Below, in pieces: positions 1-64,000 of a DNA stretch of 64,000 bases. Within the stretch, counting starts at the first letter, position 1, and the number at the start of each line of letters is the position of its first letter. The position numbers and the translations under genes are program-made. The notes under the pieces are model-generated. The model was given only the letters and a program-made list of their open reading frames with translations, was not told the origin of the DNA and made no database searches. Origin of the DNA: Macrostomum hystrix (taxonomy: Eukaryota > Animalia > Platyhelminthes); NCBI GenBank assembly GCA_950097015.1, contig CATNEN010000001.1, positions 19,282,001-19,346,000 of the forward strand, written 5' to 3'.

Positions 1-3000
1 TAGGCTAATGAGCATTCATTAGTGTGAGGTCATGAGCACAGATTTGTAGGCTAATGAGCATTCATTAGTGTGAGGTCATGAGCACAGATTTGTAGGCTAA
101 TGAGCATTCATTAGTGTGAGGTCATGAGCACAGATTTGTAGGCTAATGAGCATTCATTAGTGTGAGGTCATGAGCACAGATTTGTAGGCTAATGAGCATT
201 CATTAGTGTGAGGTCATGAGCACAGATTTGTAGGCTAATCAGCATTCATTAGTGTGAGGTCATGATCACAGATTTGTAGGCTAATGAGCATTCATTAGTG
301 TGAGGTCATGAGCACAGATTTGTAGGCTAATCAGCATTCATTAGTGTGAGGTCATGAGCACAGATTTGTAGGCTAATGAGCATTCATTAGTGTGAGGTCA
401 TGATCTCAGATTTGTAGGCTAATGAGCATTCATTAGTGTGAGGTCATGAGCACAGATTTGTAGGCTAATGAGCATTCATTAGTGTGAGGTCATGAGCACA
501 GATTTGTAGGCTAATGAGCATTCATTAGTGTGAGGTCATGATCTCAGATTTGTAGGCTAATGAGCATTCATTAGTGTGAGGTCATGAGCACAGATTTGTA
601 GGCTAATGAGCATTCATTAGTGTGAGGTCATGATCTCAGATTTGTAGGCTAATCAGCATTCATTAGTGTGAGGTCATGATCACAGATTTGTAGGCTAATG
701 AGCATTCATTAGTGTGAGGTCATGATCACAGATTTGTAGGCTAATCAGCATTCATTAGTGTGAGGTCATGATCACAGATTTGTAGGCTAATGAGCATTCA
801 TTAGTGTGAGGTCATGAGCACAGATTTGTAGGCTAATGAGCATTCATTAGTGTGAGGTCATGAGCACAGATTTGTAGGCTAATGAGCATTCATTAGTGTG
901 AGGTCATGAGCACAGATTTGTAGGCTAATGAGCATTCATTAGTGTGAGGTCATGAGCACAGATTTGTAGGCTAATGAGCATTCATTAGTGTGAGGTCATT
1001 AGCACAGATTTGTAGGCTAATGAGCATTCATTAGTGTGAGGTCATGAGCACAGATTTGTAGGCTAATCAGCATTCATTAGTGTGAGGTCATGATCACAGA
1101 TTTGTAGGCTAATGAGCATTCATTAGTGTGAGGTCATGAGCACAGATTTGTAGGCTAATGAGCATTCATTAGTGTGAGGTCATGAGCACAGATTTGTAGG
1201 CTAATGAGCATTCATTAGTGTGAGGTCATGAGCACAGATTTGTAGGCTAATGAGCATTCATTAGTGTGAGGTCATGAGCACAGATTTGTAGGCTAATGAG
1301 CATTCATTAGTGTGAGGTCATGAGCACAGATTTGTAGGCTAATCAGCATTCATTAGTGTGAGGTCATGATCACAGATTTGTAGGCTAATGAGCATTCATT
1401 AGTGTGAGGTCATGAGCACAGATTTGTAGGCTAATCAGCATTCATTAGTGTGAGGTCATGAGCACAGATTTGTAGGCTAATGAGCATTCATTAGTGTGAG
1501 GTCATGATCTCAGATTTGTAGGCTAATGAGCATTCATTAGTGTGAGGTCATGAGCACAGATTTGTAGGCTAATCAGCATTCATTAGTGTGAGGTCATGAG
1601 CACAGATTTGTAGGCTAATGAGCATTCATTAGTGTGAGGTCATGAGCGCAGATTTGTAGGCTAATGAGCATTCATTAGTGTGAGGTCATGAGCACAGATT
1701 TGTAGGCTAATGAGCATTCATTAGTGTGAGGTCATGATCTCAGATTTGTAGGCTAATGAGCATTCATTAGTGTGAGGTCATGATCACAGATTTGTAGGCT
1801 AATCAGCATTCATTAGTGTGAGGTCATGAGCACAGATTTGTAGGCTAATGAGCATTCATTAGTGTGAGGTCATGATCTCAGATTTGTAGGCTAATGAGCA
1901 TTCATTAGTGTGAGGTCATGAGCACAGATTTGTAGGCTAATGAGCATTCATTAGTGTGAGGTCATGAGCACAGATTTGTAGGCTAATGAGCATTCATTAG
2001 TGTGAGGTCATGAGCACAGATTTGTAGGCTAATCAGCATTCATTAGTGTGAGGTCATGAGCACAGATTTGTAGGCTAATGAGCATTCATTAGTGTGAGGT
2101 CATGAGCACAGATTTGTAGGCTAATGAGCATTCATTAGTGTGAGGTCATGAGCACAGATTTGTAGGCTAATGAGCATTCATTAGTGTGAGGTCATGATCT
2201 CAGATTTGTAGGCTAATGAGCATTCATTAGTGTGAGGTCATGAGCACAGATTTGTAGGCTAATGAGCATTCATTAGTGTGAGGTCATGAGCACAGATTTG
2301 TAGGCTAATGAGCATTCATTAGTGTGAGGTCATGATCACAGATTTGTAGGCTAATGAGCATTCATTAGTGTGAGGTCATGAGCACAGATTTGTAGGCTAA
2401 TCAGCATTCATTAGTGTGAGGTCATGAGCACAGATTTGTAGGCTAATGAGCATTCATTAGTGTGAGGTCATGAGCACAGATTTGTAGGCTAATCAGCATT
2501 CATTAGTGTGAGGTCATGATCTCAGATTTGTAGGCTAATGAGCATTCATTAGTGTGAGGTCATGAGCACAGATTTGTAGGCTAATGAGCATTCATTAGTG
2601 TGAGGTCATGAGCACAGATTTGTAGGCTAATGAGCATTCATTAGTGTGAGGTCATGATCACAGATTTGTAGGCTAATGAGCATTCATTAGTGTGAGGTCA
2701 TGAGCACAGATTTGTAGGCTAATCAGCATTCATTAGTGTGAGGTCATGAGCACAGATTTGTAGGCTAATGAGCATTCATTAGTGTGAGGTCATGAGCACA
2801 GATTTGTAGGCTAATCAGCATTCATTAGTGTGAGGTCATGATCTCAGATTTGTAGGCTAATGAGCATTCATTAGTGTGAGGTCATGAGCACAGATTTGTA
2901 GGCTAATGAGCATTCATTAGTGTGAGGTCATGAGCACAGATTTGTAGGCTAATGAGCATTCATTAGTGTGAGGTCATGATCACAGATTTGTAGGCTAATG

Positions 3001-6000
3001 AGCATTCATTAGTGTGAGGTCATGAGCACAGATTTGTAGGCTAATCAGCATTCATTAGTGTGAGGTCATGAGCACAGATTTGTAGGCTAATGAGCATTCA
3101 TTAGTGTGAGGTCATGAGCACAGATTTGTAGGCTAATCAGCATTCATTAGTGTGAGGTCATGAGCACAGATTTGTAGGCTAATGAGCATTCATTAGTGTG
3201 AGGTCATGAGCACAGATTTGTAGGCTAATGAGCATTCATTAGTGTGAGGTCATGAGCACAGATTTGTAGGCTAATCAGCATTCATTAGTGTGAGGTCATG
3301 AGCACAGATTTGTAGGCTAATGAGCATTCATTAGTGTGAGGTCATGAGCACAGATTTGTAGGCTAATCAGCATTCATTAGTGTGAGGTCATGAGCACAGA
3401 TTTGTAGGCTAATGAGCATTCATTAGTGTGAGGTCATGAGCACAGATTTGTAGGCTAATCAGCATTCATTAGTGTGAGGTCATGAGCACAGATTTGTAGG
3501 CTAATCAGCATTCATTAGTGTGAGGTCATGAGCACAGATTTGTAGGCTAATGAGCATTCATTAGTGTGAGGTCATGAGCACAGATTTGTAGGCTAATGAG
3601 CATTCATTAGTGTGAGGTCATGAGCACAGATTTGTAGGCTAATCAGCATTCATTAGTGTGAGGTCATGAGCACAGATTTGTAGGCTAATCAGCATTCATT
3701 AGTGTGAGGTCATGAGCACAGATTTGTAGGCTAATGAGCATTCATTAGTGTGAGGTCATGAGCACAGATTTGTAGGCTAATGAGCATTCATTAGTGTGAG
3801 GTCATGAGCACAGATTTGTAGGCTAATGAGCATTCATTAGTGTGAGGTCATGAGCACAGATTTGTAGGCTAATGAGCATTCATTAGTGTGAGGTCATGAG
3901 CACAGATTTGTAGGCTAATGAGCATTCATTAGTGTGAGGTCATGATCTCAGATTTGTAGGCTAATGAGCATTCATTAGTGTGAGGTCATGAGCACAGATT
4001 TGTAGGCTAATGAGCATTCATTAGTGTGAGGTCATGATCTCAGATTTGTAGGCTAATCAGCATTCATTAGTGTGAGGTCATGATCACAGATTTGTAGGCT
4101 AATGAGCATTCATTAGTGTGAGGTCATGATCACAGATTTGTAGGCTAATCAGCATTCATTAGTGTGAGGTCATGATCACAGATTTGTAGGCTAATGAGCA
4201 TTCATTAGTGTGAGGTCATGAGCACAGATTTGTAGGCTAATGAGCATTCATTAGTGTGAGGTCATGAGCACAGATTTGTAGGCTAATGAGCATTCATTAG
4301 TGTGAGGTCATGAGCACAGATTTGTAGGCTAATGAGCATTCATTAGTGTGAGGTCATGATCACAGATTTGTAGGCTAATCAGCATTCATTAGTGTGAGGT
4401 CATGAGCACAGATTTGTAGGCTAATGAGCATTCATTAGTGTGAGGTCATGAGCACAGATTTGTAGGCTAATGAGCATTCATTAGTGTGAGGTCATGATCA
4501 CAGATTTGTAGGCTAATGAGCATTCATTAGTGTGAGGTCATGAGCACAGATTTGTAGGCTAATGAGCATTCATTAGTGTGAGGTCATGATCACAGATTTG
4601 TAGGCTAATGAGCATTCATTAGTGTGAGGTCATGATCACAGATTTGTAGGCTAATCAGCATTCATTAGTGTGAGGTCATGATCACAGATTTGTAGGCTAA
4701 TGAGCATTCATTAGTGTGAGGTCATGAGCACAGATTTGTAGGCTAATGAGCATTCATTAGTGTGAGGTCATGAGCACAGATTTGTAGGCTAATGAGCATT
4801 CATTAGTGTGAGGTCATGAGCACAGATTTGTAGGCTAATGAGCATTCATTAGTGTGAGGTCATGAGCACAGATTTGTAGGCTAATGAGCATTCATTAGTG
4901 TGAGGTCATTAGCACAGATTTGTAGGCTAATGAGCATTCATTAGTGTGAGGTCATGAGCACAGATTTGTAGGCTAATCAGCATTCATTAGTGTGAGGTCA
5001 TGATCACAGATTTGTAGGCTAATGAGCATTCATTAGTGTGAGGTCATGAGCACAGATTTGTAGGCTAATGAGCATTCATTAGTGTGAGGTCATGATCACA
5101 GATTTGTAGGCTAATGAGCATTCATTAGTGTGAGGTCATGAGCACAGATTTGTAGGCTAATCAGCATTCATTAGTGTGAGGTCATGAGCACAGATTTGTA
5201 GGCTAATGAGCATTCATTAGTGTGAGGTCATGAGCACAGATTTGTAGGCTAATCAGCATTCATTAGTGTGAGGTCATGAGCACAGATTTGTAGGCTAATG
5301 AGCATTCATTAGTGTGAGGTCATGAGCACAGATTTGTAGGCTAATGAGCATTCATTAGTGTGAGGTCATGAGCACAGATTTGTAGGCTAATCAGCATTCA
5401 TTAGTGTGAGGTCATGAGCACAGATTTGTAGGCTAATGAGCATTCATTAGTGTGAGGTCATGAGCACAGATTTGTAGGCTAATCAGCATTCATTAGTGTG
5501 AGGTCATGAGCACAGATTTGTAGGCTAATGAGCATTCATTAGTGTGAGGTCATGAGCACAGATTTGTAGGCTAATCAGCATTCATTAGTGTGAGGTCATG
5601 AGCACAGATTTGTAGGCTAATGAGCATTCATTAGTGTGAGGTCATGAGCACAGATTTGTAGGCTAATGAGCATTCATTAGTGTGAGGTCATGAGCACAGA
5701 TTTGTAGGCTAATGAGCATTCATTAGTGTGAGGTCATGAGCACAGATTTGTAGGCTAATGAGCATTCATTAGTGTGAGGTCATGAGCACAGATTTGTAGG
5801 CTAATGAGCATTCATTAGTGTGAGGTCATGAGCACAGATTTGTAGGCTAATCAGCATTCATTAGTGTGAGGTCATGAGCACAGATTTGTAGGCTAATGAG
5901 CATTCATTAGTGTGAGGTCATGAGCACAGATTTGTAGGCTAATGAGCATTCATTAGTGTGAGGTCATGAGCACAGATTTGTAGGCTAATCAGCATTCATT

Positions 6001-9000
6001 AGTGTGAGGTCATGAGCACAGATTTGTAGGCTAATCAGCATTCATTAGTGTGAGGTCATGAGCACAGATTTGTAGGCTAATGAGCATTCATTAGTGTGAG
6101 GTCATGAGCACAGATTTGTAGGCTAATGAGCATTCATTAGTGTGAGGTCATGAGCACAGATTTGTAGGCTAATGAGCATTCATTAGTGTGAGGTCATGAG
6201 CACAGATTTGTAGGCTAATGAGCATTCATTAGTGTGAGGTCATGAGCACAGATTTGTAGGCTAATGAGCATTCATTAGTGTGAGGTCATGATCTCAGATT
6301 TGTAGGCTAATGAGCATTCATTAGTGTGAGGTCATGAGCACAGATTTGTAGGCTAATGAGCATTCATTAGTGTGAGGTCATGATCTCAGATTTGTAGGCT
6401 AATCAGCATTCATTAGTGTGAGGTCATGATCACAGATTTGTAGGCTAATGAGCATTCATTAGTGTGAGGTCATGATCACAGATTTGTAGGCTAATCAGCA
6501 TTCATTAGTGTGAGGTCATGATCACAGATTTGTAGGCTAATGAGCATTCATTAGTGTGAGGTCATGAGCACAGATTTGTAGGCTAATGAGCATTCATTAG
6601 TGTGAGGTCATGAGCACAGATTTGTAGGCTAATGAGCATTCATTAGTGTGAGGTCATGAGCACAGATTTGTAGGCTAATGAGCATTCATTAGTGTGAGGT
6701 CATGAGCACAGATTTGTAGGCTAATGAGCATTCATTAGTGTGAGGTCATTAGCACAGATTTGTAGGCTAATGAGCATTCATTAGTGTGAGGTCATGAGCA
6801 CAGATTTGTAGGCTAATCAGCATTCATTAGTGTGAGGTCATGATCACAGATTTGTAGGCTAATGAGCATTCATTAGTGTGAGGTCATGAGCACAGATTTG
6901 TAGGCTAATGAGCATTCATTAGTGTGAGGTCATGAGCACAGATTTGTAGGCTAATGAGCATTCATTAGTGTGAGGTCATGAGCACAGATTTGTAGGCTAA
7001 TGAGCATTCATTAGTGTGAGGTCATGAGCACAGATTTGTAGGCTAATGAGCATTCATTAGTGTGAGGTCATGAGCACAGATTTGTAGGCTAATCAGCATT
7101 CATTAGTGTGAGGTCATGATCACAGATTTGTAGGCTAATGAGCATTCATTAGTGTGAGGTCATGAGCACAGATTTGTAGGCTAATCAGCATTCATTAGTG
7201 TGAGGTCATGAGCACAGATTTGTAGGCTAATGAGCATTCATTAGTGTGAGGTCATGATCTCAGATTTGTAGGCTAATGAGCATTCATTAGTGTGAGGTCA
7301 TGAGCACAGATTTGTAGGCTAATGAGCATTCATTAGTGTGAGGTCATGAGCACAGATTTGTAGGCTAATGAGCATTCATTAGTGTGAGGTCATGAGCACA
7401 GATTTGTAGGCTAATGAGCATTCATTAGTGTGAGGTCATGAGCACAGATTTGTAGGCTAATGAGCATTCATTAGTGTGAGGTCATGAGCACAGATTTGTA
7501 GGCTAATCAGCATTCATTAGTGTGAGGTCATGAGCACAGATTTGTAGGCTAATGAGCATTCATTAGTGTGAGGTCATGAGCACAGATTTGTAGGCTAATC
7601 AGCATTCATTAGTGTGAGGTCATGAGCACAGATTTGTAGGCTAATCAGCATTCATTAGTGTGAGGTCATGAGCACAGATTTGTAGGCTAATGAGCATTCA
7701 TTAGTGTGAGGTCATGATCACAGATTTGTAGGCTAATGAGCATTCATTAGTGTGAGGTCATGAGCACAGATTTGTAGGCTAATCAGCATTCATTAGTGTG
7801 AGGTCATGAGCACAGATTTGTAGGCTAATGAGCATTCATTAGTGTGAGGTCATGAGCACAGATTTGTAGGCTAATCAGCATTCATTAGTGTGAGGTCATG
7901 AGCACAGATTTGTAGGCTAATGAGCATTCATTAGTGTGAGGTCATGAGCACAGATTTGTAGGCTAATGAGCATTCATTAGTGTGAGGTCATGAGCACAGA
8001 TTTGTAGGCTAATCAGCATTCATTAGTGTGAGGTCATGAGCACAGATTTGTAGGCTAATGAGCATTCATTAGTGTGAGGTCATGAGCACAGATTTGTAGG
8101 CTAATCAGCATTCATTAGTGTGAGGTCATGAGCACAGATTTGTAGGCTAATGAGCATTCATTAGTGTGAGGTCATGAGCACAGATTTGTAGGCTAATGAG
8201 CATTCATTAGTGTGAGGTCATGAGCACAGATTTGTAGGCTAATGAGCATTCATTAGTGTGAGGTCATGAGCACAGATTTGTAGGCTAATGAGCATTCATT
8301 AGTGTGAGGTCATGAGCACAGATTTGTAGGCTAATCAGCATTCATTAGTGTGAGGTCATGAGCACAGATTTGTAGGCTAATGAGCATTCATTAGTGTGAG
8401 GTCATGAGCACAGATTTGTAGGCTAATCAGCATTCATTAGTGTGAGGTCATGAGCACAGATTTGTAGGCTAATCAGCATTCATTAGTGTGAGGTCATGAG
8501 CACAGATTTGTAGGCTAATGAGCATTCATTAGTGTGAGGTCATGAGCACAGATTTGTAGGCTAATGAGCATTCATTAGTGTGAGGTCATGAGCACAGATT
8601 TGTAGGCTAATCAGCATTCATTAGTGTGAGGTCATGAGCACAGATTTGTAGGCTAATCAGCATTCATTAGTGTGAGGTCATGAGCACAGATTTGTAGGCT
8701 AATCAGCATTCATTAGTGTGAGGTCATGAGCACAGATTTGTAGGCTAATGAGCATTCATTAGTGTGAGGTCATGAGCACAGATTTGTAGGCTAATGAGCA
8801 TTCATTAGTGTGAGGTCATGAGCACAGATTTGTAGGCTAATGAGCATTCATTAGTGTGAGGTCATGAGCACAGATTTGTAGGCTAATGAGCATTCATTAG
8901 TGTGAGGTCATGAGCACAGATTTGTAGGCTAATGAGCATTCATTAGTGTGAGGTCATGAGCACAGATTTGTAGGCTAATCAGCATTCATTAGTGTGAGGT

Positions 9001-9135
9001 CATGAGCACAGATTTGTAGGCTAATGAGCATTCATTAGTGTGAGGTCATGAGCACAGATTTGTAGGCTAATGAGCATTCATTAGTGTGAGGTCATGAGCA
9101 CAGATTTGTAGGCTAATGAGCATTCATTAGTGTGA
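1..9135. repeat. 46-bp tandem satellite (~198 units, runs off the window start)
   Basis: Unit TAGGCTAATGAGCATTCATTAGTGTGAGGTCATGAGCACAGATTTG repeated head-to-tail. Variation is nearly limited to aatG/Cag and gaGcAc/gaTcAc/gaTcTc. Confidence 0.99.
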
Positions 9136-9787
9136 CATGTGATTTTTTAATTAAGAAGTTAATTCCAAATGAATTCCTTTCTGTCTCTGAATCCACATAA
9201 CGCTATTTTAGTTTTATCAAATGTTCTGCTGATGGAATTGATGCATCGATAATGTGCCCTTGATTATTTGTTAGGTAAGCACAATTAATTAGTCCAATTA
9301 ATAGCGCATTTTTTGTCTTTAACTAAATAAATAAAAAAAATGAAATGTGAACTGACTACTTATCGAATTAACCTTCAAGTAGTATACATTGCGTAATAAA
9401 ATAATTTACTCAAGTTAAGTGATTTGATTTCTGCTGTCTAGCTTTTCATGTTTTACCTTTATTAAATCAACAAAAAAGCATGTTCATTTTAAACGCTTGC
9501 CTCTGTCAGTTTTCCCTTCGGTGTCTACTTATTTTGTCAGTAGTATTCGAAGCGTACGTTAATTATTTTTGTCTAAATTCTTGCCTGTCTGTCGCGCGCT
9601 GTTTTTTAGTTATTTTTCGTATATTTTCTGTTAGGCGAGGAACTGTTAAATTGGCAAGTTTTGAAGGAAGAAAATTCGAAGTGGAATCATGAATGTGTGT
9701 TCCATGTTTATTTCTTCTTTGTTTAGCTACTACTTTGCATCTACTTTATGAAGCTTTAATCGTGACCTTAATTTGGGATGCTGCTTA

Positions 9788-10558
9788 GGAGGGATTTTAC
9801 TGAAATGGGATAGGGATTTTACTGAAGTGGGATAGGGATTTTACTGAAGTGGGATTTCATATGGTAGGGATTTTATTGAAGTGGGATTTCATATATAATG
9901 GATTTTATTGAAGTGGGATTTCATATAGTAGGGATTTTATTGAAGTGGGATTTCATATATAAGGTATTTTATTGAAGTGGGATTTCATATAGTAGGGATT
10001 TTATTGATGTGGGATTTCATATATAAGGGATTTTATTGAAGTGGGATTTCATATAGTAGGGATTTTATTGATGTGGGATTTCATATCGTAGGGATTTTAT
10101 TGACGTGGGATTTCATATAGTAGGGATTTTATATACACGTAGGAGGGGTTTTAATAAAATGGGATTTCATATAGTAGGGATTTTATTGAAGTGGGATTTC
10201 ATATATAAGGGATTTTATTGAAGTGGGATTTCATATATAAGGGATTTTATTGAAGTGGGATTTCATATAGTAGGGATTTTATTGATGTGGGATTTCATAT
10301 ATAAGGGATTTTATTAAAGTGGGATTTCATATGGTACGGATTTTATTGATGTGGGATTTCATATTGTAGGAATTTTGTTGAAATGGGATTTCTTATGGGG
10401 ATATTATTAAAGTGGGATTTCATAAAGGGATTTTATTAAAGTAGGAATTTATATTATTGGGATATTATTAAAGTGGGATTTCATATGGTAGGGATTTTTT
10501 AAGTGGATTTCATATGCTAGGGATTTTATTGAAGTAGGATTTCATATGGTAGGGATTT
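9788..10558. repeat. ~32-bp minisatellite immediately upstream of the FOCAD-like start codon
   Basis: Unit GGGATTTTATTGAAGTGGGATTTCATATAGTA, degenerate at the edges. Confidence 0.95.
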
Positions 10559-10589
10559 ACCCCACCAGTGCTCGGGCATTGCAGCCGCA

Positions 10590-13500
10590 ATGGACTACTC
10601 AGACGAATTGTCCAATCTAAAGAAGATTGAAGCCCAGCTGCGCGCTTCAATAGCAGCTCACCTGGGCCCTGGGGGAGTGGTCACTCCGGACAATAAACAG
10701 AGACTGCCCGGCTGGGAGAAGCTGTTCGAATTGTTGACTCACGAGTCTCCGTGCGTGTCCGTGCCAGCTTGCCGAGTTTGCCTAGGACTTTATGAGGCCA
10801 ATAAATTATCTTTTAGTTTCCTGCTGCAGGCATCGTTGAGCTATGCCGCCTCAGTCACAGACTTCTTCGGATTGACTCTGCTTGCTGTTGAACTGGACAT
10901 CCGGGTGGCAACTGCTGCTGCTGCTGCTGCTGCTTCTGCTAGTCTATCTAAACAGGAAAGAAAAGAGGAGACTGCCTTGCTTCAACTGGCTAGGTGAGTG
11001 GCTTTGGTATAGTCCATGATCTTGAAAACGAGGTTCTTATAATGTCCTGGGTGAGATTCTCATAATCTCCCGTGTGAGATTCCCTTAATCTCCTAGGTGA
11101 GATTCTCTTAATCTCCTGGGTGAGATTCTCATAATCTCCTGTGTGAGATTCTCTTAATCTCCTAGGTGAGATTCTCATAATCTCCTAGGTGAGATTCTCA
11201 TAATCTCCTGGGTAAGATTCTCGTTATCTCCTGGGTGAGATTCTCATAGTCTCCTGGGTGAGGTTCTCAAAATTACGTGGGTGAGATTTTCATAATCTCC
11301 TAAAGTAAAGTGGCTCTATTCTCCCCAAAACCATCCTTAATCCTCAGGCGCAACAGATGCAGCCTTCATCAGCTGGTGCAGGCGGTCGCTTGCTATCACC
11401 ATAGCAACGCTATGGCAACGCCAGCGAGTCAACATCAGAGTATATTATTAAAAACGCACTGGGACTTTTTCACCTACTGTCTGACCGATTTAAATAGGCC
11501 GGGCTCCTCTCTGGCCATTCGGTTGGACATTGTTGACTTGTTGCGCGATTTGGACACAATATCTGATACTCAGTACGATTTGCTTAGCAACGCCCTAGCA
11601 ACCATTGTTGAACAGCGCCCAAAATACGCGGATACACTGGCCTACGTGTGGCGCCTCATTGAACGACTGCATAGTGGCTGGCGTCCTGATAAGCTCACAC
11701 TTTGTCGGCAATTCTCCCTATTAATCCCATGCGTTGACTGCCTGGTTCTCAGCGTCTCCACTGGCGCCCGGGTCCCTGCTCACGCATTCAAATTTCTCAT
11801 CGGACGCCTAGCCAATGATGGGCTAGGCGTGGTTGCTAGGCGGTTGCTAGGCGCTCACCTGTTGCTAGCCGCTGCTAGTTTAATACTAACTGGCTGGCAG
11901 GTTGCTTACCCTAAACAGCTGTGGGATCTGCTGGATTTGGCCATAGACAGTGCGCCCAGAGCATGGCTAGTTGGCCATTTGTACCTTCCGCTGCTTGGCT
12001 GCCTGTGCGTAGCCGGTGTGCACTGCGATGGCTATGGTAGGTGCAACTGCCTCTGTTGGTCTCCCATTCATTTGAAAAATTTGGAATCAACTATAGAAAG
12101 TATTGAAACCATGGCTAAGACTATGTACAGCAGCCCAGTCCATGGACTTTCGTGTGAAAGTCCACCATATAGATCTAAATTTTCCGCGCTTTACGATGAA
12201 GCAAGTTTCAAAGCCGTCCGACGTCAGCATCGTCCAGATATTCAGCGATTTTTGTAGAACAACCTGCTGACAGTTCAATAATCTGATGAGTCCATCTAGG
12301 GTTCTTTGTTCTCAGCATCCCAGGCACCAGGATCCGCTTTGTCACCGTCTGAAGCATCGGTGGCTACCGTCGGGATCTTCAACAAGAGTACCCGATCAGC
12401 ATCTAATAGTAGGCAGTTTTTTAAGGTGTTGACGGTCGCCACCGATGCTCCAGACGGTGATAAAGGGGATCCTAGTGTCTGGGATGCTGAGAACAAAGGT
12501 CCCATAGGTAAACAAAGGTGACATAGTTTGTGGAGCCGACTAATAATAATAATTGCAGGAGGGCTGCGGGCAATGGCACATCATTTGGTGACACTGGACC
12601 CGCAGCCAGCGAGCAGGCAATTCTGCCCATTCCGCTGACTCCTGAGCACACACGCACACAGATACCGCACGCAGGCACACGCTCACACAGGTGTGTACAT
12701 CTGCCCTGACTTCCCCATCGTCAGGCAGTGTACACTCTCACTGTGCCTTGCAGGTTGGACCTCAAGGGCGTAAATTTCACGACAAGTCCCCAAGCCTTCA
12801 TAAATGTGGCCTCGCCGTGGAATCGAGCTTAGGGACCTTGGTGTGAGAGGCAAACACGTTAACCGCTCTGCCTCTGTGAGTGGGGCCGACTTGGTTCCAT
12901 GATGAAGTTTTGTGAGCACAAATACTATTCCTATATTTGTAGTTGTTGACACCAGACTGAGACACGATGCCGATGTTTTGTGATTTTTACCCCCCTGTTC
13001 CGGGTTTTCATGGCGATTGCTTGAATATTTTGGGAGTGGTCTTTCTACTGTCAAACGCATATCGAATGCCGCATCTTCAACTACCTATGCAGAAGCTAGC
13101 AGTGCAGCCCGGCACCTGCTCGAAGATAAGCTTTGTTCATCAAAGTCTCCGCTGTCAGATCCGCCTCCAGCAGACGATCTGGCCAAGATTGCCGACTCGG
13201 TGCTGGCCAATTCGCACAGTTTCTCAGGCGCCGCATCTCAGTTGGCTGTTGTCCGGCTGATCAGGGACCTGTCTAAAATTGACACCGAATCGCGCGCCAA
13301 ACCGTTGCAATTTCGTCGCAAATGTGACAGAATCTGGGCATCGACGGAGGCACAGACTGGCAAGCTGACTCTGCTGCGGCCTGAGCTCAGTCGCCTGGCT
13401 CCCCTGATCAGCCAGCTGCTGTGGCCAGCCGGATCTGTTGAAGCCTATCGACTGGCTCTGAGCAGCACCCTGACCAGCCTGGTTGAGCTGAGTCGCAGCC

Positions 13501-16500
13501 AGCGACAGCTGCAGTCGCTTCCTCTGGCCCTGCTGCTGCACCAGCTGCGATGGCATGGACAGCCGCGACTGCTGGCCATCGGCCTGGACTCACTCGGCAG
13601 CTGTCTGGCTGGCAGTCCGGCGGCTGCGGCTGCAATGCGAGCCTGCGAAAGACTGGCTGGCAGCTCGCCGGCTGCCGCATATCCCAGGTGCGCCTTGCAG
13701 TGACCTTGAAGGTCGGGGGGTTCGATTCCCGACTTCCACTCCGACTGAAACAATTTGTGTCCTTTAGCTTATCAATTTAGCCAACTGGAAAATGGGTAGC
13801 AGCATTAGCTGGGGTAATTGACAGGTGTCACCAGTTAATTACTTATTTTATTTAAGTTTACATAAACGATCAAGCTACTTACCTAGGCTACTAACTTACC
13901 TAAATTAGCTAGCACTTACCACTCACGCGCATAGATGGTAATAAAGCTGGCAATCTAATTACCAAAACTACTAACCGAGCAATCTACCTTGACTTACCTA
14001 CGGGCGGATAAGGGGCGGATAATGATCAGAGGGGCGGATAATGGGCATAAGGGGCGGATAATGAGCATATAGGGTGGATAATGAGCAGATAGGGTGGATA
14101 ATGAGCAGATAGGGCGGATAATGAGCAGATAGGGTGTATAATGAGCAGATAGGGTGGATAATGAGCAGATAGGGTGGATAATGAGCAGAGTGGCGGATAA
14201 TGAGCCGAAGGGGCGGAAAATGAGCTGAGGGGTGGATAATGAACTCAGGGGGCGGATAGTGAGCGGAGGGGGCGGATAATGAGCCGAAGGGGCGGAAAAT
14301 GAGCGGAGGGGGCGGAAAATGAGCTGAGGGGGGCGGAAAATGAGCTGAGGCGGCGGAAAATGAGGTGAGGTGGTGGATAATGAGCTGAGGGAGTGGAAAA
14401 TGAACTCAGGGGGCGGATAATGAGCTCAGGGGCGGACAATGGACGGAGTGGGCGGATGATTAGCGGATGGGGCCCATTTAACCTACCAACCTAACTAACC
14501 TATCCCACCCAGCCTGCTCCGGTCCGCCGTTCGCCTGTGGGAGCTGGACGATCGGTTGTTTCCTCAGCTGGAGGCCATCCTGGCCATGCGGCCAAGGTCG
14601 GACGCGGCCGTGAGTCGGCAGCTGAACTTGGCTCGGCATCGGGCCTACATTCGCCTGGCCGAGCTGTCGCCCAGTCAGCGGGCCGTTGTCTACCTGGAGG
14701 TCGCATTTCTGACGGCCACGGATGCCAACTCGCCAGAAGAGCTGGCCGTGCTGGCCATCGAATTCATTCGACTGCTGGTACTGGCTAGAGAGCTGGAGCT
14801 GCAGTCCACTCTGGAGAGGCTGCACGAATCCCTGCCACTGCCGCTGCTGCAGAGGCGGCCAAAACTCTTAGGCGCCCTGTGCCAACTCACCGCTGCTGCT
14901 GGCCATGTGCGACTCGAGACTGAGCAGTATCAGGTGCGCTAACTACCGGTTTGCCTGCCTACCTGTCTATCTGACTACCTGCCTCTTTACTCAACTAACT
15001 ACTTTTCTTCTCCACTACCTACTTGTCTACTTAAGTAACTACCTGTCTACTCACCAACTCACCTATCTCCCCTACCTCATGCATGACTACTTCACTACCT
15101 ACCTGTCTACCTCACTAATTACCTGTCTACCAAACTACCTACCTGTCTACCAAACTACTTACCTGTCTACCAAACTACTTACCTGTCTACCAAACTGCCT
15201 ACCTGTCTACCAAACTACCTACCTGTCTACCAAACTACCACCCTGTCTACTCAACAAACTACCTGTCTACTTCAGTATCTACCTGTCTACACCACTGCCT
15301 ACCTGTCTACTCCAATACCTACTTGTCTCCTCAACTAACTACCTGTCTACTCAACCACCAACCTGTCTACCAAACTTCCTACTAATCTACCCCACTACCT
15401 GCCTGTCTACTCAACTACCTACCTGTTTACCCGACTATCTCGCCTGTGTACCTGCTTACCCGCACGTTAGTAACTCTGTTACTCGATGCTGACCATCAGG
15501 CCTTCATATTCGAGCGAGTCGGCTGGCTGTGGGATCTGGTAGCCGAGTCGCTTGATCGGTCCATCAGCTGCGCCGCTCTGGCAGCCCTCGGCAGCTTCCG
15601 ATTGGACGATTTCCGACCAATCCTAAAGGTGCTGATTCTCTGCGGCCCGCTGCCTGCGGGAATCGCTCTGACCAATGCCGCGGATGAGACGGAGAGCGAG
15701 GAGAATGGCGAGGCCGACAAACAGCAGCAGCAGCAGCTACAGGTGTTGCCAGGTCAGTTAAACCAATGCATGCAGGATTGTTCCAGTAGGATTTGGAAGT
15801 CGAGAATCGAACCCCTGACCTTCCTTCAAATAGCGAGTCACACACACACCAACCCGGCTAATCTTCCAGGCGCCGTGTGGATTAAAATCGCTTCAAACTT
15901 CCTCGCCAATCGATCTGAGCACTCCAGCGCCCTGGCCTTCCTATCTGGCCTGGCAGTGAAGGAGCTGGCGGCCATGCCTCATCACTATGCTCAGCCTCCC
16001 CGCTCGGCAGACCCGGCCAGCCGCAGCGCCAGTCAGTTGGTCCGCCAGCTTCCCGGCCAAGTTCAGGCTCGATTGAAGCAGGCAGACACGGATCCGGACA
16101 CTGTCATGGACCTGTGCGATGCGCACCTCAGACTGTGCCGCCAACCCACCCTGTCCGACCTTCGGCTACTCATCGTTGAAAGTCGTCGGCTTATGTCAGA
16201 CCGGCAGCTCTCCCAGCGTCGACAATGCTGGCAGTGGCAGGCTCTGCTTGGCCTTGTGGAGTCGTGGACAGACTTTGCCTGCCGGCTGCTGACCTCCCAG
16301 CAGGCTGCTGAAGGGGGTTCTAGCCATAGACAGCAGCAGCCGGCTGCGGTCTCGGAGGCTGCCTGGACTCGCTACGCCGAGACTGCGATTTCGGCGACCG
16401 TTAAAAATAGCGCGGAACAGTCTGGCGTTTCCCGCAGCGGCAACGCCGCCTTCCCACTCGCCCTGACCGGCTTGGCTGCCGCCCTGACTGCGGACAAGCA

Positions 16501-19500
16501 GCGCCCCTGCGATGGTCAGTTGACAGACTGGGTGGGGCATTGGGTGGCAGCGGAAGATTAGGAGAGTAGGCAGCGGAAGACTAGGCATGTAGGAGCAGAG
16601 ATTCAAAATATTAGGGAGCGGATATTCAAGAGATTAGGGAGCGGAGATTCAAGAGATTAGGGAGCGGAGATTCAAAAGATTAGGGAGCGGAGATTCAAGA
16701 GAGTAGAGAGCGGATATTCAAGAGATTAGGGAGCGGTGTTTCAAGAGAGTAGAGAGCGGAGATTCAAGAGAGTAGAGAGCGGAGATTCAAGAGAGTAGAG
16801 AGCGGAGATTCAAGAGATTAGGGAGCGGAGATTCAAGAGATTAGGGAGCGGAGTTTCAAGAGAGTAGGGAGTGGAGATTCAAGAGATGTTAGGCGTACAG
16901 TCGCTTAAAACTGAGAGGTCCTAGCCCGAATCCAACACTCCCGCTGCAGAAGCTGTGTCAGCATTTTGCCGCAGCCTCCTAGCCTCAGTTGTTGCCGCCG
17001 CATTCGGCGACAATCCCTCGCCTTCGCCGTCGCCTTCGGCTGCCTTCTCGGCCGAAGCTGTCGCCCTGTTTCGCCGAGCCAGCGGCGATGCGTCGCTCCG
17101 CTGCGCCGCGCTTCTCTGCCTGCCAGCGGCTGCCGAGGCCGCAGCCGCCGACTGCCTGAGCTTGGCTCAGCGGCTCCTGAATATCCTGACGATGGATTTA
17201 AAGGCCGCGGCATCGTCGACTGCGGCTTTCAACAGTGTGTCGGTCGCTGCCGCCCTGGCTTGCGGAGATCTGCTCAGCCGGTGCGTCGCCAGACATCCCG
17301 CCGTGGTGGTCGTTCCGCTGTGCCGAAGCTTCAGCCGTTTGGCCCTGGACGGGGCTCGAACTTGCGACGGCGGCCTGTTGGGCTTGGCCAAACTGGCACC
17401 GGCGATGCTGCTGACTGGCAGCGCCGAGCTGGCGGACCTGTTCCGCTTGAATGCCGGCCGACTGCTGGATCTGCTGACAGCGACTGTGCCTGCCGAGGTG
17501 ATTTGGCTGCTTTTAACTGGGGCTAGATTTGTGCTTGCTCTGTATAGACTTGATGGGGTGACATTTGTGAAGTTTTACGTGAGATTTCCAGAATCTTTTA
17601 GTGAGATGTCCAGAATCTTTTAGTGAGATTTCCAGAATCTTTAGGTGAGATGTCCAGAATATTTTAGTGAGATTTCCAGAATCTTTTAGTGAGATTTCCA
17701 GAATCTTTTAGTGAGATTTCCAGAATATTTTAGTGAGATTTCCAGAATCTTTTAGTGAGATTTCCAGAATCTTTAGGTGAGATGTCCAGAATCTTTTAGT
17801 GAGATTTCCAGAATCTTTAGGTGAGATTTCCAGAATCTTTTAGTGAGATTTCCAGAATCTTTTAGTGAGATTTCCAGAATCTTTTAGTGAGATTTCCAGA
17901 ATCTTTTAGTGAGATTTCCAGAATCTTTTAGTGAGATTTCCAGAATCTTTTAGTGAGATTTCCAGAATCTTAAGGTGAGATTTCCAGAATTCTTAGGTGC
18001 GATTTCCCGAGTCATCAGGTGAGATTCCTGACTGATAGGAGTCAGAGTCTTCAGACGGATTATCGGAGACCTTAGAGCTCAACTCAGTGTACTCACCTAC
18101 GCCACCTTCTCAGACTCCCCAAATGGCGGTCGCCAATTCGAATCCGGACACCCTGGAGATCCTTCGCCTAGCCGCCTGCGCCCACCTGTCACTGGCTCTG
18201 ATAGCGGGGCGCGAACTCGCGTCCTACCCTGCTCACCTCGTCTCGACTACCGCTCGCTCAGCTTTGGAGTGTCTTCTAGCCGATGGTTGCGCAACTCGGG
18301 GCACAGCCCGTGGCCTGCTCATTCGGGCACTGCTGGCATCTCGCGACTCGCGACAGTCGGCTGTGGAACACCTCCGCGCCGTCAACCTGCAGCTGCAGCG
18401 GGCGCTGAACTCCTCCGCCGGTGGCTGCAATATCGACGAAGCCGACGCTGCTTTGGCTGCCTTGTCGGCAGCTCTCGGCTCCGAGTACCAGTGGTGCCGC
18501 CTGCCGCTGCCGCCGGGCGCTGTCAAACGAGCCACCGGCCAATCCGAGGAGCGTTACCATGGCGACCTGGCGTCTGCGATTTCGCGATTAAGTGGCTGCC
18601 GAGTTGAATGGATTCTAGGTGAGTTTGATGTCACTCTAACCTACTCAGCTGCCACTCTGACCTACTCAGCTGCCACTCTGACCTACTCAGCTGCCACTCT
18701 GACCTACTCAGCTGCCACTCTGACCTACTCAGCTGCCACTCTGACCTACTCAACTGCCACTCTGACCTACTCAACTGTCACTCTCGTATACTCTCACCTG
18801 TCACTCACGCATACTCTCACCTGTCAGTCTCGTATACTCTTACCTGTCAATCACGTGTACTCTCATGTCTCTGCATTTCATTCCGCAACCTTCACCTGTT
18901 ATCCTGTAAGCCACTAATCCCATCATAATCCGTGGCGCTAATCCTCTAATCCGTATCTAGGCAACCTGGCCAACTGGCACTCGTCTGTCAGCCAGCAAGC
19001 CGACAGTCACCTGTGGCATCGGCTCAGCGACAGTCTAGACTACCTGCCGGACTCCAGTCCGCTTCGCTACATTGTTGCTAGCCTGGTTGCTAAGGAAGCC
19101 ACCGCCCAGCTGCGCCTGCTCTGCTTGGACTGCCTGCTGGCCTGCATCGCCAGCAATCGAGGTAAAAGTGCATCGAAAAAGGGTCGCCGACCTGTCACTC
19201 TTCCTCCCATGGACTGGGCGCCCACTGTCCGTCACTTACTGTTGCTAGGCAACGCTGAGCATGACGAGAAGCTACACAGAAAACTTGCTCAATTGCTCAC
19301 TGGACTCTGCCAATCTGAGCAGCAGCAGCAGCAGCAGCAGCAGCAGGCCTCACTGGTGTCTGTTCTTCAAGACTGCCTGCAGCCACCGCTCATAGCCAAT
19401 TGGTCAGCATCTGCCGTTGCCATCCTACTCAGGCTGGCCGTATCTAATGCCGCCATCCACTACAGCCTGGATACCAACTGCCGCACATTCCTGGCCCAGC

Positions 19501-19730
19501 GCTTGCTGCCTTCGCTGCTCCAACCCTCCGCTGCGAAGCTGAGGCCTTGGCTGGCCAGTTCTATGGTCAAGGCCTACCACCGACTGGCCCGCAATGGCCG
19601 GATGGACGGACAGACAGCCCGGTGGCTGAAGGAGATCCTTGCTGATCGGCTGGGCGACGAGAGCGAGTCTGAGTTTGTCAGGAAGCTTCTGGGACGCCTG
19701 AAGGCTGCTCTTCCAGATTCGGTTGCGTAG
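10590..19730 (+). CDS. FOCAD: Focadhesin-like ARM/HEAT-repeat protein, spliced. Approximate exons 10590-10993, 11348-12036, ~13000-13689, 14513-14933, 15500-~16530, ~16950-17498, ~18114-18618, 18961-19730
   Basis: GT/AG-bounded GC-rich Leu/Ala-rich ORFs separated by minisatellite introns. Segments LFELLTHESPCVSVPACRVCLGL, LWELDDRLFPQLEAIL, EQYQ|AFIFERVGWLW and LPPMDWAPTVRHLL resemble the corresponding focadhesin segments as recalled, in the same order. The exon 3 acceptor is unresolved. Confidence 0.7.
11045..11300. repeat. 23-bp intronic minisatellite
   Basis: Unit GGGTGAGATTCTCATAATCTCCT in FOCAD-like intron 1. Confidence 0.92.
12297..12508. repeat. Imperfect inverted repeat (~75-bp arms), MITE-like hairpin in an intron
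   Basis: 12307-12372 CTTTGTTCTCAGCATCCCAG...CGGTGGCTACCGTC is the reverse complement of 12431-12497 with about 6 mismatches. Confidence 0.85.
13700..13830 (+). mobile_element. Possible tRNA-derived SINE fragment in an intron
   Basis: B-box-like GGTTCGATTCC inside a T-arm-like stem (GTCGGGGGGTTCGATTCCCGAC), followed by a SINE-like body (AAATGGGTAGC...GCTGGGGTAA). No complete cloverleaf. Confidence 0.35.
14000..14470. repeat. 20-21-bp intronic minisatellite
   Basis: AGGGTGGATAATGAGCAGAT / GGGGCGGAAAATGAGCTGAG units. Confidence 0.92.
14940..15450. repeat. 20-bp intronic minisatellite
   Basis: ACCTGTCTACCAAACTACCT units. Confidence 0.92.
16600..16890. repeat. 23-bp intronic minisatellite
   Basis: AGCGGAGATTCAAGAGATTAGGG units. 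Confidence 0.92.
17578..18030. repeat. 22-bp intronic minisatellite
   Basis: TAGTGAGATTTCCAGAATCTTT units. Confidence 0.95.
18632..18860. repeat. 21-bp intronic minisatellite
   Basis: ACTCTGACCTACTCAGCTGCC units directly after the donor AG|GTGAGT at 18618/18619. Confidence 0.92.
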
Positions 19731-19754
19731 AATTTCATGATTGCTGCTTCTGAA

Positions 19755-20080
19755 CTCCTTTTCTCCCCTCCTGTCTTCCCCATTGTTCCTCTCCTCTCTT
19801 TCCCATTCTTCCCCTGCTCTCTTCCCCATTCTTCCCCTCCTCTGTTTCCCATTCTCCCCTCCTCTCTTCCCCCTTCTCCCCTCCTCTTTTCCCCATTCTC
19901 TTCTCTTCCCCATTTGTCTTCGCCTCTCCTCCCCATTCTTGCTCTCCTCTCTTCCCTATTTTCCCCTCCTCTCTTCCCCATACTTCTCCACCACTCTTCC
20001 CCATTTTCCCCCACCTGTCTTCCCCATTCTCCCCCTCCTCTCTTCCCCATTCTTCCCTCCTATCTTTCCAATTCTCCCAC
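19755..20080. repeat. CT-rich low-complexity/degenerate minisatellite downstream of the FOCAD-like stop
   Basis: TCTTCCCCATTCTCCCCTCC-like units. Confidence 0.85.
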
Positions 20081-20469
20081 TGCCTACAATTAATGTTGTA
20101 TTGACTACGAGTGTTATTACAAGTACTCGTACTTGTCTTATCACTGCCCAATTGTGCCAAGATCAGCTTGTTGTGCCAACAAGCATCAATTCAACCTACG
20201 CAACTGTCTATTAACTACGAGTTTAAAAAGTGCATTTTTACAGAATTTAGCACAATTGCATGCTTCACTTTTGTAACTTTTGTTGTTAAAAATATTTCTT
20301 AACTAACTGAATCTAGCCGTTTTAAACTGTTTTAAACCTTGTATTTTTTTATTTAAAAGTTTGTAGCGTAGAAACGTAGGAATTTTGAAAATCTAAATGC
20401 TGATTAAAACATTTGATTTAAAAAATATACTTCAGGTTAATAACTGATAAAGTCATAGGATGACTTGAT

Positions 20470-20765
20470 AATTTGAGGGATAAGTAGATTTAGGTGAGAG
20501 ATGAGAATATTCAGGTGAGAGATGAGTAGATTCAGGTGAGAGATGAGTATATTCAGGTGAGAGATGAGTAGATTCAGGTGAGAGATGAGTATATTCAGGT
20601 GAGAGATGAGTATATTCAGGTGAGAGATGAGTATATTCAGGTGAGAGATGAGTATATTCAGGTGAGAGATGAGAATATTCAGGTGAGAGATGAGTAGATT
20701 CAGGTGAGAGATGAGTCGATTCAGGTGGGAGATATGTAGAATCAGGTGAGAGAAAATGAGATTCA
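20470..20765. repeat. 21-bp minisatellite upstream of the CPLANE2 ATG
   Basis: ATTCAGGTGAGAGATGAGTAT units. Confidence 0.95.
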
Positions 20766-20834
20766 AATGAGTTATATTACTAACTCATACTGAATGATTC
20801 CAGCCCTTAGACTGAGCTGAGAGCAGGCGGTATA

Positions 20835-20980
20835 ATGTACCATTGCGAGCGTGGCGCCCACTTCCAGTACAACTGGCTGGCCTCGCAGGAGGGCGCGCCC
20901 TACCTGCACTCCGTGTGGCCCAGGGCTCAGGCGAGGCCTCTGCAGTTCGCTCTGCTGGAGGCTCCACCTGCGCCACAGGT

Positions 20981-21012
<32 letters not shown>

Positions 21013-23575
21013 CAGTTTGGCACTCCGCTGGCCCATACAAGATAGCTGTGATTGGCAGAGCCGGTGTGGGGAAGTCCGAGTTTATTGGTACAGTTACAGG
21101 TGAGCTTTGCTTAGATCCCAATCCCTCAGGTGTTTATTATCAATAATCCCAATCCCTCAGGTGTTTATTATCAATAGTCCCAATCCCTCAGGTGTTTATT
21201 ATCAATAGTCCCAATCCCTCAGGTGTTTATTATCAATAGTCCCAATCCCTCAGGTGTTTATTATCAATAGTCCCAATCCCTCAGGTGTTTATTATCAATA
21301 GTCCCAATCCCTCAGGTGTTTATTATCAATAGTCCCAATCCCTCAGGTGTTTATTATCAATAGTCCCAATCCCTCAGGTGTTTATTATCAATAGTCCCAA
21401 TCCCTCAGGTGTTTATTATCAATAATCCCAATCCCTCAGGTGTTTATTATCAATAATCCCAATCCCTCAGGTGTTTATTATCAATAGTCCCAATCCCTCA
21501 GGTGTTTATTATCAATAGTCCCAATCCCTCAGGTGTTTATTATCAATAGTCCCAATCCCTCAGGTGTTTATTATCAATAATCCCAATCCCTCAGGTGTTT
21601 ATTATCAATAATCCCAATCCCTCAGGTGTTTATTATCAATAGTCCCAATTCAGGTGTTTATTATCAATAATCCCTATTCGTCAGGTGTTTATTATCAATA
21701 GTCCCAATCCCTCAGGTGTTTATTATCAATAATGCCAATCCCTCAGGTGTTTATCAATAGTCCCAATCCCTCAGGAGTTTATTATCAATAGTCCCAATTC
21801 AGGTGTTTATTATCAATAATCCCAATCCCTCAGGTGTTTATTATCAATAATCCCAATCCCTCAGGTGTTTATTATCAATAGTCCCAATTCAGGTGTTTAT
21901 TATCAATAATCCCTATTCGTCAGGTGTTTATTATCAATAGTCCCAATCCCTCAGGTGTTTATTATCAATAATGCCAATCCCTCAGGTGTTTATCAATAGT
22001 CCCAATCCCTCAGGTGTTTATTATCAATAGTCCCAATTCAGGTGTTTATTATCAATAGTCCCAATCCCTCAGGTGTTTATTATCAATAGTTCCAATCCCT
22101 CAGGTGTTTATTATCAATAATCCCAATCCCTCAGGTGTTTATTATCAATAATCCCAATCCCTCAGGTGTTTATTATCAATAGTCCCAATCCCTCAGGTGT
22201 TTATTATCAATAGTCCCAATCCCTCAGGTGTTTATTATCAATAATCCCAATCCCACAGGTGTTTATTATCAATAATCCCAATCCCTCAGGTGTTTATTAT
22301 CAATAGTCCCTATTCAGGTGATTATTATCATTTATGGATGTGTTTTGATATCAATATTTTATTAATTTTCATATGATCATACAAATATTCAATGCCCAAT
22401 GCACAGGTCAGCAGCAACAGCAGCAGCAGCAGTTTCAGTCAGTCTGGCAGGAGACTCCTGGCTTGTCAGTTCGGCGTCAATTCTGGCCCTGCAAGCTTCG
22501 CCGTCAGTCAGATCCCAACGGGGATATTGTGCTGGGCCAGCGGTCTGATCCGCTGCTGTGCCGGCTGGACTTCTGGGAGGCTGGGGACGCCGCATCGCGC
22601 AGCTTTGAGCACCTGCGCCACGAGCTGAGGTCGGCCTGCGACTGCGTCCTGTTCGTGTTCAGCGCCGCTGACCGGGCGTCCTTTGTCGAAGTGCCGACGC
22701 TTGTTCGGCGGACTCTGGGCTCGGATGTCGGCGAATCCGGTTCCGCGGCTGCTCCACCTTGCGGAGTCCTGCTGGTGACCCGACTCGACCAGCCTGAGGC
22801 GCAGGTGACTCACGGCTCTGGGATTGGAGTTGGGATAATTTTACTTATGGTTGGGATCTGATCAGTCAGGTGGGGATGTGACAATCAGGTGAGGATGCGA
22901 CAGTCAGGTGAGGATGTGACAATCAGGTGAGGATGTGACAGTCAGGTGGGGATGTCACAGTCAGGTGGGGATGTGACAGTCAGGTGGGGATGTGGCAGGT
23001 GGGGATGTGACAGTCAGGTGAGGATGTGACAGTCAGGTGGGGATGTGACAGTCAGGTGGGGATGTGGCAGGTGGGGATGTGACAGTCAGGTGGGGATGTG
23101 ACAATCAGGTGAGGATGTGACAGTCAGGTGAGGATGTGACAGTCAGGTGGGGATGTCACAGTCAGGTGGGGATGTGACAGTCAGGTGGGGATGTCACAGT
23201 CAGGTGGGGATGTGACAGTCAGGTGGGGATGTGGCAGGTGGGGATGTGACTGTCAGGTGAGGATGTGACAATCAGGTGAGGATGTGACAGTCAGGTGAGG
23301 ATGTGACAGTCAGGTGAGGATGTGACAGTCAGGTGAGGATGTGACAGTCAGGTGAGGATGTGACAGAGATTGAAATTCTTACCATTCAGGTTGTGAGTCG
23401 TGCGGAGCTGCTCAAACTCGAGCGGGACTGCCGCCTGCCATTGCTGAGATTCTCGCCCAGCATGCCTACTGAGTCTGTCTGTCAGCTGCTCAGTCGCCTA
23501 TGCGAATGCCTCTGGCACAGGCAGCTGGTGCTGCAGGGCGCCATCGAGACCTCGGTGCCCCAGAGAAGGAAGTGA
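20835..23575 (+). CDS. CPLANE2: Ciliogenesis and planar polarity effector 2 (RSG1) small GTPase; exons 20835-21099, 22407-22804, 23390-23575
   Basis: Phase-consistent GT-AG junctions (phase 1, then phase 0). P-loop YKIAVIGRAGVGKS, ETPG...FWPCKL, DFWEAG, LFVFSAADRASF, N-terminal W..S.EG..YL and C-terminal LCECLWH all match RSG1/CPLANE2 motifs as recalled. Confidence 0.88.
21115..22320. repeat. 31-bp minisatellite filling CPLANE2 intron 1
   Basis: CAATCCCTCAGGTGTTTATTATCAATAGTCC units. Confidence 0.97.
22865..23366. repeat. 19-bp minisatellite filling CPLANE2 intron 2
   Basis: CAGGTG(A/G)GGATGTGACAGT units. Confidence 0.97.
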
Positions 23576-25093
23576 CACAGAATATTTACTCAGCTGTGCT
23601 TGGATCATGTAGCATATCATGTGACTAGGAAGCTGGACTTCCGCTATTGACGCCTTTATACTCCAAATATAATTACCTGTGACGATTTTTATGAAAATAA
23701 GAAACGATTTAATTCCAATTTTTCGTTTTATATTAATTTTTCAATTGCAACATTTTCTGTACAGAACAGGAGACAGTTTCGTCTGTGCTTCGCGTGAGTA
23801 TCCAATGAGTCACATTAAACCTGTGAGTGTCATCTGGCTTAACGTGTGAAATGTTCCAGATTGAGCGACAGGTGTCGTTTCAAGGACCTGTCTGTAAAAT
23901 AGATTTTTTGGCTGAAGATAAAATGTTTCAAAGCTGTCCGACGTCGCATCGTCGAGATATTCAGCGATGCTTGTCTAAGACCCCGGTGACATGGACAACT
24001 GACCTCTCTAAGGCAAATCCACGTTAGTGTAATAAAAATAAAATTAGCAATGTAATCATGGCAATATCAATAGTAATTGAGGACATGGGGAAATTTTGCG
24101 AGTAGAAAAATTATGCAAATACTGCTGGTTTTTGCCACCAGACACCCCTACGAGAGTCGTTGAATATCTTGACGATGCCAATGTTTTGTGATTCTAATAA
24201 CTGTTTCATTAGATAAAGCGGAAAATTCTAGCCTGTGTTTTGGATTGGCAGTTTGTTGAAAAATTTAGGAGATACAGAAAAATTGGGCATTTGAAATACT
24301 GCCGCGGTAACTGATAACAAAGCATGCTGGCTTCAGTCGAAACACTGGTATTTCTGCAGGTTAATCGATCATAAATGTCGCACTCACTAATCTTAGCCTA
24401 CTGACAGTGGTAAAAGATTTCAATTTCGATGCTCTCAATTTCTAGACAATTTCATTAAAACAGGCCCCTTTCAGCCTCCCACTGGTGCTTTCACTCAAAA
24501 CACTGGGTCAGGTGAGGCGGAATTCCAGCTCATAGTTCTAGTTTGCATTAATACGAGACTGTATTTCAAAGCCTAAATAGAACCAATATATCTTGATTTG
24601 ATGAAGCCTACTAAAAGGTCTGGAAAAACGTAAAAAAACAAAGTTCACAGACGAGCAACCAAGTTCAACATTAAACCTGAATGACTTCTTAAAATAAACT
24701 TCGCGGTCTTCGCAGTTAGGGCCAGTGTTTACGGCACTGAACGAATCGAAAATGACGGGCCGAAGCCTGCTAGCCGAGAACCAATATATTAACCAAGCGA
24801 TAAGGACGGGCCAGAGGGTAAAAGCTGAAAAGGAGCGGGTGGAGGAGGGAGACGAGCAGCTAGCCAATCACAGACCAGGGAAAGGGAAGAGAATTGAAGT
24901 TAACTAAGAAGCTAAACAGATCCAGGGAGAGAGGAGAAATTTCAATAGCAGGGCGCGCGAACCCTTCCTTACAATCGAAGTTTTCTATTAATTTTCTATT
25001 TGCTGTTTTGCCAATCGAACGGTTGCGTCGGGGGCCCACTTTTCACTAAAATTTCATGATTCAGGCAACTTTGTTGCTGATTGTTGAAGCAGC

Positions 25094-26095
25094 TCAGGCC
25101 AGCTCGAAGAGCTGCCTAATCTGGTGCTCCGTCAGAGGCGCAGCGGCCAGGGCCACAGCCCTGATGGTGCCATTGAGGAAAACGCTGCTAGGCGAGCGCC
25201 AGCCGATCTTGACGCAGGCCCCAGCAGCATTGTACGTGACGCTTGTCAAAACATTGAACATAGGCCCCTGCAGAAACGAAGATCCCAGATAGAATCTGCA
25301 AGAAGCAGCCAGTAGGTTGAAGGACACTCCGGCGATGAAGAACTGCTGACTGTCGTTGGGCAGAACTGAGCCAGTTTGAAACAAAACTCTGCTACCTGAT
25401 AAAAGGTACAGTGCACGAGGAATATTTGGAAAGGCGCTGTACTCCCAGAAATGATCCAAGCTCGAGGTCCCAAGTTCAGTGCAACTCTCCAGGTCAACAA
25501 AACCGTTAGTCTTCGGAGTTCTCTTCAGGTGCAGCACCCAGGTGTAGGAGCCTGAGAAGTCCAGGCCGACTGGATCATCCACCCACAGTCGAGACGAGAC
25601 TCCGTCCATCACTGCGCCCTCGCTCGTCCACGTCACATTGCTGGATCTCATGGGATTCCTCTGTCCACCAGGGCCGCACACCACATTCTCCAGAGCCGGT
25701 CCCCTGTATCCAACCCACACAGCACTGAAGTGCTCGTTCGCAGTGATGGCATCGTACTCAGAGTCCACAATGATCTCGCAATCAAACTGATCTCGCAGTC
25801 CAGCAGTCGATGAGCTGATGTTGAAGAGGCTGAGCAGGTGGCACACCTGACTGAATCGGAACAGCGCGCACGAGGCGTCTCGCTTGCTCCACTGCACCAC
25901 GCCGACGCTGTTGAGCTGGAACTCGCGACTCGACACGAAGCAGTCGAGCAGGGAGACAGAAGGCTTCTGCCACGTCGACGGCGACTCGCTAAGACACTGA
26001 GCCCGGCCAACTCGGTACTGACTCACAACGTAGAATTGCTATGAAAGTTTTGCGAGCAATAATATGAGGAGCGTCCAAGCTATCGCTGTGGATCG
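25094..26095 (-). CDS. Array copy A: PAN-like + LamG/concanavalin-like protein (N-type 1, C-type alpha); 5' end uncertain
   Basis: 310-aa ORF. Cys-containing N-domain (DC...CALFR...C) and a LamG_3-like end (IGW...FLNGTIRAVALAAAPLTEHQIRQLF). The in-frame upstream signal-like peptide is interrupted by TAG at 26039-26041. Confidence 0.6.
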
Positions 26096-26933
26096 CTAGG
26101 GGTGTAAATTGAGTGGTGCCTGTTAGGCGGTTGGGTAGTGCCGGCTGCCCGTCATTCTGTTGTTTCAGACCGTTTTGATTGGCTCGGCCTTGTCTTTGCC
26201 TTCTCTCACCCTCCTCCTCCGTCCCTTCTCTGTGTGTCCTGAGCCGCCACCTGATTGGCTGGACGCGGGTGTTGTCTGTCAAACCTTACCCCAGCCCTGC
26301 GTGGCTTTGCCCCTCCCGCCAATCAGCCCTGCGTGGCTTGCCCGTCCACCAGCCAGCGCGTACAGCCCTCCCTCCCTGCACGCTGATGGCTTGACTTTGG
26401 TGGTTTGTGCACCGCTAACCATGTCTGACCCACTCCCTCAGGTAGCTGCCCTATTTTTGTAGCATCGTCTGCCCCGTACCTGGGTTTTCGATCCGTAATG
26501 ACGGTCTCTCACTGCGAAGACTAAATTTATTGCATGAAAGAAATCTCATATGCCAGCGCCAATTCCTTACTGCACGATCTTACTATGGAGTACTGCAGGA
26601 GCGTCCAAACGCCTGGTTCATTGATTAGCGTAGTTTCAAATAATAGTACTGTAGGCTGGGGATCCGGAACTGACCGCAGTCACTGCACTTGCAAAAAGCA
26701 ACTAGAAAGTATATATCTGCGGGTGAATATTTCACGAGGTAAGTAGCCGAGTTGGCTTCTATTCTTTAGCAGGCATGAAAGCGCAGAATGCTTTCTGCCA
26801 AACATTCCTCAATTTTACTGCCCATTGACTCAGAAAACACAGCGCTGTGTGAGAAGACAATCACGTCGTTTGTGCAAAAATGGCTGTAAAATTCCAGTCC
26901 AGAATATCAGCGGAATCACTGCAGCGAAGTGCT

Positions 26934-27935
26934 TCAGTGATTCGAAAAGAGCCGTCTAATCTGTTCCTCCGTCAGCACCGAGTTGGCCACAGCGACGGCT
27001 CTGACCACGCCGTCCAGTAGGCCAGCAGTCAAACTGCGCCATCCGACCTTCAGGCAGAATTCTCTTTCACTAAAATTCGAGTTGGAAAACAATTTGAGCG
27101 CAGCTTCAGGTAGAAAAGCAGTTCCCAGAAAAAACTTGCAGCCGCCAGCCGACCTATTAAACACAACACCTGCAATGAAAAACTGCTCTGGCACTTTGGG
27201 CAGCACCGATCCTGTCCCAAACCGGCTCGGCTGACCAGGGTTCAGGTAGAGAGCGTGGCTGACACCAGAGCCAAAACTGTACTCCCAGAAGTGATCGCTA
27301 TAGCCGCTTGATCCGCATCTGAAAAGCTCAACGAACGACTGATCGCTGGGCTTTCTCCTCAGGTGCAGCACCCAGGTGTAGGAGCCTGAGAAGTCCAGAC
27401 CGACCGGATCGTCCACCCACAGTCGAGACGACACTCCGTCCATGCGAGCGCCCTCACTCGTCCACGTCACATTGCTGGATCTCATGGGATTCCTCTGTCC
27501 ACCAGGGCCGCACACCACATTCTCCAGAGCCGGTCCCCTGTCTCCAACCCACACAGCACTGAAGTGCTCGTTCGCCGTGATGGCATCGTACTCAGAGTCC
27601 ACAATGATCTCGCAGTCAAACTGATCTCGCAGTCCAGCAGTCGATGAGCTGATGTTGAAGAGGCTGAGCAGGTGGCACACCTGACTGAATCGGAACAGCG
27701 CGCACGAGGCATTTCGTCGTGTTCGCTGCACCACGCCGACGCTGTTGAGCTGGAACTCGCGACTCGACACGAAGCAGTCAATTAGGGAGACAGAAGGCTT
27801 CTGCCACGTCGACAGCGACTCGCTAAGACACTGAGACCGGCCAAGTCTGTAATGACTCAGGACAAACGATTCTTCAGATGGTTTAAGGCAGGCTAGAATT
27901 ATCAAAGCTACAGTAAGCACTACTTTGTATGACAT
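26934..27935 (-). CDS. Array copy B: secreted PAN-like + LamG-like protein (N-type 2, C-type beta), single exon, 333 aa
   Basis: ATG plus hydrophobic signal peptide MSYKVVLTVALIILACLKP. Core shared with A, C and E. Ends LDGVVRAVAVANSVLTEEQIRRLF. Confidence 0.75.
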   Translation of the reverse strand: MSYKVVLTVALIILACLKPSEESFVLSHYRLGRSQCLSESLSTWQKPSVSLIDCFVSSREFQLNSVGVVQRTRRNASCALFRFSQVCHLLSLFNISSSTAGLRDQFDCEIIVDSEYDAITANEHFSAVWVGDRGPALENVVCGPGGQRNPMRSSNVTWTSEGARMDGVSSRLWVDDPVGLDFSGSYTWVLHLRRKPSDQSFVELFRCGSSGYSDHFWEYSFGSGVSHALYLNPGQPSRFGTGSVLPKVPEQFFIAGVVFNRSAGGCKFFLGTAFLPEAALKLFSNSNFSEREFCLKVGWRSLTAGLLDGVVRAVAVANSVLTEEQIRRLFSNH

Positions 27936-28318
27936 TTTTCTTTTCTTTTTGTGGCGGTCGATGTTTGCAAGACAAATTTCTCTCTGCTGTTTTACGCGTG
28001 TTTAGAGTGAGAGAGTTTTATCATATTCTTCATGCTAGATTGAGTCTGATTGGCATTTGACATTGTGTGAATAGTTACAGGTGCCGCGTGTTTTGCAGGT
28101 GATCACACATTTTTCTCAGAGCTTTTGATGAATGCTTGTTGAGAAGATCAACTGTTGTACTGGAAATACATGCTGAACTAAGCTTTCAAGTCACTCGCGA
28201 GAACACAGGGGCAACCAGAGTGAAGCCCACAGTTTTGCTTGAAGTTAGGGCATTTTCTTAGAAAACCTCCTTTGACGGAGTTGATCGGAACTAGAGAACA
28301 ATGTCATATGCCTTAAAC

Positions 28319-28391
28319 AATCGTTTGTCCTGAGTCATTACAGACTTGGCCGGTCTCAGTGTCTTAGCGAGTCGCTGTCGACTTGGCAGAA
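28319..28391 (+). repeat. Inverted 73-bp duplicate of the copy B N-terminal coding sequence (repeated at 32474-32546)
   Basis: Reverse complement of ~27798-27870 with one mismatch. Confidence 0.9.
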
Positions 28392-28489
28392 CAAATTTGT
28401 AAATAATTTTCACCGGTAAAGTCCAATGTAGAGAACATTTGACTTTCTCTTCATATGCAGCACTCACAAGTGGGAAGGAGCCAGTTCAA

Positions 28490-28618
28490 ACCGATTGGGT
28501 CGACCGACCAACCGCAGTCGAGGTGAGACTCACTCATCCACGTCACATGCTGGATCTCAGGGGATTCCTTTGTCCATCAGGACCACATTCTCCAGAGCCG
28601 GTCCCTTGTATCCAACCG
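28490..28618 (-). pseudogene. Degenerate fragment of the array core (the second copy is split by the transposon at 32693/41493)
   Basis: CAGTCGAG...CACTCATCCACGTCACATGCTGGATCTCAGGGGATTCC...CCACATTCTCCAGAGCCGGTCC aligns to the core with deletions. Confidence 0.85.
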
Positions 28619-29242
28619 AGGACTTCTAAGATACTTCTAGGTGGTTCTTGTATCGAACCAAGGACTACTGAAGTACTAGCTAAGCACTAGTGGTCCTTGT
28701 ATCCAACCTTGGTTGTATCCTTATCTCTGACAGAAGCGGATACTGAAGCGTAGAGCTAGATTCTAATCAGCTTTAGTAAAACAAAATAAAAAATCCGGAA
28801 TTAATGCAGACCTACTCCAGCGTAAGAATGGATTGTAACACTCACTTATCGAATTTATAAAATCGTGGAACTAACGCACAAAACATTAAATTTCAGTAGA
28901 AGTATTCAGAAAACATAATTGAAACCAAGAAAAACAACACAGTTGAGTTTTTTAAAAGATCTACCAAAATGTATTGCTAGGGTATATTCGAAATCTAAGT
29001 CAGCAATGTTTGTTGTGCAAAAAGCATCGATGTACTAGCTACGTAAAAGTAGATTAAGTGCAAATTAAGATAATTATGACAACATGAAGTTTCAGTTTCC
29101 ATGGCCCGACTACTAAAAAACAGTTCGCGAAGATAAAGCATTACATTATCACCAAATTACAAATCTTAAGCATGTTAGAAAAAAATTTGCTCATAAGAGG
29201 AAAAGCTAGGATGAGACAACTAAACGAGACTCCTGTTCCTGC

Positions 29243-30250
29243 TCACAGCAGGTGGAACAGCATGCGGATCTGGCTCTCCGACAGCGCCGTGTTGGCGACG
29301 GCCACCGCACGGACCGAACCCTGCAACATGTACGAGTCAAGATCCCGCCAACCGACTTGAAGGCACGACTTGGTCATGAGTGGAAACAGACTGGGAGACA
29401 GTAGCAGCACGGCAGAATCTGGCAAAAAGTTGGAGCCGATGAAAAACTGGGCTTTGACAGCAATGCTATCAAAGACGACACCGACAACAATGAGCTGCTC
29501 AGAGTCAGTTGGTAGGACAGCCTTGAGAGACTCGTATCTCTCTTTTGAGTTCATCGGGTTCAGGTACAATTTTTTTGAAACTAGTCTATCACTGAATTCC
29601 CAAAAATGGGAAAAGATCAAATCTCTTTTCAACTGGCACTCATTCAGCTCGATGAAGCAGCATTGCTTCGGAGTTCTCTTCAGGTGCAGCACCCAGGTGT
29701 AGGAGCCTGAGAAGTCCAGACCGACCGGATCGTCCACCCACAGTCGAGACGACACTCCGTCCATGCGAGCGCCCTCACTCGTCCACGTCACATTGCTGGA
29801 TCTCATGGGATTCCTCTGTCCACCAGGGCCGCACACCACATTCTCCAGAGCCGGTCCTCTGTCTCCAACCCACACAGCACTGAAGTGCTCGTTCGCAGTG
29901 ATGGCATCGTACTCAGAGTCCACAATGATCTCGCAATCAAACTGATCTCGCAGTCCAGCAGTCGATGAGCTGATGTTGAAGAGGCTGAGCAGGTGGCACA
30001 CCTGACTGAATCGGAACAGCGCGCACGAGGCGTCTCGCTTGCTCCACTGCACCACGCCGACGCTGTTGAGCTGGAACTCGCGACTCGACACGAAGCAGTC
30101 GAGCAGGGAGACAGAAGGCTTCTGCCACGTCGACGGCGACTCGCTAAGACACTGAGCCCGGCCAACTCGGTACTGACTCACAACGTAGAATTGCTATGAA
30201 AGTTTTGCGAGCAATAATATGAGGAGCGTCCAAGCTATCGCTGTGGATCG
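29243..30250 (-). CDS. Array copy C: chimeric gene (N-type 1 from A + C-type gamma from E)
   Basis: 5' part and upstream flank match copy A (offset 4155). 3' part and downstream flank match copy E (offset 12958). Confidence 0.7.
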
Positions 30251-31088
30251 CTAGGGGTGTAAATTGAGTGGTGCCTGTTAGGCGGTTGGGTAGTGCCGGC
30301 TGCCCGTCATTCTGTTGTTTCAGACCGTTTTGATTGGCTCGGCCTTGTCTTTGCCTTCTCTCACCCTCCTCCTCCGTCCCTTCTCTGTGTGTCCTGAGCC
30401 GCCACCTGATTGGCTGGACGCGGGTGTTGTCTGTCAAACCTTACCCCAGCCCTGCGTGGCTTTGCCCCTCCCGCCAATCAGCCCTGCGTGGCTTGCCCGT
30501 CCACCAGCCAGCGCGTACAGCCCTCCCTCCCTGCACGCTGATGGCTTGACTTTGGTGGTTTGTGCACCGCTAACCATGTCTGACCCACTCCCTCAGGTAG
30601 CTGCCCTATTTTTGTAGCATCGTCTGCCCCGTACCTGGGTTTTCGATCCGTAATGACGGTCTCTCACTGCGAAGACTAAATTTATTGCATGAAAGAAATC
30701 TCATATGCCAGCGCCAATTCCTTACTGCACGATCTTACTATGGAGTACTGCAGGAGCGTCCAAACGCCTGGTTCATTGATTAGCGTAGTTTCAAATAATA
30801 GTACTGTAGGCTGGGGATCCGGAACTGACCGCAGTCACTGCACTTGCAAAAAGCAACTAGAAAGTATATATCTGCGGGTGAATATTTCACGAGGTAAGTA
30901 GCCGAGTTGGCTTCTATTCTTTAGCAGGCATGAAAGCGCAGAATGCTTTCTGCCAAACATTCCTCAATTTTACTGCCCATTGACTCAGAAAACACAGCGC
31001 TGTGTGAGAAGACAATCACGTCGTTTGTGCAAAAATGGCTGTAAAATTCCAGTCCAGAATATCAGCGGAATCACTGCAGCGAAGTGCT

Positions 31089-32090
31089 TCAGTGATTCGA
31101 AAAGAGCCGTCTAATCTGTTCCTCCGTCAGCACCGAGTTGGCCACAGCGACGGCTCTGACCACGCCGTCCAGTAGGCCAGCAGTCAAACTGCGCCATCCG
31201 ACCTTCAGGCAGAATTCTCTTTCACTAAAATTCGAGTTGGAAAACAATTTGAGCGCAGCTTCAGGTAGAAAAGCAGTTCCCAGAAAAAACTTGCAGCCGC
31301 CAGCCGACCTATTAAACACAACACCTGCAATGAAAAACTGCTCTGGCACTTTGGGCAGCACCGATCCTGTCCCAAACCGGCTCGGCTGACCAGGGTTCAG
31401 GTAGAGAGCGTGGCTGACACCAGAGCCAAAACTGTACTCCCAGAAGTGATCGCTATAGCCGCTTGATCCGCATCTGAAAAGCTCAACGAACGACTGATCG
31501 CTGGGCTTTCTCCTCAGGTGCAGCACCCAGGTGTAGGAGCCTGAGAAGTCCAGACCGACCGGATCGTCCACCCACAGTCGAGACGACACTCCGTCCATGC
31601 GAGCGCCCTCACTCGTCCACGTCACATTGCTGGATCTCATGGGATTCCTCTGTCCACCAGGGCCGCACACCACATTCTCCAGAGCCGGTCCCCTGTCTCC
31701 AACCCACACAGCACTGAAGTGCTCGTTCGCCGTGATGGCATCGTACTCAGAGTCCACAATGATCTCGCAGTCAAACTGATCTCGCAGTCCAGCAGTCGAT
31801 GAGCTGATGTTGAAGAGGCTGAGCAGGTGGCACACCTGACTGAATCGGAACAGCGCGCACGAGGCATTTCGTCGTGTTCGCTGCACCACGCCGACGCTGT
31901 TGAGCTGGAACTCGCGACTCGACACGAAGCAGTCAATTAGGGAGACAGAAGGCTTCTGCCACGTCGACAGCGACTCGCTAAGACACTGAGACCGGCCAAG
32001 TCTGTAATGACTCAGGACAAACGATTCTTCAGATGGTTTAAGGCAGGCTAGAATTATCAAAGCTACAGTAAGCACTACTTTGTATGACAT
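31089..32090 (-). CDS. Array copy D, identical duplicate of copy B
   Basis: Same 333-aa translation as 26934-27935. Confidence 0.75.
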   Translation of the reverse strand: MSYKVVLTVALIILACLKPSEESFVLSHYRLGRSQCLSESLSTWQKPSVSLIDCFVSSREFQLNSVGVVQRTRRNASCALFRFSQVCHLLSLFNISSSTAGLRDQFDCEIIVDSEYDAITANEHFSAVWVGDRGPALENVVCGPGGQRNPMRSSNVTWTSEGARMDGVSSRLWVDDPVGLDFSGSYTWVLHLRRKPSDQSFVELFRCGSSGYSDHFWEYSFGSGVSHALYLNPGQPSRFGTGSVLPKVPEQFFIAGVVFNRSAGGCKFFLGTAFLPEAALKLFSNSNFSEREFCLKVGWRSLTAGLLDGVVRAVAVANSVLTEEQIRRLFSNH

Positions 32091-33286
32091 TTTTCTTTTC
32101 TTTTTGTGGCGGTCGATGTTTGCAAGACAAATTTCTCTCTGCTGTTTTACGCGTGTTTAGAGTGAGAGAGTTTTATCATATTCTTCATGCTAGATTGAGT
32201 CTGATTGGCATTTGACATTGTGTGAATAGTTACAGGTGCCGCGTGTTTTGCAGGTGATCACACATTTTTCTCAGAGCTTTTGATGAATGCTTGTTGAGAA
32301 GATCAACTGTTGTACTGGAAATACATGCTGAACTAAGCTTTCAAGTCACTCGCGAGAACACAGGGGCAACCAGAGTGAAGCCCACAGTTTTGCTTGAAGT
32401 TAGGGCATTTTCTTAGAAAACCTCCTTTGACGGAGTTGATCGGAACTAGAGAACAATGTCATATGCCTTAAACAATCGTTTGTCCTGAGTCATTACAGAC
32501 TTGGCCGGTCTCAGTGTCTTAGCGAGTCGCTGTCGACTTGGCAGAACAAATTTGTAAATAATTTTCACCGGTAAAGTCCAATGTAGAGAACATTTGACTT
32601 TCTCTTCATATGCAGCACTCACAAGTGGGAAGGAGCCAGTTCAAACCGATTGGGTCGACCGACCAACCGCAGTCGAGGTGAGACTCACTCATCCCCAGTG
32701 GGAAAAAACGTTCCGCCTGACGTTCCGGCGACCGTCCGTTTTTGGTCGGGCGACCGGATTTTAGGCGGTATTAATGTCCGCACGCCTGGCGCGCCGGGCG
32801 GGCCCGCCCCGGGCGACTGTTATATATATTTTTAGCTTAAAATCCTTTCAATCTACTGTTAGTAGCATGTGATGAAACTCCATGAGTCTGATTTCTAGCT
32901 AGCTGCTTCCCATTCCCGCTTTCCGCTCGCTACCCGCTTATTGCTCCCGCTCCTCGCTACCCGCTCCTGTCCCACTCATTCCCGTGTTACTACGCGTTGA
33001 ATCGATTATTCCAGTACGTCACATCAGCAAGATAATGGAACTAGTATACCCTGCATGAGAGGCGTAAATATTTTATTTAAGCTAGCATTTTCGATTGTAT
33101 TTACGAGCGTATAATTTAAGTAGTAAAAAATTACATTTAATAATATGGAACATGCAACATAAAGTTATGACACGCAAGACATGGCATAAATTAAAGTAAA
33201 AAGTGCGAAGCTCAAATGTAAAATTAAGTTAAGTAATGCATTTTTCAGTTCAGGGGATTTCTGTTTCAGCATAATAAATAAAGTTT

Positions 33287-35533
33287 TCAGCTGGACGGAT
33301 CTTCGTCCGAAGAATCCGAAATAAGTGCCACCATTGTTCGGCGCCTCTTGGCTTGCGGTTGCAGCTCGCTGCGTGGCTGCTGCACGTCTGCTAAAGCAGC
33401 TGGCGAAGCTACCAGACTGAGGCGCTGACGCGGCTCGGGTCTCGGCGTCAGGTGCAGTCTGCAGCCCGTTGCTGCCGGCGACTCTGCGAGACCGATTGAT
33501 GAAGCTGCAGCCGCCTGCTCAGGCGTGCCGGTGTGAAGACGAGCCGGATGGCCATCAGTTCGACGCCTGTGCACTCTCGGCGTTGATCGATCGCTGGCAT
33601 GCTTTAGAACGGCCTTAATGGCCTCCTTGACATCATGCTTCAGCGTCTGCGGCGGCTTCTCCGGTGGCTTGTAGAAGCCTTTAGCAGTGTCTGATGTGTT
33701 AAATGAAGTAAGGTAATACCTTATAAACAAATTTACGTTTTTTGCATGCGTAAAAACTCAGCTACTTGCTAGTAGTTTGGTTTAAAAATACAGTAGCGGC
33801 ATGAAATTTGAATTTTGGTACTCTTTAATTCTTCAAAGTTGTTTAAGGGTTGCTACTTGCAGTAGGATATAAAGAATAGTAGATGATGTGAAATATGTTA
33901 TTCGTATACGGCACTTCTTATCTGAATTTTCCCGAAGGCAATACTGATTCTTACCAAAAAAAATGTCCAAGAAATTCTGCCGAACGCTGAGCTGTTTCTC
34001 ACTGAGCTCGGTCGGAACTTCTCGCAAAGCCCTAGCAGGCATTCCAAGTCCCGTCAGGTTAACCCCGCACTGGAAGGCTGGCGTCATTGCGGTGTCCAAC
34101 ATCATCCGCACGGAGGAGCGTAAATCTGCACCCTGGCAGCAGTGCAGCAACGCCACCTGTTCGGGTGAAACAGGTGGGAGAGCAAATTACTACGATTATG
34201 TGTGCTCCTATTGTACCTGAGAACAATCTGAGTACCTCAGCGTCAAATCTGTTCGACACACCCTATTGCACCACATATAATGAGCTCACCAATTCGCGAA
34301 TGTTCTCCAAGGGAGATATCGCAAAGTGGACATAATCCTGCCAACTTGAAATTGGCCAGAATCTTGTCTGCGGCTCGCCTGCCGTGTCCGGCTCGCCTAC
34401 CGAAGCGGCAGCTGAAGCAGGCGACGGCGCAACTGAGGCAGCGGATAATCTGGCGTAAGCCGCTCGCAAGCCAGCCATTTCCTGACGCAGAGCCGACTGC
34501 TCCCTTTCCCTGGTGGCGTGCTCGTCTGTCAGTTTACGCAGCAGGCAGAGCAACAGAAAGCTGTGGCCCTCTGAACTCGTCAGGCTGCAGTTCATCGCAG
34601 CCTGGGCTTTCTCTCCTAGCCGACGGATGACCTCGTTACCCGGCCAATTCAGGAAAGCCAGATCGGCTCGGGGTTCGAACTCCATCGCGTCGCCCGCTGC
34701 AGTTGCTGCTGCTGCTGCTGCTGCCGCATTCGGGGACTTCGGCCGGCAAGACGCGTCGGCGTCGCTGTCCGCCGCAGCTGCAGCCCCTGTCGGCGACTCC
34801 GGCCGACAAGACGCATCAGCGCCACTGTCCGCTGCAGCCACGGATACAGCCACCGTCCGAGCATCCTCATCGTCCGATGACTGCAACTCGTCGTCGTCCT
34901 CAGGGGCAAGTTGCGCCTCCGTAGTTGCGCGGCCTCGCTGAAAATTGATGAGCGACTTGGTCCGACAGGTCTCTTGAACGTCGGAGTCCTCGACCGCTGC
35001 CGTCGCTTTGGTGGCGCGCCCGTTTACAAAGGCATCGCTGTCGAGATCGGACTGCTCAGACTTCTCACCCTGCGCAATCGAGAAAGCAATTTGCAAATAC
35101 TTTAGGATCGTATATAGATAGATAGATAGATAAATGCAGGAATTTATTTTCCGTTTATTATATAACGAACCTGTGCCTGATACAGACGGCGGGCTAGCTT
35201 GGCATCCGAGGGCTCAAAGACTCGCGGCCTCAGCTTAATGAGAATGTCTGGTATGCTCATTCTCTTCTGCAGCAGTTTCCGGACGTAGCGGATACTGACC
35301 TCCGTGTCCGTCGGCACCAACTGGTTTGGATCTTCCAGGTGCACCTGGATGATGATCGCGTTGTACGCTACGCCTTCGTAGGTCGCGTCGCACATCCAGG
35401 CTTCCTGGGCGTCTTTTTTCTCCAACCACTTCTCCCGCGACCATCCCTCCATTTCGCTGGGAAGGAAGACGTTGGTCTCAGGAACTTCCACAACCTGTCT
35501 GTCCTTTTTGAAAATTACGATGAATTTCATCAT
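33287..35533 (-). CDS. Transposon accessory gene, spliced (approx. 35533-35171, 35099-34290, 34156-~33955, ~33720-33287), DUF4806-like
   Basis: In-frame GT-AG joins QAQ|YLQI and ENIREL|VALLHCCQGADLRSSVRMML. Motifs FWPISS, VNLTG and IKAVLKHASDR resemble DUF4806 proteins that accompany animal EnSpm transposases. Confidence 0.55.
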
Positions 35534-35852
35534 GTCGTAGACTCTCAGTTGAGTTTGGCTTCTGAATAGTTAGGACACTATATTCATATACCTGAGCTCA
35601 ACTCAACTCAACGATCTATTACTCAGCCCCCCCCCGATGCAGGTTGCTCATTGGCTGCCTGGGATTCACGTTTGGGATCACTTCCTCAGCCGCTCCCTGC
35701 ACATTCCCCAACTCCGTCTCCCTCTCCGTCAACCCTCTTTCTTTTTTAATTTTTCGTTATCACATTTTCTTACTACAGAATGTAATGCTATAATGCTATT
35801 ATTTCTACTATAATACTGGTACAATGACTATTCCTTTAATAGAAAAATCATA

Positions 35853-37853
35853 TTGACCCCTATAGATAGAATGTATACAAGCAGGCAAAAGCGGCGGCGT
35901 GTTGAGCAGCTGACTGATCTTCTGTTTAGTACCGACCGCAGGGCTAATACAAATGCAAAGTGCACTGTGAATGCTGTGAGCCAGGTAGAGTCGCAAGAGG
36001 CTGAAGACGTGCTGCAGGAAGTGGCTGCTGAATCACTCCACCACCCTGTTTGCGTTGACGAGCTGCCAGAGGAGCCTCTGACAAGCGGCTTAGAGCAAGA
36101 AGAGGCCATTTTCGACTCCGAACTCCGCGTGGAAGATCAGCGGAGCATGGAAACGAAGCTGCTCGACCTTCTCGTTGTCTTCTTCGTTCTCTACAATGTC
36201 CCTCGGGAGGGCATTGACTTCCTTTGCCAAGGACTCAACAAGCTTGGAGTACCGGCCCCGAAGTCTGCTTACGTGATTCGGAGTCGTCTGGAGGAAAGCA
36301 AGTCCGGAGGAAAGGAGCAGAAGATGTCCATGGTGAAAGTTGGTGAGGGGTACTTCAGGTACATTTCTATAGTCTCTAATCTCAAATGGCTATTCTCGAA
36401 AGGTCTCTTAAGACTCACAACACCAGATCCCTTGAGTTCAACGGACGAATATAAAGTCTACAGCTTGAATGCTTTTGTGAACTCTGACGGCCTCCCAACT
36501 TTTAAGTCGTCCAACTTTGGTCTATGGCCTCTTCTGATGAGGATTCCCGAGGTCTTCGCCAGGCCCTTTGCTATTGGACTTTATGCTGGCAAAGGCAAAG
36601 CCCCACTTGACGACTATCTTCGCGAATTCTGCAAGGAGGCCACAGAACTGTCAAGACAGCCGGTGAAAATATGCGACTCGATTGGCATAATGTTTAAAAG
36701 CTTTTGCTTCGTTGTGGACACCCCCGCTCGATCGTACCTGTGTAGAATCGCAGGACACACTGCTTACGATGGGTGCAGCTATTGCCGAGCCCATGGGCTT
36801 TATGTTCAGGGCAGAGTGACTTTTCCTACGAAGGTCGAAGCACCTAGAAGTGCAAAAGAATACCGCGCAGGACAGGAAACCAATCAGGCGAATAGAAGAC
36901 TGTCGCCATTGCTGAATGTTCCGAATGTCGACTTTGTCAAGTCCTTTCCGGTCGAGGTTCAGCATGCAGTTTTTTTGGGAACCGTTCGCCGACTGTTTAC
37001 TTATCTGTTTGACAAGGATGAGGGCCGGAACTGCAAGATTAAGCCAAAAAAGATTAGTCTTCTGTCTGACAGGATAGAGTCGATCGCCAGCTGGACTCCT
37101 TCAGAATTTCAGCGGAGACCCAGGAGATTGGACAAGGACCTCAAGTTTCTGAAGGCCAGTGAATACAGGCAATGGGTTCTGTACCTAGCACCTGTACTTT
37201 TTAAGGGCGTTCTGCCTGACTACCTGTTCGACAATTTCATGCTGCTGCACTACGCACTCTTCGTGTACTCCTCACCTCGCCACTCAAAGCGCTTCATTCA
37301 GGCAAAGACTTCAATTGAGGTTTTCGTGCAGCAATGTGCCACTTACTTCGGGCAGGTGTCCATTAGCTATAATATGCATGCACTTCTGCACCTGGATGAC
37401 TTCGTCCGGCACTATGGAGGACTGGCAGACATCACGACATTTCCCTTCGAAAATTACCTAGGCGGACTCAAACGGCGCATCAAAGTTACGCGACACATGG
37501 CTGCCCATTCAGTGAAACAGATTCTGCTGCTTCGAGAACTAACTACAGACGATGCAGTACGCCGGATCCAGTTTTCCAACAAGAAGCGGGACAACTGCTG
37601 CTATATTAGCAAGAAAGTCGTTTTAATCGACAACATCAGTGGAGCTGTGGCGGAGGGGAGAGTCCTGCAACCTGTGGAGAACGTGTACACGTATCCCTAC
37701 AAATCTTTGACTTTGGGCATTGGTGTCTACCGCCTGACTGAAGAGTCTGCAACTGGTAGTCCGACCCACAAGTGCTGGCTTCTGCCGCATGTCGACTGTG
37801 CGAGGTCTGATCTCTTCTTCGTGATTCCGCTGGCTGGAGAAGATGGATATTAG
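35853..37853 (+). CDS. EnSpm/CACTA-family DDE transposase, 666 aa (the true start may be the ATG at 35871)
   Basis: NSDGLPTFKSS...WPLL, DTPARSY...GHTAYDGCSYC, KASEYRQW, YNMHALLHL and FPFENYLG motifs. No stops. Confidence 0.93.
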   Translation: MTPIDRMYTSRQKRRRVEQLTDLLFSTDRRANTNAKCTVNAVSQVESQEAEDVLQEVAAESLHHPVCVDELPEEPLTSGLEQEEAIFDSELRVEDQRSMETKLLDLLVVFFVLYNVPREGIDFLCQGLNKLGVPAPKSAYVIRSRLEESKSGGKEQKMSMVKVGEGYFRYISIVSNLKWLFSKGLLRLTTPDPLSSTDEYKVYSLNAFVNSDGLPTFKSSNFGLWPLLMRIPEVFARPFAIGLYAGKGKAPLDDYLREFCKEATELSRQPVKICDSIGIMFKSFCFVVDTPARSYLCRIAGHTAYDGCSYCRAHGLYVQGRVTFPTKVEAPRSAKEYRAGQETNQANRRLSPLLNVPNVDFVKSFPVEVQHAVFLGTVRRLFTYLFDKDEGRNCKIKPKKISLLSDRIESIASWTPSEFQRRPRRLDKDLKFLKASEYRQWVLYLAPVLFKGVLPDYLFDNFMLLHYALFVYSSPRHSKRFIQAKTSIEVFVQQCATYFGQVSISYNMHALLHLDDFVRHYGGLADITTFPFENYLGGLKRRIKVTRHMAAHSVKQILLLRELTTDDAVRRIQFSNKKRDNCCYISKKVVLIDNISGAVAEGRVLQPVENVYTYPYKSLTLGIGVYRLTEESATGSPTHKCWLLPHVDCARSDLFFVIPLAGEDGY

Positions 37854-40800
37854 GTGAGATTTCGAAGCAGTTATTTCGAAAATATAATAGACTGAGAGTG
37901 ATAAGTTGATACGTTGCAGTAGACAGAGAAGTAGAGGGAGAGTAATGTACTCGTATATTTATATCCAATTTTCTGAGAGTGAGATTATGTAGAGAAAGCT
38001 AGGGGGAAGAGGCGATGAAGATGGAGAGAGGAATAGACTAGCAGATTAAGTAGATCTGCTGATTCGGGGGAATCGAATGTCAAGGTACCCTAAATAAAAT
38101 AAATGAAGTAGATTGAGCAAGTAAGGTTACAATCCTCTCGCAACTCCTTATCTTCAATGCAGGAAGTGTTCCGACTCCTCTGCTCTTACTGCCGAATCTG
38201 CAGCTGTCTGGTGCTCGGGAATTGTTTGGGAACATTCAGTCATTGATAAACCGATTTGTGTCTGATGCCATGCCGTGTCTTGTACGGTGACATTATAATG
38301 ACATACAATACCCACGTGCTTTTGCACATTTTGCACATTGTCTTAGCTGAATGCGATGGAAATTTGTTTGCTAGGAATACCCGTTTAGCGCAATAGGTAT
38401 TTCGATTATTTATATTTGAATGTTTCTTCTTTTATGCTTGCTACGGAATATCTCATGAAGTGAAATATATTTGTATATGTATATTTTTAGGAGAGAGTTA
38501 GCGTTTTCAATTCTGCATTTTTTCGAGCTTGAACGACCTGAGTCTGGGTTATGAATAATTCATTTCTCTGTTGTTCGTAAAACAAATACAAGACTATTAA
38601 TACCAGCTATTTCATTTTCGAAGCCTTTCATTTGCACGAAGTGTCAGTTGTTTGTTGCCACCTGCATTCAGTATTTAGAATCAAAAGCAAGATATATATG
38701 GAAACCTAAAGACGAACTAACTCTACATCTGTTCATGGGGCTATGGGATGGCATACGGGCATACAGATAAGATATGGGCTGTGCTCCGCTACCTCAGACA
38801 CTCAATCATCCTGTCATATACAGTTTTATGACAGGAAGACTGTTTTAACCGCAGGCCCTTATCGAAGAATATATGGTCTGTTGCGCGGAACTCGTGAGTA
38901 AGTAAGCAACTGGACACGGGGGGACAATGCTTCTCCCTCCGTCTTTCCCCCCCCCAGTTGGGGGTATTAATAGTCTTGTTCATTTATTATTCATATAACC
39001 CCTGGGGCTTGGGGGTCTTTGTACTCCCGGGGGTCCGCAGTCTGTGGTTGCAAACAAAGGCCAATATTTTTATCTGCTTTTGCCAGGGAAGATTATTCGC
39101 TTGCTTTGTTTATCGATGGAGCTCTGAGTGTAGAAACTGGTGAGACAACTCCCCGCGAAACCCCCATTTTCCGGGCCACAGACCAAAGACCAAGGAATAG
39201 AATTAGACTGCGCATGTAGCATGGCCTGCCTGTGCGTGTTTTGGGACAAAAAACCAATGCAAAAGATGGTCCCCGCTCTTCCCCTCAACTGGTCAATAGT
39301 GTGTGTGTTAGTGGAGTTCCTTATTGTAAATGTATCTAAAAAGGCGCATTTCCAACTAATTGGGTTGATCACTTCCAAACCTGATTATCAGAAACGAAAC
39401 TGCATTTTTATTCCTTGGTCTGTTAGGGCTGACTGGGAAATTGAAAATTTTTCGATAGGAAAAAAGGCAAATTGGCGCTAAAACCAAAAAACAATAGCTC
39501 TGTGAACTTTTTATGCAAAGGCTTGCGATGGTATGAATGTCTCTCTCTTTCCCTTCTCTTTGTTCTGTCACGAAAATATTTACCGGAGAGACACAAGCCA
39601 CATTTTAAATACATGGCCTAAAGGTGTTGAAAAAAGTCTAAAAAATATGCTAGGATCTACGATAACTATTAAGTCCATATCCATGTCTCATTCCCTTACC
39701 AAACCCAGACATGACTATCACTGGAACCGCGTACAGTTAAGAAAACAAGTCTTGGTTTCTCTCTTACTCGTTCTGAGCGCTTGTGATAAGAATCATATCC
39801 ATGACTCTACGGCTCGTAGATAACATTTGACATGAATTTCTAACTCAGTGTGTGTGTACGCTCTCGAAATGCACAAGCATACAGTGGAGCGAGTGGACTC
39901 ACTCTGACTCACTGCCCAGTGCCCCACTCAAAAGTTTTTGCCCTTGCTCCTACCCTCTGCTCTGATTCCGTATCCTCTCAAAAACAACGAGAACAATTTC
40001 ATACCACATGTTTGTTTTCCTCTCAGCGGCTAAATAAGAGAGAGAGAGAGATACTAATATTTTTGGACCCCCATGCACATAGATTTTTATACTTTGAGCT
40101 GTAGTGGCAAACTAGCTCTACAATTAGGTAAGGCGAACTGGCGTACAGATAAAACATGTCTGTGTTCCGATCCCAGACACTCACTCATATATCAATATCC
40201 GTGCCGTCCTGGAAGTCAGCACCGCACAGATCGGATCAGTACATACCCCGACAATTTATCCCAGGAAGTCAGGATCAGAATTAGGAACGCATCTAAACTC
40301 TAAACAATAAAGAAAAGAAAATTATATGCTAGCTAAATTTTATCCATGTTAAGTTGCTTAAATTTCTCACTATGGATGTTTGCAAAAGGGCACTTGGGGT
40401 ACTAGTATATCATTTGGTTCCGAAGCTAGTCACAGGTAATTCAGCCCATTCCACGGACTCGTGCACAAACACACACAGATACGTAGCTTGTACGCAGGCA
40501 GGCAGGCACCAACTCAATAAGTGTGTACATCTGCCCCTAATTTTTTGAGTCAGGCATTATATATCATTATTAAATAGGTTCTTTCAACGGCAAGAGAATG
40601 AGGGAGAGAGAATCAAGAAGAGATAATCTGGGAAAAATAATCACGAAAAGAGACTCAGGGAGAGAGAATCAAGAAGCTAGAATTAGAAGCAATTACGTAG
40701 AATCCGGATATTTAGGCATTTTTTCGTGTACTCGACTTGTTCCAGCAGTTGAAACAAAAAATGCAGCAGATGTCTTAGCATTTCTATAAACTATACACTC

Positions 40801-42200
40801 TACTTATCAGTAGCGAGTTTCTCTATATGTTCCTTTCAATTTATTCAGCAGAAAGTTAAGTTTGCGAAGGTATACGCTTTATACGCAGCTAGGAACACGC
40901 ATTCGCGCAGCAATTTTATTAATTCATGTAAAAACATTGGAGGAAGCTAAAAGCAAGAGGGGAATAATCGTACTGTACTTGCTTCCTATTACTTAGTCAC
41001 GTGTAAATTCACTTACATGCTTTCACGCCTAATCCACACCCGGCCGACCCCTCCGAGGTTTTACTCACTACTTTTAGTAGAGTATCAAGACATACGGCCA
41101 AAAATGTCCGGGTTAAAGATTTAGGACGCCCCTGGCAACCAAATGGCGACCGTGACGCGACCGCTTCAAAGTGCACAGAATCTTCAGTTGAAGCTGATCT
41201 AGGCCTTGAATATTTTTTTTAGGGTCAATGATGAACTCCAGACGGTTTTCAAAACAAGAAATCCATTTTTTTATCATGACAAGTCAGCCGCCCCGAGCGA
41301 CCTTAAGGCGACCGTGAGGCGACCGAATGAAAGTGCATAAGAGCTTGGGAAAAACATCCAAAGTACCATTTTTTTTACTGAAAATGCTCTTTAGATTGCA
41401 CTTAAAGTACTCTGAGAACAAACTCCAAAAATATTTGGGCGACCGTTTGGGCGGCGCCGCCCGCAGTCGCCCCCAGTTTTTTTCCCACTGGGCATCCACG
41501 TCACATGCTGGATCTCAGGGGATTCCTTTGTCCATCAGGACCACATTCTCCAGAGCCGGTCCCTTGTATCCAACCGAGGACTTCTAAGATACTTCTAGGT
41601 GGTTCTTGTATCGAACCAAGGACTACTGAAGTACTAGCTAAGCACTAGTGGTCCTTGTATCCAACCTTGGTTGTATCCTTATCTCTGACAGAAGCGGATA
41701 CTGAAGCGTAGAGCTAGATTCTAATCAGCTTTAGTAAAACAAAATAAAAAATCCGGAATTAATGCAGACCTACTCCAGCGTAAGAATGGATTGTAACACT
41801 CACTTATCGAATTTATAAAATCGTGGAACTAACGCACAAAACATTAAATTTCAGTAGAAGTATTCAGAAAACATAATTGAAACCAAGAAAAACAACACAG
41901 TTGAGTTTTTTAAAAGATCTACCAAAATGTATTGCTAGGGTATATTCGAAATCTAAGTCAGCAATGTTTGTTGTGCAAAAAGCATCGATGTACTAGCTAC
42001 GTAAAAGTAGATTAAGTGCAAATTAAGATAATTATGACAACATGAAGTTTCAGTTTCCATGGCCCGACTACTAAAAAACAGTTCGCGAAGATAAAGCATT
42101 ACATTATCACCAAATTACAAATCTTAAGCATGTTAGAAAAAAATTTGCTCATAAGAGGAAAAGCTAGGATGAGACAACTAAACGAGACTCCTGTTCCTGC

Positions 42201-43289
42201 TCACAGCAGGTGGAACAGCATGCGGATCTGGCTCTCCGACAGCGCCGTGTTGGCGACGGCCACCGCACGGACCGAACCCTGCAACATGTACGAGTCAAGA
42301 TCCCGCCAACCGACTTGAAGGCACGACTTGGTCATGAGTGGAAACAGACTGGGAGACAGTAGCAGCACGGCAGAATCTGGCAAAAAGTTGGAGCCGATGA
42401 AAAACTGGGCTTTGACAGCAATGCTATCAAAGACGACACCGACAACAATGAGCTGCTCAGAGTCAGTTGGTAGGACAGCCTTGAGAGACTCGTATCTCTC
42501 TTTTGAGTTCATCGGGTTCAGGTACAATTTTTTTGAAACTAGTCTATCACTGAATTCCCAAAAATGGGAAAAGATCAAATCTCTTTTCAACTGGCACTCA
42601 TTCAGCTCGATGAAGCAGCATTGCTTCGGAGTTCTCTTCAGGTGCAGCACCCAGGTGTAGGAGCCTGAGAAGTCCAGACCGACCGGATCGTCCACCCACA
42701 GTCGAGACGACACTCCGTCCATGCGAGCGCCCTCACTCGTCCACGTCACATTGCTGGATCTCATGGGATTCCTCTGTCCACCAGGGCCGCACACCACATT
42801 CTCCAGAGCCGGTCCTCTGTCTCCAACCCACACAGCACTGAAGTGCTCGTTCGCAGTGATGGCATCGTACTCAGAGTCCACAATGATCTCGCAATCAAAC
42901 TGATCTCGCAGTCCAGCAGTCGATGAGCTGATGTTGAAGAGGCTGAGCAGGTGGCACACCTGACTGAATCGGAACAGCGCGCACGAGGCGTCTCGCTTGC
43001 TCCACTGCACCACGCCGACGCTGTTTAGACGGAACTCGCGACTCGACACGAAGCAGTCGATCAGGGAGACGGAGGGCCGGGGCTTCTGCCAGACAGACAG
43101 TGACCTATTAACGCAGACTGAATTTTTCAGCTTGTACGTTGCCAAGGCCGTTTTCGCATGTGCCATGACGCACAGAAGCAGAAGCACGAGTATGTCCTGT
43201 CCCATAGATGCGGATAACTCACTTTTTTGTTGGGCGAGTAGCTCTAGGAGTCGAAGCAGTTTTCGCATCTCTGTCACAATGCCTTTCAT
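42201..43289 (-). CDS. Array copy E: secreted PAN-like + LamG-like protein (N-type 3, C-type gamma); likely start at ATG 43205
   Basis: Signal peptide MGQDILVLLLLCVMAHA, shared core, C-terminal half identical to copy C. Confidence 0.75.
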   Translation of the reverse strand: MKGIVTEMRKLLRLLELLAQQKSELSASMGQDILVLLLLCVMAHAKTALATYKLKNSVCVNRSLSVWQKPRPSVSLIDCFVSSREFRLNSVGVVQWSKRDASCALFRFSQVCHLLSLFNISSSTAGLRDQFDCEIIVDSEYDAITANEHFSAVWVGDRGPALENVVCGPGGQRNPMRSSNVTWTSEGARMDGVSSRLWVDDPVGLDFSGSYTWVLHLKRTPKQCCFIELNECQLKRDLIFSHFWEFSDRLVSKKLYLNPMNSKERYESLKAVLPTDSEQLIVVGVVFDSIAVKAQFFIGSNFLPDSAVLLLSPSLFPLMTKSCLQVGWRDLDSYMLQGSVRAVAVANTALSESQIRMLFHLL

Positions 43290-44499
43290 TTTATGGGGCT
43301 ACGATCGTAATTTACACAGGCGATTAGTTTTCAGGATGCTGTTTGTCGATGGAAAATTTTAATGCATTCGCAATTATTTGCCCTGCAAAGCCATCACTGT
43401 GAGCTGACCAAACAGTGCAACACAGCTGCACGACTTTTGTCATTATCGGCGAATGACAAAATAAAAACCTTAAACACGCATCATAGCAGATGCAGCTCAA
43501 GGCGGCTTCAGTTAAAAACTTCAAAGAAGACAAACACGACAATTGAGGTGCCGCGGATGACACAAATTTGTTTCCGTTTGCAGCTCAATGTGGCAGCTGT
43601 TTTTGATAATCTTCAACTATTTAACTGGCTGCAAGTCGCACAGTTACTAATCATTATTTACATTAATTACGTGAAAAAATCCGCTGTTTTTGCTGTAACC
43701 TTAGACAACACAATGAGTTAAGTGACAGGTCGGCTAATTATGTGGGCATTTGAAATACCCAATGGTCTCTGCCCAGCGGAACAAATCCCTTTGTCTTTCT
43801 ATTGTTAAACGAATTTGATTCTCTTATAGTTTAAACGCCATGAAACTTTGCCCGTAAAACTTGATATTTTATGTTGCATAAACATAACACTTTCAACGAT
43901 ATCTAAGGCATCACTGCCCCCGACTTGCATAATTTATGAGCAAGTAAATTGCACCTGTCACTCTCTGATCAATTTATTATTTAGTTAAACGGAATGCTGA
44001 TAAGGAAAAAAATTCTGTTTTATTTTATCACGCTTCTCGCTTGGAATCAAACTAATCGATCAAAAACGCGTTGTTCAACGTCAAAGCTATTTGATGTTGC
44101 ACGATTTTTTATTCGAAGCAATGGCCCACAAAAACCTGTTTGGTGTTACAATAAAACTGATTATCTATTCAGTGAACAAAAGTCACAAAAATCCAGAAAA
44201 TTTTTGTTAACATTTAAAACTTTGCAGAGTGACAGAAAAAGACTACGGATTCCACTAACTTCCACTAACTTCGTAATTAAGTTAGATTTTTATCATAGCA
44301 AATCTGTTTAGGAAAATGTAAAGATACGAGCTAGGATCATAAGTACTCGTACTGTACTAAGCATGAAGACTAGTATAATATAAAGGTACGTGTTGGGCGT
44401 TGGGCGCCTCAGTTAAAATGTCTGCCAGTCAGTGCTTCATATCGATCTTGATGTACCGATTCATAATCCTGTGAGTCGCATCAGTTTCGCTCGTCCTGC

Positions 44500-44955
44500 T
44501 CACAGCAGGTGGAACAGCAGGCGGATCTGGTTCTCAGACAGCGCCGCGTTATCGACGGCCACAGCGCGCACCGATCCTTGCAGCATGTCACTTCCCAGAC
44601 CGCGCCAGCCGACCTTCAGGCACGCGCCTGAGGCTATGACGGACCAGCTGATGGCTGGCTTCCGCACCGCGGAGTCCGGCAGAAAAGAGTCGTTAAGGAA
44701 GAACTGCGCATTGCCGGCGATTCGATTCAAGACCCACGACAACAAACTGCTCAGGGTCGGTGGGTCACCCAATCATCTAGATCCCAATCATCTAGGACAG
44801 AAATTTCGGACTCAAATTTCACTTCTGTGTTCGTCGGGTTGAAGTACACAGACCTAGGGACTGAAAGGTCTCTGTATTCCCAGAGATGGTCAAAGAACGT
44901 TGGTACAGAACTCATGGGATTGCAGTTGTACAAGTCGATGAAGCAGCCCTGCTTC
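44500..44955 (-). pseudogene. Array copy F: orphan C-terminal cassette (type delta), frameshifted
   Basis: KQGCFIDLYNC...DHLWEY...YFNP and CLKVGWRGLGSDMLQGSVRAVAVDNAALSENQIRLLFHLL. No core upstream. A two-unit satellite insert sits at ~44768-44794. Confidence 0.85.
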
Positions 44956-45099
44956 AATAATTTTTAGACTGATGTTTTTTACCTAGTCAACAGCAGTTAT
45001 GAAACTGTTAGTCAATATTCTTAATTAAAATTACGAGTGTAATTAACTCATCTGTAATCATCTTCTTGATCAAATCTATCAATCAATCCAATTGATTGA

Positions 45100-47395
45100 A
45101 ACCAATCCACCAGATCCCAATCCACTAGATCCCAATCATCTAGATCCCAACCATCTAGATCACAATCATCTCGAGCCCAATCATCTAGATCCCAATCATC
45201 TGGATCCCAATCATCTCGAGCCCAAACATCTAGATCCCAATCATCAGGATCCCAATCATCTGGATCCCAATCATCTGGATACCAATCATCTAGATCCCAA
45301 TCATCTAGATCCCAACCATCTAGATCCCAATCATCTAGATCCCAATCATCTAGATCCCATGACAGTCATCTAGATCCCAATCATCTAGATCCCAACCATC
45401 TAGATCCCAATCATCTAGATCCCATGACAGTCATCTAGATCCCAATCATCTGGATCCCAATCATCTGGATCCCAATCATCTCGATCCCAATCATCTAGAT
45501 CCCAATCATCTAGATCCCAATCATCTAGATCCCAATCATCTGGATCCCAATCATCTCGATCCCAATCATCTGGATCCCAATCATCTGGATCCCAATCCTC
45601 TGGAGCCCAATCATCTCGAGCCCAATCATCTGGATCCCAATCATCTAGATCCCAATCATCTGGATCCCAATCATCTCGATCCCAATCATCTGGATCCCAA
45701 TCATCTAGATCCCAATCATCTAGATCCCAACCATCTAGATCCCAATCATCTCGAGCCCAAACATCTAGATCCCAATCATCTAGATCCCAACCATCTAGAT
45801 CCCAATCATCTAGATCCCATGACAGTCATCTAGATCCCAATCATCTGGATCCCAATCATCTGGATCCCAATCATCTCGATCCCAATCATCTAGATCCCAA
45901 TCATCTAGATCCCAATCATCTAGATCCCAATCATCTGGATCCCAATCATCTCGATCCCAATCATCTGGATCTCAATCATCTGGATCCCAATCCTCTGGAG
46001 CCCAATCATCTCGAGCCCAATCATCTGGATCCCAATCATCAAGATCCCAATCATCTGGATCCCAATCATCTCGATCCCAATCATCTGGATCCCAATCATC
46101 TAGATCCCAATCATCTAGATCCCAACCATCTAGATCCCAATCATCTCGAGCCCAATCATCTGGATCCCAATCATCTAGATCCCAATCATCTGGATCCCAA
46201 TCATCTCGATCCCAATCATCTGGATCCCAATCATCTGGATCCCAATCATCTGGATCCCAATCATCTAGATCCCAATCATCTAGATCCCAACCATCTAGAT
46301 CCCAATCATCTAGATCCCATGACAGTCATCTAGATCCCAATCATCTAGATCCCAATCATCTAGATCCCAACCATCTAGATCCCACTCATCTAGATCCCAA
46401 TCATCTGGATCCCAATCATCTGGATCCCAATCATCTGGATCCCAATCATCTGGATCCCAATCATCTGGATCCCAATCATCTGGATCCCAATCATCTCGAT
46501 CCCAATCATCTCGAGCCCAATCATCTGGATCCCAATCATCTAGATCCCAATCATCTGGATCCCAATCATCTCGATCCCAATCATCTAGATCCCAATCATC
46601 TTGATCCCAATCATCTAGATCCCAACCATCTAGAACCCAATCATCTCGAGCCCAATCATCTGGATCCCAATCATCTAGATCCCAATCATCTGGATCCCAA
46701 TCATCTCGATCCCAATCATCTAGATCCCATTCATCTGGATCCCAATCATCTAGATCCCAATCATCTCGATCCCAATAATCTAGATCCCAATCATCTAGAT
46801 CCCAATCATCTAGATCCCAATCATCTAGATCCCAATCATCTAAATCCCAATCATCTAGATCCCAATCATCTAGATCCCAATCATCTAGATCCCAATCATA
46901 TAGATCCCAATCATCTAGATCCCAATCATCTAGATCCCAATCATCTGGATCCCAATCATCTGGATCCCAATCATCTGGATCCCAATCATCTAGATCCCAA
47001 TCATCTAGATCCCAATCATCCGGATCCCAATCATCTAGATCCCAATCATCTAGATCCCAATCATCTAGATCCCAATCATCTAGATCCCAATCATCTAGAT
47101 CCCAATCATCTGGATCCCAATCATCTGGATCCCAATCATCTGGATCCCAATCATCTGGATCCCAATCATCTGGATCCCAATCATCTAGATCCCAATCATC
47201 TAGATCCCAATCATCTGGATCCCAATCATCTAGATCCCAATCATCTGGATCCCAATCATCTGGATCCCAATCATCTAGATCCCAATCATCTAGATCCCAA
47301 TCATCTGGATCCCAATCATCTAGATCCCAATCATCTGGATCCCAATCATCTAGATCACAATCATCTAGATCCCAATCTACTGGATCCTAATCTAC
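45100..47395. repeat. 15-bp tandem satellite (~150 units)
   Basis: CCCAATCATCT(A/G)GAT units with variants CTCGAG and CCCATGACAGT. Confidence 0.98.
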
Positions 47396-48833
47396 AAAGC
47401 AGCCGAGCATAAGATGGAAGGTCAAAGATTTTCCCACGCCGATAGAACTTCATTTACGCACGTTGACTGGCCAGCTGTGTACTGACTCAATACTGACTAT
47501 CTACTAGTGGTCCTTAAGTAGTCCGTGACTCAATATTCTATGAGATTCCGCCAACTGGCAAATGAGTATTAATGCAATATCGATACTGAAGTTGGCCAGA
47601 GATTAATCAATCCAGAGGAGATTTGCGGATTTAGGAAAAGTTTAGAGAGGCTTCTAAATTAAATTGCTATTCTTATTTTACTAAGTTCTAGTGCCTCGTG
47701 AGACTGGTTTTGGTTATGCACAGCCTTCTGAGCTAATGCCTTTAGGTAGCCGATTTTTATAATCGATTTTTAACAGGATTTCCAGCTTCTGTATTGCTTC
47801 TAGGGGAAATTTTCTCTCTAGAATTTTAAACGTCAAAAAGCGGGAAGCATTCAGTTTCGTGCCACATTTAGTTTGAATTAAGTGCCATTTAATGCATTCC
47901 GTTTTAGTCACCGATAGAACTGACGCATTAAAATTGAAGTTAAAGGAAACAAAAAATGGCTTAGAGTTTTTGTTTCCTGAAAGTCTGCCCATGAAATTTT
48001 GATGTATCTCGAGGATGGCTCAGCTGAGTTATGGTCCGACCGGTCAAGGTCCCATTATCGTTTCCAATCGACAGTGGCCTGGCAATACAAGCTCAATTGG
48101 CTGACCAATCATTTTACTCCACTTAGACACAGAGAAGCAGTTTTATCGTTGCGGCACATTTATCAATCAGCGTACTATGCAATTTGTGCTGTCTGACGTG
48201 GGTTTCGCGCCGGTTTTAAGTTTAGCTACATTTTTAGTAATATTCCATAAAAAACTTTTGCGTTTCAATTACCGTCTTTGAATGCCCAGGCAATATTTTT
48301 AATTAACACTTGTTTTATCTAAAAAGGTAATTAATTAATCGTAAAATGTTGACATTTGCAAACTATTTAGCAGAGTGCACACAGTGACATGCGGCTGGGA
48401 GCGTGCGATTGAGAATTCATTTGAAAGTATTTAAAGTTTTAAATCAAATGGTTACCAGGAAAAAGTAGACCCTAAACTCAACTCAACAAAGTAAGTAATT
48501 TGCTTTTCCGGTTAATAACAAGACAATTAGTCGACTTTAACAAAAAATTGTAAAAAAATTGTTTTAGAGTACATTAAAAGGATCCTTTTCAGTGATTTTT
48601 GTCCTTTTATGAACAATTTATTATATTTATTTTATATCATACAGTTTAATAAGTTGTCACTAATTTATGAGTTGTGATTTCCATCCGATTTAACGTGAGG
48701 CCTAAATTCGTATTTTAATGGATAACAAATAAATTGTCGTATGGAATGAAGTAACACTCCAAATAGTTTTGCGTAGTAAAAAATTAATTTCTTGCAAGAT
48801 ATTTATAAATATATTGTATTCCCAACATAAAAA

Positions 48834-51800
48834 ATGTCTGAGGGTACAGAATTGCTATCGATTGTGGAGGTGAAAGAAGTTCTTGTAGCAGCACAACGGC
48901 TCAACGAATTGGGTCAGTACAAATGCTTGTCAAATTCGATGAGTGTATTGTACAAAAATGAAATTGGATCAAAGCTATTTTTGCATGGCATTGTCATCTC
49001 TTTTTTCTAACATTTACAGTAATAGAGAATAGAATTAATATTTTTTAATAATCAAATTTATATAATTGTGATGAAATAACTTAATTAATTTTGTCAAACA
49101 TTTTCTTTAATTGCAAAAAAGATTTAAATGGATTTGTAGTAAGGAATTATTGTAATGTTTATAATATTTCTATTATAACTTTTTTAGTTGTTACTTCTAT
49201 TTCTTATAGCTAATATTAATAATTAATTTGTTTTATTTTCACAAACACCATTATTTGCTATAAATTAAATATTTTCTAGTCAAATAAGTCAAATTATCTT
49301 CTCACAGAATATGTAATAATATTTCCTTTATTACATAGAACAATCTAAACTTTATTCGTATAATTTTCCATCACGCAGGAACTCGCATGCGAGCCGAGCC
49401 GTTTGATTTTCGAGAGACTGATGTCGGCCACATCGACGACATCATTGATGCGCTTCACGAATTGGTGAGACCACTGGCTCAAGATTAATTAATGCTCAAG
49501 AGTAACCCTTGCGAGATTTCGTAGCGAACAAAATAACCCTCTTTCTCATTTTTCTCCTCAATTCGCAGGAGCTGCACCGCAACAAGGCTAGAGACATCCT
49601 GGAAACTGAGACCATCAAGTGCTGCGCGGTGCGCCACAAACTGATGCACTATCCAGATGAGATCAACAGGGAGATTCACGGTTGGTGCTTACCGAGTTGC
49701 TGTGCATGTGGACGTGGCCCAACTGGGTCGGGCACTAGAGCACAATAAAATATACAATTTTTGTAAATCTCTTTAAAATACCCGGTAAAAATAGACTGTC
49801 AAGTTAACAGTAGAACTACCAAGGGGGCGGGGAACTCAAGAACACGGGCCAACGAGAATCAAGTCGCCAGCTCTTCAGACCGTCGAGATATTCAATGATT
49901 CTGGCCGAAGGTCAATTTTTTCCATAACCGCATGTGTAATTCAAACACCCTTATATACGAATTAGCACTGCGCCCCAGTGCGGCCTTGCCAGGCCTTCAA
50001 AATTGATCAGCATGTCACCCGAATGTGCCTGCATCAGCTCCGTCTTCGGTGGTCACCTACCATTATCTAGACGGACTGCTGGACCTTCAAGGGCTACAAC
50101 AGGTGGAACTAGGCCACTGTGGACACCCTGACGCGAATTTCTCCAATTTCACAGATCAAACCTAAATATTAGGCGCAGCTCAACCAGTACACAATGGCCT
50201 AGTCTGTCAACCAATCAGTCACCACCCAACGCTGTTGGCATTCAGGCGCTGCCAATTTTTTTTGGGGGGGGGAATATTCCTACTGTCAAGCATCAGAAAA
50301 AAGCCCTGAAAAAACTTTTTACCGTCCCAAACCCCGGCAGAGGCGGTGCGAGCTGCCCGCGCACTCAACGAGGACACAATCAACGGATTGAAGAATCAGC
50401 TGCAGGAGATCTTGGACGAGATTGAATACCTGGAGAATCACGCCAAGGAGCTGGACTCCGAGACGGACGGACTGGCGTGAGACCTTTAAAACAAAAAATC
50501 TTTACATTTTCAGAAGAGCTTGTACCTAGGTCAGATTTTTGTGACGCAATCCGCCCTCAGTCCCGAGCGTGACGTCATCAAGCTGGTTTTCGAAGCCGAA
50601 GTCGCCAAACTCAACGAGCGCCTCGCTGATAAAGCTGGCGAACAGATTTCGCTGAATGAGAACCGGGACACGGTTCGCGCCGCCAACGTCAACATCGTCG
50701 ACCTCGAGGAGGACGTTGTCCGGCTGAAGGAGCGCATGGTGGTGGAACGAGGGGAACACCGGGACACGAAGCAGAAGCTGGCGGATGAGACGGTGAGCGC
50801 TTGGGGATGGGTTAATGGGAGCTCGAAGTAGCGTAGCAGCAGATAGTATCTTAAAATAGTGAGCAATTCGGGCACGGATCAGGAACAGAATCTGGACATG
50901 GGATTTTTTTACTAGAGATGGAATTTAGTTTTACAGGTGGGATCTGGATCTAGACCAAGAGATAGGATCTTCATCTAATAATGGGATCAGGGGCTAGAGA
51001 TGGGATCTGGATCAATAAATGGGATATGAATCAAGAGATGTGATCTGGATCTAGAGATAGTATCTAGATCTAGAGATGGGGATCTGGATCAATAGATGGG
51101 ATATGAATAGAGAGATGGGGATCTGGATCAATAGATGGGATATGAATCGAGAGATGGGGATCTGGATCAATAGATGGGATATGAATCGAGAGATGGGGAT
51201 CTGGATCAATAGATGGGATATGAATCAAGAGATGATCTCGATCTAGAGATAGTATCTAGATCTAGAGATGGGATCGGGATCAATAGATGGGATATGAATC
51301 GAGAGATGGGATCTGGATCAATAGATGTGATATGAATCGAGTGATGGGATCTAGATCCAGAGATGGGATCGGAATCTAGAGATGAGATCGGATCAATAAA
51401 TGAGATTTAGATCGAAAGATCAGACATGAATCAAGATATGGGGATCTGGATCTAGAGATGGGATTGGGATCGATACTCGTAGATGGGATATGAATCGAGA
51501 GATGGGATCTAGATCTAGAGATGGGGATCGGGACAATAAGTGGGGTCCGAATCTAGAGATGGGATCTAGATCTAAAGATGGGATCTGGATCTAAAGATGG
51601 GATCTAGATCTGAAAATCGGATACAAATCTAGAGATGGGATCTAGATTTAGAGATGGGATCTGGATCTAGAGATGGGATCTGGATCTAGAGATGGGATCT
51701 AGATCTGGAGATGGGATCTAGATATAGAGATGGGATCTAGATCTAGAGATGGGATCTGGACTCACTAGGTCATGGGAGGTCAGGGGATCACTATCTAGAG

Positions 51801-54800
51801 GTATTGACAAACCATTCCATTTCCTTGCCGCAACAAACGCTGCAGGCGACCACTGTGCAAAAGTTCAACGCTCAAAAGGAGAAAAACGACGAGAAAAAGC
51901 AGGCGCTGGCTGAAGTCAGCGTCGAGCTGGCCGAGACAACCAAGGAGCGCAACGACCTGACCAAGGTGAGCCGAGTCAACTGAGATGCCTGTCTGTGATG
52001 CCTGAACTTCCTGAAAGGATGTCTGACCTGTCTGAGGTGATGTCCGAACCGCCTGAATGGATATCTGAACTAATTGAAGGGGTGTCTGAACTGCCCGAAA
52101 GGATTCTGAACTACCTGAATGGATGTCTTACCCGAAAGGATGTTAAACTGCCAGAAGGGATGTCTGAACTGCCTGAATGGATGTCTGAACTGCCTGAATG
52201 GATGTCTGAACTGCCTGAAGGGATGTTAAACTGCCTGAAGGGATGTTAAACTGCCTGAAGGGATGTTAAACTGCCTGAATGGATGTTAAACTGCCTGAAG
52301 GGATGTTCAACTGCCTGAAGGGATGTCTAAACTGCCTGAATGGATGTCTGAACTGCCTGAAGGGATGTCTGAACTGCCTGAAGGGATGTTAAACTGCCTG
52401 AAGGGATGTCTGAACTGCCTGAATGGATGTCTGAACTGCCTGAAGGGATGTTAAACTGCCTGAAGGGAACTGCCTGAAGGGATGTCTAACTGTCTGAAGG
52501 ATGTCTAAACTGCCTGGGTCCCTGAGACTCCTTAAGCCTGAAACTAAAGACTCAATGCCCACAATTTCCCCGCCTCTTCCCAACAGCAAAACCAGAAGCT
52601 GGAGCTGAAGAACGCCAGCCTGGAGTCCCAGGAGGCCGACAACCGGCTGAGAATCCAACGCCAGCTGGAGCGCAACAGAATGCTGCGGGATGAAATGTGA
52701 GTGCCGTGCAGCTCGATTCCCAATCGACAAGCTGAAATCCGCAAACCCCAAATCTATATATAATGTAAGATTTTAATTCCGCTGAATCCCGATCCACTAA
52801 ATCAAAATACACTGGATCCTAATCATTTAAATACCAAATCTGAATCAAAATCCTTTGAATCCCAATCCTTTGAATCCCAAAACACTGAATCACAATCCAG
52901 TGGATCCCAAACCACTGAATCACAATCCAGTGGATCCCAAACCACTGAATCCCAATCCACAAGATCCCTATCCACTGAATCCCAATCCACAAGATCCCAA
53001 ACCACTGAATCCCAATCCACAAGATCCCAAACCACTGAATCCCAATCCACAAGATCCCTATTCACTGAATCCCAATCCACAAGATCCCTATCCACCAGAT
53101 CCCAATCCACAAGATCCCAATCCACTGAATCCCAATCCACAAGATCCCAAACCACTGAATCCCAATCCACAAGATCCCAAACCACTGAATCCCAATCCAC
53201 AAGATCCCAAACCACTGAATCCCAATCCACAAGATCCCAAACCACTGAATCCCAATCCACTGAATCCCAATCCACAAGATCCCAATCCACTGAATCCCAA
53301 TCCACAAGATCCCAAACACTGAATCCCAATCCACAAGATCCCAATCCACTGAATCCCAATCCACAAGATCCCAATCCACTGAATCCCAATCCACAAGATC
53401 CCAATCCACTGAATCCCAATCCACAAGATCCCAATCCACTGAATCCCAATCCACAAGATCCCAATCCACTGAATCCCAATCCACAAGATCCCAATCCACT
53501 GAATCCCAATCCACAAGATCCCAATCCACTGAATCCCAATCCACAAGATCCCTATCCACTGAATCCTAAGCCACTAAATCCTAATTATCTGGATCCTAAT
53601 CCACTGAGTCTCTATTCTCTGAATCCCATTTACCTACACCCACCTGACTTACCCATCAACTCACCTTTTCCATGAAATCAAAGCCCGCTAAAAACTTTAT
53701 TCTGCAGTGAGCGAATCCGTCAGCTTAACAAATCGATGACAGAAAATCACCAGAGACTCATGGCCCAGATGAAAAAAACCGTCGAGGATTTCAACGACAA
53801 GAGTAAAAAGCAGGAGAGGCGCCGAGATTTCAGCATTCAGAAGAAAGGAGAGCTCAAAGACGGTGAGTATCGTGAATTGGGGTAAACGATGGTTCCTGAG
53901 CTCGAATACAAACCTCATTTCCTACCGCTTCAGTCCTGGAAGAAGCCCTGCTGGTGAGGGAGCAAGATGCTAAAAAAGTCCGCGAGATGAGCGAAGTGTG
54001 AGTTCATTTTTTCGTGTTTCTTTAGAAATATAAAAAAATTACAAGTATAATATTTACAGTAGAAACCCACGCAATTTACACCCGGGGGAATGACCGGAAA
54101 GTGGGTGTTTCAAATACCCACTGCCTACTACGATAGCTCCCAAACCCAATGACCCATATTCATAAAAGTCTACCATTTAGATTAACATTTTCTGCTCTTT
54201 ACGATGAACTAACTTTAAAGAAGAACCTAGTGACAAGGACAAATAAATATTTATTTGCAAAAGCCTCTTTGGCGAATCCACATCGGTTCAAAATTGTGCA
54301 AATTACCAAAGTAATCAATACATTATATTGATTATGTACTATTCTGGTATTTGAAACATGTGGCTTTTCTACTGTTTAGTGATGCAAAGAGGAACATTCA
54401 GCGCGATGTTTTATTAATGCAGTCAAAATATGAATTGAAACAGATCTTCAATTTCAGCCGGTAAAATATTCGATTTGTGATACTTTTAGGCTAGTCAGTC
54501 GCCCGCATTTCATCGATACAATGATCATTGATAATATTTGACACCACTAATCATTGATAGGTGTCAAAGTCGTTTTATCACCTCGCCACTGTCCTGTCTT
54601 TCAGTTTAACAGATGGATTCAGTGAACTCGATTGAGAATTCGCTCAATGGCAGAATGTACTGAGCGAGCTTGCTGAATAATGAAATTCACTTACACTTTT
54701 GCCACGCACCGTGATCTATTCTGTCGCTTTAATTTCACTCTTATGGATAATTATCTACTCTTCATTTAAGTTGATTAGAAATATTCTTGAAGATTTAGTT

Positions 54801-57800
54801 TTCAACTATCGGGGCGATGTTTCTAGCGGTCTGTACAATGGGCCAGTGTCTTTTTCGCTTTTGCTTCATCAGTCTGCTGATTGGAATTGTCACATTGTAT
54901 AGTTTCTTTTCAATGCTGCACAAGTTGTGGCTTCGTTTTCTGTTAGAGCTACGAGTAGATTCGAAAGGTTTAAAGGCGGTGGCGGCCTGCGGCGAGAGCA
55001 CGTTAATTTGGGGCGCAGTCGCGGAGAGAAGGCTTTGGGGGCTTCTAGTGCAATTCACACCCACGAGGGCCAACCCCCAAGACACAATGAGACAGTCAGC
55101 AGATGTACAGTCCCTGTGTAAGTATCGTGTTTGCGTGTGCTCACGATATGGGATGGTATATCGTGATGGTATCCCACTGATCACGATATGGTCACGACTC
55201 CTCGCTGGCTGTGGATTGACTATCGCCAAAAATAATGTACAAGTGCCCACTGCCCTCCTGCACATATTATTACAATAAGAATCCAGGTGGAAAGTTTTTT
55301 TTCTTATGGTTCTTCTGGAGGAACATAAGGAACACTTGGAGGAACACTTGGTGCTTGGAAATTCAAGATTTTCTGGACCCAATTGTCGTTAACGTTTGAT
55401 CTCCATGAACTACCCGCAGGCTTCAAGAGGCCCGCAACGATTTGGCCTCCAAAGCGGAGGACATTGGGCGGCTGCAGCAGGAGATCATCGACATGGAGAA
55501 CCGCCGAGTTGAGCTGGCTGATGCTCACAGGTGACTGACAAATTACTGCTGCGTTTAGATGCCTGAAAATCAAAATCAGCTAACATAAAATAGCATTAAA
55601 TGTGCATTGTGCATACGGCTTGAGTGCAAGCGCACGTGGCACGGTTTGATTGGCTGGGGAGTTTGCTGTCTGCCCTAAACCGGTCTAGACCGGGATGGGT
55701 GGTTAGCTGTTGACGTGGCTGTCTAAATAAATGAAAAGGTGCGCAGGCCTTTTCATGCCTTGCAATCTTTTCAACCTTCTAAATCACAACCGCTATGGTC
55801 TTCCTTTGGCCACGCTGCCTCAACACAAGCACTAATAGCATTATTACAATTCTAACCATCTTCTGATTGTTAATCTCTGGCTGTTATGCTGACGGCTGTC
55901 GTTTGGAGGTCTTTTAACGATTTTAACCTCCGTGTTCTGTTGATTCTAATTAAATTTCTAGTTTAATACGCTTGTACCATAACGTGACTAAATTTTTCTT
56001 TATAAAAATGAAACATTTTTGACGCCGTGAAAATGCAGGGCCGAGCAGGAGGGCTGGCTGAACCCCAGCGAGCAGTCGGAGGACAGGTATTTCCCACTTC
56101 CCAGCTCCCGTCACTTCTAGAGAACAAAGTAATCTACATTCACCAAATCCCTGAAATAACTCTCCACAAAATCGGGAGAACTCTAAACAGTGCAATTCTC
56201 CCACCTGCCGTCACCGTCAAGCGAGTCGCAGCAGCGGCTGACGCGGCTTTTCCGCGGCGGTCGCCAGCAAAAAATTGGCGCCTTCGATCCGCGCGCCGAC
56301 GCGCAGGAGATCCGGCGCACACTGGAGCTGCACCGGCGCCGGCGAGAGGAGGCGCGCAGGTCGCCGGCCGATTTCGGCTTGTAATTAACGCGGCGGAATC
56401 ACCTTGATTATTACAAGGCGTGTCTGAAAAGTAGCGTTACTTTTACTTGGTGCGGAGATTTGGTGCGCCGCTTCGACACAAGTTTGGTGTCCTTCGAAAG
56501 CCGCATGTATCTTATTTTAAATGATAAAGATTCAACTGATATCGATTTGGATGTATATATGCATTTGAGTAGTGCGAGCGCTTTCAAACGACACCAAACT
56601 TGTGTCCATGCGACTTACTAAAAGTCCGCGGCAAGTTAAAGTAGCAATTATTTTGCGGACAACCCCTCGTAGAAGTGTTGGAAGTGTTGTTTTACTGAAA
56701 CTGTAACTTAAACTGCCATTTCTGTGCATATTCCTATAAGCATTATATCGATTATAAGAAAAGAGAATAGTGTATTGCATTTGCAACCTTAGCTAGAATT
56801 GTGTAACGTTTTCAGTACTAAAAAAGACCAACACTGCTGAGTTACTCTCTATTTTCTTCAGCGCACTCTATTTAATTTCCTAGCCAAGAAAATCTACCAA
56901 ATGACCTCTTTTAGGTCCATCCATTTTAAAGTTGTTATGTTACGCACAAATCATAATTTTGCCAGCACACGAGTAGTGAAAAACTAGAACAACTATTCAC
57001 CTAAATCATGATTCGCTGATAATATATTCACAGGTCCGCTGTGTTGATGTTTAACAAGCAGATCGCCGAAATGAAGGAACAGCTGACCAGAGAGCGAAGC
57101 GAAAGGTGAGATTTCTTCTTCACACTAACAGTAACGTAGCCAGAATGAGCGATAAGGTCTTAGTAAGAAAACAAAATAATTTTCAGAATGACTATTCAGG
57201 ACACAAACGACAAGCTGCAGGACACAATCGACAAGTTCAACAAGGAGCAGAACGCCTTCAATCGCCAGATGAACAAGCTCATCACGGATCTCAAGCACGA
57301 AAATGTCGCGCTTAACGACGAGGTGATTGCACAGCGCCCAATATGACTGTGGCCTCGCCACGGAATTGAGCTTGGTGCACGGAATGTGTTACCGTTCCTC
57401 TACTCACCTCATATGTGTTCTGCAATACCAAATCTCTAATGTGGCAGAGCAAAATAGCTGATTATGGCTCATTTCCCCCCATAATCGTACCCTCCCAGTG
57501 ATTAAAATGTATCACATGAGTAAATGCCAAATCTGTCGCTTATCCCCCTAACAGCACAACCAGCTTGTCGGCAAGATTAAAGAGGATACAGACCGGCGTG
57601 TCAGGCTGGAGGGCGAGATAGAGCATGGACGACGCGACTTCGCGGCCGTGACGAAGCAGAAGGAGGGCGTCATCGACTTCCTCGAGCGAGATCTGCAGCG
57701 ACTTAGCAGCGACAGGGCCCAGCGCAGTCGCGAGCTTGAGGAGCTACTGCCCAAGTTCACCGAGTTTGAAGCCTTCTTCGAGCGCACGCTGGCCGACTAC

Positions 57801-58742
57801 GAAGCGTTGAAGAAGGCGATCGTGGCACTGAAGAATCGCAAGACGGGCCTGGAGGAGAGCTCGCACCGCACTGACTCGCAGATCAGTCAGCTCACTGGCG
57901 AGATCTCGGAGCTGGAGCGGGAGAAGCAGCGGAAGCAGCAGCAGGCAGAGAGGCAGCTTGAGGAGCTGGCTGCGGAGCGGATGACGGCTGAGAAGGACAT
58001 CTACAAGCTCGGCTGCAAGCTCAAGACAGTACTGGAGGAGAACGCCCGGCTCCGCAACGGCATTCAGGGGTGCGCAATCAGGACTAGTGATGATCGCGGG
58101 GGGACCAAAACAACAGCTTGTATGGGGTGTACCAAAAAAGATTATAAAGGGGTATCCCAAATAACAGCTTCCAAAAGGGTCCCAAAATGGTGTAAATAGG
58201 GTTTTCAGAACAACAGTTTTTAATGGGTGTCCCAAAAATACTTTGCGTTGGGTGAAGTAAACAAGTCTGCATAGGTGTCCGAATTTTTTGCTTGCGTGAG
58301 GTGACCCAAAAATAATGTGCATGGGGGGGTGTCCCTAGCGACAGTATGAATGTGGTTATACGAGCTAGTTTTGGGGTTATAGTTTTTAGGGACCAGCTCG
58401 CAAAGCTGCGAGTGCTTACACAGCCGCTGAGAAAGATGAGATCTCTCATTCGATGACAGGTTCGAGCAGCGGATGGGCCGGATGCGACTCACCTGGGAGG
58501 CGGCGCTGCACTCCAAGGTGCGCCAGGAGGAGCGCCGAGTGGCCGCTCGGCAGGGTCTGGAGAGTGGGTGGCGGGATGACGCGGATATGCGCTCGGGATT
58601 CCAGGAGGCCGACCTGCGGCTGTTGGCCAACCTGGCCGACATCGTGGGCGAGACGGAGGCACGTGGCGCGGCGCTGGAGCGAGTCACGGACAGCCTGGTT
58701 GACGAGCTGCGCGGACTGGACGCATTCCTGCAGACAGCCTGA
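48834..58742 (+). CDS. CCDC175: CCDC175-like coiled-coil protein, ~15 exons (e.g. 48834-48912, ~49379-49465, ~49569-49680, 50341-~50476, ~50561-50792, 51846-51965, ~52587-52696, ~53708-53862, ~55421-55529, ~56222-56359, 57034-57105, 57188-~57322, ~57555-58068, 58460-58742)
   Basis: GT-AG-bounded coiled-coil exons. ELHRNKARDILETETIK...PDEINREIH-EAVRAARALN and LNERLADKAGEQISLNE resemble the CCDC175 N-terminus as recalled. AATAAA follows the stop (~58753). Exon edges are approximate. Confidence 0.65.
50900..51760. repeat. ~19-bp intronic minisatellite
   Basis: CTAGAGATGGGATCT(A/G)GAT units. Confidence 0.92.
51990..52515. repeat. 20-21-bp intronic minisatellite
   Basis: AACTGCCTGAAGGGATGT(TA/CTG) units. 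Confidence 0.92.
52850..53600. repeat. 30-bp (2x15) intronic minisatellite
   Basis: CCCAATCCACAAGAT-CCCAATCCACTGAAT units. Confidence 0.97.
56435..56650. repeat. Intronic inverted repeat, MITE-like
   Basis: GACACAAGTTTGGTGTCCTTCGAAAGC (56475-56501) pairs with GCTTTCAAACGACACCAAACTTGTGTC (56580-56607), with a weaker outward extension. Confidence 0.75.
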
Positions 58743-59007
58743 GTAGATTTGTAATAAAAACTCAATTATTATTAATTATTAAGCTACAAGAACTTCCAAG
58801 TTGAGATTAGTTAAAAAACTTGACGCTACCTAAAATTTAACTTTAACTGATGTACAAATATAAAATAAATAAAAAGCCCAAGTTACGATTCGTACATTAT
58901 TTGGCTTTCGTTTTCGCAAACACGAATGAGTTTTATTACAGGCTGAGCATTCAATCAACAAAAAATTTTTTTTTCATCAGTGATGTGTGATTTCTATTCA
59001 CCACTAC

Positions 59008-59170
59008 TCAGTGCTCGGTGAATCAGTGCTAGGTGAATCAGTGCTGGGTGAATCAGTACTGAGTGAATCAGTGCTTGGTAAATGAGCGCTGGGTGAATAA
59101 GTGATGCGTCAATCAGAGCTGGGTGAATTGGTGTTTGATGAATCAGTGACGATTGCTGGGTTAATCAGTG
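59008..59170. repeat. 15-bp minisatellite abutting the LINE 5' end
   Basis: GAATCAGTGCTGGGT units. Confidence 0.9.
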
Positions 59171-59179
59171 TTTCACCAA

Positions 59180-60288
59180 TCCGTCATGAGGGGCGAAACC
59201 AAGGATCTCTGTCAGCATTCCATCATCCAGGACACCCGAGTCAAAGGCATGCGCATCAACTTGACCTTCCGAGTAACTTCTCCAGCCATCCAGGACATCG
59301 ATGACTTCCGTCAAGCTCATTCCAAGCCGTCCAAACCCCTTGACACTTCCGTCTATGAGGTCGTCGAGGTATGTGACCGAACCATCACCGAGGAACAATC
59401 TTCTCCTTCAACTTCTCAACGTCAAGGTAACTCTTCTGTCCACGACAGCCAATTTCCGGACCAGCCACCTTCCAATTCCACTTCTCAGCCGCCGAAAGGC
59501 AAGGTCGCTCCAGTTCTCTTCCTCCTTCCAAAATCGACTCTTGATGAACTTAGGTTCGAGAGGTTCCTTAAGGATAACTTCCCAACAGTCCGCATCAGGT
59601 CCGTCCAACGCTGCTTCTATTCTTCCGGCTTTAAATTCTTTGCTCTTGACTTCCAAGGCTACCAACATCTAACTTCCGACGAGCTTAGGCATCCGACCAT
59701 CGACGGCATCCAGGTAGAGCGCCCGCCTTTCCATCCGACGTGAGGACGCCCAGGTCAACTCCAGGCGCCTTCCTCCAAACATCACGACTCCAAAAGCCTT
59801 GTCCTTTATCATCCGATAGTTATCACTTGCCACAGATCTCAAGGATCTTCTCTTAAGAATCCAGACGGTCGAGCCCAAAGTCTCAGGCATTGTCCGGATC
59901 GTTTCTTCTTCTTCCAACGAGCCGACTCAGTTTGTCCGAGCCTTTACTTCCGACTTTAGTACTCAAGCCCGACGCATCTCCAAAGGTATCCACATAGGCT
60001 TCTTTCACTTCACGAATCACGAATACATCTCCATCACCATTGATACCAATGGCAATGGTAACGAACTTCAGCATCTCAGCATCTCACTCTTCTATAAGGC
60101 CCCAACACCGGAGACCCTCAACACCAGCCTTCTTGACTCTCTTCTCTCATCAAAGTACAGCCTGCTTCTCGGTGATCTCAACTGCAGAATGGCGGCACTC
60201 CAGGGTGGTGAAAGCCCAGAAAATTACACTGGAAAGCTACTCTGCCGATGACTCATAGATTCCGATTCACCTCCCGTGATCGCTTTTA
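59180..60288 (+). mobile_element. Degenerate non-LTR retrotransposon 5' part: AlkB-like C-terminal motif, ORF1-like region and internally deleted APE endonuclease
   Basis: VMRGETKDLCQHSI...RINLTFR; ORF1-like EPTQFVRAF...KGIHIGFFHF; then EYISITI...FYKAP...LLLGDLNC...ENYTGKLL (AP-endonuclease motifs, 60000-60250). Confidence 0.75.
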
Positions 60289-60289
60289 C

Positions 60290-61422
60290 ACAATTTTAAC
60301 ACCACGGGCAGCAATCTGAGCACAACATTCTTCGGAGCTCACCTTGAAGTGATCCAGGCCTTCATTGGGCAACACATCTTCACGCGCCCGCCGGAAGCTA
60401 ACTCGCCTCTATAAGTCGGCATTATTGCTAACAACCTTTATCTGCGATTCGGCCTTACTATTTGGCAAGATGCCTTCATCTGTGCTAATTGGTGCCACCT
60501 GTCGCTCGGGCCTCCTGCCGTAAATAATCCTCACGACTACTGGTATGACATGTACAACAACCAGATACCGTACCAGTTTCAGCCCCTCGCCAGCTTCGAA
60601 CTCCACCGCGCCGTGCCGTACGAATGGGCTCTAGGTCTGGGTAAAGTTGAGGCTGACATCACCGCCGACTACGTTGTGTTTGGCGCAGGCTCATGAATCC
60701 TGCTGGCCTGCACACTAACTACGGCTCTGACAATTATGGCAAGCGAGCGGTGTCACCGCTTTGGTCAAAGCTGGAGCTTTATGGCTACCAAGTCGTTAAT
60801 GCGCTGAATCAGTACTACGACGCGAACGTGGCTGTTGCTATTACGCAATATCAGTTTCCTCACAACCGTTCAGCTAGCCATGTTGCCGGTACGTACGTCG
60901 CGGCACCTCCTCTCGGCGCTCCTGCCATCATTGCTGGTACGCCTTTTCTGAATCCTGCAACTCTGCTTAGTGCTAGCAACTCAAATCACTTCATCATGTC
61001 GCCGTCCATCACAACTGCCAACATGATCCCAGGCCTGTCTGCTTTTCTGTTGAGCATGATAGGCGGGAAGAAGGACTGGAACCTATCTGGCGTGTGCCCA
61101 TCTGCCTTCATGCCTTGCTGCATTGCGCCTTACAATATGGACTTCGGCCTTGCAGCTCTTGTCAGGACAAGTCGGCCAGGACGTGTTGCGTGCTCACCGC
61201 GACAAGGTAGCCGGCGAGGTTGCCAAGGCTATCGAGGCGGTCAAGCGCGGCACAGGAGACCGGCATGTCGAGCGTGAGCAACTGGATGCCCGTGCTGCTG
61301 CTAGCGCCCAAGCGGTTGACAATGCTGTCAACGCCGCCATAAGGGTCGCCAACCAAGCGGCGGGTGAGGCTACCGCTGCGCCGCCTGCACCGGGTAGTGC
61401 GCAGTCTACTGCTTTAAACTAG
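60290..61422 (+). pseudogene. Endogenous totivirus-like capsid (ORF1) C-terminal remnant
   Basis: Long coding-like frame with a premature TAA (~60412) and frameshifts (~60690, ~61160). VPYEWALG motif and Ala-rich tail ending at T TTA AAC TAG directly before the RdRp frame. The capsid call rests mainly on position. Confidence 0.65.
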
Positions 61423-61470
61423 GCTGGGCACGCTTGACCGGGCAGTATAGCAATTGCTGTCTGCTCGGAT
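61413..61470 (+). promoter_or_regulatory. -1 programmed ribosomal frameshift signal (slippery TTTAAAC + downstream stem-loop)
   Basis: T TTA AAC at 61413-61419 is in the correct X XXY YYZ phase. The -1 frame reads open into the 61434 ORF. Hairpin CCGGGCAG-TATAGC-AATT-GCTGT-CTGCTCGG at 61439-61468. Confidence 0.85.
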
Positions 61471-62850
61471 TCGAGGCTGATCTTGACAGTTTATTTGGCG
61501 ACAGCCTCAAAGCGTGTCTTAAATATTTTACACCTCGCCAAATAAAAACTGACTTGCGTTTTGTTCGCTCTAATTTTTGTTGTGTTTATTGCCGTGTTGT
61601 GCATGATATTGCCTCTGCTGTACCTTACTCAACGCTGTTTTTTATGCCTCCCACTCTTGCTCCTGTTCATTGCCCTGATTTTAATATTCATTATTCGTTT
61701 GCTTTTCCTCATCAATGCACGCGCGACCACTTGCTGGCTGTCGAGCTTGAGTACCAGCGAGGCATGATGCCACAAGATCTGTACGACGCGTGGTTCGAAT
61801 TAAATTCTGCAAATTATGCCACTGACTTTGGCTCCAGGTCTATGTTGTACTGGGATGTGCGTCAAGATTTTCTGATTGGTGACTATCAATGCAGCTCCGT
61901 CAATGATTATTTGCCAACTAATGTCATTATAGACAACCTGTTGAATGAGGGGCTGCCTCTCAAGCACTGTTGCCGTGGTTCTTACTTAGAGTGGCGCCCT
62001 GGTTTGCCTGGTCACTTGCTGGAGCGTTGCTTCGACTTTGTTGACGATTCTAACAGGACTATGACTTCTATGCGCGCTAGCCACTTGATAGATTGTGCTC
62101 GCAACTTGGGCAAGGCCGAGATGTGGGAATCTGCCCTTGCCTCTGTCCTCAGCGTCTTACCTGTTGGATCACTAGATCACACCGTCGCCACGTGCCTACT
62201 CTTCGCTGTCAGTGATTTTGAGAATTGGCGGCGCTACAGCGAGTTAATGAGACCAGATGCAGCATGTTGCCTGACTGTCGACGGATTTGCCAAATATACA
62301 AAGGCTTTGTCTGTTGCGAAGCGCCGCACCCAAAGATGGGTAGACGGCTCGCCGATGAGCGTATCTAGCGTTGCTATTTGCGCCTATCTAGAAATGGCCA
62401 CTGGCAGGAACAGAACATTGACTAATTGGGATGATGAGATAAAAAAGCGCTGTCATGAAGTGCGAGTCATCTTGGACCTCTTGGAGGATGACGACTATCA
62501 TAGACGCATGGAAGACGCGCTACTGGTACGCACCCGTGAATTAGTGCCTGGCTGCGTTCATGAAATCAGCTACAAGGAGTACGTTGCCACTAGATATCTC
62601 CACATAGCATATGGTTCGAGTTGTGGCGCAAAAGCTCACACTGCTGATGGCAACCGCACTTTCCATTTAAACAAGCGCGGGCTATTCGAGTGTCTTCCTG
62701 CCAGTGATATATTAACCTGGCTGGACCTAGAGCCTTCTCTATTATCTATCGGTAGCGAGAAGGGTGAGCCAGGCAAGTCACATGAGATCCTCGCTTCTAA
62801 TATAGTGGCCTACGTCATTGTGGATTGTTTAGTGCTGATGGTGCTGCAAC
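61413..62850 (+). CDS. Totivirus-like (Ghabrivirales) RdRp, N-terminal ~480 aa, truncated before motifs A-C
   Basis: YLEMATGR...NWDDEIKKR, YGSS, LNKRGLFE and SEKGEPGKSHEILA (motif F-like K.E.GK.R.I). No ATG is needed because it is entered by frameshift. No GDD catalytic region. Confidence 0.82.
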
Positions 62851-63155
62851 AGCCGACTATGTGAGGACGACCTGGCCTACTATACCTCAGCACATCATTC
62901 AACTAATCAGGAATAGGCGTAGGCTTAGAAAGATGTATCACCAAACTAGGATAGACGAATTCAGTCTCAGCCAACGGACTTGCTACACAGATTAGGAAAG
63001 AAATCCAACAGTTTAGAGTTAACAAATTCAATAGCCTTTGCACCAAAATCACTCTAGCTAGCCTTAAATTCGACAACAATAAATTCTGGAAAGACATCCG
63101 GATAATGATGGGCACCCAGAGGCAATTAACCAAATTTCCAAATCTAGTCTATCTA
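62851..63155 (+). mobile_element. LINE ORF2 inter-domain (APE-RT tether) fragment, Jockey/I-group-like
   Basis: IPQHIIQLIRNRRRLRKMYHQTR [frameshift] ANGLATQIRKEIQQFR...NKFWKDIR...FPNL is typical of the region between the endonuclease and RT. Confidence 0.75.
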
Positions 63156-63223
63156 GATTAGCTAGTAGCTAATCTACTAGCTAAACCACGAAGTGATAAA
63201 ATGAGGCCAGAACCCAGTACCTC

Positions 63224-63224
<1 letters not shown>

Positions 63225-63262
<38 letters not shown>
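63225..63262. repeat. (ATT)n microsatellite, possibly the (TAA)n tail of a minus-strand retroelement
   Basis: About 12 perfect ATT units. Confidence 0.85.
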
Positions 63263-63263
<1 letters not shown>

Positions 63264-63617
63264 ATTGAGGTGCGCACGCCGATTGGGTTCTGAATTTTTT
63301 GTTTATTTGATGTTTGAGGCTGCCTGAACTGAGGATCAGTATTGAAGGCTTCTTTTTTGAATATGTTGCATGCTGAACTTGTATCCCAGCCCCAATGCTA
63401 ATGGACTTTTATTTGTCAGCCATCACACACTTAAGTTACGCTCTGCTCCTTTTGTCTATGTTCCGCAGCCCACAGAGATGCATCTCTGTGGATCCCCTCA
63501 GCATGTTTACATATAAAGAAAGTCTTGTTACAAATACACGCACAAAAAGGGACTTCATGTCACACTCCCATTAAGCATTACTTCGTCTCCATTGAGGTGC
63601 AAGCTACAGAAACATCA

Positions 63618-64000
63618 ATGGCGTCGCGTAGCCTTGGCGAACTGCCTCTGGAACATGCGGCTCGCGCGCAGACTTGGCTCATCGCTTTCGAGGCGATAGC
63701 TCGCGCCAAAGGATGGGAAGACAAAAGCGACAGGAAATGCATTGCTGACAACTTCCTAGCCTGTTGCGGCCTCAGCGCTGTGGAAAAGTTACAGAATCTA
63801 ATCTCGCCGCGAGCCATTACTGATCTGGCATTCACAGAAATTCAAGATGAATTGCTGAATTATTTGCGACCCAAAGAAAAACTTACTATTGCCGAACGTG
63901 TTCGCTTCTTCTCGGTTCGACAAGCACCAAAAGATTCCATAACCGACTTCGTGAGTCGCCTACGTCAGGCTGCGAAGGACTGTAAGTTTGACGACTTAAA
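63618..64000 (+). mobile_element. Ty3/Gypsy-type LTR retrotransposon gag, 5' part (runs off the window)
   Basis: MASRSLGEL...FLACCG...LISP...YLRPKEKLTIAERVRFFSVRQAPKDSITDFVSRLRQAAKDCKF is a retrotransposon gag signature. No LTR identified. Confidence 0.85.

What the first reader, a model, noticed from the sequence alone, without database searches (positions are those of the whole stretch)
59180..63155. Virus segment sits inside a LINE ORF2, co-oriented: footprint of retrotransposon-mediated virus capture
Seen: APE endonuclease codons run to ~60285, viral sequence follows with no spacer, and at ~62850 the sequence resumes in the LINE ORF2 tether region that normally lies a few hundred bases further on. 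All parts are on the same strand, with no TSD or poly(A) around the viral part. Inference: LINE reverse transcriptase switched template LINE RNA -> viral (+)RNA -> LINE RNA. The ORF1-to-APE internal deletion near 60010 suggests a further jump. In a repeat-dense region this could act as a heritable antiviral piRNA/siRNA memory, like the LTR-associated EVEs of mosquitoes but with a non-LTR element.
Basis: partly seen in the sequence, partly recalled or inferred. Interest (0 to 1): 0.85.

Follow-up and report, generated by a model that had tools for sequence, protein, structure and literature searches.

The report
Virus fossil inside an AlkB-bearing LINE
A 2.5-kb piece of a double-stranded RNA virus and a 49-base scrap of repeated host sequence replace a few hundred bases inside one copy of a LINE-type jumping gene; this likely records the element's copying enzyme jumping onto foreign RNAs and back, and any antiviral role is untested.

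Summary
The sandwich is real. One DNA contig spans both joints at single-copy depth. Another copy of the same repeat family carries both flanks with at most about 438 nt between them, so the flanks are collinear parts of one element. No TSD or poly(A) bounds the insert.

Corrections: the virus is a divergent toti-like dsRNA virus (capsid 3' part, predicted -1 frameshift site, polymerase N-half, about 60280-62832), not a (+)RNA virus. A third piece was missed: 62833-62881 matches a repeated, transcribed, exon-like host sequence. The element resumes at 62883 and runs to about 63220.

New: the element's ORF1 is homologous to a 962-aa protein with an ALKBH3-like demethylase domain and three CCHC knuckles. 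I found no description of this layout in the searches run. The endonuclease and tether labels rest on recalled motifs only.

Best reading (0.6): serial template jumps by the LINE reverse transcriptase. Main rival (0.27): later repair of a break in a resident copy with cDNA scraps. The piRNA-memory idea has no support, and the insert lies virus-sense to the neighbouring gene. Verdict: new variant of a known kind.

The parts
59175..60008 (+). 5'-truncated ORF1 of a LINE-type element: last 30 codons of an AlkB-like domain (about 59183-59275), then two RRM-like blocks; one frameshift and one stop
   Evidence: tblastn of P0095 matches 59192-59722 and 59805-60002, E 4e-22; Pfam 2OG-FeII_Oxy_2 E 0.0057 on 59180-59275, below the curated cut-off; summed X1 depth 773-921 against 86 for unique DNA. 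'RRM-like' is my reading, not a tool hit; the 5' end is approximate.
60008..60011 (.). Internal deletion joint: removes the ORF1 knuckles, the ORF1 end and probably the ORF2 start
   Evidence: Sibling contigs end at 60008 or carry other letters before 60011; P0095 has three CCHC motifs at 702-754, the window none
60011..60277 (+). Middle of an APE-like endonuclease region of ORF2 (label from recalled motifs)
   Evidence: Multi-copy at about 85% identity; no Pfam, PDB, homologue or fold match
60280..61422 (+). 3' part of a toti-like capsid ORF, broken by one in-frame stop (60412-60414) and two frame changes
   Evidence: single copy. The first 20 codons match P0015 only weakly (85 of 2000 shuffles reach the score in the expected 80-residue stretch, 806 of 2000 over the whole capsid part), so the left joint is placed at 60278 to about 60290.
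61413..61490 (+). Predicted -1 ribosomal frameshift signal: heptamer TTTAAAC right before the capsid stop, then a long hairpin
   Evidence: Heptamer position (three such heptamers in the insert, only this one at the ORF overlap); hairpin z -3.23, 0 of 200 shuffles fold as well
61398..62832 (+). N-terminal half of a toti-like RNA-dependent RNA polymerase; frame open, cut before the catalytic motifs
   Evidence: most alignments end at 62819-62843, five run on to 62849-62903
62833..62881 (+). 49-nt piece of a repeated, transcribed, exon-like host sequence
   Evidence: X1 contig with unlike sequence before 62833 and behind 62881; X3 contig (depth 31.9) matches 62833-62879 with 3 differences, and its continuation parts from the X1 one at a GAG/GT site followed in X1 by AT-rich sequence
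62883..63223 (+). ORF2 tether-like region of the same element (label from recalled motifs), with a short deletion and a fold-back near 63152-63180
   Evidence: Sibling contigs align at 62883-63149 (34 and 44 differences in 267) and 63008-63220 (16 differences, 23 extra letters); hairpin
63224..63266 (.). (ATT)n tract where the element's visible sequence stops; either its tail or part of the neighbouring high-copy repeat
   Evidence: X1 depth about 7200 at 63293

Best explanation
This is a dead copy of a low-copy LINE-type element in which 157 to about 438 nt are replaced by 2.55 kb of a toti-like dsRNA virus plus 49 nt of repeated host sequence, most likely written in by the element's own reverse transcriptase jumping between RNA templates in one insertion event. 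Inferred order, following cDNA synthesis from the element's 3' side: LINE RNA to 62883; jump to a host transcript (49 nt); jump to the viral plus-strand transcript, copied from inside the polymerase ORF across the frameshift site into the capsid ORF; return to LINE RNA a few hundred bases further 5'; a further skip at 60011/60008; 5' truncation inside the AlkB domain. Shown: the pieces, their order, strand, copy number and the collinear flanks. Inferred: the enzyme, the single event and the RNA nature of the host template. The copy has since decayed and is likely neutral.
For: Both flanks are in one sibling contig. The insert replaces element sequence and has no TSD or poly(A). The virus has no DNA stage (established knowledge of totivirids; PMC2805616 passages), so reverse transcription is required. 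Element and viral ORFs are on one strand, and the host scrap is in the sense of the apparent splice donor at its source. The same copy shows two more short-range rearrangements, at 60008/60011 and 63152-63165. Double template jumps by LINE enzymes, with directly joined, co-oriented parts, are described (PMC2104539, parts 1-2 of 5; PMC4476161 passages).
Against: No TSD around the whole element, and its 3' end is not in view, so the hallmark that proved the fungal tripartite case is missing. Co-orientation of two captured pieces arises by chance once in four. In the chimeras I read about, the foreign RNA is the 5' part and is often full length; a return to the LINE is not what those passages describe. 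The 49 nt lie inside one apparent exon, so a DNA donor is not excluded. The extra deletions could be later events. The endonuclease and tether labels are unconfirmed by tools. A Ty3/gypsy-like gag lies about 400 nt downstream (weak Pfam hits), and in mosquitoes the virus hybrids were with LTR elements.
Confidence: 0.6

Rival explanations
1. A LINE copy was already here. A double-strand break inside it was resected by a few hundred bases and patched with loose cDNA (viral plus host) made by any cellular reverse transcriptase, LINE or Ty3/gypsy.
For: Explains the replacement without TSD and the collinear flanks equally well. The fold-back at 63154-63176 is the kind of scar end-joining can leave (recalled). 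A gypsy-like gag is next door. Insect EVEs in one survey showed no TSD or poly(A) either (PMC2987831 passage).
Against: It needs the break to fall in a low-copy element and both pieces to land co-oriented. The family has roughly 5-10 copies by summed depth (a rough measure), though the finding was picked because it lies in a LINE.
Confidence: 0.27
2. Two separate retrotranspositions: an ordinary two- or three-part chimera (virus, host scrap, LINE 3' part) landed in or beside an older copy of the same family and deleted that copy's 3' part.
For: Two independent events are a stated alternative for tripartite chimeras (PMC4476161 passage). It needs no return jump.
Against: The two LINE ends lie within about 438 nt of each other on the family map, which would be a coincidence, since the incoming 5' end is viral and has no homology to guide it.
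Confidence: 0.08
3. Mis-assembly or contamination: viral sequence was joined to a repeat in silico.
For: The only contig that fully bridges both joints comes from X1, which may be the source data.
Against: That contig has single-copy depth and no differences. The viral frame carries a stop and frame changes. A second sample, X2, has three contigs on the viral part at about 99% identity, one reaching about 20 letters into the element side, below the tool's 31-letter rule for bridging.
Confidence: 0.02

Closest known systems
Bipartite and tripartite LINE template-switch chimeras (MINE and WEIRD-MgSINE-MGL of Magnaporthe, PMC2104539, parts 1-2 of 5 read; U6/L1 chimeras, PMC4476161, passages)
   Same: Directly joined, co-oriented copies of different RNAs next to LINE sequence; more than one jump
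   Different: Here a template is viral, the foreign pieces are internal fragments, the same LINE family lies on both sides, and no TSD could be shown
LTR retrotransposon-virus recombinants and EVEs of Aedes (PMC6797480, PMC5497376; passages)
   Same: Internal RNA-virus fragment embedded in retroelement sequence, proposed to arise by template switching
   Different: Those hybrids are with LTR elements, and EVE regions were poorer in non-LTR elements than the genome (3.9 versus 12.8%); antisense piRNAs are shown there and untested here
LINE-retroposed viral mRNAs in mammals (PMC2987831, passages)
   Same: RNA virus sequence likely copied by LINE enzymes
   Different: Those are whole genes with poly(A) and TSD and no flanking LINE body; this insert has neither hallmark
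R1/TRAS and Jockey LINEs with a captured viral SF1 helicase (PMC4686597 passages; PMC6338049 part 1 of 4)
   Same: RNA-virus sequence fused into a LINE ORF2
   Different: There it is an intact domain kept in active families; here it is one dead copy, which may show the raw event
Totivirus-derived NIRVs of yeasts (PMC2805616 passages; PMC6166632 abstract)
   Same: Nuclear copy of a toti-like capsid-polymerase layout
   Different: Animal-like host, arthropod-type toti-like relatives at 38% identity or less over long matches, broken capsid, so no counterfeit-capsid function is expected
AlkB-carrying Ty3/Gypsy elements of Phalaenopsis (PMC9289625, passages)
   Same: Retroelement with an AlkB-family domain
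   Different: LTR element, separate ORF, ALKBH5-like m6A demethylase; here an ALKBH2/3-like domain fused at the front of a CCHC-type LINE ORF1

Membership tests
Toti-like dsRNA virus EVE | Polymerase homologous to RdRP_4 proteins | tested here: met
   94 hits, best E 2.6e-35; RdRP_4 on 29 of 46 hits scanned. The window piece itself has no Pfam hit.
Toti-like dsRNA virus EVE | Capsid ORF upstream of and overlapping the polymerase ORF, with a -1 frameshift signal | tested here: met
   Match to one relative's capsid-side region above 300 shuffles; heptamer and hairpin at the overlap. Frameshifting itself is predicted, not measured.
Toti-like dsRNA virus EVE | Integrated in host DNA | tested here: met
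   Contig across both joints at single-copy depth; source run may not be independent
Named toti-like genus or family | Supported placement in a polymerase tree | tested here: inconclusive
   Quick tree of 69 rows (26 of 94 hits left out as short or unaligned): window on a long branch (2.51), in no set with support of 95 or more
APE-type LINE with type I ORF1 (I, Jockey, R1, Tad1, L2 and others) | ORF1 with RRM domain(s) directly before CCHC knuckles | tested here: inconclusive
   Homologue P0095 has three CCHC motifs right after the matched blocks; type I definition from PMC4120745. No tool named the RRMs; the knuckles are deleted in the window.
APE-type LINE with type I ORF1 (I, Jockey, R1, Tad1, L2 and others) | APE endonuclease at the start of ORF2 | tested here: inconclusive
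   Recalled motifs only; blank; model pLDDT 47 with no useful fold match
APE-type LINE with type I ORF1 (I, Jockey, R1, Tad1, L2 and others) | Reverse transcriptase domain and 3' tail | not testable with these tools
   Element sequence stops at about 63223; no genome is held
APE-type LINE with type I ORF1 (I, Jockey, R1, Tad1, L2 and others) | Dispersed multi-copy family | tested here: met
   Several sibling contigs at about 84-93% identity and raised depth over both flanks
LINE template-switch chimera | Parts directly joined in the same transcriptional orientation | tested here: met
   the host piece's sense is inferred from an apparent splice donor
LINE template-switch chimera | Whole chimera flanked by one TSD | tested here: inconclusive
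   None found, but the true 3' end may lie beyond later insertions or the window's end
piRNA-producing antiviral EVE | Antisense 1U small RNAs from the insert | not testable with these tools
   No small-RNA or raw-read run was listed
AlkB-family dioxygenase (P0095 domain) | 2OG-FeII_Oxy_2 domain above the curated cut-off | tested here: met
   E 1.3e-28, 101 bits against cut-off 31.2; ALKBH3 E 3.5e-24. Activity not tested; the window keeps only the last 30 codons.

The most novel reading that the evidence does not exclude
An old LINE lineage carries an ALKBH3-like demethylase in its ORF1 protein, which clears methyl groups that block reverse transcription from whatever RNA its particle holds. 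Its reverse transcriptase therefore hops across viral and host RNAs and back, and repeatedly writes virus fragments into transcribed loci that feed antiviral small RNAs: a non-LTR route to heritable virus memory.
Probability: 0.08. Interest if true: 0.85.

Novelty: new variant of a known kind. Interest (0 to 1): 0.55.

Why it matters
If the best reading holds, it is a genomic fossil of a LINE enzyme leaving its RNA for a host transcript and a viral transcript and returning. That is a route for RNA-virus capture, and for viral domain gain by LINEs, that the papers read here presume or doubt but do not show (PMC6338049, PMC4686597). It is directly testable with empty-allele typing. It also records an unknown, deep-branching toti-like virus in this host. 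Separately, an AlkB domain fused to a CCHC-type ORF1 and shared by two elements only about 30% identical points to a long-kept RNA repair or demethylation function in a LINE lineage. As a single decayed copy without shown function, the locus itself is of moderate interest.

Tried and rejected
Word-index search with the 488-aa polymerase frame: nothing. PDB sequences: nothing. IMG/VR scans: nothing. The ESM Atlas gave mixed RNA-virus polymerases at low recognition, a lead only, and nothing for ORF1. Endonuclease piece: homologue search, PDB, Pfam and fold searches all blank or meaningless; tether pieces had only irrelevant weak Pfam rows. Metagenome scans for ORF1: none, then one 23-residue match, L001, rejected as chance because P0095 matches it over 11 residues only, at E 0.22. 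No other copy of the element, virus or 49-nt piece in the window. A 21-nt, 81% repeat between 59740 and 62861, a 20-nt inverted repeat at 58948/63293 and a 9-nt one-mismatch repeat at 59164/63335 were rejected as chance by rough hand estimates. Rfam: one irrelevant weak row. No RT or endonuclease domain on the 46 of 94 viral hits scanned. No RNA holder was listed; X3 has no contig on the viral part and X2 none beyond 61229, which is no evidence of absence or silence. The open 488-codon polymerase frame beside three breaks in the capsid part is not significant (about 0.09 by hand). The careful tree did not finish. Earlier-scan look-ups by place, by sequence and two by words were empty. Literature: searches for a virus embedded in a LINE by template switching gave 1, 0, 9 and 0 papers, none describing it in what I saw. 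Searches for AlkB in LINEs gave 5, 0 and 0, none on point, and 'AlkB' was absent from the main text of PMC6338049, PMC6431247 and PMC4120745. No supplements were read; Repbase entries and subscription journals are not covered and may describe either feature.
Full report
OBSERVATION. The region 59175-63223 is a mosaic on the plus strand. No genome is held, so I used public-run contigs. A 3165-nt contig of run X1 equals 59873-63037 without differences at depth 92.1, close to the 86 of the unique flank. From 60290 to 62767 it is the only X1 cover, so the insert is single copy, while both flanks are covered by several diverged contigs (summed depth about 380-920). X1 may be the source data. A second sample, X2, has three contigs on the viral part with 7 differences in 640 letters and one short indel; one reaches about 20 letters into the element side, too few to count as bridging.

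THE VIRUS. The frame 61398-62864 is open for 488 codons. An HMMER search with 61743-62843 found 94 proteins, best E 2.6e-35 at 36% identity. RdRP_4 is on 16 of 18 and 13 of 28 hits scanned. Of 29 hits looked up, four carry virus names (Murri virus, Hangzhou paraphaenocladius impensus totivirus 1, Mute swan feces associated toti-like virus 2, Totiviridae sp.) and two are arthropod genome proteins. Most alignments end at 62819-62843, five run further, before the catalytic core of P0001 (motif names recalled). Upstream, 60463-60684 matches the capsid-side part of P0015 above all 300 shuffles. That ORF has one stop and two frame changes and ends right after a TTTAAAC heptamer followed by a strong hairpin. 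This is a toti-like dsRNA virus; the copied strand corresponds to its plus-strand transcript. A quick tree leaves it unplaced on a long branch.

THE ELEMENT. The 5' flank matches one protein, P0095, which has a full AlkB-family domain closest to ALKBH3, two conserved blocks and three CCHC knuckles. RRM plus CCHC is the type I LINE ORF1 layout (PMC4120745 passages); the RRM label is mine, and I could not fetch the P0095 contig. The window copy starts inside the AlkB domain and loses the knuckles at a deletion, where sibling contigs stop at 60008 or carry other letters before 60011. The next 267 nt and the stretch after 62883 look like endonuclease and tether by recalled motifs, but every tool test was blank or uninformative. 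The collinearity test does not depend on those labels. A 775-nt sibling contig aligns up to 60277 and again from 62883 (its position 507), and a second has 157 unmatched letters before 62883. So 157 to about 438 nt of the element are replaced. Sibling similarity continues to 63220; then come (ATT)n, a high-copy repeat and a gypsy-like gag. The RT and 3' end are not in view.

THE THIRD PIECE. Positions 62833-62881 match another locus: an X1 contig with unlike sequence on both sides, and an X3 contig (depth 31.9, 3 differences in 47) whose continuation parts from the X1 one at a GAG/GT site. I read this as an exon followed by an intron in DNA and by the next exon in RNA. X2 and X3 show GT..AG joints for the upstream gene, so they behave as RNA runs. 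By hand from the bin depth, the donor has roughly ten copies' worth of cover, a rough figure. The piece lies in the donor's inferred sense. It sits within one exon, so an RNA template is inferred, not shown.

JOINTS. No exact repeat over 5 nt flanks the insert and none over 7 nt the element; the best one-mismatch repeat is 9 nt, at chance level by hand estimate. Microhomology at the two viral joints cannot be judged without the donor virus.

MECHANISM. An RNA virus without a DNA stage needs a borrowed reverse transcriptase. The simplest single-event account is serial template jumping during LINE reverse transcription: element, host transcript, viral transcript, back to the element a few hundred bases on, a further skip, then 5' truncation (0.6). 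Multiple jumps are described for LINEs (PMC2104539, parts 1-2 of 5; PMC4476161 passages), but there the foreign RNA is the 5' part and a TSD proves the single event; here no TSD is visible. A repair patch in a resident copy gives the same map (0.27); two insertions (0.08) and mis-assembly (0.02) are less likely. Empty-allele typing separates the first two.

FUNCTION. Low-depth X2 contigs (2.7-5.4, against 42-60 for spliced contigs of the upstream gene) show presence only; strand and level cannot be read from contigs. The insert lies virus-sense to that gene, while protective Aedes EVE piRNAs are antisense (PMC6797480, abstract and passages). The broken capsid excludes a counterfeit-capsid role like that in PMC6166632 (abstract). 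I put a memory function near 0.1.

COMPARISON AND NOVELTY. Known neighbours are LINE-retroposed viral mRNAs with TSD and poly(A) (PMC2987831 passages), LTR-virus recombinants, LINEs with captured viral helicases (PMC4686597 passages; PMC6338049 part 1 of 4), fungal totivirus NIRVs (PMC2805616 passages) and AlkB in orchid Gypsy elements (PMC9289625 passages). Toti-like viruses also occur in a tapeworm (bioRxiv 10.1101/803247 passages; listing). My searches did not show a LINE-virus-host-LINE sandwich or an AlkB-fused LINE ORF1; the library lacks most subscription journals and Repbase, and no supplements were read. Unchecked notes of this scan report a LINE-dsRNA-virus chimera in a fungus and a LINE with a downstream AlkB gene; these are leads, not support.

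VERDICT. Real; a new variant of known retroelement-mediated virus capture, with a mechanism that is likely but unproven, no shown function, and a notable side finding in ORF1. Interest 0.55.

Noticed in passing
P0095 / window 59183-60002: LINE-type ORF1 with a complete ALKBH2/3-like domain, two conserved blocks and three CCHC knuckles; the fusion is shared by two elements about 30% identical.
   Followed up: partly
window 52585-58858: Spliced coiled-coil gene (GT..AG joints in X2 and X3) ending about 300 nt before the element on the same strand; X2 and X3, listed as 'DNA?', therefore look like RNA runs.
   Followed up: partly
window 59300-59536: X3 contigs at depth 3-9 carry the window's letters where sibling copies differ, so this very copy is present in that apparently RNA run, as transcript or as carried-over DNA.
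   Followed up: no
window 63205-63295: Short imperfect inverted repeats on both sides of the (ATT)n tract, the right arm in a very high-copy repeat (depth about 7200).
   Followed up: no
window 63435-63998: Ty3/gypsy-like gag start running off the window (Pfam Retrotrans_gag E 0.087, Gag_p24_C E 0.028).
   Followed up: no
window 25094-32156 and 42201-43298: Five near-identical minus-strand ORFs of 314-365 aa, a tandem family with a shared N-half and variable C-half; no Pfam family for the one scanned.
   Followed up: no
window 35814-37853: 679-aa ORF that looks by eye like a DNA-transposon transposase; no Pfam hit.
   Followed up: no
window 1-9135: 46-nt satellite, about 199 copies at 97% identity, running off the window start; many minisatellite introns follow. 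The style recalls macrostomid flatworm genomes (recalled, untested).
   Followed up: no
P0003, P0071, P0026: Related toti-like polymerase pieces lie on long contigs (sand fly 96 kb, copepod 27.8 Mb, an unnamed 430 kb record), probably other EVEs of this virus group.
   Followed up: no

Follow-up and report, generated by a model that had tools for sequence, protein, structure and literature searches.

We found that a ~2.6-kb stretch near one end of a 64,000-nucleotide piece of the Macrostomum hystrix genome (hereafter the window) is, with a probability that we put at about 0.96, the fossil of a double-stranded RNA (dsRNA) virus. The insert is an internal fragment, ~35–40% of a viral genome, that runs from a broken upstream frame (ORF1) across a -1 slip site into the RdRp frame (ORF2). 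A reading of the letters alone had placed an endogenised virus segment at 60290..62850, close to the extent that we obtained, which starts at ~60278, has its right end at 62845–62882 and spans ~2605 bp. The interpretation of that segment as a genomic fossil of a dsRNA virus is borne out by viral homology and by an assembled contig that runs through both junctions. The features discussed below are as follows, in window coordinates.

59165 to 60277, plus strand: left flank, a multicopy repeat that probably represents the 5' part of a decayed LINE, identified by paralogues, depth and motifs that we take to be those of a LINE
60278 to 62882, plus strand: whole viral insert, delimited by a paralogous X1 contig that aligns to 60277 and again from 62883
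60280 to 61422, plus strand: broken C-terminal part of viral ORF1, identified by collinear profile matches
61398 to 62864, plus strand: open -1 frame, N-terminal ~45% of ORF2 (RdRp), which ends between motif F and motifs A, B and C
61413 to 61419, plus strand: slippery heptamer T TTA AAC, abutting the stop TAG of ORF1 (61420–61422)
61426 to 61519, plus strand: predicted three-way junction, with outer stem 61426–61435/61510–61519 and hairpins 61438–61468 and 61473–61508
62883 to 63266, plus strand: right flank, same repeat family, with a paralogous contig 87% identical over 62883–63149

The -1 frame, which had been described as open for ~480 codons, is 488 codons long from stop to stop (61398–62864; 483 codons counted from the slip site). 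The longest frame in 1000 Markov-2 simulations of the insert was 259 codons, so none reached 488. Searching 1.84 billion representative proteins with HMMER returned 90 matches (E ≤ 0.001, best E 5e-36, 24–42% identity), and the strong ones were mostly proteins of ~950–1070 aa aligned over their first 400–500 residues. The expectation that 61413–62850 would lead to the Pfam family RdRP_4 held through these homologues, 35 of the 36 scanned carrying that family; the frame itself had no match in Pfam, and its RdRP_4 assignment rests on the homologues. We looked up 30 clusters of matches: five are named after viruses (Murri, Lotchka, Hubei toti-like 9, Mute swan feces associated toti-like 2 and Hangzhou paraphaenocladius impensus totivirus 1), two come from arthropod genomes, two are labelled 'hypothetical' and 21 are unnamed. 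Comparisons of the frame with PDB sequences and with the ESM Atlas, a search for related loci from the single protein, and word-based near and longer searches returned nothing. An alignment-based structure model of modest quality (pLDDT 52) had 16 matches at E ≤ 0.001 in a library of viral structures (best 8.8e-15), RdRps of toti-like viruses and chrysoviruses in the 13 of 16 cases that carry a name, and no match at that threshold in the PDB. A single-sequence model of the same frame was discarded (pLDDT 34).

Most of the motifs that had been picked out by eye are also those of this polymerase group. W..E...R, GS, NK and K.E.GK are present and aligned with conserved columns of the RdRP_4 relatives; the remaining one, LxGR, is absent in its literal form, the column reading ATGR. 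From the start of motif F the frame runs on for 35 residues, and motif A lies ~66 residues after F in the relatives. The catalytic motifs A, B and C (GDD) were not found in the frame, which stops before them and so cannot encode an active polymerase. We took the 30 columns in which at least 90% of 45 full-length relatives agree; five of them differ here, two of these in the motif F region, against a leave-one-out median of 2 for the relatives; judged from the alignment, this excess would fit decay, deep divergence or both.

Upstream of the slip site lies what had been taken for a decayed ORF, and its decay is plain from one in-frame stop (60412–60414) and two frame changes, near 60690–60705 and within ~61075–61200. 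The stop-free pieces of ORF1 are 60280–60411, 60415–60693, 60657 to ~61170 and ~61170–61422. We built an ORF1 profile from nine relatives (eight virus contigs and P0017) and searched it against 994 stop-free segments of the window. It matched 60657–61274 (E 5e-11, profile positions 888–1010), 60415–60693 (E 1.3e-6, positions 809–884) and 60280–60411 (E 2.4, positions 750–812). These three pieces are collinear with the last third of the profile, an arrangement that pairwise comparisons support, and ORF1 pieces match the virus contigs L008 and L007 with E 2e-6 and 6e-5. The last piece, which contains the slip site, had no significant match to the relatives, and its frame is supported by the layout. 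Atlas matches for an ORF1 piece were rejected, having scores under 0.8, and a search with P0017 for more ORF1 proteins returned P0017 alone.

The layout proposed from the letters, a capsid frame followed by a -1 frameshift and an RdRp, thus stands as ORF1, -1 slip site and RdRp, and the capsid label is the part without a match: ORF1 of the eight relatives hit no capsid family in Pfam and had no significant match in the PDB. For SpFV1 and CiTV1, the function of ORF1 is given as unknown in the account in PMC3832450, and many toti-like viruses are described as encoding their capsid in the ORF1 position (PMC9413294). We consider the viral ORF1 product likely to be a structural protein and a candidate capsid.

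The upstream frame 61063–61422 terminates ...GCT TTA AAC TAG, so that the expected T TTA AAC TAG is found at 61413–61422, and the stable hairpin that had been noted ~20 nt downstream is present at 61438–61468, where it starts 18 nt past the heptamer with a pair probability of at least 0.97 in all three folding contexts. The frameshift signal had been called intact, which is true of its sequence; its activity is a prediction from that sequence. Of 13 related virus contigs, five have a heptamer immediately 5' of the ORF1 stop, and in one of the five it is the identical heptamer. KF298277 and KF298268 are also reported with a heptamer directly before the ORF1 stop, and the layout is described for mosquito and chironomid sequences (PMC3832450). 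The slip site lies ~450 codons from motif F here, compared with 452, 434 and 472 codons in the three closest contigs, L001–L003.

The 101-nt stretch that follows the heptamer (61420–61520) has a predicted fold of -47.1 kcal/mol (z -6.19, with 0 of 200 shuffles as good), and of 101 folding segments over the insert it alone has z below -3. In the predicted three-way junction, the outer stem starts 6 nt after the heptamer and forms in two of the three folding contexts. Stimulatory structures are typically found 5–9 nt after slip sites of the consensus X XXY YYZ (PMC3542737), and the predicted three-way junction, rather than the hairpin 18 nt away, is the likely stimulator of -1 frameshifting. In the virus, to judge from its homologues, ribosomes translating ORF1 would pause at this downstream structure and slip back one base on U UUA AAC, and the fraction of ribosomes that did so would make an ORF1-RdRp fusion. 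We found no meaningful Rfam match for the three-way junction; a single Rfam match on the (TAT)n run of the right flank was taken as chance. Within the RdRp frame, TTTAAAC recurs at 62666 and TTTTTTA is present at 61638; neither has a strong fold, and both were set aside.

A fold with z below -3 follows the slip site in one of eight relatives, and among 160 virus loci no nucleotide match to the frameshift element exceeded 14 nt. A 2446-bp contig from organism B (run X3) matches window positions 61414–61462, the slip site plus hairpin, at 42 of 49 nt; such a match, with 7 differences in 49, has a chance expectation of ~2e-6. This contig is possibly a second toti-like insertion or a virus.

Both junctions of the insert lie within a single 3165-nt contig assembled from run X1 (59873–63037), which has 0 differences from the window. 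Besides the insert, this unitig takes in 405 nt of the left flank and 155 nt of the right, and its depth is 92.1, compared with 86 for the contig of a neighbouring gene. X1 keeps the introns of that gene and is therefore DNA, and since one assembled contig passes through both junctions at single-copy depth, we conclude that the insert is genomic; X1 is possibly the source of the window and hence not independent of it, and the comparison was of contigs rather than reads. RdRp homology stops at ~62843, and the right junction lies between ~62845 and 62883. The sequence-only reading had staked its claim on similarity to viral RdRps and on junctions joined in genomic DNA, and both were found. On the evidence of these contigs, from what may be the source run, the insert adjoins host DNA at genomic depth and is decayed, as is characteristic of an endogenous viral element; its one stop and two frame changes are incompatible with a replicating virus.

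A second sample with the same organism label, X2, is probably RNA, since the GT..AG introns of the neighbouring gene are skipped in it. Three short X2 pieces cover part of ORF1, with 3, 3 and 1 differences from the window, at a depth of 2.7–5.4 that is prone to errors. Together these contigs (window 60258–61229) reach the left end of the insert with 20 nt of flank. One of them has 26 gap letters within 60618–60813. There were no X2 contigs on the RdRp part, which has no bearing on expression.

In the insert, ORF1 on the 5' side overlaps an RdRp ORF on the 3' side that is read in the -1 frame, with a slip site of the form X XXY YYZ, and the polymerase of the insert is distant from those of the known viruses with which we compared it. 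Identity to the 45 full-length relatives is 22–30% over residues 95–470, with 30% the best. The RdRp of the insert occupies a long branch (1.62) without a supported sister in two trees, a quick one of 64 of 91 rows, from which 27 short or partial matches were dropped, and a careful one of 39 of 48 rows, from which nine were dropped because the cutting motif was not found and from which P0059 is absent. The first tree paired the insert with P0059, another long branch, a pairing that we distrust. With the same long-branch caveat, the second tree places the insert outside a 100/100-supported clade that holds L007 and L008, which we take to be CiTV1 and SpFV1 and which we presume to belong to Spiciviridae. 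With no close relative, the best full-length one being 30% identical, and a long, unplaced branch, the suggestion of a probably undescribed virus is reasonable, and its ascription to this animal lineage is likely. The label Totiviridae-like needs narrowing: the relatives are unclassified toti-like viruses rather than classical totiviruses, and their ORF1 is homologous to that of SpFV1/CiTV1-type viruses. The order Ghabrivirales comprises 19 families (PMC12779748). Three of the homologues, P0009, P0070 and P0033, come from long contigs (96 kb of a sand fly, 27.8 Mb of Caligus and 430 kb, respectively) and probably represent further endogenised copies from this virus group.

The DNA on both sides of the insert belongs to one multicopy repeat family. 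Paralogous contigs are ~86–91% identical to the flanks, and depth rises to ~970, compared with 86–92 for single-copy DNA. The left flank contains an ORF1-like piece followed by an endonuclease-like piece that reaches the junction, and we take its motifs, Y.P...LLGDLN...N..G..L, to be those of a LINE endonuclease. From ~62860 the right flank presumably reads as a LINE ORF2 linker-like segment, followed by a tail, the (TAT)n run in which the flank terminates (63224–63266). Searches of the flanks against Pfam and the PDB gave no LINE domain support, even with X at the stop, and no RT domain was found in the LINE-like copy; we regard the flanks as likely to be one decayed LINE copy. A paralogous 775-nt contig has a 68-nt match to the window that stops at 60277, and the match takes up again at 62883, its position 507. 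The simplest reading, deduced from these two matched sides of the paralogue, is that ~438 nt (~440) of the repeat were replaced by the insert, which we assume to be about the length of LINE expected at this position.

These junctions bear on how the viral piece entered the genome. The insert lies on the same strand as the LINE-like reading frames, and both of its ends are internal to the viral genome. No target-site duplication was found, the longest word common to the two junction regions being 5 nt, and there is no A-tract, and hence no 3' poly(A), at the right end of the insert. Target-primed LINE insertion, as in endogenous bornavirus elements, leaves both a target-site duplication and a 3' poly(A). 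Sense orientation, internal viral ends, junctions with neither duplication nor poly(A), and LINE sequence that seems to have been replaced lead us to favour template switching by a LINE, with somewhat better than even confidence. In a germ-line cell, the LINE reverse transcriptase would have left its own RNA for the plus strand of the virus, where it read 2.6 kb from the middle of the polymerase gene back into ORF1 before it returned to the LINE RNA. The LINE and the viral piece would have been inserted together, with ~440 nt of LINE sequence replaced, and the germ-line copy would then have decayed neutrally, acquiring one stop and two frame changes and making no functional protein. Sense orientation arises by chance with even odds, and a later deletion would likewise erase a target-site duplication. 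Template switching has been cited as a mechanism for retrotransposon-made viral DNA in mosquitoes, and viral integrations in Aedes are reported to be enriched near LTR rather than non-LTR elements (PMC5497376).

A less likely route, to which we still give appreciable weight, is that viral cDNA was patched into a resident LINE copy, by double-strand-break repair or by target-primed insertion, and that LINE sequence was lost at repair or later. Repeats offer large targets for such an event, and other deletions are apparent in the LINE-like copy when it is set against the architecture that we assume for the element. Isopod EVEs, moreover, are described as lacking target-site duplications and have been argued not to derive from retrotransposition (PMC4231630). 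This route must be weighed against the lack of a duplication or poly(A) at the insert, and the sense orientation and internal viral ends suit template switching at least as well. Template switching, our preferred entry route, can also be combined with several other propositions into a one-step LINE-virus-LINE chimera of a deep undescribed toti-like lineage that has non-arthropod hosts, is present in the genomes of at least two related species and has the frameshift element as the part best conserved between them; taken whole, this combination is doubtful.

The fate of the insert after its arrival allows a further alternative, that the fossil was co-opted, being transcribed and kept either as a source of antiviral small RNAs or for its truncated RdRp frame. 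The three breaks are confined to ORF1 and leave the 1.45-kb RdRp frame whole, which is slightly odd for neutral decay, but this clustering lacks significance (P = 0.085), and co-option need not be invoked to explain it. The three contigs on the ORF1 part in X2, a probable RNA run, would point the same way but have an error-prone depth (2.7–5.4). Planthopper toti-like EVEs are reported to yield piRNAs and one protein (PMC10636211), and the organism B contig matches the slip site and hairpin. Set against these points are the changes at 5 of 30 conserved columns (leave-one-out median 2), the missing catalytic motifs and the breakage of ORF1, which is needed to bring ribosomes to the slip site, and we judge co-option improbable. 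An assembly chimera, or contamination by an infecting virus, is the least probable account of all: X1 is possibly the source run, both junctions lie in repeats and contigs rather than long reads were compared, but a single unitig spans flanks and insert at the depth of the neighbouring single-copy gene, X1 is DNA by its retained introns, a stop and frame changes interrupt the insert, and X2 has the left end of the insert with 20 nt of flank.

Beyond the insert, a spliced host gene for a coiled-coil-like protein occupies ~55500–58860 on the plus strand, with introns shown by X2 joints, and ends ~300 bp short of the repeat around the insert. On the other side, right after the (TAT)n run, ~63267–64000 is likely an LTR and the start of a Ty3/gypsy-type gag (weak Retrotrans_gag match in Pfam, E 0.087; multicopy depth). 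Five open frames of 314–365 codons on the minus strand (25094–32156 and 42201–43298) form a tandem gene family whose members are nearly identical in the N-terminal half and vary in the C-terminal half; the one copy scanned had no Pfam match. An exon-like frame at 22349–22861 resembles the small GTPase CPLANE2 (E 4.9e-10); together with the GT-AG introns, it marks the DNA by its letters as eukaryotic and likely animal. A 679-codon frame at 35814–37853 had no match in Pfam; by eye, it resembles a DNA-transposon transposase. At 1–9135 and throughout the window there are tandem repeats, a 46-bp satellite (~199 copies) and many minisatellites with units of 14–32 bp.

Toti-like EVEs (ToEVEs) are well known: 5686 elements have been reported in 593 arthropod species (PMC10636211), others are known in an isopod (PMC4231630), and genome integration of this virus group has been noted in a mosquito (PMC3832450). 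Like the arthropod ToEVEs, the insert is a genomic fragment homologous to toti-like ORF1 and RdRp and has frameshifts, and its size falls within the 446–10,814 nt range of planthopper ToEVEs (PMC10636211). Unlike them, it lies inside a LINE-like copy, spans the ORF1/ORF2 junction with a slip site and a strong downstream fold, and has no close cognate virus that we could find, identity over the shared region being 30% at best.

Among viruses, the best sequence matches are to unclassified toti-like viruses with RdRps of ~1000 aa (Murri, Lotchka, Hubei toti-like virus 9, Hangzhou paraphaenocladius impensus totivirus 1 and L001–L003), which share with the insert an equal distance from slip site to motif F and a heptamer directly before the ORF1 stop. 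The insert differs from them in falling within no supported subclade (22–30% identity over residues 95–470) and in its heptamer, U UUA AAC in place of G GGA AAC or G GAA AAC. With SpFV1/CiTV1-type viruses (L008, L007) it shares ORF1 homology and the -1 frameshift layout, whereas it lies outside their clade and has motif F ~450 codons from the slip site, compared with 715 in L008. SmedTV and related planarian toti-like viruses are, by description, alike in being monopartite dsRNA viruses of an invertebrate with an ORF1-ORF2 fusion, for which the account of SmedTV proposes a +1 shift on UUU C, in contrast to the -1 shift here (bioRxiv 10.1101/551184). A search of the open-access literature found no paper on this element or lineage, including on endogenous viruses or totiviruses of Macrostomum; the supplementary ToEVE lists of PMC10636211 may include relatives.

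The insert therefore does not represent a new system, toti-like fossils being well known; what it contributes is a further lineage and a single informative insertion. The dsRNA virus on record here is without a close relative in a set of 1.84 billion representative proteins, and the insert ties its lineage to a host genome. Also preserved is a -1 frameshift signal that is compact, testable and predicted to fold unusually strongly, and the junctions bear on how RNA viruses without a DNA stage reach germ-line DNA. If the one-step chimera proved true, the locus would be a rare clean record of double template switching and would also provide a new three-way-junction stimulator of -1 frameshifting.
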